DNA from: an uncultured Alphaproteobacteria bacterium
Lineage (GTDB): Bacteria > Pseudomonadota > Alphaproteobacteria > ATCC43930 > CGMCC-115725
Assembly: GCA_963701815.1 (NCBI GenBank)
Contig: CAVPBN010000003.1
Span: 152,081 to 216,080 of the forward strand
Direction: 5' to 3'
Length of the DNA stretch: 64,000 bases
The translations under genes and the position numbers were made by a program. This document shows positions 1 through 64,000 of this stretch, piece by piece (the stretch's first letter is position 1; every line of letters starts with the position of its first letter). The notes under the pieces were generated by a model, which was not told where the DNA came from, did no database searches, and saw nothing but the letters and a program-made list of their open reading frames with translations.

Positions 1-461
1 ATCACGCTGAAGGTCGGATCGAACATCCATTTCCAGGCCAGGGTCGACAGCACGGTCGGAATGATGAAGGGCAGCAGGATAAAGGCGCGGGTAAGCGCCT
101 TGCCCCTGAAGTGGCGGTTGAGCAGCACCGCCAGCCACAGGCCCAGCGCGAGCTTGAACACGGTTGCGACAAACGTGTAGACGCAGGTGTTCCACACCGC
201 GACACGAAAGATGCCGTCCTGCCAGACGTTTACAAAATTCTGCAATCCGACGAAATTGCCGGGGACCCCGACCCTGGCGTCGGTCACCGACAGCATCACG
301 CCTTTGACGAACGGGTAAGCGATAAACAGGCCGAGCAGCGCCACCGTCGGCAACAGCAGCAGCGTTGCCAGCCAGCGCTCGTCTTCGAGCAGCCGGGTGA
401 TCGGCCCACGTCTCGGCGACCCGACATAGGCCCTCGGAGCGGCGACGGTGGTGAAAGTCAT
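1..461 (-). CDS. Sugar-type ABC transporter permease (MalF/UgpA-like); the C-terminal part runs off the left edge
   Basis: Minus-strand frame from ATG (complement of 459-461) reads MTFTTVAAPRAYVGSPRRGPITRLLEDERWLATLLLLPTVALLGLFIAYPFVKGV...FILLPFIIPTVLSTLAWKWMFDP. This is a typical CUT1 permease N-terminus. It lies 31 nt downstream of the binding-protein gene. It is absent from the ORF track because it is open at the window edge. Confidence 0.8.
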   Translation of the reverse strand, partial: MTFTTVAAPRAYVGSPRRGPITRLLEDERWLATLLLLPTVALLGLFIAYPFVKGVMLSVTDARVGVPGNFVGLQNFVNVWQDGIFRVAVWNTCVYTFVATVFKLALGLWLAVLLNRHFRGKALTRAFILLPFIIPTVLSTLAWKWMFDPTFSV

Positions 462-492
462 TTCTGGGTCTCCAAGCCGGGCGAGACTGAGG

Positions 493-1818
493 TCACGAAT
501 AGACCTTCACCAATTCGTCATGCGCCCATTTGACCGCGTCCTCGGGCTTCATGCCCTGGACCGCCTTGGCGTACATGTCGACGATGATGTACTTGGTCTG
601 GGCCTCGGCGGCCTTCTGGCTCGGCGGCCCGGCATAGCCCATCAGGCGTCCGCTGTTCGGCAGGTCCCTGAACGGTTTCAGCACCGGATCGACGTCCCAT
701 ACCGGGTCCTTTTCCCAGTACTTCGTAGCGCCGTCGGTATAGCCCTGCTGCGAGGTGAACCATTCCTCGAACACCGGCTTCGAATTGACCCAACGCAGGA
801 AATCCTTGGCCGCCTTCTGGTTCTTCGAATAACCCATCAGCATGTGAATGAACGGGCCGGGAAGTGCGAAATGCCCGGCGGCGCCGGCGCCGAGCGGGGC
901 GTGCGAGATGTCGTCCTTCATCGGCGTGCCCTTGTCGGTCAGATAGGTGTTGGGCTTCTTTTTGGCTTCGAGGTAGATCGAGGCGCCGTTGTTGGTGGCG
1001 GCGATGGTGCCGGCGAGAAAGGCGCGGTTGTTGCTCGAATCGTCCCAGGCCAATCCGCCCGGATCGAAGCAATCGTTCCAGAACGGGACCGCGAACTTGA
1101 CCAACTCGACGGTCTCCTTGCTGTTCAATGCGACGGTCTTGCCGTCGGCCTCGACCTCCTTGCCGCCCCACGACCACAGATAGGGGTACCAGAAGCCGGG
1201 CGCGTCGCCGAAGGTATGGCCCAGCGTCTGCCCGATCGGATGGCCGGCGGCCTTCCATTTCTTGCCGGCGTCGCGCCAATCGTCCCAGGTCACCGGGAAC
1301 TTTTCATAGCCGATGTCGGCGAGCCAGGATTTGCGGTAGACGACGAGCCCGCCGCCGATCGCCCAGGGCACCCCGATCCATTTTCCCTGATAGATGCCGA
1401 CGGCCTTGCACATGTCGTAATAGCCGCCCTGCGCGTTGCCGATCTCCTCGGTGACGTCGCTGACGTCGGCGAGGCTGGTGGCGTAGAGTTGCGGCCAGTT
1501 GTTGAGCGCCATGATGATGTCGGCGCCGCTGCCCGACTGGATCGACGAGGTGACGCGAGCCTGGATGTCGTTGCCGTTGATGGTCTCGAACTGGATCTTG
1601 ATGCCGAGCGCCTTCTCGCCCGCCGGCACGATACTGCTCCGCAGGACCTTGTCGGAAGCGGGAACGAAATCCGACCAGCGTACCCAGTGGATGGTGGTTC
1701 CCTGGGCATAGGCGGGCGCCCGCCCCGAGGCGAGGATGCCGGCGAGGCCGCCGCTGCCGGCGGCGATGGCGCCGGCGCCGGATAGTTTCAAAAGCCTGCG
1801 CCGACCGATCCGAACCAT
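493..1818 (-). CDS. ABC transporter substrate-binding protein (family 1, sugar type) with a Tat-like signal peptide
   Basis: 441-aa ORF. N-terminus MVRIGRRRLLKLSGAGAIAAGSGGLAGILASGRAPAYAQ (twin-Arg plus AxA site). The body has typical extracellular solute-binding family 1 composition and sits next to a permease gene. Confidence 0.85.
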   Translation of the reverse strand: MVRIGRRRLLKLSGAGAIAAGSGGLAGILASGRAPAYAQGTTIHWVRWSDFVPASDKVLRSSIVPAGEKALGIKIQFETINGNDIQARVTSSIQSGSGADIIMALNNWPQLYATSLADVSDVTEEIGNAQGGYYDMCKAVGIYQGKWIGVPWAIGGGLVVYRKSWLADIGYEKFPVTWDDWRDAGKKWKAAGHPIGQTLGHTFGDAPGFWYPYLWSWGGKEVEADGKTVALNSKETVELVKFAVPFWNDCFDPGGLAWDDSSNNRAFLAGTIAATNNGASIYLEAKKKPNTYLTDKGTPMKDDISHAPLGAGAAGHFALPGPFIHMLMGYSKNQKAAKDFLRWVNSKPVFEEWFTSQQGYTDGATKYWEKDPVWDVDPVLKPFRDLPNSGRLMGYAGPPSQKAAEAQTKYIIVDMYAKAVQGMKPEDAVKWAHDELVKVYS

Positions 1819-2010
1819 CGCTACCCTCCCCAGCGTGCAGCCGATTGCCGCTTACCAGCGGGATGTTTAGAGCCAAGCGTTATCCGGTACAAGCCGGATC
1901 GACCCGCAGGAACCGCAGCAGTGCGATCTTCGGCGCTGCACCAATATCGTCCAATATCCGTCAAAACGGCGCGCCAAAAAAGCCGCTCGCCAACTGGCGC
2001 GACGCCCCGA

Positions 2011-2706
2011 TCAGGTGCGCAGCAGCTCCAGAAACCGTGCCGCCATATCGATCTCCGCGGCCAGCCCCCGGCGGCGCTCGACCTGCTCGGTGTCCTCGCC
2101 CCAGGCCTCGATCTGAAACTCTTCGTCGAGCTGCGAGGCGGCGAAGGCTGCGGTCGCGTCGAGACGACCCTCGATCAAGGCCAAGCCGATGACCAGCGAG
2201 CCGCAGGCGGCGGTGGCGGCGTGCAAGACGGTCAGGGCATAGTCGTCCTGCCCGGCGACCGCCGCCTCCAGCGCCTGTACGCCGGCCGGCGGTTGGCCGA
2301 CGGGCATCACTCCGCTCGTGACTTCGAGCCGTGCGTCGTAGTGCTGCACCGCCCAGTCGACGAGCGGCTGCCACACCGCCTGCTGACGCGCCGCCAGCGC
2401 CGGCGGATGGGCGGCGCGATAGCAGACGAGATCGGTCCCGGCGTAATCGGCGATCTGCCGCACGACCGCGGCGCGCATCGTCGGGTCGCGATCGATCGTA
2501 GCGCCGGCGAGGCGGGTCAACGGCATCGTTGCGGGACGGATCTCGCCCTGCTGCGCCTCCCATTCGGCCGCGAGCGCCGCCGCCAGGGCCGCGCTCGGCA
2601 CCGTCAGATCGCATTTCCCCGGCGTCTTTACCGGCCTGCCGTCGAGGGCGACGCCATGACCGGACGGTACGGATACGACATCGGCTCGCCGGTAGAAGCG
2701 CTTCAT
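2011..2706 (-). CDS. ATP12 family chaperone (F1-ATPase assembly factor 2-like)
   Basis: 231 aa starting MKRFYRRADVV. It shows the conserved alphaproteobacterial ATP12 pattern (GVALDGRPVKTP..LTVPS..LA.A.A.EW..Q, CYRA). Its start overlaps the upstream gene stop (ATGA at 2703-2706). Confidence 0.8.
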   Translation of the reverse strand: MKRFYRRADVVSVPSGHGVALDGRPVKTPGKCDLTVPSAALAAALAAEWEAQQGEIRPATMPLTRLAGATIDRDPTMRAAVVRQIADYAGTDLVCYRAAHPPALAARQQAVWQPLVDWAVQHYDARLEVTSGVMPVGQPPAGVQALEAAVAGQDDYALTVLHAATAACGSLVIGLALIEGRLDATAAFAASQLDEEFQIEAWGEDTEQVERRRGLAAEIDMAARFLELLRT

Positions 2707-3686
2707 CTCGGCTGGTCGATGTCGGCAAACGCCTCCTCGGCATCGTCGGCAAAGCCGAAGAACTCCCAGGTCTGCCGCATATGAGCGGGAAGCGGCGCCG
2801 CGATCCGCAGGGTGCCGCCCTGCGGATTGGGGATCGTCAGCGCCCGGGCGTGAAGATGCAGCCGGCGCGAGGCCGGCACGGCGGCGAGATGCGGCGCGTC
2901 GCCGCCGTATTTGGCGTCGCCGAGGATCGGTACGCCGATCGCGGCGCAATGCGCGCGCAGCTGATGGGTGCGACCGGTGACCGGCAGCAGGGCGAGCCAG
3001 CTGGCCCGCCCGCCGGCGCTGTCGACGAGGCGATAATCGGTGACGGCGTGCCGGCCTTCCTCCGGGTCGGCGCGGACGCGTTCGCCGCCGGCGCCGCCGC
3101 GCTTGGCCAGGGCCAGGTTGATCCGCCCCCGCGCCGGTTTCGGCAGCCCGACGACGATCGCCCAGTACAATTTGCGCGTCGTCTTTTCGCGGAAGGCGCG
3201 GGTCAGAAATGCCGCGGCCGCAGCGGTGCGGGCGAGGACCAGCACTCCGCTCGTCTCCTTGTCGAGCCGGTGAACCAGACGCGGCCGCTCGGCATGGCCG
3301 AAGCGCAGCCCGTCGAGCATCCCGTCGAGATGCCGCTCGGTCCGGGTCCCGCCCTGTACGGCGAGACCAGGCGGCTTGTCGAGCACGATCATCGCCTCGT
3401 CGCGATGCAGAACCAGCCGCTGCAGCTCGGCCTCGTCCTCGGGGCTGACCCTCGCGGGCGGCTGCGTCCGCGCGGCGTCGATCAATTGCGGCAGGCGGAT
3501 TTCCTGGCCGGCGGCGAGCCGGTCTCCGGCGCGCGCCCGCTTGCCGTCGACCCTGATCTGCCCGGTGCGCAGCAGTTTTTCGAGCCGGCCGTGAGCCAGC
3601 GCCGGATAATGGCGTTTGAACCAGCGGTCGAGCCGCAACGGCCCGTCCGCTTCGCCGATCGTGATCGTCTCGACCGAATTCGTCAT
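2703..3686 (-). CDS. RluA/RluC-family 23S rRNA pseudouridine synthase with an N-terminal S4-like domain
   Basis: 327 aa from MTNSVETITIGE. Catalytic motif HRLDKETSGVLVLAR is present, followed by YWAIV and GRTHQLR motifs. ATGA overlap with the rarA stop at 3683-3686. Confidence 0.9.
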   Translation of the reverse strand: MTNSVETITIGEADGPLRLDRWFKRHYPALAHGRLEKLLRTGQIRVDGKRARAGDRLAAGQEIRLPQLIDAARTQPPARVSPEDEAELQRLVLHRDEAMIVLDKPPGLAVQGGTRTERHLDGMLDGLRFGHAERPRLVHRLDKETSGVLVLARTAAAAAFLTRAFREKTTRKLYWAIVVGLPKPARGRINLALAKRGGAGGERVRADPEEGRHAVTDYRLVDSAGGRASWLALLPVTGRTHQLRAHCAAIGVPILGDAKYGGDAPHLAAVPASRRLHLHARALTIPNPQGGTLRIAAPLPAHMRQTWEFFGFADDAEEAFADIDQPR

Positions 3687-4982
3687 GGCGGCGCCGCGGC
3701 GTTGCGCCGGCGAAGCGCGTCCCAGTAGTCGAGCCGCTTTTTGACCTCGCGCTCGAAGCCGCGCTCGCTTGGCCGGTAGAAGATACGCCGCGCGGTCCCG
3801 TCGGGAAAGTAGTTCTGGCCCGAAAAACCCTCTTCGGTCGCGTGGTCGTAGACATAGCCCTTGCCGTAGCCGAGGTTGCGCATCAACCGCGTCGGCGCAT
3901 TCAGGATGTGCATCGGCGGCATCAGCGAGCCGGTGTCGCGGGCCATCCGGCCGGCTTCGCCAAAGGCGGTGTAGACGGCATTCGATTTCGGCGCGGTCGC
4001 CAGGTAGATCACGCATTGGGCGATCGCCAGCTCGCCCTCGGGCGAACCCAGCCGATCATAGGCGTCCCAGGCGGCGAGCGCCTGGGCCACCGCCTGCGGG
4101 TCGGCGAGGCCGATATCCTCGACCGCCGCCCGGGTCAGCCGCCGCAGGATGTAGATCGGGTCTTCGCCGCCGGCCAGCATCCGCGCCAGCCAATAGAGCG
4201 CCGCATCGGTATCGGAGCCGCGCAGCGATTTGTGCAACGCGCTGATCAGATTGTAGTGGCCTTCCTGGGCCTTGTCGTAAAGCGGCGCGCGGCGCTGCAC
4301 GAGTTCGGCCAGTTGCTGCGGTCCGAGCGCGGCGTCGATCCGGCAGGCGGGCGATCTCCTCGACCAGGTTGAACAGAAAGCGGCCGTCGCCGTCGGCCAT
4401 CGCGCGCAGCGCGGCGCGCGCCTCGCCGGTCAGCGGCAGGTCGCACCCGAGCGCCTGCTCGGCCCGACGCAGCAAGGCTTCGAGGTCGTCGTCGCCGAGC
4501 CGGCGCAGCACGAACACCTGGGCGCGCGACAGCAAGGCGCCGATCAGCTCGAAGGACGGATTTTCGGTCGTCGCCCCGACCAGGACCACGGTGCCGTCCT
4601 CGACAACCGGCAGAAACGCGTCCTGCTGGGCCCGGTTGAAGCGGTGGATCTCGTCGACGAAGAGCAAAGTCCCATGGCCGATCGCGCGCCGCTTTTTTGC
4701 CGCGTCGAACACCTTGCGCAATTCTGCGACCCCGGAAAACACCGCCGATAATGCTTCGAAATGAAGATCGGTGCCCTCGGCCAGGAGCCGAGCGATCGTC
4801 GTCTTGCCGCAGCCGGGCGGCCCCCAGAGGACCATCGAGGACAATTGCCGGCGCGCCACCATATGCCCGATCGGGCCGTTCGGGCCGATCAGATGGTCCT
4901 GGCCGACGATGTCGGCGAGCCGCCGCGGCCGCAGCCGGTCGGCGAGCGGATGAGGCGCCTGGGTCTCGAACAGCGTACTCAT
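3683..4982 (-). pseudogene. rarA: Replication-associated recombination protein A (RarA/MgsA), split by one frame change near 4339-4346
   Basis: ORF 4056-4982 carries Walker A GPPGCGKTT and Walker B LLFVDEIHRF. ORF 3683-4300 carries the conserved C-terminal half (RRAPLYDKAQEGHYNLISALHKSLRGSD...YLATAPKSNAVY...). The two frames join as ..EEIARLP / IDAALGPQQLAELVQRRAPLYDK. Confidence 0.9.
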
Positions 4983-5139
4983 TCGCGTGAAGATATGGGC
5001 GGCAAGGCGCTGCGCGCAAACCAGCCCCTTTCTCGTCCCCTGGGGCGGCCTTGCCTATGAAAAGGGGACCATCGATAGGAATTTTGGATCGCTTACCGAA
5101 AAATCGGCGGCGCATGCCGCCGGCGCGTTTCGCGTTGTT

Positions 5140-5565
5140 TCATGCGGCCTCGATGACGATGCCCATGCGCTTGCCCAGAACACGAAGCGCGGCATCGACC
5201 TTATCGATCCGACTTTGGCGCAGCGGGTCGCGGAGGAGCCGCACCGTTTTTTCATCCGTACCGAGCTGCCGCGCCAAAGCCAGGTTCGAGACCCCGGCGG
5301 CGATCATCGCGTCATGCAATGCCAGCTTTGCCGCAACGAGGGGGGGCACGTAAGCGGTAGGGCTGCGGTTTGCCGAGGATGGATGCGGCAACGGTTCGGA
5401 GCGGTCGGTGTAAAACGAAAGAGCGGTCAACAGCGCATCCTCTGCCATTGCCGCAGCCTCTTGCTCGGTATCGCCCTGCGTGATCGCCTCCGGGACGTCC
5501 GGAAACGTAACGGTAAAACCGCCCTCGGGCTGAGGCTGCAACTCGTAGGGATAGGCGTAGCGCAT
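5140..5565 (-). CDS. hicB: HicB-family antitoxin with a C-terminal HTH domain
   Basis: 141 aa from MRYAYPYELQPQPEGGFTVTFPDVPEAITQGDTEQEA (HicB fold signature). The C-terminal part (GVSNLALARQLGTDEKTVRLL) is an HTH. It lies 5 nt downstream of hicA. Confidence 0.85.
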   Translation of the reverse strand: MRYAYPYELQPQPEGGFTVTFPDVPEAITQGDTEQEAAAMAEDALLTALSFYTDRSEPLPHPSSANRSPTAYVPPLVAAKLALHDAMIAAGVSNLALARQLGTDEKTVRLLRDPLRQSRIDKVDAALRVLGKRMGIVIEAA

Positions 5566-5570
5566 TCCGG

Positions 5571-5780
5571 TTATTCCTCGATGTCCTCGGGTTTCAGCCC
5601 GACTTGCTTTAAGATGCCGTGCAGCGTTCCCGTCTTCAGGTCCGTCGGATGCCGCCCTACGACCGAACGCCGGCCGGCAAGCGCGACCTTCGTATGGTTC
5701 TTGCCCTCCGACATCTCGAAATCCAGGCCGCGCCTCGCGGCAAGCCGGCGTAAACGCCGCAACAGCTCGGCCGGCTTCAT
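5571..5780 (-). CDS. hicA: HicA-family mRNA interferase toxin
   Basis: 69 aa, MKPAELLRRLRRLAARRGLDFEMSEGKNHTKV....HPTDLKTGTLHGILKQVGL. This is the YcfA/HicA pattern, and the gene sits upstream of hicB as in canonical hicAB loci. Confidence 0.85.
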   Translation of the reverse strand: MKPAELLRRLRRLAARRGLDFEMSEGKNHTKVALAGRRSVVGRHPTDLKTGTLHGILKQVGLKPEDIEE

Positions 5781-5810
5781 TACTCAATTTCGGACATACA
5801 TGTCGGTTTA

Positions 5811-6512
5811 TCAAGAACCTGTCGACCGTATGGGCGCGCATTTCAGCCCCTCGCCGAACACTTGATCGAAACCGGGTCGCAGCACCGCGTCGATTTCGGC
5901 CATGGTCGCGGCGACGCCGAGGGCGGCGAGCGAGGTCACGCCGTACCCGGATTTTTCCGGGGCGTTGCCGCAAGGGATGATGCCGCGGTAATGGCCGAGG
6001 TCGGGATCGATGTTGAGCGCCATGCCGTGATAGGTCACCCAGCGCCGCACCCGCACGCCGATCGCGGCGATCTTGTCCTCATGGGCGCCGTGCGCGACCC
6101 AGACGCCGACGCGGCCCGGCCGGCGCTCGCCCTTGACCGCGAAATGCGCCAGCGTCCGGATCACCCACTCCTCGAGATGGTGGACGTAGCAATGCACATC
6201 TTCGCCGCGGCGGGCGAGATCGAGCATGACGTAGCCGACCCGCTGGCCGGGGCCGTGATAGGTGAAGCGGCCGCCGCGGCCGGCGCGGTGGACCGGCAGC
6301 CGGTGCGGGTCGAGCAACTCCTCGTCGCGCGCGCTGGTCCCCGCGGTGTAGAGCGGCGGGTGTTCGAGCAGCCAGACGAGTTCGGCGGCGGCGCCGGCGC
6401 GTATTGCGGCGACCCGCCGTTCCATCTCCTCGATCGCCGTCTCGTACGGCACCGCCGCGGCGCTCGTACGCCACTCGATGCCACCCGTCTCGGCGCCTGC
6501 CCCGACATCCAT
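5811..6512 (-). CDS. lipB: Lipoyl(octanoyl) transferase
   Basis: 233 aa with [40 protein letters not shown]. These are classic LipB motifs. Confidence 0.9.
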
Positions 6513-6561
6513 GCTGCTTGATATGGTAGCCCGGATTTGCTAATCACGCCGCCCCTGTCAT

Positions 6562-6648
6562 GCGGTCGTGGCGGAATTGGTAGACGCGCAGCGTTGAGGT
6601 CGCTGTGGGGGAAACTCCGTGGAAGTTCGAGTCTTCTCGACCGCACCA
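6562..6648 (+). tRNA. tRNA-Leu (anticodon GAG), 87 nt including the encoded CCA
   Basis: The GCGGTCG acceptor arm pairs with CGACCGC. D-arm is GGAATTGGTAGAC. Anticodon stem is CAGCG/CGCTG with loop TTGAGGT. There is a long variable arm, a T-arm GGTTCGAGTC-like sequence (GAAGTTCGAGTCTTC) and a terminal ACCA. Confidence 0.9.
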
Positions 6649-6753
6649 AGCCGCCCGCACGCTACCGCTCAGCGCCCGCGACCGCATTGCGCCATTATGC
6701 CTGATCCCGACCGGGCTTGACCCGGCGGGCCGCGACTTCCTACCCTCGCCCGC

Positions 6754-7926
6754 ATGCAGAATACCCGGCTTGCCTCGCTCGATTTCGATCTCGGCTCCGA
6801 GATCGACATGCTGCGGGATTCGGTGCGCGACTTTGCCGGGGAGCATATCGCACCGCTCGCCGCCGAGATCGACCGCAATGACCGGTTTCCGATCGAGCTG
6901 TGGCCCGAGATGGGCGCCCTCGGTCTGCACGGGATCACCGTCGAGGAGGAATTCGGCGGCGCCGGCATGGGCTATCTCGCCCATTGCGTGGCGATGGAGG
7001 AGGTCAGCCGCGCCTCGGCCTCGGTCGGGCTGTCCTACGGCGCGCACTCGAACCTCTGCGTCAACCAGATCCGCCGCAACGGCGACGAGGCGCAAAAACG
7101 CCGGTATCTGCCGAAGCTGATCTCCGGCGAGCATGTCGGCGCCTTGGCGATGAGCGAGCCGGAGGCGGGTTCGGATGTCGTCTCGATGCGGCTGCGGGCC
7201 GACAAGCGCGGCGGCCATTGGGTGCTGAACGGCACCAAGCTGTGGATCACCAACGGCCAGGTCGCCGACACCCTGGTGGTCTACGCCAAGACCCGGCCCG
7301 ATGCCGGCGCGCGCGGCATCACCGCGTTTCTGATCGAGAAGGGGTTTCCCGGCTTTCGTCCGGGGCAAAAGCTCGACAAACTGGGCATGCGCGGCTCGCC
7401 GACCTCGGAACTGGTGTTCGAGGATTGCCAGGTGCCCGAGGAAAACGTGCTCGGCCGGGTCGATCACGGCGTGCAGGTGCTGATGAGCGGGCTCGATTAC
7501 GAGCGCGCCGTGCTCGCCGCCGGCCCGCTCGGCATCATGCAGGCCTGCCTCGACCTGGTGATCCCCTACATCCACGATCGTCGGCAGTTCGGCCAGCCGA
7601 TCGGCGAGTTCCAGCTGATCCAGGCCAAGGTCGCCGACATGTATACCGGCATGAACGCCTGCAAATCCTATGTCTACGCCGTAGCGCGCGCCTGCGACCG
7701 CGGCCTGACGACGCGCAAGGACGCCGCCGGCGCGATCCTCTACGCCGGCGAAAAGGCAACGGCGCTGGCGCTCGACGCGGTGCAGATCCTCGGCGGTAAC
7801 GGCTACATCAACGATTTCCCGGCCGGCAGATTGCTGCGCGACGCCAAGCTCTACGAGATCGGCGCCGGCACTTCGGAGATCCGCCGCATGCTGATCGGGC
7901 GCGAAATCTTTACCGAGACGGCGTGA
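6754..7926 (+). CDS. ivd: Isovaleryl-CoA dehydrogenase
   Basis: 390 aa. Acyl-CoA dehydrogenase motifs are present ([37 protein letters not shown]), with overall IVD-type sequence. Confidence 0.85.
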
Positions 7927-7954
7927 CCTGACGGCCCGGTGCGCCAACGCCTGG

Positions 7955-7985
7955 CCGGTGGCGGTTTTTGAAAAAAGCCGCCGGT
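7955..7985. terminator. Near-palindromic hairpin with flanking T/A runs (possible bidirectional terminator)
   Basis: GGCGGTTTTTGAAAAAAGCCGCC lies about 30 nt after the ivd stop. Confidence 0.45.
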
Positions 7986-8080
7986 CCGCCGCCGGCCATC
8001 GCGCGTTATACGCCGAGAGCCCCGTCTCGCCGAAACCGGCGCCGAGGACCATCCCTCGGAGTGCGAGGCTATGTTAGGAT

Positions 8081-9112
8081 GTGTCCGACGCAGAAGAGAC
8101 GCGTGCCGGGTGCATGAACGAGGTCGCTGGAGACGCATTATCGAGCGCGCGAGCGATGCCGCGCATGAGCGGCCGCGGCGCGTCGTTGTCGATCAGGCTG
8201 AGCGCGGTCATCGTCGCCGCCACGGTCGACGAGCCGCGGGTGCTGACCGTTCGCATCGGCCGCGAGCCGGCCGAGGCGTTGCCGTCCGGCCCGCTCGAGG
8301 TCGAGCACCGCACGCTCGAAGTCGGGTTGCGCGCCTGGGTCGAACGTCAGACCCGCGAGAAGCTCGGCTATGTCGAGCAGCTCTACACCTTTGGCGACCG
8401 CGACCGCATCGAGACCGACGACGCCCGCCCGGGCCGCGCGCTGACGGTGGCCTATCTGGCGCTGGCACGCGAGGCGGTGCTCGGCGATGCGGCGGCCTGG
8501 CAGAGCTGGTACCGCTATTTTCCGTGGGAGGATTGGCGCACCGGCAAGCCCGCGGCATTGGCGCCGCTGGAGGCGCGGCTCGGCCTCTGGGTGCAACAGG
8601 CCGCAACCGAGGCGGAGGGGCGGCTGCGCACGGAACGGCTTGGTCTCGCTTTCGGCTCGTCGCGCAACGAGGAACTGGTCCTCGAACGCTATGAATTGCT
8701 CTACGAGGCCGGTCTGATCGAGGAGCGCCAGCGCGATTTCGCCCGGTTGGCGGCGGACGGCCACCCGGTTTTCGGGGTCCCGATGGCCGCCGACCACCGC
8801 CGCATCCTGGCCACCGCAATCGGCCGGCTGCGCGGCAAGATCAAGTACCGGCCGGTCGTGTTCGAACTGATGCCGCCCGCCTTCACCTTGTTGCAGTTGC
8901 AGCGCACGGTCGAAGCCCTGTCCGGCGCACGCCTGCACAAGCAGAATTTCCGCCGGCTCGTCGAGCAGCAGGGACTGGTGGAGGAAACCGGCGGGATCAG
9001 CGCCGAGACCGGCGGCCGACCGGCCCGCCTCGTGCGCTTTCGCCGCGAGGTCCTGCTCGAGCGGCCGGCCCCCGGCCTGCGGCTTCGGGCCGGCCGGAGG
9101 GCGACGTTCTGA
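8081..9112 (+). CDS. nadQ: NadQ-type (Nudix-like plus winged-helix) transcriptional regulator of NAD biosynthesis; the start codon is uncertain
   Basis: 343-aa ORF immediately upstream of nadA. It has a degenerate Nudix-like N-terminal half and a C-terminal wHTH-like part (FTLLQLQRTVEALSG..LHKQNFRRLV). Two palindromic sites lie between it and nadA. The family assignment is from memory of comparative-genomics predictions. Confidence 0.6.
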   Translation: MSDAEETRAGCMNEVAGDALSSARAMPRMSGRGASLSIRLSAVIVAATVDEPRVLTVRIGREPAEALPSGPLEVEHRTLEVGLRAWVERQTREKLGYVEQLYTFGDRDRIETDDARPGRALTVAYLALAREAVLGDAAAWQSWYRYFPWEDWRTGKPAALAPLEARLGLWVQQAATEAEGRLRTERLGLAFGSSRNEELVLERYELLYEAGLIEERQRDFARLAADGHPVFGVPMAADHRRILATAIGRLRGKIKYRPVVFELMPPAFTLLQLQRTVEALSGARLHKQNFRRLVEQQGLVEETGGISAETGGRPARLVRFRREVLLERPAPGLRLRAGRRATF

Positions 9113-9146
9113 CGACGGCGCGATCTTGACAGCGCCGGCTTCGTCC

Positions 9147-9167
9147 TTATACTCATATCCAGCATAA
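9147..9167. promoter_or_regulatory. Candidate NadQ operator 1 (imperfect 9-3-9 palindrome)
   Basis: TTATACTCA-TAT-CCAGCATAA. Its half-sites TTATRCT match those of site 2. Confidence 0.45.
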
Positions 9168-9172
9168 CGAAA

Positions 9173-9196
9173 GGCCGGGCGGTTGCCCGGCTTTTC
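9173..9196 (+). terminator. Hairpin plus T-run between the two candidate operators
   Basis: GCCGGGC-GGTT-GCCCGGC followed by TTTT. It could terminate nadQ or attenuate nadA. Confidence 0.45.
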
Positions 9197-9206
9197 CGGA
9201 CCCGAT

Positions 9207-9227
9207 AAATGCTCACTATGAGCATAA
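9207..9227. promoter_or_regulatory. Candidate NadQ operator 2 (perfect core palindrome) abutting the nadA RBS
   Basis: AAATGCTCA-CTA-TGAGCATAA. The core ATGCTCA/TGAGCAT is perfect. It ends at the AAGGAGG RBS, 10 nt before the nadA ATG. Confidence 0.55.
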
Positions 9228-9236
9228 GGAGGCAAA

Positions 9237-10235
9237 ATGCCGGAAGCCGCTGTCCCGACCGCCGCCGCAGCCCTGCCGTTTCCCGAACTCTACCGCCGGG
9301 TCGAGCGGCACATCCCGGCCTTTGAATGGCCGATACTGGCTGACGACATCGGCGCAATTCTCGAATTGAAGCGCCGGCGCAACGCCGTGATCCTGGCGCA
9401 CAACTACCAGACGCCCGACATCTTCAATACCGTGGCCGACATCGTCGGAGACAGCCTCGCCTTGGCGCGGGAGGCGGTGCGCACCGACGCCGACGTGATC
9501 GTCCTGGCCGGCGTCCATTTCATGGCCGAGACGGCGAAATTGTTGAACCCGGAAAAGACCGTACTGATCCCCGACCTCGAAGCCGGCTGCTCGCTCGCCG
9601 CATCGATCACCGCGGCCGACATCAGGCTGATGCGCGAACGCCACCCGGGGGTGCCGGTGGTCAGCTACGTCAACACTTCGGCCGCGGTCAAGGCCGAGTC
9701 GGATGTCTGCTGCACCTCGGGCAACGCCAAAAAGATCATCGAGGCGCTGGGGGCGCCGCGGGTCATCATGCTGCCCGACGAGTATCTCGCCCGCAACACC
9801 GCGGCCCAGACCAAGGTCGAGATCATCGCCTGGAAGGGCCATTGCGAGGTGCATGAGCGGTTTACGGTCGACGACATCAGGGGCCTGCGCCAGGACCATC
9901 CCGGCATCGTCGTGCTGGCCCACCCGGAATGCCCGCCCGAAGTCGTCGCCGAATGCGACTTTGCCGGCTCGACCGCGGCGATGGCCGATTTTGTCGGCCG
10001 GGAGCGGCCGAGCCGGGTCGTGCTGCTGACCGAATGCTCGATGAGCGACAACGTCGCCCTGAAATACCCGGATCTCGATTTTGTCCGTCCGTGCAATTTG
10101 TGCCCGCACATGAAGCGGATCACCCTGCCGAAGATCCGCCGCAGCCTCGAAACCATGAGCCACGAAGTCACGATCGACCAGGCCGTCGCCTCACGCGCGC
10201 GACAAGCGGTCGAGCGCATGCTGGAACTCGGGTAA
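9237..10235 (+). CDS. nadA: Quinolinate synthase
   Basis: 332 aa with [34 protein letters not shown] and ECSM motifs of NadA. Confidence 0.92.
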
Positions 10236-10551
10236 GGCCCTCCTCCCGTTGACGCCCTGGGCGGCTTGCTGCCCGCCCAGCCGCCGGTGCCGAGGGTCGA
10301 GCCGCAAACAGCAGATCGGGGCTTGCGAGGCAGCCTCGAAGCCGCGCCCCGGTCTCGATCTCGCAAGATCGAGAATATGGAAGCTCCACGCAGCTTTGGG
10401 GGGCAACGGCCGAAACATGCCGGCCGCCGCGCCGGGCCTCGCAGTTCCTACCGCTGATCCCAATTTGGACACACCGAAGTCGCCGATTGAAATTGACACA
10501 CTGCTGTTTCGGGCCAAGGTTAAGCGGGATTTAATCTATGGGAGATCACGA

Positions 10552-11206
10552 ATGCGAGGGATCATCGCCACCGCTTTGGCTGCGGGAACGCTCTACTTTG
10601 CCCCGGCTTCCGCCGGCCACGCACAAAATCTGATCCGGAACGGCAGTTTTGAGAACCCCGCACTCCCCGCCGGCAGCGCTGCCACCTTCTGCGCTCCAGC
10701 GTGCAAGGGGCAGAAGGATCTTCCGGGCTGGAGCGTGGTCGGCGTGACCGGGGCAAACATTGATGTTATAACCAAAGTCAACTTTCACGGTTTGCATTTT
10801 GACCCGGCGGTCGGCAAGCAATACGCCGATCTGAGTTCTTCGGGAACTCTATCCGGAATCGAACAAGCGGTGGATACGAAGCCCGGGACCAAGTACCTGC
10901 TAAAGTTTTTGGTTGGAGCCATTTACGATAACAACAAACGTCAATTCATTTGGTCCGGTGAGCAAGGTAGATGTATACGTCAACCGAAAATTGTTCTTGT
11001 CGTCGATAAATTTGGCGACGCCTGCCGATACCACGCAGGTATGGAGGCAATGTGTTGCGGTATTCAATGCCGCTTCCGCCAAAACATTTATCGCCTTCTT
11101 TGCCGGCCCCCCGCCGACAATCGGTCCCGACGGATTTGACAGCATCGATGGGGTCACCTTGGAGCCGGCGCCCGCCGGCACCGAACCTGCTCCATCTTGT
11201 ATGTAG
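10552..11206 (+). pseudogene. Secreted DUF642 / choice-of-anchor-C-like protein, apparently frameshifted near 10905-10930
   Basis: RBS GGGAGA, then MRGIIATALAAGTLYFAPASAGHAQ (signal peptide), then NLIRNGSFENP...LPGWSVVG..ANIDVI...YADLSSSG.LSGIEQAVDTKPGTKYLLKFLVGA. The second half reads in another frame (ORF 10913-11206): TITTNVNSFGPVSKVDVYVN...WRQCVAVFNAASAKTFIAFFAG..IGPDGFDSIDGVTLEP. The region is AT-richer than its surroundings. Confidence 0.6.
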
Positions 11207-11248
11207 TGTTGCGAACCGGACGGATGGTTCCCGTTGCGGGCGATAAAA

Positions 11249-11425
11249 TCGAGATTGCTTCGTCGCGAAGCCTGTCCTCGGGGCCGTGCAAAGCGCGGCC
11301 CCGAGGGCTCCTCGCAACGATGACCGCTTGCGACGTCATTTGCGACCCGCGGGCCTGACCCGCGGGGAAGCAATCTCGACGTCGGGTGCCGGCACCAAGC
11401 GTCTGATCCGTACCACGAGATCTGC
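11249..11425. repeat. Structured REP/MITE-like repeat, family 1, copy A
   Basis: GAGATTGCTTCGTCGC ... TCATTTGCGACCCGCGGGCCTGACCCGCGGGGAAGCAATCTCGACG ...AGCGTCTG. It shares long identical stretches with 23100-23330 and 49518-49650. Confidence 0.8.
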
Positions 11426-11598
11426 AAATCCGCCTGAGCGCCGGGCTACCGCCTCCTCGGCGTTATCCGCCGCTCCAACCGGCGCTGCCGGCGGCGAGCC
11501 GCGCACCTGTCTCGGACGGGCCGACAAGTCGTCGCGCCCCGCGGCGCCGCCGCTGCCGGTCGATGGGGCGGCAATCCGACGGCGGTCCCGCCTCTGCC

Positions 11599-12252
11599 TC
11601 AAAACTCCATGTCGAGTTCCTCGAACTCGTCCGGCTCCTCCAGCGCGGCATCGCACCACAAAACCATTTCCGGCAAGGCCATGATCCGCTCGCAATAAGC
11701 GGCGCATTCCCGGTCGAGCGGCACGCCGTAAGTCAGGAAGCGGGTCACGACCGGCGCATACATGGCGTCCGCCATGGTTAATTTTCCAAACAGGTAGGGA
11801 CCGTGGTGCGCGGCGAAGCATTCGCGCCAGATCGTGGCGATGCGATCGATATCGGCTTGCGCGCCGGACCACACTTTGAAGCCGGGGTGCCGGGCCTTCA
11901 AATTCATCGGCAAGGCCGATCGCAGATTGGCGAAGCCGGAATGCATCTCGCCGCAGATCGACCGGCAACGTGCGCGATCGGCGCGATGCGACGGCAGCAG
12001 CCCGGCCTGCGGCCTCAATTCGTTCAGGTATTCGGCGATCGCCAACGTGTCCCAGACCCGGATCCCGTCATGGTTCAGACACGGCACCAGGATCGACGGC
12101 GACAGCAGCAGCAACTCGGCGCGGTTGGCCGGGTCGTCGACCGGCACCGCCTCTTCGACGAACTCCAAACCCGCCATTTTGCACAGCAGCCAGCCTCGCA
12201 GCGACCATGACGAATAGTTCTTGCTGCTGATCGCGAGAACGGCCTCGGTCAT
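11599..12252 (-). CDS. Glutathione S-transferase family protein
   Basis: 217 aa. N-terminal thioredoxin-like part NYSSWSLRGWLL...VPCL..DG..VWDTLAIAEYL is followed by a GST C-terminal domain. Confidence 0.8.
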   Translation of the reverse strand: MTEAVLAISSKNYSSWSLRGWLLCKMAGLEFVEEAVPVDDPANRAELLLLSPSILVPCLNHDGIRVWDTLAIAEYLNELRPQAGLLPSHRADRARCRSICGEMHSGFANLRSALPMNLKARHPGFKVWSGAQADIDRIATIWRECFAAHHGPYLFGKLTMADAMYAPVVTRFLTYGVPLDRECAAYCERIMALPEMVLWCDAALEEPDEFEELDMEF

Positions 12253-12499
12253 AGCCGCACTCCTTTTACGGGACCGATCGGGGTGAGTTGTATGGAGCGG
12301 CAGCGAGCGGCTGGCAAGCGCATCCGGGCGGCCCCCGGCGTTCGCGGCAGCGGCGCTCCGCCGCTCGATGATTTCTCGATCCGATACCGCCGGTCGGGCG
12401 AGGTTGACCGCAACGCTCGCGTCGGCTGTAATTCCGAAGGTATTTTTCCGACGACAGAATTTCTGGCGGCAGGAACGGGCGTCGCGGGGAGTTCCGAAG

Positions 12500-12874
12500 A
12501 TGATCGACGCGGTCGATGCGCTGGCGGACTATCGGCGCCGATACCCTGGCCCGCTTCCGACGTCGGGCGCCCGCATCTATCGTCAGCACGCTCCCGAATT
12601 GATCCGGTGCACGATCAGGCCGGCGACTGCCGAGACCTGGCTGCAATCGCATTTCTACACGCCGCAGGCGAGGCTGATCCTGTTGGAAATCTCCGCCCGT
12701 TTCGCTGCGCTGATGGCTGCCGACGCCTGGGAAGACCGCGGCGACGATGACCCGGTGGTGGTCCACGCCACGCCGAACCGCGCCGGCCGGATCGTCTGGA
12801 ACGGCGCGCACCGCCTCGGCGCGGTGATGCTTCTCGCTCGCCCGTTCGATCTGCCGATCCGCTTCTGCCGTTAG
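12500..12874 (+). CDS. Hypothetical protein with a ParB/sulfiredoxin-like C-terminal motif
   Basis: 124 aa from MIDAVDALADYRRRYPG. The C-terminus PVVVHATPNRAGRIVWNGAHRLGAVMLLARPFDLPIRF resembles the ParB/Srx fold signature (..DG.HR..A). The start choice is tentative. Confidence 0.4.
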   Translation: MIDAVDALADYRRRYPGPLPTSGARIYRQHAPELIRCTIRPATAETWLQSHFYTPQARLILLEISARFAALMAADAWEDRGDDDPVVVHATPNRAGRIVWNGAHRLGAVMLLARPFDLPIRFCR

Positions 12875-13722
12875 ACCCGCAGCGGGTGCATCAGCTTGGC
12901 GACGCGGTCCAGGATCGGCAGGACTTCATCGGCTTTGGCGGGCGGCACCGGGAAATTTACCCGCGCGACGCCGAGATCGCGGTAGCGCTTCAGCAGGTCC
13001 GAGTCTTCCGGCGCGCCGCCCAAGGTGACCTCCAGCGACTTCGGATCGCGATCCGACTCTTCGACCATTTGCCGGAAGCGCGGCAGGTAATCGAGCGGGT
13101 CGGCCCGCCCGCTGCCGGCGATCGGGATCCAGCCGTTCCCATAGCGGACCGCGCGCCGCGCCGCCCACGGAAAAGCGCCGCCGACGATGACCGGCGGGTG
13201 CGGCTGCTGCGCCGGCTTCGGCCAGGTCATCAACGAGTCGAACTTGACGATGTCGCCGTGGTATTCCGGTTTCGATTGCGTCCAGATCTGTTTCATCGCC
13301 TCGACCTGCTCGCGCATCTTCTTGAACCGGGTGGCGAAGTCGGTGCCGTGGTTCTCGATTTCCTCGGCGTTCCAGCCGCCGCCGATGCCGAACAGAAAGC
13401 GCCCGCCCGACACCTGATCGAGCGATGCGACGAGTTTTGCCGTCTGGATCGTGTCGCGCTGGATCACCAGGCACACCCCGGTGCCCAGCCTGAGTTGCCT
13501 GGTGACGGCGGCCGCAGCGGTCAACGTCACAAACGGGTCCATGACATCGTAGTAGCGCTTCGGCAATTCGCCGCCGCCCGGCGCCGGCGTGCGCCGCGGC
13601 ACCGGAATATGCGAGTGCTCGGCCACCCACAACGACTCGAAACCGCGCTCTTCGAGCGCTGTCGCCAACTCGGTAGGCGAGATCGAATAATCGGTGAAGA
13701 AAATGGAAATGCCGAAATGCAT
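12871..13722 (-). CDS. LLM-class (luciferase-like) flavin/F420-type oxidoreductase
   Basis: 283 aa, MHFGISIFFTDYSISPTELA..LEERGFESLWVAEHSHIP...GRFLFGIGGGWN.EE. This is a typical LLM family sequence. Confidence 0.85.
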   Translation of the reverse strand: MHFGISIFFTDYSISPTELATALEERGFESLWVAEHSHIPVPRRTPAPGGGELPKRYYDVMDPFVTLTAAAAVTRQLRLGTGVCLVIQRDTIQTAKLVASLDQVSGGRFLFGIGGGWNAEEIENHGTDFATRFKKMREQVEAMKQIWTQSKPEYHGDIVKFDSLMTWPKPAQQPHPPVIVGGAFPWAARRAVRYGNGWIPIAGSGRADPLDYLPRFRQMVEESDRDPKSLEVTLGGAPEDSDLLKRYRDLGVARVNFPVPPAKADEVLPILDRVAKLMHPLRV

Positions 13723-13839
13723 CGCCTGTCCCCGCGGCCGTGGTTCGCCACGGGATGTTACACCGGCATGCCCATCCCCAAAAGCGCCTCCACGCCGGCC
13801 GGTCGCCCGACGATAATCGCCGGCGGCGGTATCTTCGCC

Positions 13840-13868
13840 TTGACTTCTGAGAACAAATCAGGTACGAT
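13840..13868 (+). promoter_or_regulatory. Sigma70-like promoter candidate for the toxin-like gene
   Basis: TTGACT - 17 nt - TACGAT, ending 27 nt upstream of the ATG at 13895. Confidence 0.35.
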
Positions 13869-13894
13869 GGCCCATCGGGCAAATCGGACAGACG

Positions 13895-14863
13895 ATGCCG
13901 CCGACCGGCGTTCACCTTTGGCGTTTGAGTGAGGCGGGCGACAAGAGCCTCGGTGTATCGTGCACGCCGGAAGGGTTGTTTCTCGGCCGGACCGCTCTGA
14001 TCGAGCGCCACGGGAGAGGTTATGAGGTCCGCGCATCGGCCGAGATCGAACGGCTTCTCGGCCCCGCCTACGGCTATCCCGGCATCGCGCTCGACCGGGT
14101 GATGCCGGGCCTTGGCAGGGTCGCCTCGGCATTGGGCGAGGGGAACTTGTGCCTGGCCCAGATCGCAGCCCTGCGGCTGCGGCTCCCGGATCTGCCCGAC
14201 GGGATCTCGCGAGACGCCCTGGAGGCGGAGGACGCCCTGATCAAAGCGGCGCCGGGCGGTCCCGGGCTCGCCCGCGCCGGGTGGGACCCGGCCGAGCACC
14301 CGCGCGCCGGGGTTCCGCCCAATCCCGGCTGGTTCGCGCCGACGGGCGGCTCGGGAGCCGGTCACCCGCCGGAAATCGCCCAGAACGAGGAGGAGCGCGC
14401 GCCGGAGGAGCTGGCCGATCCCGCGGCCCCGATGCGGCAGGAGCTGTGGGACGCACGCATCGCCATCTTGCGCCAGCTCGATCCAGGCAATCCGAACCTG
14501 AGCTATTTGTCTGATCCCGGCTCGACACCGAGCCAAGCCGCGCTCGACCGCTTGAATGAGGCGCTCAGAGCCGCCGCCGTTGAGCGCGTGGCCAATTTTG
14601 TCATGCCTGGAGGTAAGCCAATCGGCCAGCAAGGAGGCAATGTTGACGTTAGGATGCTCGAAGGCGGGTTTGGGGGAGCAAGAAGCGCGTTCAATTACCT
14701 CCGCGTTGGCGGAACCCTTTATGACGGCGATTATCCCGGAACTATGGTAACGCTTCCCGGAGGTGCTGGATTTGTTGGGTTACGGACCAACGCACAGAAT
14801 GTGCCCACAATCGACATCAACGTTCCCGCGGGGATTGGTGTGCTGCGCCTCCATTACCAGTGA
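13895..14863 (+). CDS. Putative polymorphic-toxin-like protein: unknown N-terminal region, Pro-rich linker and a ~70-aa variable C-terminal module
   Basis: 322-aa ORF with no signal peptide or TM segment. The central motif is WDPAEHPRAGVPPNPGWFAPTGG. The C-terminal ~70 aa (..MLEGGFGGARSAFNYLRVGGTLYDGDYPGTMVTLPGGAGFVGLRTNAQNVPTIDINVPAGIGVLRLHYQ) is repeated in diverged form at 15196-15423. Its stop overlaps the start of the next gene (GTGA). Confidence 0.6.
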   Translation: MPPTGVHLWRLSEAGDKSLGVSCTPEGLFLGRTALIERHGRGYEVRASAEIERLLGPAYGYPGIALDRVMPGLGRVASALGEGNLCLAQIAALRLRLPDLPDGISRDALEAEDALIKAAPGGPGLARAGWDPAEHPRAGVPPNPGWFAPTGGSGAGHPPEIAQNEEERAPEELADPAAPMRQELWDARIAILRQLDPGNPNLSYLSDPGSTPSQAALDRLNEALRAAAVERVANFVMPGGKPIGQQGGNVDVRMLEGGFGGARSAFNYLRVGGTLYDGDYPGTMVTLPGGAGFVGLRTNAQNVPTIDINVPAGIGVLRLHYQ

Positions 14864-15195
14864 GAGTTCGAATGGAAAGGATTGCGAAGATTGCCGAGGG
14901 CTGCACGCGTGAAGCGAGACACGATTATGTGGGCTTGTGGCAAATTGCCACCCGGGTTAGGCAGGAGTTTGGCGCGTTGACCGATGTGGGGGTAAAGCGC
15001 CTCTCCCTCGACGTAGTACGTCGGATCGTTGAACGAGGGCTGGTCCCCGGAGATTACCTGAAAAGCGGGTTCAGGATTTGGCATGAGGGCGGCAGTGATG
15101 CGATCGTCAACCGCATCTCCAGCGAATGGGACGCGGCGCGCGGAGATCCGACGTTAGCCAATCCAATTTGCTGGTTCGGCGTCAAGACGAGGTGA
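14860..15195 (+). CDS. Putative cognate immunity protein 1 (small cytoplasmic protein, paralogue of 15423-15746)
   Basis: The start is GTG at 14860 (overlapping the toxin TGA) or ATG at 14872. The sequence is MERIAKIAEG..HDYVGLWQIA...KRLSLDVVRRIVERGLVPGDY...RISSEWDAARGDPTLANPICWFGVKTR. It aligns along its full length with the second small ORF. Confidence 0.6.
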   Translation: MRVRMERIAKIAEGCTREARHDYVGLWQIATRVRQEFGALTDVGVKRLSLDVVRRIVERGLVPGDYLKSGFRIWHEGGSDAIVNRISSEWDAARGDPTLANPICWFGVKTR

Positions 15196-15423
15196 AATCG
15201 ACCTCTTCGTGAATGCCTCGAAGAGCCCAAGTCGATTGCAGCAACGAGCTACGAGTTCGGTGGAATCTCTGTTCGGGCGGATCAGAGCCTGACCATTGTC
15301 AAGCTCCCCGGCAATGTGGGCTTCATAACGTTTCGCCCCATGTCTGGAGGCGGCTCGCCCGCTGTCGATATCAACCTGCCAGGCTTTTTTTTCATGAAAA
15401 TACATTTCGTTGGAAGCCCATAA
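15196..15423 (+). other. Orphan toxin C-terminal module with no start codon, beginning directly after the immunity-1 stop in the same frame
   Basis: Open frame NRPLRECLEEPKSIAATSYEFGGISVRADQSLTIVKLPGNVGFITFRPMSGGGSPAVDINLPGFFFMKIHFVGSP*. It aligns with the last ~70 aa of the 322-aa protein (GG-16aa-LPG..GF...R....P..DIN.P.....[RK].H[YF]). It is not in the ORF track because it has no Met start. Its TAA overlaps the ATG of the next gene (TAATG). Confidence 0.6.
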
Positions 15424-15746
15424 TGCCAAATATGAGTCAGATCATCGATGGATATATGCAGGAATTGGGAGTCGATTACATTGCCCTCCCTCAACTTGCA
15501 ACTGCTGCAAGACGTTGGCTCGGGGCCCGAACCACGGCGGAAGCGCGAAAGTTGAGCCTGGATATCGTCTGCCGTCTGTACGAGAGGGGGCTCAGGCCGG
15601 GCGATTATTGGGGTGGGGACTTCACCTATTGGCCGGACATAGGCTGCCGGGCGGTGCTCGACCGCATCGAGCGGGAATGGATCGCGGCCGGCGCCGATCC
15701 CAACCTGGCCGAGCCGATTTGCTGGTTCGCGCCCCGCTCGAAGTAG
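15423..15746 (+). CDS. Putative immunity protein 2 (paralogue of 14860-15195)
   Basis: 107 aa, MPNMSQIIDGYMQELGVDYIALPQLA...RKLSLDIVCRLYERGLRPGDY...RIEREWIAAGADPNLAEPICWFAPRSK. The architecture and C-terminal P.(L/N).A.PICWF motif match immunity 1. Confidence 0.6.
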   Translation: MPNMSQIIDGYMQELGVDYIALPQLATAARRWLGARTTAEARKLSLDIVCRLYERGLRPGDYWGGDFTYWPDIGCRAVLDRIEREWIAAGADPNLAEPICWFAPRSK

Positions 15747-15751
15747 GACAT

Positions 15752-18106
<2,355 letters not shown>

Positions 18107-18112
18107 GGGGTG

Positions 18113-20185
18113 TTACCTCTTATTGTCGGCCGGTCCCCAGCCGATCGCATGACGCAGGAAATTGTAGCCGAGTGCGGTAAACGCGGCGCGCTCGCTGTTG
18201 TCCTTGCCGTAGCCGTGTCCGCCGGCGGCGGGTTCGTAGAAACAGGCTTCGCAGCCCATCGCCTGCAATTTCGCCGCCATCTTGCGGGCATGGCCGGGAT
18301 GGACCCGGTCGTCGCGCCGGCTCGTCGCGATCAGGATCGGCGGGTAGCGCCGGCCCGGTTCCGCCATATGATAGGCGGAGATCTTTTGCAGAAACGCCCA
18401 ATCCGCGGGATCGTCGGGGTCGCCGTATTCGGCGATCCAACTGGCGCCGGCATGCAGCCGCGAATACCGGCGCATGTCGATCAGCGGGATCGTGCAGAAC
18501 AGCGCGCCAAACCGCTCGGGATAGCGGGTCAGCATATTGGCGATCAGGATGCCGCCGTTCGACCCGCCCTCTGCGGCGATGCGGCCGGGACGGGTCACGC
18601 CGCGGCGCACCAGATCGGCGGCGACCGCGGCGAAATCGTCGTGGCTGAGGCGTTTGCCCTGCCGCCGTCCCGCCTCGTGCCAGGGCGTGCCGAACTCGCC
18701 GCCGCCCCGGATGTTGGCGACGACGCCGGTGCCGCCGCGTTCGAGCCAGAGCTTGCCGATCGCCGCGTTGTACTGCGGCAACAGCGAAATGCCGAAGCCG
18801 CCATAGCCCGTCAAGTGCACCGGCGCCTCGCCGGTCTCGCCGGCCGGGCCGGTCTGCGTATAGGGGACCCGGGTCCCGTCCGCCGACACCGCCTCGTGGC
18901 GGGTGACGACGAGGCCGGCCGGGTCGAAGGCTGCGGGCGCCCGCTTCAGCACCTCCGGTGCGGCGCCCGGCCGCAGCAGCAGCAACGCAGGCGGCGTCAG
19001 CGGGTCTTGCACGGCGGCCAGCAGATCGCCGGTCGATTCCTCGGTGCGCACGTCGAGCGGCCAGACATTGGCGACGCCGATCTCGGGCAGACCGGCGATC
19101 GGCTCGCGCGACCAACCGGAGGCGGACGGGGTCAGGGTCTCGAACACCGGGTGCAGATCGTCGAGGATCGACAGGACGAGCCGGCCGCCGGACCAGAAAA
19201 AGCCCTGCAATGCGCGCCTTTCGCCGGGTTCGAACAGCCTGAGGAAACCGCGGTCGCCGGCGAGGAACGAGTGCAGCGAGATGCCGAGCACGGTGTCTGC
19301 CGGGTAGGTCTCGCCGCCGATGGTCCAGGAAAACCGCCGCTTGACCGCGAGCCAGCCGCGATGCCGTTCGAACGAGGCATCGCTCGGCAATTCGATCCGG
19401 GTTTTCGGCCCGGTGCGATCGCCGAGCCAGATAATCGCATCGAAAAAGCCGAGGCGCTCGGCAAATTCGATCTGCTCGGCCTTGGCCTCGCGGTCGAGAT
19501 CGGCCGAAACCGCCATATGCTCGGCATCGGTCGCGAAAATCACCGGGGCCGCGCGCGGATCGGCGCCGCGAAGCCACAAGCGCACGGTGCGGGCATAGCC
19601 CGAATGGGTGGCCATGCCGTCGCCCAATGCCGAGGACAACAGCAGCGCGTCTCGATCGAGCCAGTCGATGTCGCTTTTGGCTTCCGCCAGCGCGAAACCG
19701 CCGGCCACGAACTCGCATGACGGCAAGTCGAATTCGCGCAACACCACGGCGTCGGCGCCGCCGCGCGACAAGTTCAGGATGGCGCGGTCGTGACGGCCGG
19801 GAATGGTGGAGGCGCCGCTCCAGGTCCAGTCTTCGCCCTCGCTGACGGCGAGCGCGTCGAGGTCGAGCAGGATCTGCCAGTGCGGGCTATCGCCGGCGAA
19901 ATCGTCGAGCGATGTCGCCCGCCACAACCCGCGGGGATGCGCGGCGTCCTTCCAGAAGTTGAAGACCCGGTCGCCGCGCCGGGCGATGATCGGGAGATTG
20001 TCGGGACGGTCGTAGATCGCGGCCAGCATGTCGCGATCGGCGGCAAACCGCGCATCGCCGAACCGCGCGAGCGTTGCCCGGTTCTGCGCCTCGACCCAGG
20101 AGATCGCTGCTGGGCCGTCGATCTCTTCGAGCCACAGATAGGGATCGTCGTCGGGCGCTGCGACGGTCGGGCGCGGATCGGTCAT
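18113..20185 (-). CDS. Prolyl oligopeptidase-family (S9A) serine peptidase
   Basis: 690 aa from MTDPRPTVAAPDDDPYLWLEEIDG (typical POP N-terminus). The nucleophile elbow is AAEGGSNGG, and the Asp and His regions are SRRDDRVHP and GGHGYG. It lies 6 nt upstream of coxL-like, and its start overlaps the methyltransferase stop (ATGA). Confidence 0.88.
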   Translation of the reverse strand: MTDPRPTVAAPDDDPYLWLEEIDGPAAISWVEAQNRATLARFGDARFAADRDMLAAIYDRPDNLPIIARRGDRVFNFWKDAAHPRGLWRATSLDDFAGDSPHWQILLDLDALAVSEGEDWTWSGASTIPGRHDRAILNLSRGGADAVVLREFDLPSCEFVAGGFALAEAKSDIDWLDRDALLLSSALGDGMATHSGYARTVRLWLRGADPRAAPVIFATDAEHMAVSADLDREAKAEQIEFAERLGFFDAIIWLGDRTGPKTRIELPSDASFERHRGWLAVKRRFSWTIGGETYPADTVLGISLHSFLAGDRGFLRLFEPGERRALQGFFWSGGRLVLSILDDLHPVFETLTPSASGWSREPIAGLPEIGVANVWPLDVRTEESTGDLLAAVQDPLTPPALLLLRPGAAPEVLKRAPAAFDPAGLVVTRHEAVSADGTRVPYTQTGPAGETGEAPVHLTGYGGFGISLLPQYNAAIGKLWLERGGTGVVANIRGGGEFGTPWHEAGRRQGKRLSHDDFAAVAADLVRRGVTRPGRIAAEGGSNGGILIANMLTRYPERFGALFCTIPLIDMRRYSRLHAGASWIAEYGDPDDPADWAFLQKISAYHMAEPGRRYPPILIATSRRDDRVHPGHARKMAAKLQAMGCEACFYEPAAGGHGYGKDNSERAAFTALGYNFLRHAIGWGPADNKR

Positions 20186-20832
20186 GTGTCTTCCCTCCGG
20201 GCTTCGAGCAGATGAAAGACCGACCGGCAATGGGCGGTGAAGTCGCGCCTGACGATCGACCAGCCGGAACTGCGCAGCCGGTCTTCCCAGGCCGCCAGTT
20301 TGTAGCCGCGGTAGCCGATCTCCCACTGGTGGCCGCCTGCCGGCTCGGCGGCGAACTCCTTCAGGAACAAAAGTTTCTTCATCGAGAAATACTGGCTGAA
20401 ACTGGTCCGGTTCAGGTAGACGTCGAGCGCCACCTGGAACGCCATGTAGGGGACCGAGACGATCAGGTTTCCGGCGCCGCTGCGGTGAAACGCCGACAAT
20501 ACCGAGCCGACGCGTTGCCACTCGATATGCTCGAGCGTCTCGCAGCACAGGATCGCGTCGTAGCCGGCGATCTCCTCGCCGTGCAGATCGCAAATGTCGC
20601 GATCGAGATGCGGGACATCCGGCTGGTCGAAGGCGCGCCTGCCCCGGTCGAGGGTGTGCACGTCATAGCCGGCATTGACCAGCAGGCCGGTCACCAGCCC
20701 GAGAGCCGGGCCGACTTCGAGCACCTTTTCGCACTCGGTCAGCCCCAGCAGATGCACCTGCAGCCACTGATGGACGATGCGTTTTTGCGTATAATAGGCG
20801 TTCCACGCCGCTTTCGACCGGGTCTCGGGCAT
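20182..20832 (-). CDS. Class I SAM-dependent methyltransferase
   Basis: 216 aa from MPETRSKAAWNAYY. Motif I is VLEVGPALGLVTGLL, and motif post-II is ILCCETLEHI. Confidence 0.8.
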   Translation of the reverse strand: MPETRSKAAWNAYYTQKRIVHQWLQVHLLGLTECEKVLEVGPALGLVTGLLVNAGYDVHTLDRGRRAFDQPDVPHLDRDICDLHGEEIAGYDAILCCETLEHIEWQRVGSVLSAFHRSGAGNLIVSVPYMAFQVALDVYLNRTSFSQYFSMKKLLFLKEFAAEPAGGHQWEIGYRGYKLAAWEDRLRSSGWSIVRRDFTAHCRSVFHLLEARREDT

Positions 20833-20840
20833 CCGCGGGT

Positions 20841-21245
20841 TTACGCGGTGTCCGGTTTTTCGGCCCGGAATTCGGCGAACACCTTGCTCGCCATCATCAG
20901 CAACTCGCGGATGATCGGCACGCCGACATAACCCGACAGGTGAAGCAAGGCCTCGGTCAATTCCTCCTCGGTCCAGCCCTGGCGCAACGCCATGCGCAAA
21001 TGCAACGCCAGTTCGGGTTCGCGCCCGGTCGCGGCATCGGAGATCACGCAGATCAGGGCCCGCGTCTTCAGATCGAGCCCGGGCCGCGTCCACAACGCGC
21101 CGAACACCGTCTCGGTGGCGACGTCGATGAATTTTTTCATGACCGGGTCGCTGTAGGTCTCGCGCGCGGCCCGCTCGACCGCCGCGTCGCCCATCAGCCG
21201 GCGCCGCATCGCCGCACCCTTTCGATAGAGTTCGCTTTCGGCCAT
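20841..21245 (-). CDS. Carboxymuconolactone decarboxylase (CMD/AhpD-like) family protein
   Basis: 134 aa from MAESELYRKGAAMRRRLMGD...FGALWTRPGLDLKTRALI..LRQGWTEEELTEALLHLSGYVGVP. These are typical gamma-CMD family motifs. Confidence 0.85.
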   Translation of the reverse strand: MAESELYRKGAAMRRRLMGDAAVERAARETYSDPVMKKFIDVATETVFGALWTRPGLDLKTRALICVISDAATGREPELALHLRMALRQGWTEEELTEALLHLSGYVGVPIIRELLMMASKVFAEFRAEKPDTA

Positions 21246-21526
21246 CGCCTTGTCCTTGTTTTTCCGGGAATCCGCTCGCCGGCAATTCTGCCTCGCATCG
21301 GGGGGCGCGAACAAGCGGTGCGGCGCCGGGTGCTTCAGCGGCGACCGTTGCCTGGCCCGGCCCGGCCGACTTATGCTTCGACCGGGATTTTAACCCCGAG
21401 AGAGGAAACAACGATCACGGTCGAGCGGGCATCGGCAGGTTCGACCCGGTGCGGGCGCGGCCGCCGAACTCGCCTTCCGTTTGTCTTGTCGGCCGTAAGG
21501 CCGTCGCCACTTAGAGGAGAAAAGCC

Positions 21527-21949
21527 ATGCCGGTAAAAGCGGGAGTCATTCGCGCCGGGGCACGCACGACGAGGCGGGGCGCCGCCGAAACCTTCACCGG
21601 CGTCGTCTTTCAGGACCCGGTGATCACCGCAGAAGCGCCGTCGCGCATGGGCGGCTCGGTCGTCACCTTCACGCCGGGCGCGCGCACCGCGTGGCACTCC
21701 CACCCGGTCGGGCAGACATTGTTCTGTCTGTCGGGCGTCGGCCGCATCTGCTTCAAGGGCGAGAAGCCGCAAGTGCTAAACCCGGGCGATACGGTCAATA
21801 TCCCGCCCGACACGATGCATTGGCACGGCGCCTCACCCGACCGCCTGTTCGCGCATCTGGCATTGTCCGAGGCCGGCGAACGAGGCCAGGGCACCGCCTG
21901 GGGCGCGCATGTCAGCGACGCCGAGTACGGCGAAGCTCCGACTGCCTGA
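21527..21949 (+). CDS. Cupin domain protein
   Basis: 140 aa with the cupin motifs TFTPGARTAWHSHP.GQ and GD.V.IPP...HWHGA. RBS GGAGAA. It is divergent from the CMD operon. Confidence 0.85.
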   Translation: MPVKAGVIRAGARTTRRGAAETFTGVVFQDPVITAEAPSRMGGSVVTFTPGARTAWHSHPVGQTLFCLSGVGRICFKGEKPQVLNPGDTVNIPPDTMHWHGASPDRLFAHLALSEAGERGQGTAWGAHVSDAEYGEAPTA

Positions 21950-21962
21950 CCCATTATCCAGC

Positions 21963-22010
21963 CTCACCCCTCTCCCCAAGACCCCCAAGGGCGGCTGGGA
22001 GAGGGGTGAG
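21963..22010. repeat. CCCCTCTCC-type hairpin (family 2 REP-like element); may also act as a terminator
   Basis: CTCACCCCTCTCCC ...20 nt... GGGAGAGGGGTGAG is a perfect 14-bp inverted repeat between convergent genes. Confidence 0.75.
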
Positions 22011-22021
22011 GACCAATGCAG

Positions 22022-22405
22022 CTACCCGTTGGATGGCTGATAGAGCCGTTCGTCGTAGGGGGCGCCGATATATTGCTGAATGTCGTTCCGGAACGTGACC
22101 GTGTGAGCGGCGCTTACGTGGGCGTCAAACGATCGGGAGTTCCGGAAGATCTCGATCAGTTGGAAGTGATTGGTCGTCGGTGACCAGGTGATCAAAGTGA
22201 AATATTTAACGCCCGGGTCTTGGAGGCTGTCCACTACGAACTGCTTGAGCAGGCGTACCGCTGCGGGCGGCGCGTTGCCTGCCGCATTCGGGATCAAGTC
22301 CAAATGCGTTACCACTACGATCTGTCCTACATTGGCGCCATGAACCGGTGTGCCAGCCAACAATCCTAAAATAATCACCGGCAACGCCCAACGAAACATA
22401 CGCAT
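22022..22405 (-). CDS. Secreted antibiotic-biosynthesis-monooxygenase (ABM, dimeric alpha/beta barrel) domain protein
   Basis: 127 aa. RBS GAGGGAGGAA, then MRMFRWALPVIILGLLAGTPVHGANV (signal peptide), then VVVTHLDLIP...KYFTLITWSPTTNHFQLIEIFRNSRSFDAHVSAAHTVTFR (ABM pattern). Confidence 0.7.
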   Translation of the reverse strand: MRMFRWALPVIILGLLAGTPVHGANVGQIVVVTHLDLIPNAAGNAPPAAVRLLKQFVVDSLQDPGVKYFTLITWSPTTNHFQLIEIFRNSRSFDAHVSAAHTVTFRNDIQQYIGAPYDERLYQPSNG

Positions 22406-22511
22406 CGGAATTCCTCCCTCGATCGGCAACGTCATGTCTGAATATTGCGCCACTGGACCTTTCAGCCGGTAGGCGGTCCAGTGCGCAGTGGATATCTTTA
22501 CGTAAAAGGGT

Positions 22512-22883
22512 TTACTTGACGAAGGCTCCCGGTCGCTCGTCGAACGGCGCTTCCAGCAAGGGCTGTATGGCGTTGAGCAAAGCCTGGGTTTTGCTGGAAC
22601 CGACAAAGGCCTGGTACGAGGCAGCGTCCTTCCAGACTTCGACGAGCGAGTAGAAATTCGAGCGCTGGATTTCCTGATTGACGCCAAAGCTGATTACCCC
22701 TGATGCCGCGTTCGCCAAACCGGCCAGCTGCTGCAGCTTTTGTCCGCCCTGCACCGTCTTGGCCGGTAGGAACTCGACGTAGACGACGACGTATTGCTGC
22801 TGATTGCTTTGCGCGGCGACCGGGCCGGAAAGCGCCCCCGCCGCAAATATCAGGAACGCCGACAACCAATACCTGACCGACAT
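22512..22883 (-). CDS. Secreted ABM-domain protein, paralogue of 22022-22405
   Basis: 123 aa. RBS GGAGGAAA, then MSVRYWLSAFLIFAAGALSGPVAAQS (signal peptide), then YVVVYVEFLP....FYSLVEVWKDAASYQAFVGSSKTQALL. Confidence 0.7.
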   Translation of the reverse strand: MSVRYWLSAFLIFAAGALSGPVAAQSNQQQYVVVYVEFLPAKTVQGGQKLQQLAGLANAASGVISFGVNQEIQRSNFYSLVEVWKDAASYQAFVGSSKTQALLNAIQPLLEAPFDERPGAFVK

Positions 22884-23099
22884 GGATTTCCTCCCACAGC
22901 GTTGTCGTTCTCGACTGAGACCGGGTGCGATTCGGACAAACGGCGGCACCTACGGGTCGAATAAGACGCACGGCAATTCAGCTTCTGCAAGCCCCATGTC
23001 GCCGCTTCGTCAGCCGCGAAAATGGGCTTCGCGCCGGCGGCAGGATCGCAGGCAAACGGCTATCCGCGTGCGCCGTACGCAGCGAAATTCGTGGCTCGT

Positions 23100-23330
23100 C
23101 CGCATCGACCATTACCCCCTCTCCGCCAGGTTCGGGGAGAAGAGGTAGACGCCTCGCGGTGCGCACCGGACAGATGATACCCTCCGGTGCGTAACTTGAC
23201 CGAGATTGCTTCGTCGCTGTACCCCTAGCAATGACAAGCACTTACGCTGTCATTGCGATCCGCGGGCCTGACCCGCGGGGAAGCAATCTCGACGCGGACC
23301 TGCCCGCGAGCCAGCGTCTGGTTTGCACCC
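23100..23330. repeat. Composite structured repeat: a family 2 CCCCTCTCC motif followed by family 1 MITE-like copy B
   Basis: CCCCCTCTCCGCC...GGGGAGAAGAGG, then GCACCGGACAGATGATACCCTCCGGTGCGTAACTTGACCGAGATTGCTTCGTCGCTGTACCCCTAGCAATGACAAGCACTTACGCTGTCATTGCGA..CCGCGGGCCTGACCCGCGGGGAAGCAATCTCGACG. It is near-identical, in reverse complement, to 49518-49650. Confidence 0.85.
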
Positions 23331-24271
23331 TAACGGTCGGCGACGAGCGGCAGGCCCTCTTCGCGGCGGACCTCGTTGATGATCTGCAGGACGCGCTCGC
23401 GATAGGGGCGGTACTGCACGCCGAATTCCTGCACGAGACGCGAGTTGTCGATCAGGTAATTGCCCGAGATCGCCTTGCCGCCGGTCTCCTTCTCAAAGGT
23501 GATCTTCGCGTCGGGCAGGAATTCGCGCACGATGTCGGCGATCTCGCCGAGGCTGATCGCAATCCCGCCGGTGTTGTAGATCCAGTGCTGCGGCTTGTCG
23601 GCCATGATCACCCGGGCGAAGATCTCGGCGATCTCGTCGACATGGACCGGGCAGCGCATCGCATCCTTGTAGGGGAACGAGACCGCCTTGCCGCGCGCCG
23701 GATCGGTGATGCAGAAGACGTGATCGACCGAGCCGACGATCTTGTCGTTGCCGGTCACGTTGGCCGGCCGGATCGCGGTGATCTCGAGCCCGTGCTTCTC
23801 GCGATAGTCCTGCGCCTGCCATTCGTTGAAGATCTTGTGCATCGCGTATTGGACGTGGCCGTGGCGAAAATCCTCCTCGGTCACTACTCGGTCGCCGTAA
23901 TGGTGCTGCTCGCCGCTGACCGCCAGCGAGCTCGCATAGGCGACGCGTTTGACCCCGCAAAGGCGGGCCGCCTCGAAGCAATTGTCCATCCCGAGAATAT
24001 TGAGTTTGAACGCGGCATGCGGCGGGTGTTCGCTGCCGAGATAATAGGCGAGGTTGACGACCCGCTCGGGTTTGGTCGTCGCCGTCACCGCCATCACGTC
24101 GTCGAACTGGGCGACATCGCCGCGGACGACGCGTACCCGCTTGCCGAGATGATCGTAGGATGCGGTGCCCGGGTTGATGTCCATGCATACGATGTCTTCG
24201 CCGCGCGCCGCCAGCAACGGGATCAGCCGGCGACCGATGAAACCGGTGCCGCCGAGGATCAGTGTCGTCAT
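23330..24271 (-). CDS. NAD-dependent epimerase/dehydratase family protein
   Basis: 313 aa, MTTLILGGTGFIGRRL (Rossmann GxxGxxG) with the YxxxK region YAMHK. Confidence 0.85.
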   Translation of the reverse strand: MTTLILGGTGFIGRRLIPLLAARGEDIVCMDINPGTASYDHLGKRVRVVRGDVAQFDDVMAVTATTKPERVVNLAYYLGSEHPPHAAFKLNILGMDNCFEAARLCGVKRVAYASSLAVSGEQHHYGDRVVTEEDFRHGHVQYAMHKIFNEWQAQDYREKHGLEITAIRPANVTGNDKIVGSVDHVFCITDPARGKAVSFPYKDAMRCPVHVDEIAEIFARVIMADKPQHWIYNTGGIAISLGEIADIVREFLPDAKITFEKETGGKAISGNYLIDNSRLVQEFGVQYRPYRERVLQIINEVRREEGLPLVADR

Positions 24272-24425
24272 AGCCTTTCCTCCCAGGGGATCACTGCCGC
24301 GACGTTAATCGCCGGCCGAAGCTTGGGCAAGGAGCCGGCGCCAGTGTGTCCCCGGTTTGCGCCGGCCCCGGGGACCGCACCGGTCCCTTCGCGAAGACCC
24401 GCCGGACCGGCCCCAGACGCCGATT

Positions 24426-25655
24426 TTATGGGCTGCCGGGCGCCTTCGACCGGGTCCAGCGGCGCAGCGCTCCGCCCATGACGGTGGGCGTGCCGGCATA
24501 GTCGCGGATCAGCAGCGGACCGCCATCGCCGTTCGGCCCCGTCGGGCAATGCCAGCCGGTGGACGCGCTCGTCTTGGCGTTCCACGTCCAGCCGAGGACC
24601 CCGAACAAATTCCCGCCGGCTGCTTCCCTGTCGATCAGCGAGAGCACGTGGCGGGTGTACGCGGCGGTCCCGGAATCGCAGTAACGCTCGCCGAGTTCGC
24701 CGAGAATGACCGGCAATTGCCGGGCGATCGGCTCGAGCTGGCCGGCGAACATCGCATCGGTGCCGTTGCCCTGGACAAAATCGTAGACATGGGCGGAGGC
24801 GACGAGCTGATGCTGAGGATCGTCGGGCAGGTAGCTCAGCAACCGGGTCAGGTCGGCGTTGTAGTCGATCCCGCCGAGCAGGACCGGCTGCGTCGCCCCT
24901 TGCGATCGGATCGCGTCGACCAGCGATTGCAGACCGGCCGCGACAAAGCGGCCGCCATACACCGAATCCAGCTTGCAGCCGTTCAGCCAGCAGTTCCACT
25001 GGCCCGGCGGGCTGGGGTGCGGATTGTTCCAGGAGGCCATCGCGACTTCATTGATCGCGTCGAACACGATCCCGTGGTCGTCCGCGAAGGCCGCGGCGAC
25101 CGAGCGCCAGAACGCCGGCAGGTGGTCGTTGTCGGGCATGTAGTCGATCTGCGTCGACTGATATGTGCCGGGGGCCGTGAAATGTGGAACGGGCACCACG
25201 TAAAGGCCGTTGCGGCGAAGCAAGGTTACATAGCTCTTCACCGCCGCGCGGTAGCCGGCGGCGTCGCCGCCGAGCGGCAGCCCGTTGATGCCGAGCCAGC
25301 AATCCTCGTTCAGGGTGACCCGCACGACGTTGATCCGCCAGCCGAGCATCGCTTTTACCGATGTCCGGTCCGCCGGGCCGTCGGCGAAGCCGGTGCTGTC
25401 GTAGGTGCAGCGGCTCTCGAATATCGCGCGGTTGACGCCGCGCAGCTGCACGGCCTGCCCGGCCCCGTCGACCAGTCGGTTGTCCAGCACCCGCAGCGTC
25501 GGCGAGCCGCCGGCGGACGAGCCGTTGTCGGCAACGGCGGCGCTCGCCGCGCTCCCGGTCTGCGCGAATGTTACCGAGAGCAGCACCAACGCGATTGCCG
25601 CGATGCATCGGCAGAGTGACCCGTACAGGAGGCTGAGGTCAGGCATCTTTATCAT
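24426..25655 (-). CDS. Secreted glycoside hydrolase family 5 (endoglucanase-like)
   Basis: About 409 aa. The signal/TM segment is LCRCIAAIALVLLSVTFAQTGSA. GVNR, the acid/base region FDAINEV and the nucleophile region VILGELGE are typical of GH5. The start is ATG at 25655 or 25646. Confidence 0.8.
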   Translation of the reverse strand: MIKMPDLSLLYGSLCRCIAAIALVLLSVTFAQTGSAASAAVADNGSSAGGSPTLRVLDNRLVDGAGQAVQLRGVNRAIFESRCTYDSTGFADGPADRTSVKAMLGWRINVVRVTLNEDCWLGINGLPLGGDAAGYRAAVKSYVTLLRRNGLYVVPVPHFTAPGTYQSTQIDYMPDNDHLPAFWRSVAAAFADDHGIVFDAINEVAMASWNNPHPSPPGQWNCWLNGCKLDSVYGGRFVAAGLQSLVDAIRSQGATQPVLLGGIDYNADLTRLLSYLPDDPQHQLVASAHVYDFVQGNGTDAMFAGQLEPIARQLPVILGELGERYCDSGTAAYTRHVLSLIDREAAGGNLFGVLGWTWNAKTSASTGWHCPTGPNGDGGPLLIRDYAGTPTVMGGALRRWTRSKAPGSP

Positions 25656-25867
25656 CACCTTGCGTGATGTCTCCCACCGGGCTCTCCGGCAGTGGCGGAA
25701 GACGGGTGCGTGGACGGCGACATCGGCAAATCGACGATATCGTCGACCGGCCGAGAACGACAAGGCCGCATCCGGCCCCGTTCGCTTCAGACACGGACGC
25801 TGCCGCTTTCGCACTCCCGCCATAGGCTCTAGTCTCGTCCGGGCAGACAGGCGAAGGGGCGTCTTTG

Positions 25868-27103
25868 ATGACCGCTGTCATCCTGGCCAATTGCGCAGTC
25901 CTCGACGGCACCCGAAACGAGCGGCGCGAGGACCACCACGTCCTGGTCGAGGACGGGCTGATCCGCGAGGTCGCGGACCGGCCGATCGGCGCTGCCGCGG
26001 CCGAAACCATCGATCTCCGAGGCCGCACCCTGATGCCGGGGCTGATCGACGCGCATGTTCATGTCGTCGCGGTCGACCAGGTGCTGGCGCGTCTGTCGGA
26101 GCGGCCGGTCAGCCTGGTGGCGTTGCAGGCCGCCCGCGTGCTCGAAGGCATGCTGCAGCGCGGCTTCACCACGGTGCGCGATGCCGGGGGTGCGGATGGC
26201 GGGCTCGCCGAGGCGGTCGAGGAAGGGCTGGTGCGCGGGCCGCGGATTTTCCCGTCGGGTCAGGCGTTGAGCCAGACAGGCGGGCATGGCGATCTGCGGC
26301 CGCGCACGCGGTCGGCGTCGGTCGTTGCCTGCGCCTGCTGCGAGGGCGGGGCCGGGCTCGCCCGCATCGCCGATGGGGTCTCGGAATGCCGCCGGGCGGC
26401 GCGCGACGAGCTGCGCAAAGGCGCGACGCAGATCAAGATCATGGCCTCGGGCGGCGTCGCCTCGCCTTACGACCCGGTGTGGAACCTGCAATACAGCGAA
26501 GACGAGGTCCGCGCGATCGTCGAGGAGGCGCTGGCCTGGCATACCTACGTGATGGCGCACGCCTATACGCCCGAGGCGATCCGCCGTTCGATCGATTTCG
26601 GGGTGCGTTCGATCGAGCACGGCAACCTGATCGACCGCGCCACCGCCGAGCACGTCGTCGGCGCCGACGCTTTTGTCGTGCCGACGCTCGTCACCTTTGA
26701 CGCAATGCACCGCTTTGGCCGCGACCTCGGGTTTCCCGAGGTGAGCCTCGCCAAACTCGGCGAGGTGCGCGACGCCGGGCTGCGGTCGCTCGAAATATTG
26801 CAGGCGGCGGGCGTCAGGATCGGCTTCGGCACCGATCTGCTGGGACCGATGCACCGCCACCAGTCGCATGAATTCACGATCCGCGCGGAGGCGATGGCGC
26901 CGTTCGACATCATCCGCTCGGCGACGACGATCAATGCCGAACTCCTGAACCGATCCGGCGAGATCGGCGTCGTCGCGCCAGGCGCCCGCGCCGATCTGAT
27001 CGTTGTCGACGGCGATCCGCTCGCCGACATCTCGCTGCTCGACGGCCAGGGCGAGCATTTGACCCACATCATGAAAAACGGGGTGTTCTACAAGCGTATG
27101 TAG
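25868..27103 (+). CDS. Amidohydrolase family metallo-hydrolase
   Basis: About 411 aa. The metal-binding motif is MPGLIDAHVHV, followed by later HAYT and IEHG motifs. Confidence 0.85.
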   Translation: MTAVILANCAVLDGTRNERREDHHVLVEDGLIREVADRPIGAAAAETIDLRGRTLMPGLIDAHVHVVAVDQVLARLSERPVSLVALQAARVLEGMLQRGFTTVRDAGGADGGLAEAVEEGLVRGPRIFPSGQALSQTGGHGDLRPRTRSASVVACACCEGGAGLARIADGVSECRRAARDELRKGATQIKIMASGGVASPYDPVWNLQYSEDEVRAIVEEALAWHTYVMAHAYTPEAIRRSIDFGVRSIEHGNLIDRATAEHVVGADAFVVPTLVTFDAMHRFGRDLGFPEVSLAKLGEVRDAGLRSLEILQAAGVRIGFGTDLLGPMHRHQSHEFTIRAEAMAPFDIIRSATTINAELLNRSGEIGVVAPGARADLIVVDGDPLADISLLDGQGEHLTHIMKNGVFYKRM

Positions 27104-27152
27104 CCATCGGCGATCCTCGACAGGCACAGTTTCGCGTCGTAAGCTCTCGGGC

Positions 27153-27503
27153 ATGGGCGCGGTGCCGTTCGACACGCTGAAACTTGCGCGCCGGCTCGAG
27201 ACTGCCGGCTTTCCGCCGAAGCAGGCGGGTGACACTGCCGAGGCGCTGGCCGAAGCGATGTCCGGCGCCGGGCTCGCGACCAGCACCGACATCGCCTCGG
27301 TGCGTACGGAAATTGCCACGCTGGGCGCCGAGCTTCGGGCGGCAATCGCAGCGGTGAGGTCCGAACTGAGGGCAGAAATTGCTGCGGTGAGGGCGGAGAT
27401 CGAATTGCTGCGGCGCGATCTGACGATCCGGCTGGGCAGCATGCTGATCGTCGCCGTCGGTATTCTGTTGGCCGCGATTCGCTATCTGCCGCCGCCCCGC
27501 TGA
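27153..27503 (+). CDS. DUF1640-like coiled-coil protein with a C-terminal TM anchor
   Basis: 116 aa, MGAVPFDTLKLARRLETAGFPPKQAGDTAEAL... It has a heptad-like repeat region and a C-terminal LIVAVGILLAAIRYL segment. Confidence 0.7.
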   Translation: MGAVPFDTLKLARRLETAGFPPKQAGDTAEALAEAMSGAGLATSTDIASVRTEIATLGAELRAAIAAVRSELRAEIAAVRAEIELLRRDLTIRLGSMLIVAVGILLAAIRYLPPPR

Positions 27504-27527
27504 CACAAGTCGAACGGTCGGTTTGGT

Positions 27528-28820
27528 TTACTCAGCGGCGTTCTTCCCGCCGTAGCGGCGGACGCGGAGATCGGCTTGCTCCTTGTGGCCCCAGAAGCGC
27601 TCGATCGCGCAGAGGCGGCTGCAATATTCGCCGACCATGGCGCTCGCCTCGGGGGTCTTGACCTCCTGATAGGTGCAGGTCTTCAGGAACTTGCCGACCC
27701 ACAACCCGCCGGTGTAGCGGGCGGCGCCCTTGGTCGGCAATGTGTGGTTGGTGCCGATCACCTTGTCGCCATAAGCGACGTTGGTCTCGGGACCGAGGAA
27801 CAGCGCGCCGTAATTCTGCAGGCGGCCGAGCCAGGCACGCGGCTGCCGGGTCAACACCTCGACATGCTCGGCGGCGATGCGGTCGGCCTCGGCGGCCATC
27901 TCATTGTCGTCGGCGCACAGGATGACTTCGCCGTAATCGCGCCAGGCGACGCCGGCGACATCGGCGGTGCGCAGAATGGTGAGCTGGCGGTCGATCTCGG
28001 CGATCGTGGCGTGAGCGAGCTTCTCGGAAGTCGTCAACAATATCGCCGGCGAGGTCGGCCCATGCTCGGCCTGGCCCAAGAGGTCGGTTGCGCACATCTC
28101 GGCGTCGGCGCTGTCGTCGGCAATGACCAGAATCTCGGTCGGGCCGGCAAACAGGTCGATCCCGACCCGGCCGTAGAGCTGGCGTTTCGCTTCGGCGACA
28201 TAGGCGTTGCCGGGCCCGACCAGCATGTCGACCGGCTGGAAGGTCGCGGTGCCGAGCGCCATCGCCGCGACCGCCTGGACCCCGCCCAGCACATGGATTT
28301 CGTCGGCGCCGCCGAGATGCATCGCCGCGATCGTCTCGGGATGCGGGCCTCCTTGGTTCGGCGGCGTGCAGGCGGTGATGTGGCCGACCCCGGCGACGCG
28401 GGCGGTGACGATCGACATATGCGCCGAGGCGACCATCGGGTAGCGGCCACCCGGCACATAGCAGCCGACCCGCCCGACCGGAATGTGGCGATGGCCGAGC
28501 ACCACCCCCGGCAAAGTCTCGACCTCGACATCCTTCAACGAAGCCCGCTGGATCTCGGCGAAATTGCGGATCTGCGCCTGCGCGAATTCGATGTCGGCGA
28601 TGGTCTGCGGCGACACCTTGGCGACGAGCGCGGCGATTTCGTCGCCGGTGAGGCGAAAGCTCGGCGGCGACCATTTGTCGAAGCGCTCGCTGAGTTCGCG
28701 CACTGCCGCATCGCCGCGCCTGGCGACATCGGCGATGATCGTCTCGACCGTGGCGCTAGTCTTGGCGTCGGCCTCTTCCTGCTGGCCCTTCAGCGCGGCA
28801 GTCTTGATGTGTCGCGGCAT
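27528..28820 (-). CDS. Histidinol dehydrogenase-family protein (HisD paralogue type)
   Basis: About 430 aa from [12 protein letters not shown]. It has [43 protein letters not shown] and QAEHGP motifs. No other his genes are adjacent. Confidence 0.8.
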
Positions 28821-28970
28821 CTGCGTGCTTCCTGTGGCTGTGACCCGCTTGCCCTTGGACAAAGAAATTATCACCGGACACGCCCGGCTGCGCTTTGTTT
28901 GAGTCGGTCTGGACGCTTGGTTGACGATATCTTATCTTCATATACAGATTTGTTCTGCCATGGTAACCCG

Positions 28971-29225
28971 ATGGCCCTGAACATCAAGGATCCGGCGACC
29001 GAAAAATTCGTGCGCGAACTCGCCGCAGCAGCCGGAGAATTGGTTACAACCGCGGTGCGCAGAGCGGCCGAAGAACGTTTGCAGAGGGTTCGGCTGCGGC
29101 GTGGTGGACGCAGTCTGGCGGCCGAAATCATCGAGATTGGAAGACGCTGCGCCGCGTTGCCGGATGTCGATACCCGCTCGGCGGAGGAAATCCTCGGTTA
29201 TGACGAGCACGGGCTGCCGCGCTGA
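28971..29225 (+). CDS. vapB: VapB-type (Rv0623/PSK-like) antitoxin
   Basis: 84 aa, MALNIKDPATEKFVRELAAAAGE..TTAVRRAAEERL... Its stop overlaps the vapC start (TGATG). Confidence 0.8.
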   Translation: MALNIKDPATEKFVRELAAAAGELVTTAVRRAAEERLQRVRLRRGGRSLAAEIIEIGRRCAALPDVDTRSAEEILGYDEHGLPR

Positions 29226-29653
29226 TGGTCATCGACAGCTCGGCAATCGTCGCGGTGCTGCTGAACGAGAAAAACGCCGCCCAAATCGCCCAGGCGATCG
29301 AGGCCGCCTCGCAGCGCCTGCTCTCGGCGGTAAACCTGCTGGAGGCCTCGATCGTGATCGAAAGCCGTAAGGGCGAAGCCGGCGGCCGCGAGCTCGATTT
29401 GCTGCTCTATCGCGCCGCGATCGAGATTGTCGCGGTCGATCAAGACCAGGCCGAGACCGCGCGCATCGCCTGGCGGCGTTTCGGCAAGGGCCGCCATTCC
29501 GCCGGGCTCAATTACGGCGACTGCTTTGCCTATGCTCTGGCAAAGAGCAGGGGCCTGCCGTTGCTGTTTCAGGGCGACGATTTCTCGCGAACCGACATCG
29601 ATGCGGTTTCGCTGCAGCCGGACCCGACGCGGCCGGAAGTCGGAGCGAGCTGA
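29225..29653 (+). CDS. vapC: VapC PIN-domain ribonuclease toxin
   Basis: 142 aa, MVIDSSAIVAVLLNE (first acidic residue), ...NYGDCFAYALAK..LPLLFQGDDFSRTDI. These are canonical PIN motifs. Confidence 0.88.
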   Translation: MVIDSSAIVAVLLNEKNAAQIAQAIEAASQRLLSAVNLLEASIVIESRKGEAGGRELDLLLYRAAIEIVAVDQDQAETARIAWRRFGKGRHSAGLNYGDCFAYALAKSRGLPLLFQGDDFSRTDIDAVSLQPDPTRPEVGAS

Positions 29654-29666
29654 GCGGGTGTGTCCT

Positions 29667-29822
29667 CATTCAATGACCTCGTCGGCCTGCGCGAGCAGCG
29701 AGAGCAGCGCGCCGAGGACGAGCGCCTTGGCGGTTTTGAGGTTGATGACCAGTTCGAACTTGGCCGGTTCCTGGATCGGCAGGTCGCCGGCCTTGGCGCC
29801 TTTCAGAATGCGCACGCCGCCC
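29667..29822 (-). pseudogene. C-terminal remnant (~50 codons) of an ABC-transporter substrate-binding protein (COG2984-like family)
   Basis: The minus-strand frame reads [51 protein letters not shown]. This matches the conserved C-terminus ..[31 protein letters not shown]....LLARADEVIE of that family (recalled, not searched). It starts right after the SDR stop and has no N-terminal part. Confidence 0.6.
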
Positions 29823-29824
29823 AA

Positions 29825-30592
29825 TCACCACGCGGTCCAGCCGCCGTCGGCGAGCAGCGACGAGCCGGTGACGAGGGAGGCGGCGGGCGAGGCGAGAAAC
29901 ACGACCGCGGACGCCACCTCCTCGACCGTGCCGAGCCGGCCGAGCGGGACGCGGTCGAGCACCCATTTCTTGAACGCCGGATCGGCGAAGAATGGCCGGG
30001 TCAGCGGCGTGTCGATAAAGGTCGGGGCGATCGACACGACGCGGATGCGCTTGGGCGCCAGCTCGACCGCCATCGCCTTGGTCAGCCCTTCGATCGCGTG
30101 CTTGGTCATCACATAGACGGTGCGGTCGCGTTCGGAGCCGACATGGCCCATCTGCGAGGACATGTTGACAATGACGCCGCCGCCTTGCCCGACCATCAGT
30201 CGAGCCGCCGCCTGCGCCACCAGAAAAGCAGCGCGGACGTTTAGGGTCAGCAGCCGATCGAGGGTTTCTTCGTCAACTTCAAGAAAGGGCTGCGGCCGGT
30301 TGAGGCCGGCATTGTTGACCAGGATGTCGAGCGTGCCGAGACCGGCAAAGGCGTCGCGCATTGCTGCGGCATCGGTCACATCGAAGGGCAGCGTCCGCGC
30401 TTTGCCGCCTCTGCAGGCAATCTCGCGCGCCACGGTGTCAAGCTCGCTCGGTGTTCGGCTGACCAGCACCAGCTCGGCGCCGGCGCTGGCGAGCGCCAGC
30501 GCGACGGCGCGGCCGATCCCGCGCCCGGCGCCGGTGACGAGCGCCGTCTTGCCGTCGAGACGGAAGGGGTCGAGCGGCATGATCGCTAGCAA
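29825..30592 (-). CDS. SDR-family oxidoreductase
   Basis: 255 aa with TGAGRGIG, NNAG and the YxxxK region YVMTKHA. The start may be the internal MPLDPF. Confidence 0.88.
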   Translation of the reverse strand: MLAIMPLDPFRLDGKTALVTGAGRGIGRAVALALASAGAELVLVSRTPSELDTVAREIACRGGKARTLPFDVTDAAAMRDAFAGLGTLDILVNNAGLNRPQPFLEVDEETLDRLLTLNVRAAFLVAQAAARLMVGQGGGVIVNMSSQMGHVGSERDRTVYVMTKHAIEGLTKAMAVELAPKRIRVVSIAPTFIDTPLTRPFFADPAFKKWVLDRVPLGRLGTVEEVASAVVFLASPAASLVTGSSLLADGGWTAW

Positions 30593-30594
30593 GC

Positions 30595-30735
30595 CCCTCT
30601 CCGCCCGCGAGGGGGAGAGGGAGGGGCCCGTCGCGCAGCGATGGGAGGGTGAGGTGGACGGCGCCGCAACTCAGCCCATCGGCCCCCCTCACCCTCCCTC
30701 TCCCCCCGGCCAGCGGAGGGAGAGGGTAAATATGC
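30595..30735. repeat. Cluster of three family 2 (CCCCTCTCC / GGGAGAGGG) hairpins
   Basis: CCCCTCTCCGCCCGCGAGGGGGAGAGGG; then GGGAGGGTGAGGTGG...CCCCTCACCCTCCC; then CCCTCTCCCCCCGGCCAGCGGAGGGAGAGGG. Confidence 0.8.
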
Positions 30736-30771
30736 CTATCCCGTGCATTTACGTATCGTCCGCTCGAAGCC

Positions 30772-31711
30772 CTAAGCTCCGATTTCTCCCGCATAGGTTT
30801 CCAGCAGCCGCCATGCCGCCGGACCGGCACTTTCGCGCCAGCGTGCATAGAACGGGCCGAGCCGGGCCCGGAAGCTCTCGGTATCCGCAGTGTTGACCGC
30901 CATGCCTTTGCGGCGCCAATTCCTCAGCCCCGGCGGCATTGATCGTTTCGGTGTCCTGGCGTTGCAGCAGCGCAAATTTTTCGGCGTTGCGCTCGACGAC
31001 TTCCTGGATGTCCCGCGGCAGGGCGGCCCAGGCATCGGCATTGGCGAGCAGCGTGAACCCGGACCACCAGTGGCGGGTCAGGCTCAGATGATTCTGCACC
31101 TCGTAGAGTTTGAGCGACAGGACGACGCCGAGCGGATCGCTCTGGCCGTCGAATTCGCGCGCCTTCAGCGCCTCGTACATCCGGTTGAACGGGACATAGC
31201 CGGCCTCGGCGCCGAACGCGGCGAAGAAATCGCGGGCGATCTCGCCGCCCGGGCTGCGGATCTTGACCCCGGCGAGATCGGCGGCGGTCTGGATCGGCCG
31301 GTTACTGGTGGTCAGATGATGAAACCCGTTCTGCATCGAGCGGCGGAAGGCATGGACCCCGTTATGCGCCAGCTCGCCGCGGATGCGGTCGCCGAGGGAG
31401 CCGTCGAGTGCGGCAAACACCGCCTCGGAGTCGCGAAAGGCGAACGGCAACAGCGGCAGCGCGCTGGTCGGCGCCAGCCCGCCGAGCGTGGCGCCGGCAA
31501 CGAAGAACTCGAGCGCACCGCTGCGCAGATCGGCCAGCATCTGCGGGTCGGGTCCGAGCCGGCTTTCCGGGAACACCTCGACGTCGAGCGCGCCGTCGGT
31601 GTCGGCGGCGATCGCCCGACCCATCTCCGCCATCCGCTGGGCGGTCGGGCTGTGCGCCGGCTGGTTGAGCCCCAGGCGGCAGCGGTATCGCGGCGTCGGA
31701 TCGTTCTGCAT
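30772..31711 (-). pseudogene. TRAP-transporter DctP-type solute-binding protein remnant (no signal peptide, frameshift near 30912-30922)
   Basis: It begins MQNDPTPRYRCRLGLNQPAHSPTAQRMAEMGRAIAADTDGALDVEVFPESRLG, which aligns to the mature N-terminus of DctP proteins with no leader in any frame. The C-terminal 55 aa (RRKGMAVNTADTESFRARLGPFYARWRESAGPAAWRLLETYAGEIGA) are in another frame. No dctQ/dctM is nearby. Confidence 0.7.
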
Positions 31712-31766
31712 CGGCCGATGATAATCGACGATCGCCACACCGGAAAGCCGGCGACCTCTGCGCCGG

Positions 31767-32426
31767 CTACAAACCCTTTTCGACCATGTCGAGCAGGCGC
31801 TGGCCGATGGCGTCCCGCTCGGCGGGAGGCAGCTCGCGCAGCGGCCCGTCGGTGAACAGCATGGCCAGACCGCGCACCGCGGACCAGGCCAGATATTCGG
31901 CGCCCGGGCGCCGCTCGGCAGGCAGCGCGCCGGCCGCGACCAGCCGGTCGAGGGCGGCGCCGAGCAGCTGAAAGGGGTTGAGGCCGCTGTCCCCGGCCTT
32001 GGCCGGGACCGGGACGCCGCGGGTTTCGTCGGGGATCGCAAACGCGGTGCGGAACAGCCCGGTTTCCTCCTGGGCGAAGCGCAGGTAAGCGGCGCCGATC
32101 CCGCGCAAGCCCGCGCGAGCAGCGTCGGCGGGGTCGGTCGGCGGCGGCAATCGCGCCAATTCGGCTTCCATCGCGACGGCCAGCGCCGACAGCGCGGCCG
32201 AACGGACCGCCTGCAACAATTCCCACCGGCTGGCGAAGTGCCGGTACGCGGCGTTGGGGACGACACCGGCGCGCCGGGTGGCTTCGCGCAATACGACCGC
32301 ATCGGGCCCACCGGCGCGCGCCAGCTGCATCCCGGCATCGAGCAATGCCCGGCGCAGATCGCCGTGGCGATAGGTGCTGCGCTCCGGCGGCCCGCTTGCC
32401 GCGCCCGTTGTCGTGTCGGTCGTCAT
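31767..32426 (-). CDS. TetR/AcrR-family transcriptional regulator
   Basis: 219 aa. The N-terminal HTH is LREATRRAGVVPNAAYRHFASRWELL. Confidence 0.88.
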   Translation of the reverse strand: MTTDTTTGAASGPPERSTYRHGDLRRALLDAGMQLARAGGPDAVVLREATRRAGVVPNAAYRHFASRWELLQAVRSAALSALAVAMEAELARLPPPTDPADAARAGLRGIGAAYLRFAQEETGLFRTAFAIPDETRGVPVPAKAGDSGLNPFQLLGAALDRLVAAGALPAERRPGAEYLAWSAVRGLAMLFTDGPLRELPPAERDAIGQRLLDMVEKGL

Positions 32427-32433
32427 TTATATG

Positions 32434-32479
32434 TGGACGCCGTCCATTTCCTTTGTTATAGCATTGTGGACGGCGTACA
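32434..32479. promoter_or_regulatory. Two copies of a 13-nt palindrome, candidate TetR operators, in the divergent intergenic region
   Basis: TGGACGCCGTCCA (32434-32446, perfect palindrome) and TGGACGGCGTACA (32467-32479, one mismatch). Their centres are 33 bp apart. Confidence 0.6.
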
Positions 32480-32514
32480 CAAAGCCGTTTGTCTCAACCC
32501 GAGGGAGAAATCCG

Positions 32515-32928
32515 ATGCAAGTCCAACCCTATCTGTTTTTCGACGGCAGCTGCGAGGAGGCGGCCGAATTCTACCGCCGTACCCTCGGCGCCCAGGTGGT
32601 GATGCTGATGCGGTTCAAGGACCATCCCGACCCCAAGCCCCCCGGCATGGTCCCGCCCGGCGGCGAGGACAAGGTCATGCACATGTGCCTGCGCATCGGC
32701 GGCACCGAGGTGCTGGCTTCCGACGGCGGGTGTCGGGGGCAACGCAGCTTTCAGGGATTCGCGCTGTCGCTGACGGTGGCCGACGAGGCCGAGGCGGCGC
32801 AGCGGTTTGCGGCGCTGGCCGATGGCGGTCAGGTGCAGATGCCGTTGGCCAAGACCTTCTTCTCCCCGAGTTTCGGCATGGTCGCCGACCGCTTCGGGGT
32901 ATCGTGGATGGTCTACGTCGCGGCTTGA
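32515..32928 (+). CDS. VOC-superfamily protein (PhnB/YjdN-like, 3-demethylubiquinone-9 3-methyltransferase domain)
   Basis: 137 aa. RBS GAGGGAGA, then MQVQPYLFFDGSCEEAAEFYRRTLGA....VMHMCLRIGG..VLASDG...FGMVADRFGVSWMV. Confidence 0.8.
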   Translation: MQVQPYLFFDGSCEEAAEFYRRTLGAQVVMLMRFKDHPDPKPPGMVPPGGEDKVMHMCLRIGGTEVLASDGGCRGQRSFQGFALSLTVADEAEAAQRFAALADGGQVQMPLAKTFFSPSFGMVADRFGVSWMVYVAA

Positions 32929-32977
32929 GCGACACCGCTGGGGGAAGCAACCGCCGTGGCGATTTGCGCCGCAAAAA

Positions 32978-33004
32978 GACCCCGGCCCGCCTAGGACCGG
33001 GGTC
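32978..33004. terminator. GC-rich hairpin flanked by an A-run and a weak T-run
   Basis: AAAAA-GACCCCGG-(11 nt)-CCGGGGTC-TTGCTC, 50 nt after the stop of the preceding gene. Confidence 0.4.
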
Positions 33005-33139
33005 TTGCTCGACCGGGTCGGCGCGGCGCCGATTTGCAGGGACCCGTGCTCCGGATATCGCTTGTCGCCGGGCTCGGCCCACGGCTGTCCGGTTCAGGAA
33101 ACGCGGTTGCGCAGTTGGGGCCGGACCTCAACCCCCCGC

Positions 33140-33275
33140 TCGTCATGCCCGTGCTTGTCACGGGTATCCACGTCTTCCGGCGCCGAAGCTGGGTCCGTGG
33201 GCACCACGTCTTTTTCTTGCAAGCCCCTCCATTGCAAAACGTGGACGGCCGGGTCGAGCCCGGCCGAGGGGATGT
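33140..33275. repeat. Family 3 structured repeat (GTCATGCCCG..CTTGTC.CGGG.ATCCACGTCTTC ... ACGTGGA.GGCCGGGTC.AGCCCGGCC type)
   Basis: It contains hairpins CCCGTGCTTGTCACGGG and GGCCGGGTCGAGCCCGGCC plus the CCACGT/ACGTGG pair. It resembles a repeat I recall as abundant in Bradyrhizobium/Rhodopseudomonas intergenic regions. Confidence 0.6.
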
Positions 33276-33473
33276 ACTTCGAAGCATTTTAAGATCATCG
33301 TAAATCTGAACCGGACAGCAGTGGGCCGAGCCCGGCCGCAAACGGTGCAACGGTGACGTGCGGCTTGACACGCCGGTGCGGGTCAGAGCCCCGGCTGCGC
33401 CGGCAAATTGGCGGCGGCGACATTGCGCGGCAGCCGATCCGGCGAAGGCCCCGTCGTGGGGCCGATCCTGCGC

Positions 33474-33502
33474 TTGACAGCCTCGTCGGCGGCGGCTAGT
33501 AA
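33474..33502 (+). promoter_or_regulatory. Sigma70-like promoter candidate for the metZ leader
   Basis: TTGACA - 17 nt - TAGTAA, immediately upstream of the SAM-II-like element. Confidence 0.45.
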
Positions 33503-33506
33503 GCCG

Positions 33507-33566
33507 CTGTTCGTGGTGAATTTGAGCCGACCGGCTTGCGCGCCACGTTAAAAAAAGCGCTAAAAG
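33507..33566 (+). promoter_or_regulatory. Candidate SAM-II (metA-element type) riboswitch
   Basis: CGTGGTG-AATTTGAGCCGACCGGCTTGCG-CGCCACG-TTAAAAAAAGCGCTAAAAGG. It has a P1 stem, a GGCUUG loop and an A-rich tail with AAAGC, as recalled for alphaproteobacterial SAM-II leaders, and it lies upstream of a methionine-biosynthesis gene. Confidence 0.55.
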
Positions 33567-33584
33567 GTCGGGAGTTCGAAAGAA

Positions 33585-33616
33585 ACCCTGGCCTGCGCGG
33601 GACCGGGGTTTTTTGT
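33585..33616 (+). terminator. Imperfect hairpin followed by T6: possible attenuator between the riboswitch and metZ
   Basis: AACCCTGGCC-TGCGCG-GGACCGGGGTT-TTTTG. Confidence 0.45.
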
Positions 33617-33657
33617 TGCCCGGATCGGCGCGGCCGCAGCCCGGAGAGACCCAGCCG

Positions 33658-34863
33658 ATGGCCAAGCCCGTTCTGCCCGCCGATCTCGCCGCCTCCGTCG
33701 CGCCGGCGACCCTGCTGGTGCGCGGCGGCGCCACCCGTACCCTGCATGACGAGACCTGCGAGGCGTTGTTCATGACCTCGGGCTTCGTCTACGACGACGC
33801 CGCCTCGGCCGAAGCCGCCTTCGCCCAGGATGGCTCGCGCTATGTCTATTCGCGCTATCGCAACCCTACCGTGGCGATGTTCGAGGAAAGGCTGCGGCTG
33901 ATCGAGGGGGCCGAGGCCTGCCGCGCGACCGCCAGCGGCATGGCGGCGGTGTTCGCCGCTCTCTTATGCCGGCTGCGCGCCGGTCAGAAGGTGGTGTCGA
34001 GCCGGGCATTGTTCGGCTCGTGCCATTACATCGTCAGCGAATTGCTGCCGCGTTGGGGCGTTGAGACCGTGCTGGTCGACGGGCGCGACCTCGGCGCCTG
34101 GGAAACCGCGCTCGGCGGCGGCGCCGCACTCGCTTTTTGCGAGAGCCCGTCCAACCCGGCGATGGAGATCGTCGACCTGACCGAGGTGGCGCGGCTGACC
34201 CATCGCGCCGGCGGCCTGCTGGTCGTCGACAACGTCTTTGCCACGCCGCTGTTGCAAAAGCCGTTGGCGCTCGGCGCCGACGTCGTCGTCTATTCGGCCA
34301 CCAAGCACATCGACGGCCAGGGCCGCTGTCTCGGCGGCGCGATCCTCGCCTCGGAGAAATTCATCAAGGACGATCTCGGCCTGTTCTATCGCCATACCGG
34401 GCCGTCATTGAGCCCGTTCAACGCCTGGCTGTTGCTGAAGGGGCTGGAGACTCTCGAACTGCGCGTCGACCGGCAATGCGAAACCGCCGCGGCGGTCGCC
34501 GATTACCTCGAGCGGCATCCGAAGATCGCCCGGGTGCTCTACCCCGGCCTGCCGAGCCACCCTCAATACGCACTTGCCGCGCGGCAGATGAAGGCCGGCG
34601 GCAGCCTCGTCTGCTTCGACGTCGCCGGCGGCAAGGAGGGCTGTTTCCGGTTTCTCGACGCGCTGCGGCTGGTCGACATCTCGAACAATCTCGGCGATTC
34701 GAAGAGCCTCGTTACCCATCCGGCGACGACGACGCATTCGCGCCTCAAGCCCGAGGCGCGCGCCGAACTCGGCATCGGCGACGGGCTGGTGCGCTTTTCG
34801 GCCGGGCTCGAAGCCGCCTCCGATCTGCTCGGCGATTTCGAACAGGCGCTGAACCGGGTTTAG
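33658..34863 (+). CDS. metZ: O-succinylhomoserine sulfhydrylase
   Basis: 401 aa. It is a Cys/Met-metabolism PLP enzyme with YSRYRNPT, the PLP-lysine region YSATKHIDGQG and THPATTTH. The overall sequence is MetZ-type. Confidence 0.85.
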   Translation: MAKPVLPADLAASVAPATLLVRGGATRTLHDETCEALFMTSGFVYDDAASAEAAFAQDGSRYVYSRYRNPTVAMFEERLRLIEGAEACRATASGMAAVFAALLCRLRAGQKVVSSRALFGSCHYIVSELLPRWGVETVLVDGRDLGAWETALGGGAALAFCESPSNPAMEIVDLTEVARLTHRAGGLLVVDNVFATPLLQKPLALGADVVVYSATKHIDGQGRCLGGAILASEKFIKDDLGLFYRHTGPSLSPFNAWLLLKGLETLELRVDRQCETAAAVADYLERHPKIARVLYPGLPSHPQYALAARQMKAGGSLVCFDVAGGKEGCFRFLDALRLVDISNNLGDSKSLVTHPATTTHSRLKPEARAELGIGDGLVRFSAGLEAASDLLGDFEQALNRV

Positions 34864-34972
34864 CGATATAAATATGTAATATGAGTCTCTATTGACATAG
34901 GAGATCCGTTTTTAATATCTGAGCCACATTCTCGAAGCGGTATTCGATCGCTTCGTGCCGGCAGAGGGCGGT

Positions 34973-36691
34973 ATGGCTCAGATCGACAGCATCTCCAAAC
35001 CCGAGGCGATCAAGCAGCAAAGCCGGCAATTGCGCGGCCATATCGCCCGCGATCTCGCCGACCCGGCGGTCCCGTTCGACAAGGAGGGGTATGCGCTGCT
35101 GAAGTTCCACGGGATCTATCAGGGCTACGACCGCGACACCGCGACCGAGCGCAAGCAGCGCGGCGACGACAAGATCTGGCAATTCATGGTGCGGGTCCGC
35201 ATCGCCGGCGGGCGGCTCGGCGCCGACCAGTATCTCGGCCTCGACCAAATCGCCGGCTGCTGGGCCGACGGATCGCTGCGGATCACGACAAGACAGAGCA
35301 TCCAGTTCCACGGCGTCGTCAAATCCGGCCTGCAGGCGGCGATCGCCGAGGTCAACGGCGCGCTGCTGACGACGCTGGCCGCCTGCGGCGATGTCGTACG
35401 CACGGTGACGACGGCGCCGGCGCCGATCCGCGACCCGGTCCATGACCGGCTCGAAGCCGATGCGCGCCGGCTGTCGGCCCATCTGCTGCCGCGCACCGGC
35501 GCTTATCGCGAAATCTGGGTCGACGGCGAGAAATGGCAGGACCCGGAGGCCTCCGCCGGGCCGGCGGAGCCGTCCGATCCGCTCTACGGCGACCGCTACC
35601 TGCCGCGCAAATTCAAGATCGGCCTGGCGGTGCCCGAGGACAACACGATCGACGTGTTGACCAACGACCTCGCGATCGTCGCGCTGTGGCAGGACGGCCG
35701 GCTCGCCGGCTACGATTTTCTGCTCGGCGGCGGGCACGGCATGACCCACAACAACCCGAAGACCTATCCGCGGCTGGCGACGCCGGTCGCCTTTGTCGAG
35801 CCCGAGGACCTGCTCGACGCCGCGGCGGCGGTCGTGCGCCTGCACCGCGATCACGGCGACCGCGGCAACCGCCGGCACGCCCGGCTCAAATACGTGATCG
35901 CCGAGCACGGCGAGGAGTGGGCGCGCGAGCGGCTCGCGGAATATCTCGGCAAGCCGCTCGAACCGTGCCGGCCATTGCCCGCCTTTGCCGTTCCCGATCA
36001 TCTCGGCTGGCACGAGCAGGGCGACGGCAGGCTCTATCTCGGCATTCCGGTGGCGAGCGGCCGCATTATCGACGACAGCCGCGCGCAACTCCGCACCGCG
36101 CTGCGCGAGATCGTCGCCCGCTTCCGCTGCGACCCGATCCTGATGCCGAGCCAGGACATCATCCTCAGCGAGATCCGCCCGCAGGACCAAACTGCGATCA
36201 CCGCGATCCTGCGCGCGCACGGCGTGCGCCTCGCCGACGACATGTTGCCGGCCGAGCGCTGGGCGCTCGCCTGTCCGGCATTGCCGACCTGCGGGCTGGC
36301 CCTGACCGAGGCCGAACGGGTGCGCGACGACATCGTCGCCCAGATTGCGGCGCCGCTCGCCCGGTACGGGCTGGAGAATGAGCGCCTCAGCATCCGCATT
36401 ACCGGCTGCCCCAATGGCTGCGCCCGGCCCTATACCGGCGATATCGGCATCGTCGGGCGCATGCCCGGCTTCTACATGCTGTTTGTCGGCGGCGATTTCG
36501 CCGGCACCCGCCTCAACACCGCGATTGCCGACAAGGTCGCGTTGGCCGAAATCGGCGAGGTGCTGGACCCGCTCCTTGCGCGCTACGCCGCCGGACGCGG
36601 CGATGGCGAAGGGTTTGGCGATTTCTGCCATCGGGTCGGATTGCCGGTCTTGCAGCAGGCGTTGGCCGAGCGCCGCAAGGGTGCGGCCTGA
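34973..36691 (+). CDS. cysI: Assimilatory sulfite reductase hemoprotein (siroheme/4Fe-4S)
   Basis: 572 aa from MAQIDSISKPE. It has LLKFHGIYQ, TTRQSIQFHG and the Cys cluster CPALPTCGLA ... ITGCPNGCARP. Confidence 0.9.
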   Translation: MAQIDSISKPEAIKQQSRQLRGHIARDLADPAVPFDKEGYALLKFHGIYQGYDRDTATERKQRGDDKIWQFMVRVRIAGGRLGADQYLGLDQIAGCWADGSLRITTRQSIQFHGVVKSGLQAAIAEVNGALLTTLAACGDVVRTVTTAPAPIRDPVHDRLEADARRLSAHLLPRTGAYREIWVDGEKWQDPEASAGPAEPSDPLYGDRYLPRKFKIGLAVPEDNTIDVLTNDLAIVALWQDGRLAGYDFLLGGGHGMTHNNPKTYPRLATPVAFVEPEDLLDAAAAVVRLHRDHGDRGNRRHARLKYVIAEHGEEWARERLAEYLGKPLEPCRPLPAFAVPDHLGWHEQGDGRLYLGIPVASGRIIDDSRAQLRTALREIVARFRCDPILMPSQDIILSEIRPQDQTAITAILRAHGVRLADDMLPAERWALACPALPTCGLALTEAERVRDDIVAQIAAPLARYGLENERLSIRITGCPNGCARPYTGDIGIVGRMPGFYMLFVGGDFAGTRLNTAIADKVALAEIGEVLDPLLARYAAGRGDGEGFGDFCHRVGLPVLQQALAERRKGAA

Positions 36692-37293
36692 TGCTGCCGA
36701 TCACGGTCGATCTGGCGCGGCTGCGGGTAATCCTGGTCGGCGGCGGTCCGGCCGCCTGCCGCCGGCTCGCTCTGCTCGACGAGTCGGGCGCCGACAGGCT
36801 GGAAATCTATGCCGTCGACGCCGGCCCGGCCCTGATCGACGCCGCCGGCCAAAGGCTGCGCCGGCGACTGCCGCGGGCGGCAGAGATCGCCGGCGCAAAT
36901 CTGGTCTTTCTTGCCGGCCTCGCCGATCGGGCGGCGGCCGACATCGCTCGGATCGCCAAAGATGCCGGTGTGCTGGTCAATGTCGAGGACGATGCGCGCC
37001 GCAGCGACTTTCATTCGGCCTCGGTGGTGCGCCGCGGCGACCTGACCCTGGCGATCTCGACCAACGGCAAAAGCCCCGGTCTCGCCGCGGTGCTGCGGCG
37101 AATCCTGGAGCGCTCTTTCGACACCGGCTGGGGAGGCCGTCTCGACGAGCTCGCCGCGCTGCGCCGCGGCTGGCGCGCGGCCGGCGCCGATACCGCGGCG
37201 GTCGGCCGCCGGACCGAGGAATGGGCCGGCCGGCATGGCTGGCTCGCGGCGATGCCCGGCTCTTCCCAGGACCCGCGCCGGCCGCTAGCCTAG
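36691..37293 (+). CDS. Precorrin-2 dehydrogenase / sirohydrochlorin ferrochelatase (CysG N-terminal domain-like, SirC/Met8 type)
   Basis: 200 aa with VILVGGGPAACRRL (Rossmann) and TLAISTNGKSPGLA. The start overlaps the cysI stop (TGATG). No uroporphyrinogen methyltransferase domain is attached. Confidence 0.8.
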   Translation: MLPITVDLARLRVILVGGGPAACRRLALLDESGADRLEIYAVDAGPALIDAAGQRLRRRLPRAAEIAGANLVFLAGLADRAAADIARIAKDAGVLVNVEDDARRSDFHSASVVRRGDLTLAISTNGKSPGLAAVLRRILERSFDTGWGGRLDELAALRRGWRAAGADTAAVGRRTEEWAGRHGWLAAMPGSSQDPRRPLA

Positions 37294-37326
37294 GCGACAA
37301 TTGCGGCTTTCGGTCAGAGGTGAGGC

Positions 37327-38186
37327 ATGGCGGTCATCGCGGTCATCGCACAGGGAATGATGGGGGCCGGCGTCGGCCGGCGATTGCACGAGAGCGGGGC
37401 GGAAGTGCGCACCCTCCTTTCGGGGCGCAGCCCGGCGAGCGCCGAGCGGGCGCGCGCAGCGGGCATGGTGGCGGCCGCCGACGAGCGGGCGTTGCTCGCC
37501 GGCGCCGATTTCCTTCTGTCGATCCTGCCGCCCGGCGAGGCGGAGCCGCTGGCCCGCCGGCTGGCGCCGGCCCTGGCGGCGCTCGGCCGTAAGCCGGCCT
37601 ATGTCGACTGCAACGCGGTCAGCCCGCAGACCGCAATCCGCATCGCCGCGATCATCGGCCCGACCGGGGCCGATTTCGTCGATGGCGGGATCATCGGCGG
37701 GCCGCCGCGGCCGGGCTACAGCCCGACGATCTACGCTTCGGGTCCGACCGCGAGCCAGACCGCGGTGCTGCGCGATTGGGGGATCGATTGGCGCGTCATC
37801 GACGGCCCGATCGGCGCGGCGTCCGGCCTCAAGATGTCCTATGCCGGGATCACCAAGGGGTCGACCGCGATCGCCGCGGCGATGCTGCTGGGCGCGGCGC
37901 GCTTCGGCTGCGGCGACGCGCTGATCGCCGAACTCTCCGAAAGCCAGCCCGAGATGCTCAAGCGGTTCCGCAACGGCATCCCGCGGATGTACGACAAGGC
38001 CTATCGCTGGGTCGACGAAATGCAGGAAATCTCCGATTTCCTCGAACAGAGCCCGCCGTCGCGCGATATCTACGCGGCGATCGCCCGGCTCTATGCCGAC
38101 CTCGCCGCGGCCGAAGCCGAGCCGACCCGGGCCCGGACAACGCGATCCGCACCCTCGACCACGTCCTCGGCCGGACCGCGGGCTGA
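37327..38186 (+). CDS. NAD(P)-binding 6-phosphogluconate-dehydrogenase-like / DUF1932 oxidoreductase; the C-terminus is probably in another frame (shift near 38110-38135)
   Basis: IAVIAQGMMGAGVGRRL is a Rossmann motif. The DUF1932-like part is KMSYAGITKGSTAI...RWVDEMQEISDF. As given, the frame runs on to 38712, deep into hemC. The alternative frame ends ..DPGPDNAIRTLDHVLGRTAG* at 38186. Confidence 0.6.
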
Positions 38187-38206
38187 GGGGCCACGGCCGG
38201 CCCGAC

Positions 38207-39145
38207 ATGCCGACATGGTCGCCGCCGCTGCGCATCGGCACGCGCGGCAGCCCGATGGCATTGCGCCAGACCGGCATGGTCCGGGATCGGCTGGTCGCCG
38301 CCCATCCCGAACTGGCCCGGGCCGACGCCGTCGAGCTGGTGACGATCCGCACCACCGGCGACCGGGTGCAGGATCGCCGGCTCGCCGAGATCGGCGGCAA
38401 GGGGCTCTTCACCAAGGAGATCGAGGAGGCGTTGCTCGCCGGGCGGATCGACATGGCGGTGCATTCGCTGAAGGACATGGAGACCTGGTTGCCCGACGGG
38501 ATCGAGATCGGCTGCGTGCCGGCGCGCGACGATCCGCGCGACGCGTTTTTGTCGGCCAAGGCGGCCAGCCTCGGGGAATTGCCGCAACGGGCGCGGGTCG
38601 GCACTTCGTCGCTGCGCCGCCAGGCGCAGCTGCTGCGGCATCGTCCCGATCTCGTCGTCGAACCGATCCGCGGCAATGCGGATACCCGGATCCGCAAGCT
38701 CGCCGCCGGTGAGTTCGACGCCATTCTGCTGGCGTTGTGCGGACTAACCCGGCTCGGGCTGGCGGATCGGGCGACCGAAATCCTGTCGCGCGAGGTCATG
38801 CTGCCGGCGGTCGGCCAGGGAGCGCTGGCGATCGAATGCCGCGCCGGGGATGACGGGTTGCGGCAATTGCTCGCCGCGCAGCACGATCCCGCGACCGCCG
38901 CCTGCGTCGATGCCGAGCGCGCGATGCTCGCTGCGCTCGACGGCTCCTGCCGCACTCCGATCGCCGGCTTGGCGGAGCTCGACGGCGAGCGGCTGACGCT
39001 CGAAGGATTGTTGCTGAAGCCGGACGGCACCGGCGAGATTCGCGCCCGCAGCACCGGCGCGATCGGCGACGGTGCGATGATCGGCGCCGAACTCGGCCGC
39101 GAGTTGCGCCGCCGCGCCGGCAGCGCCTACGGGTTCGACACCTGA
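38207..39145 (+). CDS. hemC: Hydroxymethylbilane synthase (porphobilinogen deaminase)
   Basis: 312 aa, LRIGTRGSPMALRQT, GGKGLFTKEIE, HSLKD, and the cofactor-cysteine region LDGSCRTPIAG. Confidence 0.92.
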   Translation: MPTWSPPLRIGTRGSPMALRQTGMVRDRLVAAHPELARADAVELVTIRTTGDRVQDRRLAEIGGKGLFTKEIEEALLAGRIDMAVHSLKDMETWLPDGIEIGCVPARDDPRDAFLSAKAASLGELPQRARVGTSSLRRQAQLLRHRPDLVVEPIRGNADTRIRKLAAGEFDAILLALCGLTRLGLADRATEILSREVMLPAVGQGALAIECRAGDDGLRQLLAAQHDPATAACVDAERAMLAALDGSCRTPIAGLAELDGERLTLEGLLLKPDGTGEIRARSTGAIGDGAMIGAELGRELRRRAGSAYGFDT

Positions 39146-39346
39146 CGGGCGAGCGCGACGAGAGCGGCTTCGCTGCCGTATCATCTGGTTTCGGCTGCAC
39201 GCCGCGAAATCTCTTACCATCGTCGGCCCGTATCGTTAATTAACCTCCCGCGGAGTGAACCTTTCACCCTCGCCGGGGTTCGCCGAGAACGCAGCGCTCT
39301 CGGTTCTTGGCGGATAGACACCGTTTGCGTTGTCCGGGAGAGAGAG

Positions 39347-39502
39347 ATGGGCCTGATCCTGCTGATTGTTCTGATCATCCTGTTGTTCGGCGGCGGCGGC
39401 TTCGGCTATCGTCGCTATGGCTACGGCGGCGGGATCGGCATCGGCGGCATTCTGCTGGTTGTCCTGATCGTCTACCTGCTGTTTGGTTACGGCAGGTTCT
39501 GA
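39347..39502 (+). CDS. DUF3309-like small membrane protein
   Basis: 51 aa, [65 protein letters not shown]. Confidence 0.65.
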
Positions 39503-39755
39503 GGGACCGTCGCGCCGGCCCCGCGGCGGCGCGCAACTCGGAGAGACGGAACGACGGCCGGGCAGAGGGGCCGTCGACTACGATCGTTTCTTGTATTTGT
39601 CGTGCGGACAACCCATCTGCGTGCAGTCAACTCTGCGTTTCGGCCTGCGCTTCCCCGCTCGTCTCGAGCCACCGGACCTGCTTTCCGTTCCGTACCGAAG
39701 TTTGACCCGGTGCTCGATCGCGGGCACCGATAGATTCTCTTTGAAAAGGCTTAGA

Positions 39756-39962
39756 ATGGCTACCGGAACTGTAAAGTGGTTCAACACGCAAAAGGGCTAC
39801 GGCTTCATCCAGCCCGACGACGGCTCAAAGGACGTATTCGTCCACATTTCCGCCGTCGAACGGGCGGGCATCGGCAATCTTCACGAGGGCCAAAAGCTCA
39901 CCTACCAGCTGGAGCGCGGCCAGCAGGGCAAAACATCGGCGGTTGCGTTGCAGGCGCAATAG
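39756..39962 (+). CDS. cspA: Cold-shock protein (CspA family)
   Basis: 68 aa, [34 protein letters not shown], containing the RNP1 and RNP2 motifs. Confidence 0.95.
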
Positions 39963-39971
39963 CTCCGTAGA

Positions 39972-40007
39972 TTGCACAGCGCCGCCCTTAAGGGCGGCGC
40001 TGTGCAA
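39972..40007 (+). terminator. Perfect 16-bp stem hairpin after cspA
   Basis: TTGCACAGCGCCGCCC-TTAA-GGGCGGCGCTGTGCAA, 10 nt after the cspA stop. No strong T-run follows it. Confidence 0.6.
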
Positions 40008-40018
40008 TACTGAGAGGG

Positions 40019-40222
40019 TTGATGGCAATGGCGATCCACAAGTTTGCAGTCGGCCAAGCGGTCCATTTTTCGCCGGACCGTTATCAGGAATACACCAAGG
40101 GCGGGCTCTTCAAGATTGTTCGCCTCCTCCCCGAGGCCGGAAACGCGCTGCAGTATCGCGTCAAAAGCCAGACCGACGGCCACGAACGCGTCGTCCGCGA
40201 AGAGCAGCTCGGACGCTCTTAA
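40019..40222 (+). CDS. Small conserved hypothetical protein
   Basis: 67 aa, MMAMAIHKFAVGQAVHFSPDRYQEYTKGGLFKIVRLLPEAGNALQYRVKSQTDGHERVVREEQL. RBS GAGAGGG. The composition is protein-like. Confidence 0.55.
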   Translation: MMAMAIHKFAVGQAVHFSPDRYQEYTKGGLFKIVRLLPEAGNALQYRVKSQTDGHERVVREEQLGRS

Positions 40223-40298
40223 CAAGGTCGATACGACGACAGTCGACAACGGTGCGCGGTCTCGATCTCGGTTGCCTGCCTGAATTGGCGGCAAAGCG

Positions 40299-40907
40299 TC
40301 AGAACGGATCGAGTTCGGTGTCCCAGTAGAGATAGTCGCGCCAGCTTTCGTGCAGATAGTTGGGCGGGAAAGCGCGGCCGTTCTGCTGCAATAGGTAGGT
40401 GGTCGGCTGGATCGGCCGGTGGCGCGGGTACATCCCGCTCTCCCGCGGCAGCCGGTTGCCCTTCAGCAGGTTGCAGCCGCCGCACGCGGTGACGACGTTG
40501 TTCCAGGTGGTGCGACCGCCGCGCGAGCGCGGAATCAAATGATCAAAGGTCAGGTCGTGCGAGGGATACGGCTCGCCGCAATACTGGCACGAAAACCGGT
40601 CGCGCAAAAAGACGTTGAACCGGGTGAACGCCGGGTGCCGCGCCGCCGGCACGTATTCCTTGAGCGAGACGACGCTCGGCAATTGCATTTCCAGCGACGG
40701 GCTGCGAACGCGTACATCATAGTGGTCGATGATGTTGACGCGATCGAGAAACACCGCCTTGATCGCGTCCTGCCAGGACCACAGCGACAAAGGAAAGTAG
40801 CTCAGGGGCCGGAAATCGGCGTTGAGCACCAGAGCCGGGCAGTTGTCCAGGCTTACCGACACCAGAAAACCGTCCTGATCACTATTTCTCGCCGGTCGGC
40901 ATAGCAC
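40299..40907 (-). CDS. HNH endonuclease family protein
   Basis: About 200 aa with CQYCG...HDLTFDHLIPRSRGGRTTWNNVVTACGGCNLLKGN. The start codon is uncertain. Confidence 0.85.
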   Translation of the reverse strand: MLCRPARNSDQDGFLVSVSLDNCPALVLNADFRPLSYFPLSLWSWQDAIKAVFLDRVNIIDHYDVRVRSPSLEMQLPSVVSLKEYVPAARHPAFTRFNVFLRDRFSCQYCGEPYPSHDLTFDHLIPRSRGGRTTWNNVVTACGGCNLLKGNRLPRESGMYPRHRPIQPTTYLLQQNGRAFPPNYLHESWRDYLYWDTELDPF

Positions 40908-40985
40908 GCAATTGCGACGGTTTGATAACGGATCGACCGGCCGCAGACAAGATCTGCCACGGGACGGGCGCGGCGCTCCCCCGGT

Positions 40986-41885
40986 TCAACGCGTCGGCAC
41001 CGGCAATTCGCCGCGGTAGTCGTAGAAGCCGCGGCTGGCCTTGCGGCCGAGCCAGCCGGCTTCGACATATTTGACCAGCAGTGGGCAGGGTCGGTACTTG
41101 CTGTCGGCGAGCCCCTCGTACAGCACCTGCATGACCGACAGGCAGGTGTCGAGACCGATGAAATCGGCGAGTTCCAGCGGACCCATCGGATGGTTGGCGC
41201 CGAGCTTCATTGCGGTGTCGATCGCCTCGACCGAGCCGACGCCTTCGTACAGCACATAGACCGCCTCGTTGACCATCGGCAACAGGATGCGGTTGACGAT
41301 AAAGGCCGGAAAATCCTCGGCCGCGACCGGCGTCTTGCCCAGCTTCAGCGCCAGGTCGCGGGTCAGGGCATAGGTGTTCTCGTCGGTGGCGATGCCGCAA
41401 ATCAGCTCGACCAGGGTCATCACCGGCACCGGGTTCATGAAATGCATGCCGATGAATTGCCCGGGCCGGTCGGTCGAGGAAGCGAGCCGGGTGATCGAGA
41501 TCGACGAGGTATTGGTCGCGATCAACGCGTCGGGCCGCAAATAGGGCGTCAATTGCCGGAAGATCTCGCGTTTGACCTCCTCTTTTTCGGTCGCGGCCTC
41601 GATCACCATGTCGCAATCGCCGAACTGAGCATAGTCGCGGCCGGCGCTGATGCGGGCGAGCGCCGCCGCCTTGTCTTCCTCGCCGATCCGACCGCGGGCG
41701 ACTTGACGCGACAGATTATGATCGATCGCGTCGCAACCGCGCTGCAATGCCTCCTCGCTGATGTCGCTGATCACGACCTCGACCCCGGCGAGCGCGCAGA
41801 CATGGGCTATGCCGGCGCCCATCTGCCCGGCGCCGATGACGCCGACGCGAGACAGACGGTCGAGAGCCACCCCCTGCCCCGTCAC
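40986..41885 (-). CDS. hbd: 3-hydroxybutyryl-CoA dehydrogenase
   Basis: 299 aa with [29 protein letters not shown] and GFYDY. The GTG start overlaps the etfA stop. Confidence 0.9.
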
Positions 41886-42826
41886 CGGCGGCGCTCGAGC
41901 TCGGCGGCGAGCTCGGGCAAGATCTTGAAAAGGTCGCCGACGAGGCCGTAATCGGCCACCTGAAAGATCGGCGCCTCCTCGTCCTTGTTGATGGCGACGA
42001 TGACCTTCGAATCCTTCATCCCGGCGAGATGCTGGATGGCGCCCGAGATGCCGACCGCGATATAGAGTTCGGGCGCCACGATCTTGCCGGTTTGACCGAC
42101 CTGGTAGTCGTTCGGGACAAAACCGGCATCGACCGCGGCGCGCGAGGCGCCGACCGCGGCGCCGAGCTCGTCGGCGACCTTTTCCAACAGCGGAAAATTG
42201 TCGCCGGATTGCATGCCGCGACCGCCCGATATGATGACCCGAGCGCTGGTCAGCTCCGGCCGCTCCGATTTCGACAATTCCGCCCGCACGAATTCGGAGA
42301 GCCCCGCCGCCTCGGTCGGCGCCACCGTCTCGATCGCCGCCGACCCGCCGGCCGCGTCGCCCGGCGGGAATGCGGTGCCGCGCACCGTGATCACCTTGAC
42401 CCTGTCCTTCGATTGCACGGTGGCGAGCGCATTGCCGGCGTAGATCGGCCGCACGAAGGTGTCGGGGGAGACGACAGCGCTGATGTCGGAGATCTGCATC
42501 ACGTCGAGCAGGGCCGCGACCCGGGGCATCAGATTTTTTCCGGCGGTCGTCGCCGGCGCCAGCAGGTGGCTGTAGCCTTCGGCGAGCTTGACCAGCAGCG
42601 GCGCCAGGTTTTCCGCGAGCCCGTGATCATAGGCGTCGCCGTCGGCGAGCAATACCTTGCGCACCCCGGCGATTTTTGCCGCCGCCTCGGCTACGTCGCG
42701 GCAATCTTTGCCGGCCACCAGCACGTCGACATCGCCGCCGGCGATCTCGCCGGCGGCGGCCAGCGCGTTGAGGGTCGCCGGCTTCAACGCCGCATTGTCG
42801 TGTTCGGCGACGACCAAGGCGGTCAT
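41882..42826 (-). CDS. etfA: Electron transfer flavoprotein alpha subunit
   Basis: 314 aa from [11 protein letters not shown] with the C-terminal FAD-binding region [38 protein letters not shown]. Confidence 0.92.
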
Positions 42827-43575
42827 CAGATCACCCGCGCCTCGGTTTTGAGCTTGTCGACGAGTTCGGCGACCGAGCCGACCTTGCGCCCGCCCTGGCG
42901 TTTTGGCGGTTCCTCGACCTTGAGCACAACGAGACGCGGCGTGGCGTCGACTCCCAGCTCCTCCGGCGTCGTCGTCGCGATCGGCTTCTTCTTGGCCCTC
43001 ATGATGTTGGGCAGCGAGGCGTAGCGCGGCTCGTTGAGCCGCAGATCGGTGGTGATCACCGCCGGCAGTTTGATCGCGATCGTCTCCAACCCGCCGTCGA
43101 CCTCGCGCGTCACCTCGGCGCTGCCGTCGGCGATCTTGATCTTCGAGGCGAACGTGGCCTGCGGCCAGCCGAGCAGCGCCGACAGCATCTGGCCGGTCTG
43201 GTTGCAATCGTCGTCGATCGCCTGCTTGCCGATGATCACGATCTCCGGATTTTCCTGCAGGATCACCGCCTTGAGCAGCTTGGCGACGGCCAATGGCTGC
43301 AATTCGGCGTCGGTCTGCACCAATACGCCGCGATCGGCGCCCATCGCCAGCGCGGTGCGGATCGTCTCCTGGCACTGTGCGGCGCCGAGCGACACGGCGA
43401 TGACTTCATCGACGATCCCGGCTTCGCGCAGCCGCAGCCCCTCTTCGACGGCGATTTCGTCGAACGGGTTCATCGACATCTTGACGTTGGCGGTCTCGAC
43501 CCCGCTGTGATCCGCCTTGACCCGGATCTTGACGTTGTAGTCGATGACTCGCTTGACCGCGACCAGCGCTTTCAT
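42826..43575 (-). CDS. etfB: Electron transfer flavoprotein beta subunit
   Basis: 249 aa from [19 protein letters not shown]...[11 protein letters not shown]...[16 protein letters not shown]. Confidence 0.92.
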
Positions 43576-43761
43576 GTCGTCCTCGCTTCTGCGGCGACGT
43601 GCTGGGCCCACCGTCCGTGCAGGGGCACAGGCGGCCCAGAACCTGGAGACGATTGTGCACGGGCACGGAACGAAGGCAAGACCTACCTCCGGCGGTGCAG
43701 ACCCGGGCCGACGGACGTCGAGGGCGCCGGCGTCTTCGCGCGGCCGAGCGCGCGAAGCGGC

Positions 43762-44373
43762 TTACGAGCGATGGAACGGCGCGTCGAGGATTGCCCGCTG
43801 TGCCGGCGTCAGCGCCTGGTAGAAATCTTGCAATGCCGGCTTCGCGGTCTGCAGCCCGTCGAGCCGCGCCGCCAGGAATTGCTGCAATCGCTCCATCCGG
43901 TCCAGCAGGTTCGGCGCGGTCGCAGTCTTGAGCCCGGCACAGAGCTGACGCTCCTTCTGCTCCTCGGTCTGCGCGATCGCCTGCAGCTTGTCCCAAAGCG
44001 GACGCTGCGCCGGGGTCAAATCGAGCTTGGTCTCGACATAGGCGCGGCGAGCGGCGCGCCGGGCGAGCCGGTCGATGCAACGTTCCTGCGGGTCGGCTTG
44101 CCTGGTCATCCGGTGGCGCATCATCATCGGCCAGCCATGCGCGTCCCGGCCGCCGGACGGCATCATCGGCATTGCCGCCCCGCCGGCATCGCCCGCCGGC
44201 CCGCTGACGGCGGCGGGCTGGGCGTTCTGCGCGATCACCATTTCGGCCGAGCCGGCAAGGAGCGGGAGGGCAACCACCGCGGTCGCGACAAGGCCGGCAG
44301 CGAGCAATGTCCTTCTCACGAGCAACCTCCGGCTGGTTCCGGGCCTGATCGACGGACCCATTCGACAAAGCAT
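43762..44373 (-). CDS. Periplasmic Spy/CpxP-like (LTxxQ motif) protein
   Basis: It has a signal/TM segment LLAAGLVATAVVALPLLAGSA and two LTPAQR motifs (LDLTPAQRPLWDKL, ALTPAQRAIL). The start codon is uncertain. Confidence 0.65.
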   Translation of the reverse strand: MLCRMGPSIRPGTSRRLLVRRTLLAAGLVATAVVALPLLAGSAEMVIAQNAQPAAVSGPAGDAGGAAMPMMPSGGRDAHGWPMMMRHRMTRQADPQERCIDRLARRAARRAYVETKLDLTPAQRPLWDKLQAIAQTEEQKERQLCAGLKTATAPNLLDRMERLQQFLAARLDGLQTAKPALQDFYQALTPAQRAILDAPFHRS

Positions 44374-44495
44374 ATGCGGGCCGCCTGCGAACGATCCCCG
44401 GGATTTGCCGAGTTACCGGCAGCGGCGCTGGGCTCGGAGCGCGCGAATGTAATCGATTTTGGCTGGATCGCCGTCCTGCGCCCTTCGCACACGTT

Positions 44496-45221
44496 TCAGC
44501 GCGTGGCCTGATCGAGTTCCGGGTAGTGGCGGAAGATGCCTTCCTGATTGAACGCGATCCGGCGGCTCGACGTCAAATACGCGGCGATGCGCGGGCGGGC
44601 GGCCACCCGGTCGTGGAGGGCCGCGACCCGAGGATAATTCGGTTCGAGCGCCGCCATCGCCCGCGGAAACGCGTAGCGCAGCCCGGCGACGATCTGGAAC
44701 AGCGACAAATCCGCATAGGAAAGCCGCGCGCCGACCAGATGGCGGTCGCCGGACGGGTTGCGCGACAGCACCCGTTCGAAATAGCCGAGATATTTCGGCA
44801 TGCGCGATTTGACGAAATCGGCGGCCCGCGCCCGCGCCTGCGGCTTCTGGTCCTCGTAATAGAGGCTGCCGGCGATCGGATGATGGGTGTCGTGGATCTC
44901 GTCGACGAAATCGGCCAGCGTCAATTGCAGCTGATGCGTCCACAGCCGGCCGGCCTCGGCCACCGGGGCCAGCCGGTGCCGAGCGCCCAGATACAGCAGA
45001 ATGTTGGCGGTTTGCCCGATCAGCAGCGGCCCCGCCCGCAGGAAGGGCGGGGCAAAGGGCGGCCGGTCGACCTCCTCGCCGCCGAGCAGGCGCAGCATCC
45101 CGCTCTCGCCGTCCTGCTCGCGGGCGACATCGACGTAATCGGCCGCGGCTTCGGCCAAGGCCAGCCGGACGAACTCGCCGCGCCCCTGAATGCCGGACCA
45201 GTAGTAGAGCTCGTATCGCAT
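44496..45221 (-). CDS. Glutathione S-transferase family protein
   Basis: 241 aa from MRYELYYWSGIQGRGEFVRLAL... with a GST C-terminal domain (LSYADLSLFQ). Confidence 0.8.
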   Translation of the reverse strand: MRYELYYWSGIQGRGEFVRLALAEAAADYVDVAREQDGESGMLRLLGGEEVDRPPFAPPFLRAGPLLIGQTANILLYLGARHRLAPVAEAGRLWTHQLQLTLADFVDEIHDTHHPIAGSLYYEDQKPQARARAADFVKSRMPKYLGYFERVLSRNPSGDRHLVGARLSYADLSLFQIVAGLRYAFPRAMAALEPNYPRVAALHDRVAARPRIAAYLTSSRRIAFNQEGIFRHYPELDQATR

Positions 45222-45276
45222 CCTTACCCGCCTGCGGCCAGGCGCACGCGCCCCGGCATCGGTCCCGTGTACCGGT

Positions 45277-45912
45277 CTAGGCTCGGCGCACGTAGCTCCG
45301 GCAGACGAGGCGCAGGCGATTGCTGATTTGCGCCCGGACATGCTGCGGCATCGGCGTCGACTCGCTGGCGCGCTTCCATTCGGGACTCTCCTGCACCTCG
45401 GGCCGGGTGAGATGATAGAGGGCCACGTAGCGCGGGTCGCCGCTCTTGGCCCGGAAGCGGCGGGCGCAGAGCACCCCGGGCACGCGGGCCAGCGCCGGCA
45501 AATGCTCGGTATCGTACCAGGCGTGGAACGCGGTCTCGACCTCCGGCGCCGGGCTCATCGCCACCAGCAGCAGCCCGCCGGCATCGGCCGGACCGGTCAG
45601 GTCGCCGGGCAGCATTTGCTCGCCCTCGAAGCGCAGCAGACGCCGGCATTTGCCGGTCACCCGCTTCGACCACGGCGACAGGTTTTCGCCGCCGATCGCG
45701 CGATAGGCCGGGCCCGCCAATACCGCCGGATCGGCGAGATCGTAGGTCGCAACCGATTGCTTTGCATCGGCGGCGCCGATCCAGCGCTGCAGCGACAAAA
45801 ACCCCGGTACCCGCTGCCGCTCGGGGATGTGCTCGCGATCGTACCAGTCGTTGAATTCGTCCTCGGCGACATTCGAAAAATCGAGCGCCGCGATCAGCAG
45901 GCCTTTTGCCAT
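45277..45912 (-). CDS. Hypothetical protein made of two tandem dimeric-alpha/beta-barrel-like (DUF4286/EthD-like) repeats
   Basis: 211 aa. Repeat 1 is EDEFNDWYDREHIPERQRVPGFLSLQRW and repeat 2 is ETAFHAWYDTEHLPALARVPGVLCARRF. Confidence 0.6.
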   Translation of the reverse strand: MAKGLLIAALDFSNVAEDEFNDWYDREHIPERQRVPGFLSLQRWIGAADAKQSVATYDLADPAVLAGPAYRAIGGENLSPWSKRVTGKCRRLLRFEGEQMLPGDLTGPADAGGLLLVAMSPAPEVETAFHAWYDTEHLPALARVPGVLCARRFRAKSGDPRYVALYHLTRPEVQESPEWKRASESTPMPQHVRAQISNRLRLVCRSYVRRA

Positions 45913-45993
45913 GGCGGTTCCTCCGATTGGTTCAGTTCAATGCATCCAAGGCCATATCTGCCGGGGTGAGCCTCGACAGCGCCGGCGCCCGGC

Positions 45994-46461
45994 TCAAGGC
46001 GTCATGCCCTTGTCGGCGAGCTCGCGCCGGGCCGCCTCGTTCTTGTCGAGGTCGAACCCCATCGCGCGCAGGACAAAGGGCGCTTTGGTGAACTGGATGT
46101 TGGCGTATTCGACGATTTCGACGCGATTGCCCCACGGATCGAGAAAGTCGAGAAACGGTCCCGGCAGCAATGTTCCGCCGGCGGCCTCGACCCGTGCCCG
46201 CACGCTCGATCGGTCGTCGACGACGAGCCCGAAATGGCGGCGCCCATCCTGGTGCGGCGCCGCCGCCTCGACGATGTTGATGAACTGGTCGCCAAGCTCG
46301 ATAAACGCATTTCCCGGCCGCTTCGCGCGCAGGGTGAAGTCGAAAATCTCGCCGTAAAAGGCGAGCGCCCGGTCGATATCGCCGACCTCGATGGCGACGT
46401 GGTTGATGCCGACGAGCTTGGGCTTCGGCAGCTCGGCATGGCTCGACTGGGTCATCGGCAT
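45994..46461 (-). CDS. VOC (glyoxalase/bleomycin-resistance/dioxygenase) family protein
   Basis: 155 aa, INHVAIEVGDIDRALAFYGEIF.F......HFGLVVDD.....DPWGNRVEIV. Confidence 0.85.
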   Translation of the reverse strand: MPMTQSSHAELPKPKLVGINHVAIEVGDIDRALAFYGEIFDFTLRAKRPGNAFIELGDQFINIVEAAAPHQDGRRHFGLVVDDRSSVRARVEAAGGTLLPGPFLDFLDPWGNRVEIVEYANIQFTKAPFVLRAMGFDLDKNEAARRELADKGMTP

Positions 46462-46624
46462 CCTTCCTCTGGCCGGCTATCGCAACGCCCTCTATAGTAG
46501 GGTTCAAACCTGTCGCGGTCGATGCGAATCCGTCGGCTTTGATCGGCCGCCGCCGATGCGAGCGTGGCGCCGGCGCGGCCGGGAGCCGCCCCCGCTCGGG
46601 CAAAGGCCCGGCAAGGAGAGCCGC

Positions 46625-46885
46625 ATGGATATGATCGCCAAACTGCCCGCGATGTCGGACGATGCGCTGTCCAACTTGCGCACCAATGCCAAGCGGCTGC
46701 AGCTGACCGGCAGCGCCGGCCAGCGTTCCGAGGCCGCGGTCCTGCTGCCGGCGGTCGAAGCCGAAATGAGCGCCCGCCGCGTCGCCCGGGTCAAGGCGAT
46801 CCGCACTGCACCGCCCAAAGCCCGCGCGGCCGCCGATCGGCCGGCCCGAGCGTCGCGGCGCGCCGTGCGCGCCGACGAGTGCTGA
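46625..46885 (+). CDS. Small hypothetical protein
   Basis: 86 aa from MDMIAKLPAMSDDALSNLRTNAKRL. RBS AAGGAGAG. No family is recognised. Confidence 0.4.
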   Translation: MDMIAKLPAMSDDALSNLRTNAKRLQLTGSAGQRSEAAVLLPAVEAEMSARRVARVKAIRTAPPKARAAADRPARASRRAVRADEC

Positions 46886-46927
46886 GAACCGACGGGCCGT
46901 CGCCGAGAGCCGACCGGGAGAAATGGA

Positions 46928-47707
46928 ATGTCGGTTGATTTGACCGTCGAAGGCGCGGTGGCGAAAATCGTGCTGAATCGGCCGGAGAAGCTCAATGCGC
47001 TGACCACAGATATGCGCGAGAGCCTGTGCGATGTCTTTGCCCGTCTGCGCTTCGACGATGCCGTGCGGGTCATTGTCGTCACCGGCGCCGGGCGCGGGTT
47101 CTGCTCGGGTGCGGATGTCGACCGCATGGCCGGTCAGGCGCATGATCTGCGCGCCGATCGCCAGCGTCTTCAACAGGGCGGCCACAATTTCATCCGTGCG
47201 CTGCACGCGATCGAGAAGCCGGTCATCGCCGCGGTGCGCGGCCCGGCCGTCGGCATCGGCTGGAGCATTGCCCTCGCCTGCGATTTGGTGGTCGCCTCGC
47301 GGACCGCCCGGTTTTCGCAGATCTTCCGGCGGATCGGACTGGCGCCGGACGGCGGCGCCATCTGGTTTCTGACCCGCCGGCTCGGCATGGCCAAAGCCAA
47401 GGAGCTGGTGTTTTCGGCGCGCTTCGTCGAAGCCGAGGAGGCGCTGGCGTTGGGCCTCGTCAACCGCGTCGTCGAGGATGACCGCCTGATGCCCGAGACC
47501 GAGGCACTGGCGGCCGAACTCGCCGATGGGCCGACTTTTGCGCTTGGCCTGGCAAAGAAGCTGTTCCACGCCGCCGTCGGTCCGAGCCTCGAGCAATATC
47601 TCGAAATCGAAAGCCTGGTGCAGCCGCAACTGCACCACACCGCCGACAATGCCGAAGGGGTCGCCGCCTTCCGGGAAAGACGGCCGCCGAAATTCACCGG
47701 CCGCTGA
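46928..47707 (+). CDS. Enoyl-CoA hydratase/isomerase family protein
   Basis: 259 aa with VVTGAGRGFCSGADV and AAVRGPAVGIGWSIALACD. These are crotonase motifs. Confidence 0.9.
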   Translation: MSVDLTVEGAVAKIVLNRPEKLNALTTDMRESLCDVFARLRFDDAVRVIVVTGAGRGFCSGADVDRMAGQAHDLRADRQRLQQGGHNFIRALHAIEKPVIAAVRGPAVGIGWSIALACDLVVASRTARFSQIFRRIGLAPDGGAIWFLTRRLGMAKAKELVFSARFVEAEEALALGLVNRVVEDDRLMPETEALAAELADGPTFALGLAKKLFHAAVGPSLEQYLEIESLVQPQLHHTADNAEGVAAFRERRPPKFTGR

Positions 47708-47818
47708 GCCTTCCGGCAAAAAAAGGCCTGCTGTCGAACTTTCGGCCGAGCCGGACGTTCGTCGCGTTCGGGGCGAAGGCAAACCCATCGGATATTTCAC
47801 CGTGAGGAAACGGATACC

Positions 47819-49498
47819 ATGCACATGATCGGCAGATGGGCGCGACCGGTCGCAGCCATCGCGGCGGCCTGGGCCGCCGCCTTGACCGCGGCCGCCGCGC
47901 TGGCTGCGCCGCCCGATGCTGCCGCGGCCGCACCTCGCTGCACGACGCCGCCGGTGTCGACGGCAACGAGCGGCCGGGTCTGCGGTCTGGCGTTGACCGT
48001 CGTCGACGAAGGCCGGACCGCCGACGTCGACACCTATCAAGGCATCCGCTACGGGCATGCCAAACGCTGGACGCCGCCCGTCGCTCCACCGCCCCCGACC
48101 GGCCTCACCCGAGAAACGGCGTTCGGGCCGGTCTGCCCGCAAGCGCCGGTGAAAGGCGTCGTTCAAAGCGAGAATTGCCTGTTTCTCAACCTGTGGACAC
48201 CAACCCGATCCAGCGTCAAGCGGCTGCCGGTCATGGTGTTCATCCATGGCGGCTCGTTCGTCGAAGGCGCCGGCGACATGCCGGTCTATGACGGCGCCCG
48301 GCTGGCGGCGCGCGGCGATACGGTCGTCGTCACGCTGAACTATCGGCTGGGCGCGCTCGGCTTTCTGGCGGGCGGCAAAGGCGTCAACCACCTCGCCGGC
48401 AATTACGGCCTGCGGGACCAGCAGCTGGCTTTGCAATGGGTGCACGACAACATCCGCAGCTTCGGCGGCGATCCGGCGCAGGTGACGATCTTCGGCGAAA
48501 GCGCCGGCGCCATGTCGGTCGGGGCGCACCTCGTCGCCCCGGCCAGTAAGCCGCTGTTCAAGAACGCAATCATGGAGAGCAACCCGTACGGGGTCCCGTT
48601 CAAGACGCCAACCCAGGCGGCCGGCATCCGCCACGATTTCGACCAGGTGAAGGAGGTGGCCGCCTGCGACGGCAGGCTCGCCTGCCTCAGGCGGCTGCCC
48701 GCCGCCACGATCGTCGCCGCACAGGGAAAAGTCGCGCCGACAGGCAATGTATTGCAAGGAGCGTTCAGCGAGATTCTTGCCTGGTCGCCGACCGTCGACG
48801 GCACGCTGATCTCCGGACAACCGAACCAGGCAGCCATCGTCAGCCCGGTTATTGCCGGGACCAATCGGGACGAAGGCACCTTGTTCGTCGGCGACGCCTT
48901 CCCGAAGGGTCTGAGCGACACGGAGTATGAGGGATTGGTCGCCGTGATCTTCAAAGGCAGCGCGCCGTTCATATTGCTGAACAGCCGGTACAAGCCCGAC
49001 GGCAAAGGCAATCTGAACCCGCTGTCCAATATTGTCGGCGATTATTTTTTCAGCTGTGCGACGCGGCATGTCCTCGATAATGCAAAAGGCGCCGCGTTCG
49101 GCTACGCCTTCATGCACCCGCCATCCTACTCGGTTTGGCCGCAGGCGGCGGCGGAGTGCCGGCCCGGGTCGGGACCCGATCGGGGCAAGGTGTGCCACAG
49201 CTTCGAGCTGCCCTTTGTCTTCCGCAACCCGGTCACCGTCAGCCTCCCGCCGGTGCAGCACAAATTTACTTCCGGGGAACAGGCGATGACCGACGCGATC
49301 ACCTCTTACTGGACCGGTTTCGCCGCCGGCGGGGACCCGAATGACGGCGCCGGGGCGCCGCCCGCCTGGCTCGCCTACGGCAGCGCCGGCATCCGCCAAG
49401 TCCTCGATCTGAAGATCTCGCAAACCACCAATTCCGCGCTCAATTGCCCGCTGTGGGACAGCATCGGCTATAATCAGGCGTCGGCCTCGCTGTACTGA
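47819..49498 (+). CDS. Secreted type-B carboxylesterase/lipase
   Basis: 559 aa with an Ala-rich signal peptide, then EDCL-like SENCLFLNLWTP, VMVFIHGGSF and the nucleophile elbow FGESAGA. Confidence 0.9.
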   Translation: MHMIGRWARPVAAIAAAWAAALTAAAALAAPPDAAAAAPRCTTPPVSTATSGRVCGLALTVVDEGRTADVDTYQGIRYGHAKRWTPPVAPPPPTGLTRETAFGPVCPQAPVKGVVQSENCLFLNLWTPTRSSVKRLPVMVFIHGGSFVEGAGDMPVYDGARLAARGDTVVVTLNYRLGALGFLAGGKGVNHLAGNYGLRDQQLALQWVHDNIRSFGGDPAQVTIFGESAGAMSVGAHLVAPASKPLFKNAIMESNPYGVPFKTPTQAAGIRHDFDQVKEVAACDGRLACLRRLPAATIVAAQGKVAPTGNVLQGAFSEILAWSPTVDGTLISGQPNQAAIVSPVIAGTNRDEGTLFVGDAFPKGLSDTEYEGLVAVIFKGSAPFILLNSRYKPDGKGNLNPLSNIVGDYFFSCATRHVLDNAKGAAFGYAFMHPPSYSVWPQAAAECRPGSGPDRGKVCHSFELPFVFRNPVTVSLPPVQHKFTSGEQAMTDAITSYWTGFAAGGDPNDGAGAPPAWLAYGSAGIRQVLDLKISQTTNSALNCPLWDSIGYNQASASLY

Positions 49499-49517
49499 GC
49501 GCAATCCGGCCGCGAAC

Positions 49518-49650
49518 TCGTCGAGATTGCTTCGCTGTGCTCGCAATGACCGCGTAAGTGCTTGTCATTGCGAGGAGTACAGCGACGAAGCAATCTCGGT
49601 CAAGGTAAGCACCGGGGGGAATCATCTGTCCGGTTTGCACCACCAGCTTC
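49518..49650. repeat. Family 1 MITE-like repeat, copy C (reverse orientation relative to copy B)
   Basis: GAGATTGCTTCGCTGTGCTCGCAATGACCGCGTAAGTGCTTGTCATTGCGAGGAGTACAGCGACGAAGCAATCTCGGTCAAGGTAAGCACCGGGGGGAATCATCTGTCCGGTTTGCACC. Its reverse complement aligns almost base-for-base with 23165-23270. Confidence 0.85.
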
Positions 49651-49665
49651 GGCCGGAGGCGCGGG

Positions 49666-50625
49666 TCAGTTGACGTGCACGCCGGCTTCCTTGGCGACCC
49701 GGATCCAGCGCGGGATTTCCGCACGGATCAGCGCGGCGAGGGTTGCGGGCGGCCCGCCGACCGGCTCGCCGCCGATCGCGGCAAAGCGGGCGACGATTTC
49801 GGGCTGATGGACGACGCGGTCGAAGGCGGCGCTGAGCCGCGCGACAATGGGTTTGGGGGTACCGGCCGGCGCCAGCACCCCGTACCAGGTCACCGCGGTG
49901 AAGCCGGGTAGGGTCCGCTCGATGGTCGGGAGATCCGGCAGCGCCGCGGCGCGACGACCGCCGCTGACCGCGAGGCCGCGCACCTTTCCGGCAGCGATCA
50001 TCGGGATCGCGGCAATCAGCGGCGCCAGCATGACCTGCGCCTTGCCGGCGGCCACCGCCGCCAGCGCCCGCCCGCCGCCCTCGTACGGCACATGGGCGAT
50101 ATCGACGCCGCTGGTGATCTTGAACAATTCGAAACCGAGCTGGCTCGGCCCGCCCGCCCCAGCCGAGGCATAGCTCAGCTTGCCGGGATGGCTCTGGGCG
50201 TAGGCGATCAACTCTTCAACCAATTCGACCGGCAGCGACGGGTCGACCACCAACGCGTACTGCGCGACCAGCAACAGCGATACCGCCGCGAACGCGCTTT
50301 CGCTGTCGTAAGGCAGCTTGCCGAAAGTGCCGGGATGGATCGCGAAGGAACTCGGCGTGACCAACAAGGTGTAACCGTCGGCCGGCGCCCTGGCCACCAG
50401 ATCGGTCCCGACGACGCCGTCCCTGCCGGCGACATAGTCGATGACGACCTGCTGACCCAGAGTCTTGCCGAGTTCCGGGCCGACCGCGCTGGCAACCGCC
50501 TGATCCGGCCCGCCCGATGGAAACGGCACGACGAGGCGGATCGGCCGGTCCGGATAGGCCGCCTGCGCTCCCGCGCCCCCCAAGCCCAGCCCGACCACGA
50601 TCAGCAGCAGCAGCCGGATCGACAT
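49666..50625 (-). CDS. Bug/TctC-family tripartite tricarboxylate transporter substrate-binding protein
   Basis: 319 aa from MSIRLLLLIVVGLGLGGAGAQAAYPDRPIRLVVPFPSGG. This is the hallmark Bug N-terminus. No tctA/tctB is adjacent. Confidence 0.88.
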   Translation of the reverse strand: MSIRLLLLIVVGLGLGGAGAQAAYPDRPIRLVVPFPSGGPDQAVASAVGPELGKTLGQQVVIDYVAGRDGVVGTDLVARAPADGYTLLVTPSSFAIHPGTFGKLPYDSESAFAAVSLLLVAQYALVVDPSLPVELVEELIAYAQSHPGKLSYASAGAGGPSQLGFELFKITSGVDIAHVPYEGGGRALAAVAAGKAQVMLAPLIAAIPMIAAGKVRGLAVSGGRRAAALPDLPTIERTLPGFTAVTWYGVLAPAGTPKPIVARLSAAFDRVVHQPEIVARFAAIGGEPVGGPPATLAALIRAEIPRWIRVAKEAGVHVN

Positions 50626-50790
50626 TCCCAAGGTCTTTCTCCCGATGGCCTCGTACGGCCGCCGCCAATCTCGCTCCGCGCCGATCTGGGCGCAACAATT
50701 GCGGTCGATCGCCGGCGGGAGTCGCCCGCCGCGCGGCGATCGTGGCCCTCGCCGGCGCGCCGGGCTAATCTTGCGCCAAATCTGCGAAGA

Positions 50791-52327
50791 ATGGAGAAGC
50801 GGCGGATGCTCGACCTGCCGGCGGCGGTGGCCGCCGCCGTTTACGACCCATTGGTCGCCGCGCTGGCCGTATTTGCCCTCGCCGGGCTGCTGACGCATTT
50901 TTTGTTTCGCCGGCACGCCCTCGGGCGGGCGATCGCCCGAGTGGTCCTGCTGATCGCCCTGACGATCGTCCTGCTGCATGCCGGGGTCGTGCCTTACCAG
51001 AAGCTGACGCTGACCGGGACCCCGTTCCGGGATGCGGCGCATGCGATGTTGAAGATCGCCTGGTGGCTGTGGACCGCCTGGTTCCTGGTCGGCTTTCTGC
51101 GGGCTTTTGTCGTCACCGAGCACCGGCCGCGCGAGGGCAAGCTGATCCAGGACCTCCTCGCCGGCCTGATTTACCTGGCGGCCGTCCTTGCCATCATCGC
51201 CTATGTCTTCGACCTGCCGATTCAGGGCCTGCTGGCAACTTCCGGGGCCATCGCCATCATCCTCGGTCTCGCCTTGCAGAGCACCTTGAGCGACGTATTC
51301 TCCGGGATCGTGCTGAATTTCAGCCGCCCCTATCGGCCGGGCGACTGGATCAGCATCGACGGCGGCACCGATGGTCGCGTCATCGAGATGAACTGGCGCG
51401 CAACCCACGTGCTGACGGCAAAGCGCGATCTGGCGATCGTACCGAACAGCACTATCGCCAAGGCAAAGATCGTCAACGCCAGTTCCCCGTCCACCATCCA
51501 CGGGATGACCGTGACGGTCCAGCTCGACGCCGCGACCCCGCCGACCGTCGGCGCCGAGATCCTCGAACATGCGGTCTTGAACTGCCGGCGGATACTGGCG
51601 ACGCCGGCCCCGTCGATCATGGTCAAATCGATCACCGCGAGCTTCAGCGAATTCGACATCGGTTTTTTTGTCGAGGAGCTGGGGATGTCGACGGGTACGC
51701 AGAACGAGCTGTTCGATCTGATTTTCCGGCACCTGGCGGCCGCCGGCATCGAGCTGGCGACCGCGCCGAATCAGTTTTACCGGGCGCCGGATAAAGAGAC
51801 CGGGGCGACCCGGCCCGCAGCCGTACGGACGCTCGACCTGGTCGCGATCTTTGCCGAGCTGACCGCGGCGGAGCGGCAGAATTTGGCTGCAAGCCTGAAG
51901 CCGCACCTGCATGAACGCGGTGACGTCCTGGTCGAGCCGGGGATGGTTTTGCAATCGCTGTTCATCATCGGGGCGGGCGTGCTGTCGTTTACCGCCGAGG
52001 CATCGGAGGGCGAGATCGAGCTGATGCGCCTGGGCCCGGGCGATCATTTCGGCGAGATCGGACTGCTGACCGAACACGCCCGCTTCGGCAAAACTATCGG
52101 CGCTGACATCGGCAACCGTCTACGAACTGGCCAGGGCGGATTTGTCGCCGGTGCTCGAGGCACGGCCTGCGGTCGCTCAGGAACTGTGCCACGCGCTCGC
52201 CCGGCGGCAGGCCGCCGGCCAGCTGATCAATGCGGCCGAGATCGGAGAGAATTTGCCGCCGAACCGGGTGGCGAGCTGGTTCGCCGACCACTTGCACCGA
52301 CTGTTCGACCCGGCCGGCGTCCGATGA
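50791..52327 (+). CDS. MscS-family mechanosensitive channel fused to a C-terminal cyclic-nucleotide-binding domain (bCNG-like); frame change near 52067-52085 inside the cNMP domain
   Basis: The MscS core is ATSGAIAIILGLALQSTLSDVFSGIVLNFSRPYRPGDWISI...GRVIEMNWRATHV. The cNMP domain is LFIIGAGVLS...RLGPGDHFGEIGLLT. The end of the domain (ALTSATVYELARADLSPVLEARPAVAQEL..ARRQ) is in another frame (ORF 52142-52327), whose TGA overlaps the hlyD ATG. Confidence 0.75.
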
Positions 52328-53352
52328 GCGAGCCGTTGTCCGCTGCCGAAGCAGCCCGATCGAAACCGCCCTCCCGGCTCAATCCGCGCCTGATCATCGC
52401 CGGCTGCCTGTTTGCCGCCGTCATCGGCTTGGCGATCTGGTATCTGGCTCGGCCCGAACCGTTGCTGGTGCAAGGCGAGGCTGAAAGCACCCGGGTCGAT
52501 ATCGCCGCGCGGGTCTCCGGGCGGCTGCTGAAAATCGAGGTCAGTCGCGGCCAAAACGTCTCGGCTGGCGCGACCTTGGCCGTCATCGACAATCCGGAGC
52601 TGGTCGCGGAATTGCGCGAAGCCGAAGCCGAGAAAGTGGTGGCGGACGCGGAACTGGAGCGCATCAAGGTCGGCACGCGCCCCGAGATCATCGCCCAGCG
52701 TAAAGCCGAAATCGACCGCGCCGCGGCCGACCTGACTTTCGCGCAACAGACCTTCAGCCGCACAAGACAGCTTGCCGCTCGGCAATTCGCGCCGCAGTCG
52801 AAGCTCGACGAAGATACTGATGCATTGACGCTGGCCCAGCGCCGACTCGACCAAGCCAGGCTCGCCTACGATGAAGCGGTGCGCGGCTTCACCGCCGAGG
52901 AGCATCAGATCGCCGAAGCCGATGTCGTCAAGGCAGCGGCTAAAATTGACACGATCAAGGCGCTGGTTGACCAGTTGAGGATAACTGCGCCGATCGCTTC
53001 TCAAATCTACCAGATTCCGGTCGAGGAGGGCGAGGTCGTCGTTCCCGGCCTGCCGCTGATGTCCCTGATCGATCTCGGCGACACCTGGCTCGGCTTTTCG
53101 CTGCGCGAGGATTTGATCGCCGGGCTGAAGGTCGGGGATCGTTTTACGGTCGAGATCCCGGCGCTCGGCAACCGCTCGGTTACGGCTCAGGTGCGGGTAA
53201 TCGCGGCGAAGGGTGAATACGCCGGCTGGCGTGCGACGCGGGCTACCGGCGATTTTGATTTGCGCACCTTCGCGATCCGCGCCTACCCGGTCGAGAAGAT
53301 CGATGGGCTGCGGCCGGGCATGAGCGTCTACACCGATTGGGCGAGGCGCTCG
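52324..53352 (+). CDS. HlyD-family membrane-fusion (periplasmic adaptor) protein 1; no in-frame stop before the next gene in this sequence
   Basis: The N-terminal TM is LIIAGCLFAAVIGLAIWYL. It has the lipoyl-like motif IAARVSGRLLKIEVSRGQNVSAGATLAVIDNPEL, a coiled coil and the C-terminal barrel ...GLRPGMSVYTDW. It aligns along its length with HlyD 2. Confidence 0.8.
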
Positions 53353-54528
53353 ATGAAACCGCCGCCGCGCCCGGGCCTGGCGCTGGTCGCGTTGCGCGAA
53401 ATCCGGTTTTTCCGGCGTGATCCCGCCGGATACTTGCTGGTTATCGTCGTCCCGCTGATCGGCTTTGCAATCCTGACCTGGACGTTCAGCAGCGCGGTGG
53501 TGCGTGGACTCGATATCGTCGTCGTCGATACCGACCGCTCCGACGTGTCTGCCGACCTTATCCAATCTATCGCGGCTGCACCCGGGTTGCGCATTGTCGG
53601 GCGCGCCGACGATTTGAAGAGCGCCACTCGAGCAATCCGCTCCGGCCGAGCGATCGGCGCGGTCTACATTCCGCCGAACTTCGAACTGGATATGCGCGCG
53701 GCGCGTCGACCGCAAATCATCGCCTTCTACAACGCCCAATACTTCACTCCGGGGAACATAGCCGCTAGAGGGTTGAGCGACTCGATCTCCGATGCCGTCG
53801 CAAAGTTGTCGCCGCGCATGACGTCCGTCTGCCGTCTGCCGGCGGCGGCTCGCTGGTTGTGGAGCAATACGTGCTGACCAACCCGGCGCTGAATTATGCC
53901 GGCTTTCTACTGCGCGCGGTGATGCCGACGACGTTGCATGTCGTCATTGCGATCGCCACGGCTTACGCGGTCGGCAGCGAGTTCTCGCGCCGCAGCCGAC
54001 GGGCTTGGCTGCGTTGCGCCGACGGCAGCCCGCTGATCGCGCTGGCCGGCAAATTGCTGCCGCTGTTCGCACTGTTTTTTACCATGCTCGGGATCGAAGC
54101 GCTGATCCTGCACGCGGGGTTCGAACTGCCGTATCGCGGCAACGTGACGATGATGGTCGTTGCGGCGTTGCTGTTCGTGGTGGCTTATCAATCGCTCGCG
54201 GCCTTGGTGCTGTTGCTGGTCCGCAACCTGGCGCTCGGTTTGAGCCTCGTCGCGATCATCGCGTCCCCGGCCTTTGGCTTTGCCGGCGTCGGCCTGCCGG
54301 TGCTGGCGATGAACGGGTTCGCGCGGAGCTGGGGCGCGCTGCTGCCGTTGCGCTGGTACCAGCAGCTTTTGTTCGACCAGGCGGCTCGCGGTGCGTCGGT
54401 GCACGCCTCGGCGCCGGCTTTCGCGATCCTGGCCGGGATGGCGCTCGGCCTCTTTAGCCTGGCTTGGTGGCGATTGAGCCGGCTCCCCCGGCAGCGGTCC
54501 GGCGAAGAGGACCCGCGGCTGCAACAGG
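53353..54528 (+). CDS. ABC-2-type transporter permease module 1 (frame change between 53766 and 53877; the end boundary is approximate)
   Basis: The N-terminus MKPPPRPGLALVALREIRFFRRDPAGYLLVIVVPLIGFAILTWTF is followed by a large periplasmic loop (IVVVDTDRSDVS...AVYIPPNFE). The TM bundle continues in ORF 53859-55676 (EQYVLTNPALNYAGFLLRAVMPTTLHVVIAI ... LFSLAWWRLSRL). Confidence 0.7.
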
Positions 54529-55676
54529 ATGGCCGCGGCATCCCCGGCGGCTTTGTCGGCGAGTGGCGCCGCGTCCTCGCCGATCGCGGCGTATTCAGCC
54601 TGATGGTCGTGGCGCCGATATTTTACGGCGTATTCTATCCGCAACCCTATCTCGGTCAGCTCGTGCGCAAGATCCCGATCGCCGTGGTCGACGACGATCG
54701 CACCTCGTTGAGCCGCCGCCTGATCGAGGCCCTCGATGCCGACGAGGCCATCTCGGTCGCGGTCCGCGCCCCGGCTCTCGACGTGGCCCAGCAGGCGCTG
54801 TTCGCTCGCCGGGTGTTCGGCATCCTGGAGATTCCGCCCGATACCGAGCGAGAGGTGCTGAAAGGGAATAGAGCCAGGCTCCCGGCCTATGTCGATTCCG
54901 CCTATTTTCTCGTCTTCAATCGCACCTTGCAGGGGATCGTCGAAAGCGCCGCAGACATCAACATCACCGACATTTCGCGCGGTTCGCGTCTGGACGGTGC
55001 GCAGGCCCGGCTGGCGCTGACCGCGTCGAGCCCGGCCGAGCTATTGACCGAGCCGCTTTACAACCCGACCGGCGGCTATGCCAGCTATGTCGTGCCGGCC
55101 GCCTTTGTGCTGATCGTACAGCAGACCTTGCTGATGGGCGCAGCGACCCTGACGGCGCTGGGTTTCGCGGCGCGCCGGGGCGTCCGCACCATGGCGCCGG
55201 GGCCGAGCCGGCTTCTCGGTCGCGGCTTCGCCCATCTGGCGATCTATCTTCCGGCGCTGGCCCTGTTCCTGGTGATTCTGCCGCGGGTCTACGGCTTCTC
55301 GGCATTGGGAAGGGCGACTGATCTCGCGCTCTTTGCCGTCCCTTTCGTGCTCGCGACCAGCTTCATGGCGCAGGCCGCCGGCAGTTTCTTCAGGCACCGA
55401 GAGACGGCGGTTCTGATTTTTGTCGCGACGACTCTGCCGCAATTCTTTCTGGTCGGCGTGTCGTGGCCGCGCGAGATGATACCGCCGGCGCTCAATCAGA
55501 TGCGCCGCATCTTCCCCAGCGAGTCGGCGATCGACGGGCTGGTGCGGATCGGGCAGATGGGAGCCCGCCTCGGCGAGGTTCGGGCGGATTGGATCTATCT
55601 GTGGCTGCTTACCGCGGGCTATTTCGTCCTCGCTCTTGCAGCTTCACGGCGCCGGGCGTCGAGCGATGCCGCCTAG
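54529..55676 (+). CDS. ABC-2-type transporter permease module 2 (in frame with module 1, no intervening stop; the start is undefined)
   Basis: ..GFVGEWRRVLADRGVFSLMVVAPIFYGVFYPQPY, then a periplasmic loop (IAVVDDDRTSLS...GILEIPPDTE), then the TM bundle LYNPTGGYASYVVPAAFVLIVQQTLL... Confidence 0.65.
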
Positions 55677-56655
55677 AACCGGGGAGCACTTGCACACGAT
55701 CGCGGTGCTGCTGGTGGTAGCGGCAGTAGCCGGCATCCTTGCGTTTTTGGTTCTGGGCTCCAGCGTGCCGGCGTCGCGCCCTCCCGGCGTGGTTCAGGCG
55801 ACCGAAATCAAGATCGCGCCCGAAATCAGCGGCCGCCTGCTGCGGTTTGCGGTCGGTTCGGGACAAAGTGTGCGCGCGGGAGATGTCCTTGCCCGGCTCT
55901 CGAACCCTGAGCTCGAAGCCGCATTGGTGCTGGCCGAAGCGCAATTCGCGCAGGCTCGCGCCGCTCGCGATCGGGTTTACGCCGGCCCGCGGCAAGAGCA
56001 GGTCGACGCGCTCGCGCGCGACATCGACATGGCGAATGCAAATCTGACCTACGCACGGCAGCAATTCGCCCGCTCCTCGCAACTTGCAGCAGCCGGGTTC
56101 GCCTCGCATCAAGACCTCGACAAGGCGGCGACGGCGGCCGACACGGCGAGCGCCAATGTTTCGCGCGCAAAGGAACGATACCAGGCCGCCCGTCTCGGTC
56201 CCACCCGAGAAGAACGAGAGATCGCCGATGCCAGGGTCGCGAGCGCCGCAGCGGCTGTGTCCGTCGTCGCCGCCCGTGTCGCGAAGCTGCAGATCCGCGC
56301 GCCGGCGAACGGCTCCGTCGCCCTGCTCGTGGCCGAGCCGGGCGAGGCCATCGTCCCGGGCCAGCCGATCATGACGCTGCAGGCGGCCGGACGCCGCTGG
56401 GCGAGCTTCAATTTGCGCGAGGACCAGTTCGAAAGCCTCCGCATCGGCTCGGCGGTCCGCCTCGCCGCGTCCGACGGCATGGCCGGCATCGACGGCCATG
56501 TTACCGAAATCGTGCCGCGGGGCGAATTCGCGACATGGCGGGCTGCGCGCGCCGTCGGTGACCATGACCTCAACACGTTTCAGCTCCGCGTCGACGCCGA
56601 CGCGAGAGACAATGAGCTGCAACCGGGGATGACCGTCCGACTGCGCCGGCGATAG
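55666..56655 (+). CDS. HlyD-family membrane-fusion protein 2
   Basis: 329 aa from MPPRTGEHLHTIAVLLVVAAVAGILAFLVLG. It has IAPEISGRLLRFAVGSGQSVRAGDVLARLSNPEL and a C-terminus ..LQPGMTVRLRRR. It overlaps the permease ORF end by 11 nt. Confidence 0.85.
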   Translation: MPPRTGEHLHTIAVLLVVAAVAGILAFLVLGSSVPASRPPGVVQATEIKIAPEISGRLLRFAVGSGQSVRAGDVLARLSNPELEAALVLAEAQFAQARAARDRVYAGPRQEQVDALARDIDMANANLTYARQQFARSSQLAAAGFASHQDLDKAATAADTASANVSRAKERYQAARLGPTREEREIADARVASAAAAVSVVAARVAKLQIRAPANGSVALLVAEPGEAIVPGQPIMTLQAAGRRWASFNLREDQFESLRIGSAVRLAASDGMAGIDGHVTEIVPRGEFATWRAARAVGDHDLNTFQLRVDADARDNELQPGMTVRLRRR

Positions 56656-56660
56656 CGCGA

Positions 56661-58165
56661 TCAAAAGGCGAAGGCGTAGAGGCGGTCGTCGGCGCCGACA
56701 TAGAGGCGGTTGCCCGCCGCCAGCAGGGTCTGGAAATGCCGCAATCCGGTCATTGCATGGCCGGCGCGCCGCCATCGAACAAGGTCTCGCCGGTGTCGCC
56801 CCGATAGCCGTGCAGCCGGTTGTCGCCCTCGGCGCCGACAATCCAGACGATCGGGTCCGCCCGCCCGTCGGTGGTCGTCACGATCGGCGCGCCGGCGCCG
56901 CTCGGCGCCGCGCACCAGGCGGTCGCGAGGCTCGGCGGCGAACCGCCGCGGATCTTCAGCACCGTCAATCCGCCGCGCCGGGCCGATTTCCCGCATTGCG
57001 CGCCCGATGCCTGGAACGCGACAAACACGCCGTCGGCAGCGGGATAGACGGCCGGTGCGGTGCGGATCGGTCCGGTCGACACGGTCTCGGCGACCAGACC
57101 GCCGCCGAGACCGCCGAGATCGTCACGGTCGAGCAGATAGGCCCGGCCGTCCTTGCCGAGCGCCAGGACCAGCGCCTGGGCGCCGTTGCCCTCCGGCAAA
57201 TTCAGCAGCATCGGGTTGGTGCCGCCGAGATCGGCGTCGCGCCGGTCGAGGGCATGCCAGTCGGTCGGGGCGAAAAAATCCTGCTTGCGGTCGTCGCGGC
57301 GCAGATCGGGCACCAGGCGAAAGACCGCCTCGCCGTCGCCCCAGGCCGGGGTGTCGATCGTATTGCCGGTGGCGACGAACAACGACCGCCCGTCGCCGGC
57401 GATGCCGCCCGGCGCCCAGATCCCGCCGCCCGGCGCGCGGGTATGCCAGCTGACGACCTTGTGCGGGTCCTCGAGGTCGATGCCGACGACCCAGCCGCGA
57501 TAGTCGCCGCAATCGCCGAAATGCCCGCCGTAAGGGACGTATACCCGGCCGCCGAGGGTGGTCAGGGCGCCGCGCTGATTCTGGTCGGACGCGTTGAAAT
57601 GCGGGCCTTGGCCGGCGAGCGCCGTCGCGACATCGACCGGCCAGCCCGGCAAGGTTGCGCCGTCGGTCAGCGACAGAGCGAAGATCTTGTGGTGCGGCCC
57701 GTCGCCCTCGGCGACCATCGCATCGAGATAGACCGCCTGGGTCTTCGGATCGATGACCGGCGTGCCGGTGACCCCGAGCGGGTCGATATTGCCGCAGGGC
57801 TGGTCCGCCAGCGCCACCGGCCGGCCGAGCGTCCGCACCCACCGCACGCCGCCCGACTGCGCGTCGATCGCCTGCACCGTATCGCTCTCGGTCGCGACGA
57901 TCAGCTCTCCGGCGGACCCGCCCGGAGGCTGCCAATAGAGCGGCTGGGCGTAGAGGTGGCCGGAGAAATGCGGGGCAAAGCCCCGATCGAGGCGGATATG
58001 CCGGGCCCGCTCCCAGGTCAGCGCCGGCGCCGCATAGGCGCCGCTGCGGTCCGCGCCGCCATGATAGGCGAGGACCGACTGGGCATGGCAGCTCCCGGCG
58101 ACCGGCGCCGCCGGCAACAGCGCAGCCAGCACGCGCAGCAAACCGGTCGCGATCAAACGACGCAT
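56661..58165 (-). CDS. Secreted PQQ-like beta-propeller repeat protein; the last ~30 codons are in another frame (shift near 56748-56760)
   Basis: The signal peptide is MRRLIATGLLRVLAALLPAAPVAGSCHAQS. Repeated propeller blades follow (VQAIDAQSGGVRW, GRVYVPYGG, GRAYLLDRDDLG, NRLHGYRGDTGE). The main frame stops at 56750 (..GGAPAMQ*), while the next frame continues MTGLRHFQTLLAAGNRLYVGADDRLYAFAF* to 56661, which looks like the missing last blade. Confidence 0.7.
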
Positions 58166-58289
58166 CGGATTTTTCGATCCCGGCTCAAATCCGCAAGCGG
58201 AACGGCATCGTAGACTGGTCTTGCCGCGATGAAGCGTGATATGGCGTCGCGGACGCCGCCAAGGCGGTCCCGGAACGGAGAAAATCCCG

Positions 58290-58664
58290 ATGCGCCGCGC
58301 CCTGTCGACCGCCGCCTGGATGCTCGCCTTCGGGTCGGTCATGCTGCCCGCCTTGCCGGCGCTGGCCGGTTTCGGCGCCGTCGCCTGGGACAAGGACACC
58401 GGCAAATACGGCGTCAGTTGGAACCAGGCGACGCGCAGCAAGGCGGCCGAGATGGCGCTCAGCCAATGCGGGACCAGCGGCTGCAAGGTGGTGGGTCAAG
58501 TCAATCCAAAGCGATGCGGAGCGTTCGCCTCCACGGAAGACGGAAAGGGATGGGGTGCAGCGGGTCGAGCCACGATCGACGAAGCCCGGCTCGCTTCGCT
58601 CGCGAATTGTCGGAAGGCCAAGCTCGGGGAGTGCACCGTCCGGACCAGCGACTGCAACAAATAG
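58290..58664 (+). CDS. DUF4189-like secreted Cys-containing protein
   Basis: 124 aa from MRRALSTAAWMLAFGSVMLPALPALAGFGAVAWD..GKYGVSWNQATRSKAAEMALSQCG.SGCKVV......CGAFAS...KGWGAAGRATIDEARLASLANC. Confidence 0.7.
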   Translation: MRRALSTAAWMLAFGSVMLPALPALAGFGAVAWDKDTGKYGVSWNQATRSKAAEMALSQCGTSGCKVVGQVNPKRCGAFASTEDGKGWGAAGRATIDEARLASLANCRKAKLGECTVRTSDCNK

Positions 58665-58753
58665 GCGCCGTATTCACCGCACCTTTGTCGAGATCCGCAG
58701 CCTCGTGTCGACTTTGTTGTCCCTCTATCCGCCGCCGGCGACGCCGTTATTCC

Positions 58754-59149
58754 CTAGCCGGGCCCATTAAGCTTGCGCTCGCGGCCGATCACGGCGCCTT
58801 CGCGGATGTCCCGTGCGAGCGCCTCAAGGCCTGATGGCGCGTCCTCTTCAACGTCGTCGTCATCGAAGGTTTCGTGGGAGGCGTCGCGGTTTCCGGTCGC
58901 GGCGCCGGAGCAATCCATCTCACCGAGCGCTCCGGCAGTAAGACCGATGACGCGTCCGGCAAACTTGCGCGCGAACGAATTTGCCGCCGCCTCGGCAGCG
59001 AATTCAACTCGAAATAGCATACCCGGGGAGGTGAACGTATAATAGAACGTCGTCGGGTCGAATTGGCTGCGATCCAGCCAATGGTGCATCGCCCCGAGCC
59101 TCTCGGTTAGAGAATCCTCGTCGGGCAGACAAATTTCCACGGAGAACAT
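58754..59149 (-). CDS. Hypothetical protein (acidic C-terminal tail)
   Basis: 131 aa from MFSVEICLPDEDSLTERLGAMHHWLDRSQFDPTTFYYTFTSPGMLFRVEF. RBS GGGAGA. The surroundings are AT-richer, and no family is recognised. Confidence 0.45.
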   Translation of the reverse strand: MFSVEICLPDEDSLTERLGAMHHWLDRSQFDPTTFYYTFTSPGMLFRVEFAAEAAANSFARKFAGRVIGLTAGALGEMDCSGAATGNRDASHETFDDDDVEEDAPSGLEALARDIREGAVIGRERKLNGPG

Positions 59150-59492
59150 GCCAAGTCTCCCAGAGTTTTGCATGCTGATAGATCTTGAGACCGCGGCCAG
59201 GGCATGATCTGTCTGCAAGCGGACAATCACGAGATTTTCCTGCGTTTCCGAAGTCCCTGTGTAATGAAGCTTAACGTGTGTCAGGTAAACGCAGCGTCGA
59301 GCTACGCCGGCACCTCCAGTCGTTTGAATTGCTAACAACGCCACCGCCGTACGGTTCCGTAACAAGAGTGCATCCGAAGAGCCTGGTCCCGGCTGGCGTT
59401 GCCGGCCTCTCCGATGCGGCGTCTCGGGCACCGCGTGGGGACATTGTGGGAATGGTATCCCACCGGGCTCAGCTAATGGCGGATCGGAGCCC

Positions 59493-60038
59493 ATGAACGC
59501 ACTGTCCACGCCGCTGCACTGGACCGACATGCTGCTGCGGCTCGCGTTGACGGTCGTCGCCGGCGTGCTGATCGGCTACAACCGAAGCGAGCATGGAAAG
59601 GCTGCCGGCATGCGCACGACGCTGCTCGTCTGCCTGGCAGCTTGCGTCGCCATGCTTCAGGTGAATTTCCTGCTTCCGACCGCCGGCCGGTCGCCCAACT
59701 CGTTCGTCATGAACGATCTGATGCGGCTGCCGCTCGGCATTCTCACCGGGGTTGGTTTCATTGGCGCAGGCGCGATCCTGCCGCAGGAACGCTTCGCCAG
59801 GATCTCGATCGAAGTCGCGGCAGGCGGCCCGGGAGAGGCCGAGATCCGGAGCCGGCTCCGGCCTGGCGGATTGTTGCCGATCGGAGGAATCCAGCTCACC
59901 GCCGACGGCGTCACCAATCAGCGCAGATTGGCCTTCCAGGTCCGCGAAGTCCGGAAATTCACCGATGCTTCAATACCGCAGGTCATCAATGGACTGGCAG
60001 CGCAGCCGGGAATAGTCAGGATCGAGTGGCGCGGGTGA
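59493..60038 (+). CDS. mgtC: MgtC/SapB-family protein, apparently lacking the distal TM segments
   Basis: 181 aa, LLRLALTVVAGVLIGYNRSEHGKAAGMRTTLLVCLAACVAM...LGILTGVGFIGAGAIL. The sequence then goes directly into the soluble C-terminal domain (ISIEVAAGGPGEAEIRSRL...). Only three hydrophobic segments are visible. Confidence 0.7.
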   Translation: MNALSTPLHWTDMLLRLALTVVAGVLIGYNRSEHGKAAGMRTTLLVCLAACVAMLQVNFLLPTAGRSPNSFVMNDLMRLPLGILTGVGFIGAGAILPQERFARISIEVAAGGPGEAEIRSRLRPGGLLPIGGIQLTADGVTNQRRLAFQVREVRKFTDASIPQVINGLAAQPGIVRIEWRG

Positions 60039-60076
60039 GATCGACGTGCAAGCGCCGCCGCCCTACGGCGGCGAGC

Positions 60077-62098
60077 TCAACGCGCCAGGTCGCTGACCAG
60101 CGAGAAGGCCGAGCTGCGGCCGGTCTGGCCGCGGTAGACCTGCAAGTTTTCGAGCACCCGCTGGACATAGGTCCGGGTCTCGGCGATCGGGATCATTTCG
60201 ATCCAGTCGACCATGTCGATCTTGCCGCCGCGCGGGTCGCCGTACTCGGCGAGCCACTGGCGGACCCGGCCGGGGCCGGCATTGTAGGCGGCGATCGCCA
60301 GCGCGTACGAGCCGCCGAAATCATCCATCAGCTTTTCGAGATAGGCGCGCCCGAGGGTGACGTTATAGAGACCGTCGGCGGTCAGCTGCGCCGGCGAGAA
60401 CCGCAAATCGCTCTTGCCGGCGATAAAGCTCGCGGTCGCCGGCATCAACTGCATCAGGCCGAGCGCCCCCGACCGGCTGACGGCGCCGGTCTCGAACGCG
60501 CTCTCCTGGCGGACGATCGCCAACACCAGGGCCGGCTCGCTGTTGCCGCCGCCCGGCAGCGCCGTCGTCGGGTAGCCGTGGATCATCAGCGGGGTCCCGG
60601 CCGCGATCGCGCGCTTGGCCACGGCGATCGCGAGATCGACGCGCCCGCCGCGTTCGGCGAGATCGGCGGCCATCGCGAATTGCGTCGGGGTGGTCGCGTC
60701 GTCGGCGAGCTGCAGCAGGAAAATCTTGCTGTAGCGGCGTTCGCCGAGGGCAAAGAGAATGCGGTCGGCCCGCACCAATTCGTTCGCCTCGAACCGGGCG
60801 AGATCGGCGGCGTCCGGGACCGGCTCCGGGACCGGGTGCGGCGGCGCGTCGTGGCCGAGCTGATGAGCGGCGAGCTGGCCGTAAAAGGTCGCCATATGCT
60901 CGGCCCCGGCGGCGTACCATTTCGCGGCGAGGGCGGATTTCGCCTCGATCTCGGCCGCGCGGCCGCCCCAATACCCGGCCCTCGCCTTGGCGTAGGGCGA
61001 GGCGGCGCGGGTCAGGATGCGCGAGAAATGATCAAAGGCGAGCCGCGGGTCCTTCATAAAGCGCAGCGCGATATAGCCCTCCAGAAACTCGGCGTCGGCA
61101 GCGGCGTTGCCGTCGAGCGCGCCGTGCTGCTCGACGATCCGGTAGGCCAGTTTGAAGTCGCCGGCGGCCAGCACCCGGCGGGCGATGACCTGCCGTTCGG
61201 CCGCCCAGGCTTCGGGCCGCACCGGGTCGCCGGGATGGGCGAGCAGGATCTGCACCGCCTGGTCGGTCATCTCCTTCCGGCGCCGCCAGCGCAGCTCGGC
61301 AAACAGCAGGCCCGGGTCTGCCTGCAGCGCGGCCGGGACCCGGACGACGAGAAGATCGGCGGCGGGGGCCTGCGCGGCGAGCGCCAGACGCGCCTCGGCC
61401 AAGGCGCGCCCATCCGGCGGCAGCCGCCTCAGCATGTACCGCGCCGCCTCGATCTTGCCGTCCCACAGCAGCCGGTCGAGCCGCGCCTCGTCGTCTTCAG
61501 GGCGAATCGCCGCGGCGTGACGGGCGAGAAAACCCGCCGCGTCGACAGCGTTGAAATCCGCCTCGATCCAGGCCGAGCGCAATGCCGCGGCGCCGCCGGC
61601 GACATCGCCCGAATTGATCAGGATCTCGGCGGCGCGCACCCGTCCGGCGGCGCTGACCGGCGGGTAGCGCTTGAACCAACCGGCGGCGACCGTGTCGCTC
61701 TCGGCCGACAACGCCTCCTCGGCGTGCCGGCGCATCGCCGTTTGCGCCGGCCAGTCCGGGTTTTTTTCAATGAAATCGGCGATCTCGGGAAACTGTACCG
61801 GCGCCCCCGGGCTGGCGTAATCGACCCAATGCAACAGTTTGATCGGCAACGGGTCCTTGATCGAGGCCGCGTCGGCATAGGCGCGGCCCCAGTCGCCGGC
61901 CTGCGCCGCGCCGAGCGCCCCGCGGAGCGCCTGCCGATCGGCGTCGGACACGGTCTGAGCGCGCGCCGCTCCGGCGATCGCGAGCGTCAGCGCGGCGGCC
62001 CGCAAAAGGCGATCGAGCACGAGCAAGGTCGGCCCCCTCTTTCCTTGCCGAATCAAAGCTGTGGCAAAATCACTACGCGTATTTCTAAGTTCGGGCAA
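60077..62098 (-). CDS. slt: Soluble lytic murein transglycosylase (Slt70-like)
   Basis: 673-aa ORF with a signal-like segment LLRAAALTLAIAGAARAQ, a superhelical N-domain and a catalytic domain VRQESAFE...GLMQLMP.TA...AYNAGPGRV. Confidence 0.9.
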   Translation of the reverse strand: MPELRNTRSDFATALIRQGKRGPTLLVLDRLLRAAALTLAIAGAARAQTVSDADRQALRGALGAAQAGDWGRAYADAASIKDPLPIKLLHWVDYASPGAPVQFPEIADFIEKNPDWPAQTAMRRHAEEALSAESDTVAAGWFKRYPPVSAAGRVRAAEILINSGDVAGGAAALRSAWIEADFNAVDAAGFLARHAAAIRPEDDEARLDRLLWDGKIEAARYMLRRLPPDGRALAEARLALAAQAPAADLLVVRVPAALQADPGLLFAELRWRRRKEMTDQAVQILLAHPGDPVRPEAWAAERQVIARRVLAAGDFKLAYRIVEQHGALDGNAAADAEFLEGYIALRFMKDPRLAFDHFSRILTRAASPYAKARAGYWGGRAAEIEAKSALAAKWYAAGAEHMATFYGQLAAHQLGHDAPPHPVPEPVPDAADLARFEANELVRADRILFALGERRYSKIFLLQLADDATTPTQFAMAADLAERGGRVDLAIAVAKRAIAAGTPLMIHGYPTTALPGGGNSEPALVLAIVRQESAFETGAVSRSGALGLMQLMPATASFIAGKSDLRFSPAQLTADGLYNVTLGRAYLEKLMDDFGGSYALAIAAYNAGPGRVRQWLAEYGDPRGGKIDMVDWIEMIPIAETRTYVQRVLENLQVYRGQTGRSSAFSLVSDLAR

Positions 62099-62200
62099 GC
62101 CGCACCACCAATCGTTGCAGCCTGACGACGGCCAGCGGCTTGAAGCGCCGGCCGCCGGGGATTATCGTTCCCCGCGATGGCTGCCATCTGGGAGGAACCG

Positions 62201-63088
62201 ATGTTCAAGGGATCGCTCGTCGCGCTGATCACGCCTTTTCGCAATGGCAATGGCAAGGGCGACGTCGACGAGAGCGCGTTCCAGGAATTGGTGTCATGGC
62301 AGGTCGGACAGGGCACGCACGGGCTGGTGCCGTGCGGTACGACCGGCGAATCGCCGACCCTGGACGACCGCGAGCACCGGCGGGTGATCGCCCTCTGCGT
62401 CGAGGTCGCCAACGGCAGGGTCCCGGTCATCGCCGGCACCGGGACGAACTCGACCCATCACACGATAGAGCTGACCCGTCAGGCCAAGGCCGCCGGCGCC
62501 GACGCGGCGCTGATCGTCTGCCCCTATTACAACAAGCCGACGCAGGAGGGGCTGTTCCAGCATTACAAGTCGGTGCACGACGCAGTCGATCTGCCGATCG
62601 TGATCTACAATATTCCCGGCCGCTCATCGGTCGACATGTCGAATGCGACGATGGCGCGGCTCGCCAAACTGCCGAACATCGTCGGGGTCAAGGATGCGAC
62701 CAACGATCTCGCCCGGCCATTGCGCATGCGCGTCGAGATCGGCAGCGACTTCGCGATGCTGTCGGGCGAGGACGCGACCGCGGTCCCCTATCTGGCGCAG
62801 GGCGGCGACGGCTGCATCTCGGTGACCGCAAATGTCGCGCCGGCGCTCCTCGCCGAGATGCACCAAGCCTGGCAGCGCGGCGAGGTCGAGACGGTCCGCC
62901 GCATCAACGAGCGCCTGATCCCGCTGCACGACGCGCTGTTCGCCGAAACCAGCCCGGCCCCGGTCAAATACGCCGCCTCGCTGCTCGGCAAGTGCGAGGC
63001 GACGGTGCGCCAGCCGCTGTGCGCGATCATGCCGGAAACGCAGGAGCGGGTGGCCAAGGCGATGCGCGGCGCCGGCCTGTTGAACTGA
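62201..63088 (+). CDS. dapA: 4-hydroxy-tetrahydrodipicolinate synthase
   Basis: 295 aa from [13 protein letters not shown] (RBS GGAGGA) with [26 protein letters not shown] and the Schiff-base lysine region VGVKDAT. Confidence 0.93.
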
Positions 63089-63128
63089 GCAGCCCGGCCG
63101 AGGGATCGTCCGGGCGCAGGTACCAGCG

Positions 63129-63593
63129 GTGAGAGCGGCCGACCACTTTGTCGCGCAGAACCGGCGCGCCCGTCACGATTACCTGATCGAGGATACGCTC
63201 GAAGCCGGTCTGGTCCTGCACGGCACCGAGGTCAAAGTGCTGCGCAAGGGCCAGGCCAGCATCGCCGAGGCCTATGCCGACGAGCGCGGCGGCGAGTTGT
63301 TTCTGGTCAACGCCAATATTCCGGAATACGCGGCTTCGGCGCACTTCAACCATGAGCCGCGCCGGCCGCGCAAACTGCTGCTGCATCGCAAGGAGATGAA
63401 CCGGCTGCTCGGCGAAATCCGCCGCGACGGGGTCACGGTCGTGCCGCTGTCGATCTACTTCAACGAGCGCGGCCGGGCCAAGATCTCGCTTGGCCTGGCC
63501 CGCGGCAAGCGCAAAGCCGACAAGCGGCAGGCCGAAAAGGCGCGGGACTGGCAGCGCAGCCGCGCCCGCATCATGCGCAATGAGAACGCCTGA
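63129..63593 (+). CDS. smpB: SsrA-binding protein
   Basis: 154 aa (GTG start) with [39 protein letters not shown] and a basic C-terminal tail. Confidence 0.92.
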
Positions 63594-63743
63594 CCTATCG
63601 GATGATTTTCGCGATGGTCTATATCAACTTTTTGATATTTGACCTGAAGATGAAAGGCGCCGCGACACAGCCCAAGGGTTGCGCCAAGACGGCCGCGAAC
63701 CTTGAACCGAAATGGCCCGGAATAAGCATCTGAGAGACCGATC

Positions 63744-64000
63744 ATGGGGGAGACAATTGCACTTGCTCTGAAGTATGGGGTTGTTGCATTCCCGACCATA
63801 CTTGGAGACTACGGGATCGTCATGGCGCTGTTTGCTTTCTTTACCTTTATGCCGCTTGGACATCTAACTATCGGCGTGCTCTTGGTAATTCTTGGCATAT
63901 TTTGGCCAAGGATTCCGGCGCAGGGTGAGCAACACATGATAAAAATCGGCGTCGGTAACTTACATCTCGATCTCCAAGGCCCTGCGCAAACTATATTACT
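63744..64000 (+). CDS. Partial ORF for a small hydrophobic protein in an AT-rich segment (runs off the right edge)
   Basis: MGETIALALKYGVVAFPTILGDYGIVMALFAFFTFMPLGHLTIGVLLVILGIFWPR... There is an abrupt compositional change after smpB, and no family is recognised. Confidence 0.3.
   Translation, partial: MGETIALALKYGVVAFPTILGDYGIVMALFAFFTFMPLGHLTIGVLLVILGIFWPRIPAQGEQHMIKIGVGNLHLDLQGPAQTIL

Follow-up and report, generated by a model that had tools for sequence, protein, structure and literature searches.

An uncultured alphaproteobacterium carries a probable polymorphic toxin-immunity cassette with a displaced orphan tip and a second immunity gene

What is the role of a compact locus in which the end of one gene recurs downstream without a start codon, with a small gene behind each copy? 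The locus lies in a window of 64,000 nucleotides (by the window we mean the whole stretch of DNA that was analysed) from an uncultured alphaproteobacterium, and all of its features are on the plus strand. An earlier note on this DNA had read the locus as a toxin gene with its cognate immunity gene, followed by a displaced orphan tip and a second immunity paralogue. That reading is supported by the range of proteins that carry the tip, by the exchange of C-termini and by recurring orphans, and in our view the locus probably represents a polymorphic toxin-immunity cassette of this composition.

The putative full-length polymorphic-toxin gene (13895..14863) encodes a protein of 322 aa and is preceded by a weak promoter-like site, TTGACT-17-TACGAT (13840..13868), which is a match to the consensus only. 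The protein is built of a constant N-domain, a disordered linker with a junction motif, a helical pre-toxin module and an exchangeable toxin domain. The N-terminal domain (residues ~1-122; 13895..14260) is modelled with a pLDDT of ~93 as four strands followed by four helices; it is always N-terminal in its family and is presumed to be the trafficking module. Within the disordered linker (residues 124-170) lies the junction motif WDPAEHPRAGVPPNPGWFAP (14282..14341), whose consensus, WDPxxHPRxGxPPNPGWFAP, is near-invariant, and directly 3' of the motif the homologue sequences part ways. The pre-toxin module (residues 176-235; 14420..14599) leads into the 87-aa C-terminal toxin domain, or tip (14600..14860), which is modelled as a strand, a helix and four strands. 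Tip residues R253, R297 and D307 are conserved. At position 300, 89% of the wider tip family has Ser, where the window copy has Ala, a substitution that, judged from the alignment, might weaken this allele. The N-terminus had been described as lacking any recognisable feature but a Pro-rich motif, which holds for known domains and leaders but not for the conserved fold of ~120 aa and its near-invariant motif.

Database searches placed these proteins in no named family. Pfam, NCBIfam, PADLOC and PHROGs searches with the four window peptides gave no match below E=0.27, Pfam searches with all aligned tip, immunity and N-domain sequences gave scattered single-member chance matches only, and PDB profile searches with the tip alignment and with the immunity alignment were empty. 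Foldseek with the full-length toxin model returned a best E of 0.17 in the PDB and of 0.25 in BFVD, with no significant match for the N-domain or the tip; glyoxalase-like and CdiA-CT matches to the model were dropped as too weak. Searches with Pfam, NCBIfam and the family alignments found no signal peptide or known trafficking domain in the 322-aa protein, and a homologue search with the N-domain profile recovered short N-terminal proteins only, with no fusion to a known secretion domain. Exact-sequence database look-ups of the window toxin and of its CoxL-like neighbour returned no entry, and in a literature search the N-domain, the junction motif and the tip were nowhere described. The APD1 and APD2 domains of Zhang et al. 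were considered as relatives and are unrelated, being Amoebophilus lipoprotein prodomains. At the level of sequence, the N-domain, the tip and the small protein match no family in Pfam, NCBIfam or the PDB, as had been suspected for the tip and the small proteins.

The two small genes, imm1 (14872..15195) and imm2 (15423..15746), each encode 107 aa and are 551 nt apart. Their products are the full-length paralogues that they had been taken for, with 44% identity in a gapless alignment (E=2e-32), and W70, W86 and W101 are invariant in the small-protein family. The earlier note had also placed the start of each small ORF across the stop of the tip copy before it. This is the case for imm2, whose start overlaps the orphan-tip stop (TAATG at 15421-15425), whereas imm1 most likely starts at the ATG at 14872, 8 nt 3' of the toxin stop, and not at the alternative, overlapping GTG at 14860, since its homologues begin MExxxKIAE. 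An intact orphan immunity gene, imm2 keeps every family-invariant residue. The immunity protein is predicted to be cytoplasmic, and its model is winged-helix-like (pLDDT 93.5). The best Foldseek match of the model is 2O5H (probability 0.95, TM 0.53-0.62, but E=0.13 and identity 5-9%), the type structure of the Imm-NMB0513 (DUF596) family, which is known to confer immunity to Ntox7 and Ntox20 toxins. The Imm-NMB0513 Pfam model matched none of the small-protein family members and the PDB profile search was empty here too; going by the model, the small protein appears to resemble Imm-NMB0513 in fold only.

Between the two small genes lies the orphan tip (15196..15423), a start-less remnant of 75 codons plus stop. 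As the earlier note had it, this frame holds the end of the 322-aa ORF in diverged form: the last ~53 aa of that ORF and the frame share 34% identity (BLASTP E=5e-8), and when the whole window was searched in six frames with a family HMM built without the orphan, the frame was recovered at E=5.8e-19 and no further tip copy appeared. The frame opens directly 3' of the imm1 TGA and in the same frame, as had been claimed; it contains no usable start and no listed ORF of at least 40 aa, and in it the toxin domain lacks its first ~25 residues, with all that would precede them gone as well. The orphan is nearer to the tips of other members (69% identity to P0112 over 51 aa, E=4.7e-18) than to the adjacent tip, and therefore derives from a different allele. 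Comparison of the window with L080 gave four differences, two of them within the 228-nt orphan and one of these a 1-nt deletion. The impression that the DNA is AT-richer from about 14550 onward was also borne out: from about 14550 to 15600 the GC content is 0.51-0.58, down from 0.69-0.76. The N-terminal part of the toxin gene has a GC3 of 0.82, the tip 0.55, imm1 0.68, the orphan 0.57 and imm2 0.70, compared with about 0.86 in neighbouring genes.

If the tip is a mobile toxin domain, which proteins carry it and what follows them? The tip profile matched 734 cluster representatives, and in 144 of the 148 representatives examined the tip lies at most 12 aa from the C-terminus. Its carriers include Rhs proteins, a SpvB/TcdB/Rhs protein, a phage portal protein and a MuF head-morphogenesis protein, to which a sequence motif adds HINT, DUF4157-like and PrsW-like proteins. 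The pre-toxin module accompanies the tip in N-domain, portal and other carriers and is absent from Rhs and MuF carriers. Linkage of the tip to a small-protein gene extends across these unrelated carriers. A homologue with 34-37% identity (E~1e-17) is encoded directly 3' of the Rhs-borne tip, its start overlapping the stop; two tandem homologues (E~1e-31) lie 3' of the portal-fusion tip; and homologues stand directly 3' of the tip in the N-domain loci as well. Five single-ORF fusions of toxin and immunity protein (P0025, P0071, P0103, P0114 and P0173) were rejected as meaningful because, relative to normal relatives, they change frame in the last tip strand in a manner that resembles a homopolymer sequencing error.

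The N-domain (~120 aa) together with the junction motif was found at 77 genome loci in soil Alphaproteobacteria. The N-domain family also comprises several hundred metagenomic proteins, and outside the Alphaproteobacteria it is represented only by one 2-kb contig binned as Verrucomicrobiia; as far as sampled, the cassette family is confined to soil Alphaproteobacteria. Genomes hold several N-domain paralogues with different C-termini, three to four in some cases. Across the 77 loci, the C-termini 3' of the N-domain and motif include the window-type tip, the CDI_toxin_EC869_like domain PF21111 (E=7e-15), the DddA-like domain PF14428 (E=6.5e-18, with the Imm1 domain PF14430 encoded next) and several unassigned types, among the alternatives one (L002) with its own 72-aa ORF overlapping the stop. 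Genes 3' of the other C-termini encode Imm1, DUF4279, a 145-aa family and the 72-aa ORF. Close homologues mostly share the same tip type, with a mean identity of 0.54 in the C-terminus and 0.59 in the N-terminus, so that the C-terminus is slightly more divergent, and it is chiefly the wider family that shows unrelated C-termini. At least eight related loci (L003, L005, L006, L008, L010, L012, L036 and L056) have orphan tips on their 3' side, alone or accompanied by immunity genes, and each tip is cut at a different point. The earlier note had asked whether homologues of the N-terminus end in unrelated C-termini with a different small gene behind each, which is the case, and whether there are orphan arrays; orphan modules do recur in related loci. 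The C-terminus is neither invariant nor without a linked small gene, and the similarity of the orphan is significant, the two computable points on which that note had staked its reading.

How would the toxin reach a target cell? Its gene has housekeeping genes as neighbours and lies outside any prophage; near the locus there is no secretion, phage or adaptor gene, and no cdiB-like, vgrG, hcp or PAAR neighbour, in keeping with the earlier remark that secretion genes are missing nearby. A cox-cluster neighbourhood was rejected as a functional linkage because it is present in only 6-8 of the 77 loci, and it is attributed to shared ancestry among related genomes. One possibility, which we regard as unlikely, is that the toxin of this same cassette is loaded into phage-like or gene-transfer-agent capsids, with the N-terminal domain and a motif of the form [FYW][ND]Pxx[HQ]PR...G..GG[QW][WF] marking an undescribed route into such particles and the NPxxHPR...G..W motif serving as a signal for capsid targeting or processing. 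In Alphaproteobacteria, gene transfer agents are common, and the N-domain family is alphaproteobacterial but for the Verrucomicrobiia-binned contig. Protein P0160 joins a phage portal domain to the same motif, an acidic linker, the pre-toxin helices and the tip, and its gene is directly 3' of a terminase gene and 5' of two immunity paralogues; a related junction motif is present in P0292, and the tip also ends MuF head-morphogenesis proteins. However, a tblastn search with the toxin against 50,697 phage records and 72,556 plasmids gave no match, nor did an IMG/VR scan with the N-domain alignment or a short-motif tblastn search against phages. The toxin model has no structural match to a viral protein in BFVD, and among the 25 most frequent of the 124 Pfam families that flank the 77 loci there is no secretion, phage or T6SS family. 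Moreover, the motif may be no more than a marker of the junction at which constant and variable parts recombine. Should capsid loading nevertheless prove true, soil Alphaproteobacteria would deliver toxins to their neighbours with a particle, from genes that are scattered over the chromosome and not within a prophage.

An alternative that we hold to be slightly less likely still is that the locus encodes an intracellular toxin-antitoxin pair or an abortive-infection defence, in which the N-domain senses a trigger, the small protein is the antitoxin and nothing is exported. The housekeeping neighbours, the protein without signal peptide and the want of linked secretion genes would suit such a system, and toxin domains are common to polymorphic toxins, toxin-antitoxin systems and defence systems (PMC3482391). 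Against it, the PADLOC and PHROGs searches described above matched no known toxin-antitoxin or defence family, and the putative neutraliser gene lies downstream of the toxin gene. The tip is also found at the end of delivered toxins, namely Rhs, Tc-type and MuF proteins, and the N-domain for its part bears DddA-like (with Imm1) and CDI EC869-like interbacterial toxin domains. Displaced orphan tips with kept immunity genes are also typical of loci shaped by exchange-driven competition.

The arrangement was found again in JGI 3300055389 (99.7% over 1387 nt) and in Logan ERR11563127 (100% over 945 nt), and its presence in these two independent metagenome contigs means that it is no assembly artefact. 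A further alternative, to which we give next to no credence, is that a two-gene unit without any toxin or immunity role was simply duplicated in tandem and partly decayed, or that the locus is an artefact. This would fit the spacing of 551 nt between the paralogous small genes and the frameshift-like truncations seen in many related MAG genes, but it is largely refuted by these independent copies, by an orphan that is only 34% identical to the adjacent tip and up to 69% identical to those of other members, and by the tip carriers and C-terminal exchange.

The polymorphic toxin-immunity cassette is our preferred explanation of the locus, and a plausible history can be proposed for it. The segment 15196-15746 would be left over from an older toxin end. 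Recombination via the conserved 5' part of the gene may have brought in a new tip and immunity cassette and displaced the former 3' end, which would have been left without its start and without the initial portion of its toxin domain. The former immunity gene remained intact and, by analogy with the CDI/Rhs model, may still protect the cell against relatives that carry the old allele. The product of imm1 would be the cognate immunity protein, most likely neutralising the toxin through direct binding, and its predicted cytoplasmic location implies a cytoplasmic target. Our guess that the substrate of the toxin is nucleic acid is prompted by the modelled alpha+beta fold of the tip, its conserved Arg/Arg/Asp and the cytoplasmic immunity protein.

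Polymorphic toxins are classed by their trafficking domain, since this domain tells which machine fires the toxin. That the window toxin uses an undescribed delivery route, as the earlier note suggested, is a possibility and not a finding. Our best guess, by analogy, is export via a contact-dependent injection machine encoded elsewhere in the genome. Of such machines a type VI system would be the likeliest candidate, and the N-domain would then be a marker like MIX, FIX, RIX or PIX. Of the features of polymorphic toxin systems sensu Zhang et al. (2012), unrelated C-termini behind a homologous N-terminus, a mobile C-terminal tip, an immunity gene that changes with the toxin type and orphan cassettes are all present, and a recognisable export route did not emerge from leader and domain searches of the protein or from the most frequent flanking families of the 77 loci.

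The finding concerns a whole family, with a constant N-domain and motif unmatched in the libraries, in abundant uncultured soil Alphaproteobacteria. The warheads on this N-domain include known ones, a DddA-like deaminase and an EC869-like nuclease, and unassigned ones. Its export route, once known, would fill a gap in our understanding of competition among these soil bacteria and could show a known machine put to a new use or an entirely new route. The 87-aa tip and 107-aa immunity protein form a compact, widespread and uncharacterised pair that is suited to biochemistry, and the window locus itself, where one dead tip lies between two immunity alleles, offers a ready-made test of specificity.

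How does the cassette compare with known systems? BECR-fold RNases (barnase/EndoU/colicin E5-D/RelE) pack a helix against a sheet of four to five strands, with basic or His catalytic residues; the window tip is modelled as strand-helix-four strands with R253, R297 and D307 conserved, and the one hint of such a fold was the weak match to the CdiA-CT 5T86_A (probability 0.35, TM 0.44). The small-protein model appears to share with Imm-NMB0513 a winged-helix-like alpha+beta fold and conserved tryptophans. Among MuF and phage-head toxins (Zhang et al. 2012, PMC3482391; Jamet et al. 2017, PMC5576092), the same tip ends MuF proteins, and the portal fusion P0160 has the junction motif, the pre-toxin module and the tip in common with the window toxin and nothing else. 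Unlike these, the window gene encodes neither a MuF nor a portal domain and has no head-gene neighbours, and its N-domain is absent from phage collections.

Orphan type VI effectors of the MIX, FIX, RIX and PIX kinds differ in that the N-domain here has no Pfam match and that T6SS families are missing from the most frequent flanks of the 77 loci. They are alike in being short leaderless proteins with a family-specific N-domain, a linker, a polymorphic toxin and an immunity gene, encoded far from secretion clusters and with several paralogues per genome. In comparison with Rhs, CdiA and MafB, the window protein is only 322 aa, has no linked cdiB or vgrG partner and is without RHS/YD repeats, TPS, FHA, VENN, DPxGL, DUF1020 and signal peptide. 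The loci nevertheless share a constant N-terminus, an exchangeable C-terminal toxin, a junction motif at the boundary and an immunity gene directly downstream, as well as displaced start-less toxin ends with intact immunity genes and CT modules of atypical GC, and Rhs proteins elsewhere end in the same tip, followed by the same immunity family.

On the evidence of its sequence, the locus is predicted to be a toxin-immunity cassette of the polymorphic-toxin kind that carries a displaced orphan module, a reading that the earlier note had proposed and that is supported by the range of proteins carrying the toxin tip, by linked small genes, by exchange of C-termini and by orphans in related loci. 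The gene for the 322-aa predicted toxin (13895-14863) is followed on the + strand by the proposed immunity gene imm1 (14872-15195; 107 aa), an open frame of 228 nt that has no start codon and holds the orphan tip (15196-15423), and the second proposed immunity gene, imm2 (15423-15746; 107 aa). The claim that a small ORF of about 107 aa follows each copy of the tip held. The missing start codon of the orphan frame, its position right behind the imm1 stop and the overlap of its own stop with the start of imm2 (TAATG, 15421-15425) were likewise upheld. The suggested overlap of the imm1 start with the toxin stop probably does not apply, since homologues favor ATG 14872 as the probable start, with GTG 14860 as the overlapping alternative.

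The diverged copy of the toxin's end and the paralogy of the small genes, both described from the sequence previously, were upheld. The final 53 residues of the large ORF share 34% identity with the orphan frame (E=5e-8), and a profile of homologous C-termini built without the orphan matched this frame at E=5.8e-19 and nothing else when all six frames of the window were scanned. The Imm1 and Imm2 proteins align ungapped over their full length (44% identity, E=2e-32). The DNA is indeed AT-richer from about 14550, as GC falls to 0.51-0.58 across 14550-15600; within the large gene GC3 drops from 0.82 for the N-terminal part to 0.55 for the tip, and it stands at 0.57 for the orphan, 0.68 for imm1 and 0.70 for imm2, against ~0.86 for neighboring genes. 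The cassette is not an assembly artefact, since two further contigs show the same arrangement, a metagenomic one from JGI (99.7% over 1387 nt) and one from Logan (100% over 945 nt).

An AlphaFold2 model of the large protein, built on 55 homologues (mean pLDDT 84), has a folded N-terminal domain of four strands then four helices (residues ~10-120; pLDDT ~93), a disordered stretch containing WDPAEHPRAGVPPNPGWFAP (residues 124-170), a helical segment (residues 178-236) and a compact C-terminal unit consisting of a strand, a helix and four strands (residues 252-321; pLDDT ~95). In agreement with the earlier view that the tip and small proteins lie outside named families, no module matched Pfam, NCBIfam, PADLOC, PHROGs or, by sequence, the PDB, and a Foldseek search of the large protein against the PDB and BFVD gave nothing significant. 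A literature search found no description of the N-domain with its junction motif, the 87-aa toxin domain or the immunity family, and all three are new to Pfam, NCBIfam and the PDB.

A full-sensitivity profile search recovered 734 cluster representatives that share the 87-aa tip, whose end is at most 12 residues from the C-terminus in 144 of the best 148. Its carriers are mutually unrelated and include Rhs proteins of 842-3092 aa, an SpvB/TcdB/Rhs protein, a phage portal protein, a MuF protein (PF04233) and, as judged from sequence motifs, proteins with HINT-, DUF4157-like and PrsW-like N-termini. Such a distribution is characteristic of a polymorphic-toxin warhead. The most conserved polar residues across the wide tip family are R253, R297, S300 and D307. 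Residue 300 (14792-14794) is Ala in the window toxin and Ser in 89% of 140 representative tips; a close relative of the window toxin, P0004, retains the Ser, as does the orphan in the matching loop (RPMSGGGS; judged by eye). In five homologues (P0025, P0071, P0103, P0114 and P0173) tip and immunity protein form one read-through ORF; compared with normal relatives, the frame shifts in the tip's final strand (Ile in place of His320), probably through homopolymer sequencing error. At the corresponding site the window orphan has a T8 run (15385-15392).

Most of the 120 closest homologues have the same tip type, and a minority diverge past the segment RVADK. The end is of an H-G-H-A-W/Y-x-x-H type in P0098 and P0102, a type followed by its own 72-aa ORF that overlaps its stop, and of another type in P0120. 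An N-terminal alignment scan of one genome per species yielded 77 loci with the N-domain, nearly all from soil Alphaproteobacteria (Stellaceae, Xanthobacteraceae, Bradyrhizobium and Roseiarcus), with three or four loci in some genomes. The N-domain and HPRxGxPPNPGWF motif are conserved across these loci, and divergence starts right behind the motif. The largest class of C-termini matches PF21111 CDI_toxin_EC869_like (E=7e-15) and precedes a 145-aa family, another matches the PF14428 DddA-like deaminase (E=6.5e-18) and precedes PF14430 Imm1, and further types lack an assigned family, one of them preceding a DUF4279 protein. Thus, unrelated C-termini with differing downstream genes stand behind one N-terminus, a pattern that the earlier note had proposed looking for.

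Motifs related to the one at the junction (YNPDQPRVPAGNxDGGQWT and variants) join other N-termini to the same pre-toxin-plus-tip cassette. One such protein (L082:279-3348; GCA_030040955.1, JASHSH010000224.1), encoded directly after a terminase C-terminus, has a phage portal domain (PF04860), then YSPDEPRVPAGNPTGGQW, an acidic linker and the pre-toxin helices and tip; behind it lie immunity paralogues of 118 and 110 aa in tandem. A motif of the approximate form [FYW][ND]Pxx[HQ]PR...G..GG[QW][WF], of which we found no literature description, also lies behind quite different short N-termini and ahead of the same toxin cassette in P0148, P0151, P0154, P0162, P0199, P0218, P0268, P0287 and P0292. 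Like VENN or DPxGL, the junction motif may mark no more than the point of recombination; alternatively, it may serve as a signal for processing or targeting.

Extra tips, full or shortened at differing points and mostly followed by another immunity gene, lie downstream of the primary pair in at least eight related loci (L003, L005, L006, L008, L010, L012, L036 and L056). Missing from the window orphan are the first ~25 residues of the toxin domain and all that precedes them. Since this orphan is up to 69% identical to tips of other members and 34% identical to the adjacent tip, it is the remnant of a different allele and not a local duplicate. A 99.7% identical metagenome contig (L080) differs from the window at four positions, two of which, a 1-nt frameshifting deletion and a substitution, fall inside the orphan (L080:789-1012); the others are a synonymous change in the live tip and a Gly-to-Glu change in Imm2. 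This pattern fits decay of the orphan, with too few differences for a test. In a MuF context (L084:1372-3693; GCA_964532685.1), behind a MuF protein with a terminal tip come an unrelated 53-aa ORF and, after it, a degraded second fragment made up of a MuF end and a tip, a hint that orphan modules and a different immunity family exist there.

The absence of a recognizable delivery system, noted earlier for the window, was borne out and extends to the 77-locus family. Window neighbors are housekeeping genes (luciferase-like oxidoreductase, glutathione S-transferase, NadA, molybdenum hydroxylase large subunit and S9 peptidase). When all ORFs within 6 kb of the 77 loci were clustered, the toxin family and its immunity families emerged, along with some shared cox-cluster synteny and nothing more. 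The 138 proteins encoded nearest on either side represent 124 Pfam families, each in at most five proteins, and the 25 most frequent families listed include none for secretion or phage structure. The N-domain is always N-terminal, no fusion to a known secretion domain was found, and the domain is absent from phage, plasmid and IMG/VR collections. The window (15752-18106, - strand) and loci such as L046, L050, L063 and L066 share a carbon-monoxide-dehydrogenase-like set (molybdenum hydroxylase large subunit, 2Fe-2S/FAD subunits, MoxR-type AAA, VWA and XdhC-like), most likely through shared ancestry because it is present in just 6-8 of the 77 loci. A separate low-GC island (10249-11206; 0.49-0.58) encodes a protein with an N-terminal hydrophobic segment; its DUF642/HpiC1-like matches are weak and fall short of the Pfam cut-off (E=4.6e-5), and its gene appears to be split by a frameshift (ORFs 10249-11139 and 10913-11206).

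The point with real upside is the route by which this family, leaderless and unlinked to secretion genes, is delivered. One tentative possibility is type VI-like injection in which the N-domain would serve as marker domain; just as tentatively, the toxin might leave by some different or unknown route, bacteriocin-like action after release by lysis included. Capsid or GTA loading seems improbable, as does a TA or defense role with no export, and a similarly small weight is not allotted to any of these.

Homologues of the small protein, which has no signal peptide, directly follow the tip on three types of carrier, namely in N-domain loci, behind an Rhs protein and behind the portal fusion. The stop of the Rhs protein P0279 is overlapped by the gene for a 109-aa homologue (34-37% identity, E~1e-17), and the tip of the portal fusion P0160 is followed by two in tandem (E~1e-31). 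Imm2 retains all family-invariant residues. No sequence method connects this family with the Imm-NMB0513 family. The small-protein model (pLDDT 93.5) has as its best match 2O5H (Foldseek probability 0.95, TM 0.53-0.62, E=0.13), the reference structure of the Imm-NMB0513 (DUF596) immunity family (Zhang et al. 2012, PMC3482391), and the predicted likeness is in fold only. The cassette as a whole belongs to a known kind, the polymorphic toxin systems, and its architecture is as a specialist would expect.

Follow-up and report, generated by a model that had tools for sequence, protein, structure and literature searches.

An ATPase-less envelope cassette with two HlyD adaptors and a fused ABC-2 permease, preceded by an MscS-like gene in one lineage

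Results

A widespread cassette without an ATPase gene

The locus at 50791-56655 of the window (the whole 64-kb stretch of DNA analysed here) may be one copy of a widespread three-gene, ATPase-less envelope cassette, possibly a gradient-driven exporter, with an MscS-like gene in front in this lineage; we give this reading a probability of roughly 45%. The locus is an uninterrupted coding block on the plus strand and consists of four genes, which encode an MscS-like channel, a first HlyD adaptor (HlyD1), a fused double ABC-2 permease, and a second HlyD adaptor (HlyD2) (Table 1). Pfam matches exceed the gathering score across the block (MS_channel_2nd and cNMP_binding, HlyD_D23/HlyD_3, ABC2_membrane_3 in two stretches, and HlyD_D23/HlyD_3), in agreement with an earlier, sequence-only reading that had recognised an MscS core with a C-terminal cNMP-type domain followed by HlyD, ABC-2, and HlyD modules. 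That reading counted five modules, but the two ABC-2 modules form one gene: among the 120 listed homologues of the permease, 109 are single proteins of 767-804 aa, and intact homologues measure 775-781 aa.

Table 1. Features of the block and its flanks, in window coordinates.
Feature	Position	Strand	Basis
TctC-family gene, left flank of block	49669-50625	-	
Divergent intergenic region, TctC-family (-) to MscS-like gene	50626-50790		sequence read
MscS-like channel gene with C-terminal cNMP-binding-type domain, split here by +1 frameshift	50791-52327	+	Pfam after frame correction
cNMP-binding-type (CAP-family) domain, degenerate phosphate-binding cassette GEIGLLTEHPASAKLSAL	51913-52159	+	alignment with E. 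coli CRP
Extra G	52078	+	DNA alignment with four relatives (L006, L043, L011, L002); GC3 frame plot
HlyD-family periplasmic adaptor 1, N-terminal membrane anchor	52324-53352	+	Pfam HlyD_D23, HlyD_3, Biotin_lipoyl_2
Two bases absent	between 53352 and 53353	+	DNA alignment with eight relatives
Single fused double ABC-2 (type V fold) permease, 774 aa corrected	53353-55676	+	tblastn against P0008; Pfam ABC2_membrane_3, two stretches
One T absent, TCGCCGCTGCAT	between 53815 and 53816	+	DNA alignment with eight relatives
HlyD-family periplasmic adaptor 2, 329 aa, N-terminal membrane anchor	55666-56655	+	Pfam
Weakly PQQ-like propeller gene, right flank of block	56750-58486	-	

The order HlyD-ABC2x2-HlyD is found in the window and in all 84 related loci that were fetched. 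Both adaptors are seen in 81 of these 85 loci, the other four being cut by a contig end. The family comprises 673 clusters at 50% identity (E<=1e-30), and 375 GTDB species representatives have a relative; its carriers are found in Alphaproteobacteria, Candidatus Cybelea, Binatia, and a Janthinobacterium MAG, among others.

Nowhere in the window does a Walker A motif pair with an ABC signature, which extends what had been stated for the block itself; the one clear Walker A is that of rarA, and none of the Pfam-scanned segments has an ABC_tran domain. A dedicated ABC ATPase is equally missing from 84/84 fetched related loci (queries MlaF, MalK, and E. coli YbhF), and the NBD genes near cassette loci encode EttA or are part of a divergent ABC_tran+FtsX+LolA_like operon. 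There is also no ATPase at more distant relatives in R. leguminosarum, R. oryzihabitans, Acinetobacter, Bacteroides, Sphingomonas, and a conjugative IncC Citrobacter plasmid, three of which have TolC within the operon. By contrast, the weakest match, in Methylophaga, is a classical HlyD-ATPase-permease-permease operon. Because the ATPase is absent from the fetched loci and from the more distant relatives alike, its lack in the window is not a local deletion. Genes for oleate hydratase, a patatin-like phospholipase, and a thioesterase adjoin distant relatives, a link to lipids that is anecdotal.

The permease has lost a motif shared by ATPase-coupled homologues

The permease is predicted to span the membrane with 12 TM helices and has two periplasmic domains, each about 130-140 aa long. 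The AlphaFold2 model of its homologue P0008 (pLDDT 80.9, pTM 0.81) has as closest structural matches in Foldseek the lipid-handling type V exporters ABCH-9C and ABCA1/3/4/7, in line with an exporter. The motif R-E-x-E-x-G-[TS] is present in all six ATPase-coupled permease domains tested (YbhS, YbhR, YhhJ, the RbbA membrane domain, and both Methylophaga permeases), where it sits in the loop between TM2 and TM3, at TM2's cytoplasmic end. This loop is presumably the coupling helix on which the NBD docks in type V exporter structures. Neither the window permease nor any of the 362 ATPase-less clade sequences (120 homologues, 92 locus-derived sequences, and 150 cluster representatives) has the motif, in keeping with a pump that works without ATP. 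The corresponding loop of half 2 has low conservation (0.45), and its model confidence is low as well.

The closest competitor, which we nevertheless consider doubtful, is a tripartite exporter of the ordinary ABC type, with an ATPase gene at another place in the genome whose product acts in trans. The permease itself offers arguments for it. The solved structures of its fold among the Foldseek matches all carry an NBD, and both an interface-type N-terminal amphipathic helix motif (RE...R/D) and the half-1 cytoplasmic loop are kept, the latter being the most conserved part of the protein (0.91); these two features would suit the docking of a partner in the cytoplasm, which might be an ATPase that is unlinked or was not recognised. 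Nor does the TM core contain an invariant acidic residue of the kind that would suggest a proton relay. The ABC-F gene EttA is located immediately 3' of HlyD2 in L053, L060, L078, and L083, but this adjacency is confined to one subclade, and EttA is a housekeeping translation factor. The lost loop motif and degenerate half-2 loop speak against a partner in trans, as do the lack of a dedicated NBD gene at all 93 inspected loci and the occurrence of the cassette, without an ATPase, on plasmids and in mobile settings of different phyla. A partner in trans is what the authors of the study on H. pylori HP1486-89 assume, with the orphan ATPase HP0853 as candidate, and they describe an operon with an ATPase gene in H. 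anseris (PMC9570263).

Three indels break the reading frames in this assembly

DNA alignments with four to eight relatives reveal three indels in the block (Table 1). Since these break the frames, the uncorrected sequence does not yield the five tidy genes that had been described, and the mechanical ORFs run instead from 50092 to 53877 and from 53859 to 55676. The extra G shifts the frame and splits the MscS/cNMP gene. The ATGA at 52324-52327, noted earlier as the overlap between the MscS stop and the HlyD1 start, is indeed there, but as an overlap it exists only in the shifted frame after that G. The two missing bases deprive HlyD1 of its own stop, so that it reads in frame into the permease; in the eight relatives compared, its TGA overlaps the permease start (ATGA or GTGA). 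The missing T splits the permease gene, with a tblastn frame switch between 53811 and 53817. The 11-nt overlap between permease and HlyD2 (55666-55676) is present as described.

The indels could stem from faulty assembly or from decay that is very recent. It is improbable, though a little less so than some alternatives below, that the operon of this genome is a decaying pseudogene relic, whatever the family does elsewhere. All three indels fall within 5.9 kb, none of them in a homopolymer of at least three bases, and among 47 other coding segments of the window scanned with Pfam, rarA was the only split gene. The split rarA, however, also places indels outside the block. The frame-corrected permease is unchanged at all 104 columns that are invariant among 109 homologues, the GC3 coding signal is intact in every frame segment, and the relatives that share its style of contig names are Microflora Danica-type MAGs, one of which (L002) has many split genes.

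Both flanking genes lie on the minus strand, as had been read. The intergenic region on the left is presumed to be the promoter region of the block; it contains no convincing sigma-70 site or terminator. The TctC(-)/MscS(+) synteny recurs in L095 and L096.

The MscS-like gene is a recurrent but facultative neighbour

The frame-corrected MscS-like product has 511 aa, or 506 aa from a second ATG at 50806, and intact homologues have 507 aa. It matches MS_channel_2nd with 64.8 bits and cNMP_binding with 53.7 bits (32.8 bits uncorrected). Its cNMP domain has an alanine at the position of R82 of E. coli CRP, the arginine that binds the cyclic phosphate. The equivalent arginine is replaced in 22/22 further linked homologues included in the comparison, and the same holds for essentially all of the closest 120 homologues. 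Because of this replacement, the cyclic-nucleotide gating proposed from the sequence alone is not supported, and canonical gating of the protein by cAMP or cGMP is improbable. It shares with bCNG channels the architecture of an MscS core and a Pfam cNMP_binding domain, but differs from them in the phosphate cassette across its whole clade. The physiological role of bCNG channels is given as unknown in a 2026 review (PMC13591265), and the literature searched contained no report of a bCNG-type channel linked to a HlyD/ABC-2 cassette.

The channel had also been proposed to be part of the transporter unit. The association does recur in relatives, with an intact MscS-like gene at most about 7 kb from the cassette in 22/85 loci (directly adjacent in 18), but it is facultative and the channel is not a fixed fifth component: three loci have only a remnant of the cNMP-type domain, and the fetched flanks of the remaining 60 have no MscS gene. 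We regard it as quite unlikely that the machine needs the channel as one of its integral components, for instance as ion path, energiser, or valve. In favour of such a role, the adjacency spans at least four sequence clusters within the fused family and recurs beside a 36%-identical unfused relative in R. leguminosarum, with the MscS gene upstream, downstream, divergent, or convergent relative to the cassette. Independent recruitment is hinted at by the MscS proteins of L033 and L042, which are 32-35% identical to that of the window, whereas the proteins from L019, L035, and L036, their cluster-mates, reach 54-58%. The genes can be tightly packed, with a stop-start overlap between MscS and HlyD1 (in the Stellaceae-like clade only) and abutting homology blocks in L006 and L043. 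Against an obligatory role stand the unlinked majority of loci, four contexts in which 72-73%-identical MscS homologues occur without the cassette, close homologues often being located elsewhere, and the lack of an MscS gene at the more distant ATPase-less relatives that have TolC.

Two adaptors and a comparison with known systems

HlyD1 is 86% identical to its homologue in L003. The two adaptors are paralogues, as had been suggested: each L003 adaptor matches the other adaptor of the window at 39-40% identity in tblastn. Their divergence is unequal. The hairpin-tip motif RxxxLxxxxxxS occurs in 70/77 HlyD2 and 19/92 HlyD1 sequences, and in the window adaptor 2 alone retains it. This recalls TriAB of the P. 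aeruginosa pump TriABC-OpmH, which requires two different adaptors; there too, two paralogous adaptor genes accompany one inner-membrane transporter, although TriC is an RND transporter and not of the ABC-2 fold.

The systems YbhGFSR and YhiI-RbbA-YhhJ share with the window a HlyD-type adaptor beside two ABC2_membrane_3 modules with a large periplasmic loop each. The top NCBIfam matches are the YbhG-type model PRK03598 for HlyD1 and the RbbA permease model, with scores far under the equivalog cut-offs, and YbhS and YbhG have 22-30% sequence identity to window-type proteins. Unlike these systems, the window cassette lacks an ATPase gene and the loop motif, has its permease modules fused in one protein, and includes a second adaptor gene. 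MdtN is the second-best NCBIfam match for both adaptors, and AaeAB and MdtNOP likewise combine a HlyD-type adaptor with a non-ABC exporter for efflux without an ATPase. Their transporters belong, however, to the aromatic acid exporter (PET) family, whose fold is unrelated to ABC-2 permeases.

The sequence-only reading could match the arrangement to no described system. This is only partly correct: an ATPase-less TolC-MFP-ABC2-ABC2 operon, H. pylori HP1489-HP1486, has already been studied, its missing ATPase being stated and comparative genomics giving no clear candidate (PMC9570263). Both combine a membrane fusion protein with two ABC-2 permeases and have no ATPase gene; H. pylori differs by the TolC-like HP1489 inside the operon, a single adaptor, unfused permeases, and the absence of an MscS-like neighbour.

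Proposed mechanism

A passive or structural envelope complex that does not pump, such as a stabilising scaffold or an energy-free lipid-handling platform, is the least probable alternative: it would agree with the missing energy module, the lipid-handling structural neighbours of the permease, and the influence of the H. pylori analogue on flagellar motor stability, for which its authors consider a structural role possible, but the efflux-type architecture is fully conserved (permease, adaptors, and TolC in relatives' operons), adaptor 2 keeps its hairpin-tip motif, and disruption of hp1489 raises ethidium sensitivity in H. pylori (PMC9570263).

In the gradient-driven export reading, the permease would work as a pseudo-heterodimeric ABC membrane domain of type V, having lost NBD docking, and would export an amphipathic or lipid-like substrate from the inner membrane or the periplasm, with an ion gradient in place of ATP as driving force. 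The LmrA membrane domain without its NBD reportedly carries out proton-coupled transport. MsbA membrane domains without NBD perform it as well (PMC4979069). Like these, the window permease would be an ABC membrane domain that transports without an ATPase, but they are engineered truncations of type IV, whereas the loss in the cassette would be natural, ancient, and of type V. The MscS-like protein may act as a facultative accessory or co-regulated partner and would not be an obligatory subunit. Both adaptors would build a mixed periplasmic ring, in which adaptor 2 may touch an outer-membrane TolC-type duct encoded elsewhere.

Anatomy of the gene block and state of this copy

The block comprises, on the forward strand, genes for an MscS-like channel, a HlyD adaptor (HlyD1), a double ABC-2 permease, and a second adaptor (HlyD2); we call the HlyD-ABC2x2-HlyD part, which includes no ATPase gene, the cassette. 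The landmarks described in the sequence-only reading were all found (see the table), and both flanking genes lie on the minus strand, as it had stated (a TctC-family gene and one encoding a weakly PQQ-like propeller). Its division of the block into five modules has to be revised: among the listed homologues of the permease region, 109 of 120 are single proteins of 767-804 aa (the others are shorter, apparently truncated or split), so the two ABC-2 modules are one fused gene and the block counts four. The mechanical ORFs cut across these genes. In a GC3 frame plot, the coding frame switches at about 52080, returns at about 52330, and switches again at about 53840 and 55640. Pfam matches succeed one another as MS_channel_2nd with a truncated cNMP_binding, HlyD_D23/HlyD_3, and the start of ABC2_membrane_3, and then as the remainder of ABC2_membrane_3, a second complete copy of it, and HlyD again.

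Alignment with four to eight relatives placed three indels in the window copy. After frame correction, the MscS-like protein has 511 aa, compared with 507 aa in intact homologues, the cNMP_binding match improves from 32.8 to 53.7 bits, and MS_channel_2nd scores 64.8 bits. Placing the MscS frameshift at a downstream TT, which would restore an Arg, was rejected: four relatives put the extra base at the G at 52078, and the homologues are of equal length with Pro-Ala at that point. The scan for promoters and terminators was uninformative.

Whether this copy is in decay is a separate question from the function of the family. Three indels within 5.9 kb, all outside homopolymer runs of three or more, are an excess, because the other window genes scanned, apart from rarA, give full-length domain matches; against decay, all 104 columns that do not vary among 109 homologues are unchanged in the frame-corrected permease, and we consider decay rather unlikely. 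Relatives whose contigs are named in the same way come from Microflora Danica-type MAGs, and in one of them (L002) many genes are split. Be it assembly error or very recent inactivation, the cassette family is intact elsewhere.

Coordinates of features in the window and in fetched related loci (L numbers)
Feature	Location	Strand	Remarks
rarA/mgsA	window 3683-4982	-	frameshift near 4338; the window's sole other split gene seen; AAA domain in one frame, rest of AAA_assoc_2 and MgsA_C in another
PIN-domain protein gene	window 29219-29641	+	72 bits; probably a VapC-type toxin
SAM_alpha (SAM-II) riboswitch	window 33503-33583	+	63 bits; just 5' of the next gene; in keeping with an alphaproteobacterial origin
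Cys/Met-metabolism PLP enzyme gene	window 33628-34857		
ORF, 1204 aa	window 45932-49546	-	largely an antisense shadow of plus-strand genes in GC-rich DNA; overlaps enoyl-CoA hydratase and carboxylesterase genes; no Pfam match
ORF, 803 aa	window 49666-52077	-	largely an antisense shadow, likewise
Divergent TctC(-)/MscS-like(+) pair	window 49669-52327	-/+	
Mechanical ORF, 1261 aa	window 50092-53877		
Four-gene block	window 50791-56655	+	MscS-like gene starts at 50791
Extra G	window 52078	+	inside the cNMP-type domain; alignment with four relatives
ATGA overlap	window 52324-52327	+	MscS-like gene/HlyD1
Two bases missing	window, between 53352 and 53353	+	HlyD1 loses its TGA and continues in frame into the permease; alignment
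Fused permease gene	window 53353-55676	+	
T missing	window, between 53815 and 53816	+	alignment
Mechanical ORF, 605 aa	window 53859-55676		
Mechanical ORF	window 55636-56655		
Gene overlap	window 55666-55676	+	permease/HlyD2
cNMP-domain C-terminal remnant	L001 8692-8949		directly upstream of intact cassette; adjoins transposase and phage-like genes
cNMP-domain C-terminal remnant	L026 8567-8830		directly upstream of intact cassette
cNMP-domain C-terminal remnant	L051 8511-8843		directly upstream of intact cassette
ettA	L053 13273-15174		directly 3' of HlyD2, same strand
ATPase-less relative, R. oryzihabitans	L091 4058-10842		adjoins TetR regulators and oleate hydratase
Divergent TctC(-)/MscS-like(+) pair, Stellaceae-like	L095 and L096, 6871-9524	-/+	arranged as in the window; phage- or transposon-type genes follow MscS in place of the cassette
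ATPase-less relative, Sphingomonas	L099 646-7056		adjoins thioesterase and patatin-like phospholipase

Absence of an ATPase gene across the clade

The earlier observation that the block has no visible energy module was borne out for the whole 64 kb, in which no paired Walker A motif and ABC signature occurs; none of 47 further coding segments of the window that were scanned with Pfam matched ABC_tran. A profile scan of GTDB species representatives yielded 375 loci, of which the best 80 were fetched together with four from contig look-ups. All ORFs of these loci were translated; the queries run against them were the window proteins and, as probes for a nucleotide-binding domain (NBD, the ATPase), MlaF, MalK, and E. 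coli YbhF. In every one of the 85 loci, counting the window, HlyD-ABC2x2-HlyD lies on one strand and its genes overlap or abut; 81 show both adaptors, and the remaining four end at a contig edge. A dedicated NBD gene is missing from all 93 loci inspected. Most hosts belong to the Alphaproteobacteria (Stellaceae, Bradyrhizobium, Methylocella, Methylobacterium, Bosea, Rhizobium, and Mesorhizobium), with others in Candidatus Cybelea, Binatia, and a Janthinobacterium MAG, and the clade comprises 673 clusters at 50% identity (E<=1e-30).

Several NBD genes in the flanks were considered and rejected. The one downstream in L053, L060, L078, and L083 encodes EttA, an ABC-F translation factor; that upstream in L014, L016, and L012 is part of a divergent ABC_tran+FtsX+LolA_like operon; that of L002 encodes MlaF and belongs to an MlaFED cluster at a distance of 8 kb. 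The remaining ones lie kilobases from the cassette. In one subclade, ettA directly follows HlyD2 on the same strand (the four loci named, L079, and in part L064). All-against-all clustering of flanking ORFs revealed no other general neighbour besides the MscS gene, and clade-specific synteny only, e.g., an OmpR/KdpE-like regulator that one cluster has 2-5 kb upstream.

More distant relatives were reached by a tblastn search of plasmids. There is no ATPase gene in R. leguminosarum (36% identity; HlyD, two unfused permeases, and a 506-aa MscS/cNMP gene), in R. oryzihabitans (TetR, HlyD, and permeases, beside oleate hydratase), in Acinetobacter, Bacteroides, and Sphingomonas (TolC, HlyD, permease, permease), or on a conjugative IncC Citrobacter plasmid (HlyD and fused permease between IS elements). 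The weakest match, in Methylophaga, has one (HlyD, double ATPase, permease, permease). The lipid-related neighbours of some distant relatives are a weak hint of fatty-acid or lipid substrates. Because related loci and distant relatives alike lack the gene, its absence is old and widespread in a large clade, and a local deletion is ruled out.

A type V permease fold without the loop motif of ATPase-coupled relatives

The permease matches Pfam ABC2_membrane_3 over two stretches (205 bits in the window ORF, 279 bits in P0008, an intact homologue; cut-off 31.6). Hydropathy and an AlphaFold2 model of P0008, which is confident (pLDDT 80.9, pTM 0.81), give each module six TM helices and a large extracytoplasmic domain between TM1 and TM2. 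The best Foldseek matches of this model (ABCH-9C, ABCA1/3/4/7, and Pdr5; E down to 2e-7) are all type V exporters, several of them lipid-handling, and all possess NBDs; a sequence search of the PDB gave weak ABCH matches only.

In an alignment of permease halves with E. coli YbhS and YbhR and the Methylophaga permeases, the ATPase-coupled proteins have V-A-R-E-x-E-x-G-T-x-E in common where TM2 ends on the cytoplasmic side, a motif absent from every ATPase-less protein aligned. The loop reads REWERGT in YbhS, REREHGTVE in YhhJ, and REKELGS in the membrane domain of RbbA. Reduced to R-E-x-E-x-G-[TS], the motif occurs in 6/6 ATPase-coupled permease domains and in 0/362 sequences of the ATPase-less clade (0/120 closest homologues listed, 0/92 locus-derived sequences, and 0/150 best cluster representatives, of which 13 are fused, 74 single-module, and the rest fragments). 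The TM2-TM3 loop is cytoplasmic, because the N-terminus is Arg-rich and cytoplasmic and the periplasmic domain follows TM1; the first cytoplasmic loop of solved type V exporters is, we presume, the coupling helix that docks the NBD. Within the fused family, the loop of the second module shows low conservation (0.45) and low model confidence; that of the first (P0008 208-226) is very highly conserved (0.91) but of differing sequence, GTEFSRRSRRAWLRC.

These data bear on the strongest alternative, that an ATPase encoded elsewhere acts in trans. Judged from sequence, the loss of the motif and the degenerate second loop speak for a probable loss of canonical NBD coupling, and the conserved first loop leaves room for another cytoplasmic partner. 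A study of a similar operon in Helicobacter pylori assumes an ATPase encoded elsewhere; comparative genomics gave no clear candidate there, and the orphan ATPase HP0853 was named as a possible partner (PMC9570263). The ettA adjacency described above recalls this proposal by analogy and may be coincidence. Supply of an ATPase in trans is less likely than not.

A recurrent but facultative MscS-like neighbour

The frame-corrected channel protein is built like a bCNG channel, with a cNMP_binding domain C-terminal to an MscS core. An intact gene of this type lies within about 7 kb of the cassette in 22 of 85 loci: directly upstream on the same strand in ten, directly downstream on the same strand in five, upstream and divergent in two, downstream and convergent in one, and 3-6 kb upstream in four. 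In three further loci only a remnant of the cNMP-type domain is left. The MscS-bearing loci are spread over four or more sequence clusters in the tree of permeases, intermixed with loci that have no such gene, and the unfused relative of R. leguminosarum has one as well. Identity to the MscS protein of the window is only 32-35% for L033 and L042, compared with 54-58% for their cluster-mates L019, L035, and L036, which suggests that the genes were recruited separately. In the reverse direction, none of four contexts of MscS homologues with 72-73% identity adjoins a cassette. Two of them, L095 and L096, retain the divergent TctC/MscS pair of the window with mobile genes behind it, which suggests that the cassette comes and goes as a whole. 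Three genomes hold two copies each (MFD00125.bin.2.61, L026 and L038; Rhizobiales AFS091992, L067 and L070; Lichenifustis flavocetrariae, L054 and L075), and the paired copies differ in MscS context.

Given its many clusters and positions, and the homologues without a cassette, the link between channel and cassette is recurrent and not due to chance, yet facultative. Hence, the proposed coupling of an MscS channel to the transporter stands as a recurring association and falls as a fixed one; that the channel would be an obligatory subunit is improbable.

The description of the channel as gated by cyclic nucleotides is not supported. In an alignment with E. coli CRP, the equivalent of R82, the arginine that contacts the cyclic phosphate, is Ala in the window protein, although the Glu of the phosphate cassette is kept. 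None of the 22 other linked homologues compared has Arg at this position, and in 118 of the 120 closest homologues listed (those that the pattern matched) it is Ala, rarely Ser or Thr. Canonical binding of cAMP or cGMP is therefore doubtful.

Adaptors, proposed energy source, and known systems

Both adaptors match HlyD_D23 or HlyD_3 with a lipoyl-like domain (Pfam), and their translations begin with hydrophobic anchor segments. They are paralogous: each L003 protein matches the other adaptor of the window at 39-40% identity (tblastn). Their best named relatives in NCBIfam are of YbhG and MdtN type, well under the equivalog cut-offs (106-122 bits against 393 for PRK03598, the YbhG-type model); for the permease, ABC2_perm_RbbA, at 121 bits against 1050, is likewise below equivalog level. 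The hairpin-tip motif RxxxLxxxxxxS, which is associated with TolC docking, occurs in 70/77 HlyD2 and 19/92 HlyD1 sequences, the latter mostly with Pro in place of the Ser. TriAB is a known case of two adaptors with unequal roles. The window contains no gene for a TolC-type outer-membrane duct.

The best-supported reading, to which we give a probability of roughly 45%, takes the cassette for a tripartite-type efflux system that works independently of an NBD and probably draws its energy from an ion gradient; the MscS-like protein would be its facultative partner. A precedent for such energisation is NBD-less MsbA, which performs proton-coupled transport (PMC4979069). No invariant acidic residue that could serve as a proton relay was found within any TM core of the permease. 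That the complex is no pump at all is very improbable. A broader scenario is less likely than not: a large, ancient clade of type V permeases would work without ATP hydrolysis, on an ion gradient, with HlyD and a TolC-type duct, and in a recurrent subset jointly with an MscS-like channel (e.g., as an ion path linked to it or a valve for release) whose CAP-type domain would sense a signal other than cAMP or cGMP.

By gene content, the cassette resembles H. pylori HP1489-HP1486 (TolC-like, MFP, ABC-2, ABC-2), where adaptor and two permease modules also form one operon without an ATPase gene (PMC9570263). That operon includes a TolC-like gene, unlike the window block and like the Acinetobacter, Bacteroides, and Sphingomonas relatives. 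Flagellar motors are unstable in mutants of the H. pylori operon, and disrupting hp1489 made cells more sensitive to ethidium (PMC9570263). This was the only paper that our search on ATPase-less or orphan ABC-2 permeases returned, and none was found that treats the cassette of Alphaproteobacteria, the lost motif, or the link to MscS; the available part of a large review of tripartite pumps mentions neither ABC-2 nor YbhG. The Agrobacterium atu4666-4668 operon was rejected as the same system, being of RbbA type with an ATPase.

Significance for ABC-type permeases and bCNG-like channels

An ATPase-less MFP/ABC-2/ABC-2 operon is thus already known from H. pylori, and the interest lies in the energy question and in the bCNG lead. 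Should the permeases work without an ATPase, they would present a natural ABC transporter fold acting as a gradient-driven pump, an idea whose basis so far has been LmrA and MsbA truncated by engineering. The 'missing ATPase' of H. pylori is an explicitly open question, which the lost loop motif, as a simple sequence marker, makes testable. The clade reaches clinically relevant hosts (Acinetobacter, Bacteroides, and a Citrobacter IncC resistance plasmid) and possibly H. pylori. The role of bCNG channels is unknown according to a 2026 review (PMC13591265); the recurrent link to the cassette offers a lead to the function of bCNG-like channels, and the degenerate binding site warns against assuming that cyclic nucleotides gate them. 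If the broader scenario is true, the clade would be a natural 'secondary-active ABC transporter' and would provide the first physiological context for channels of the bCNG type.
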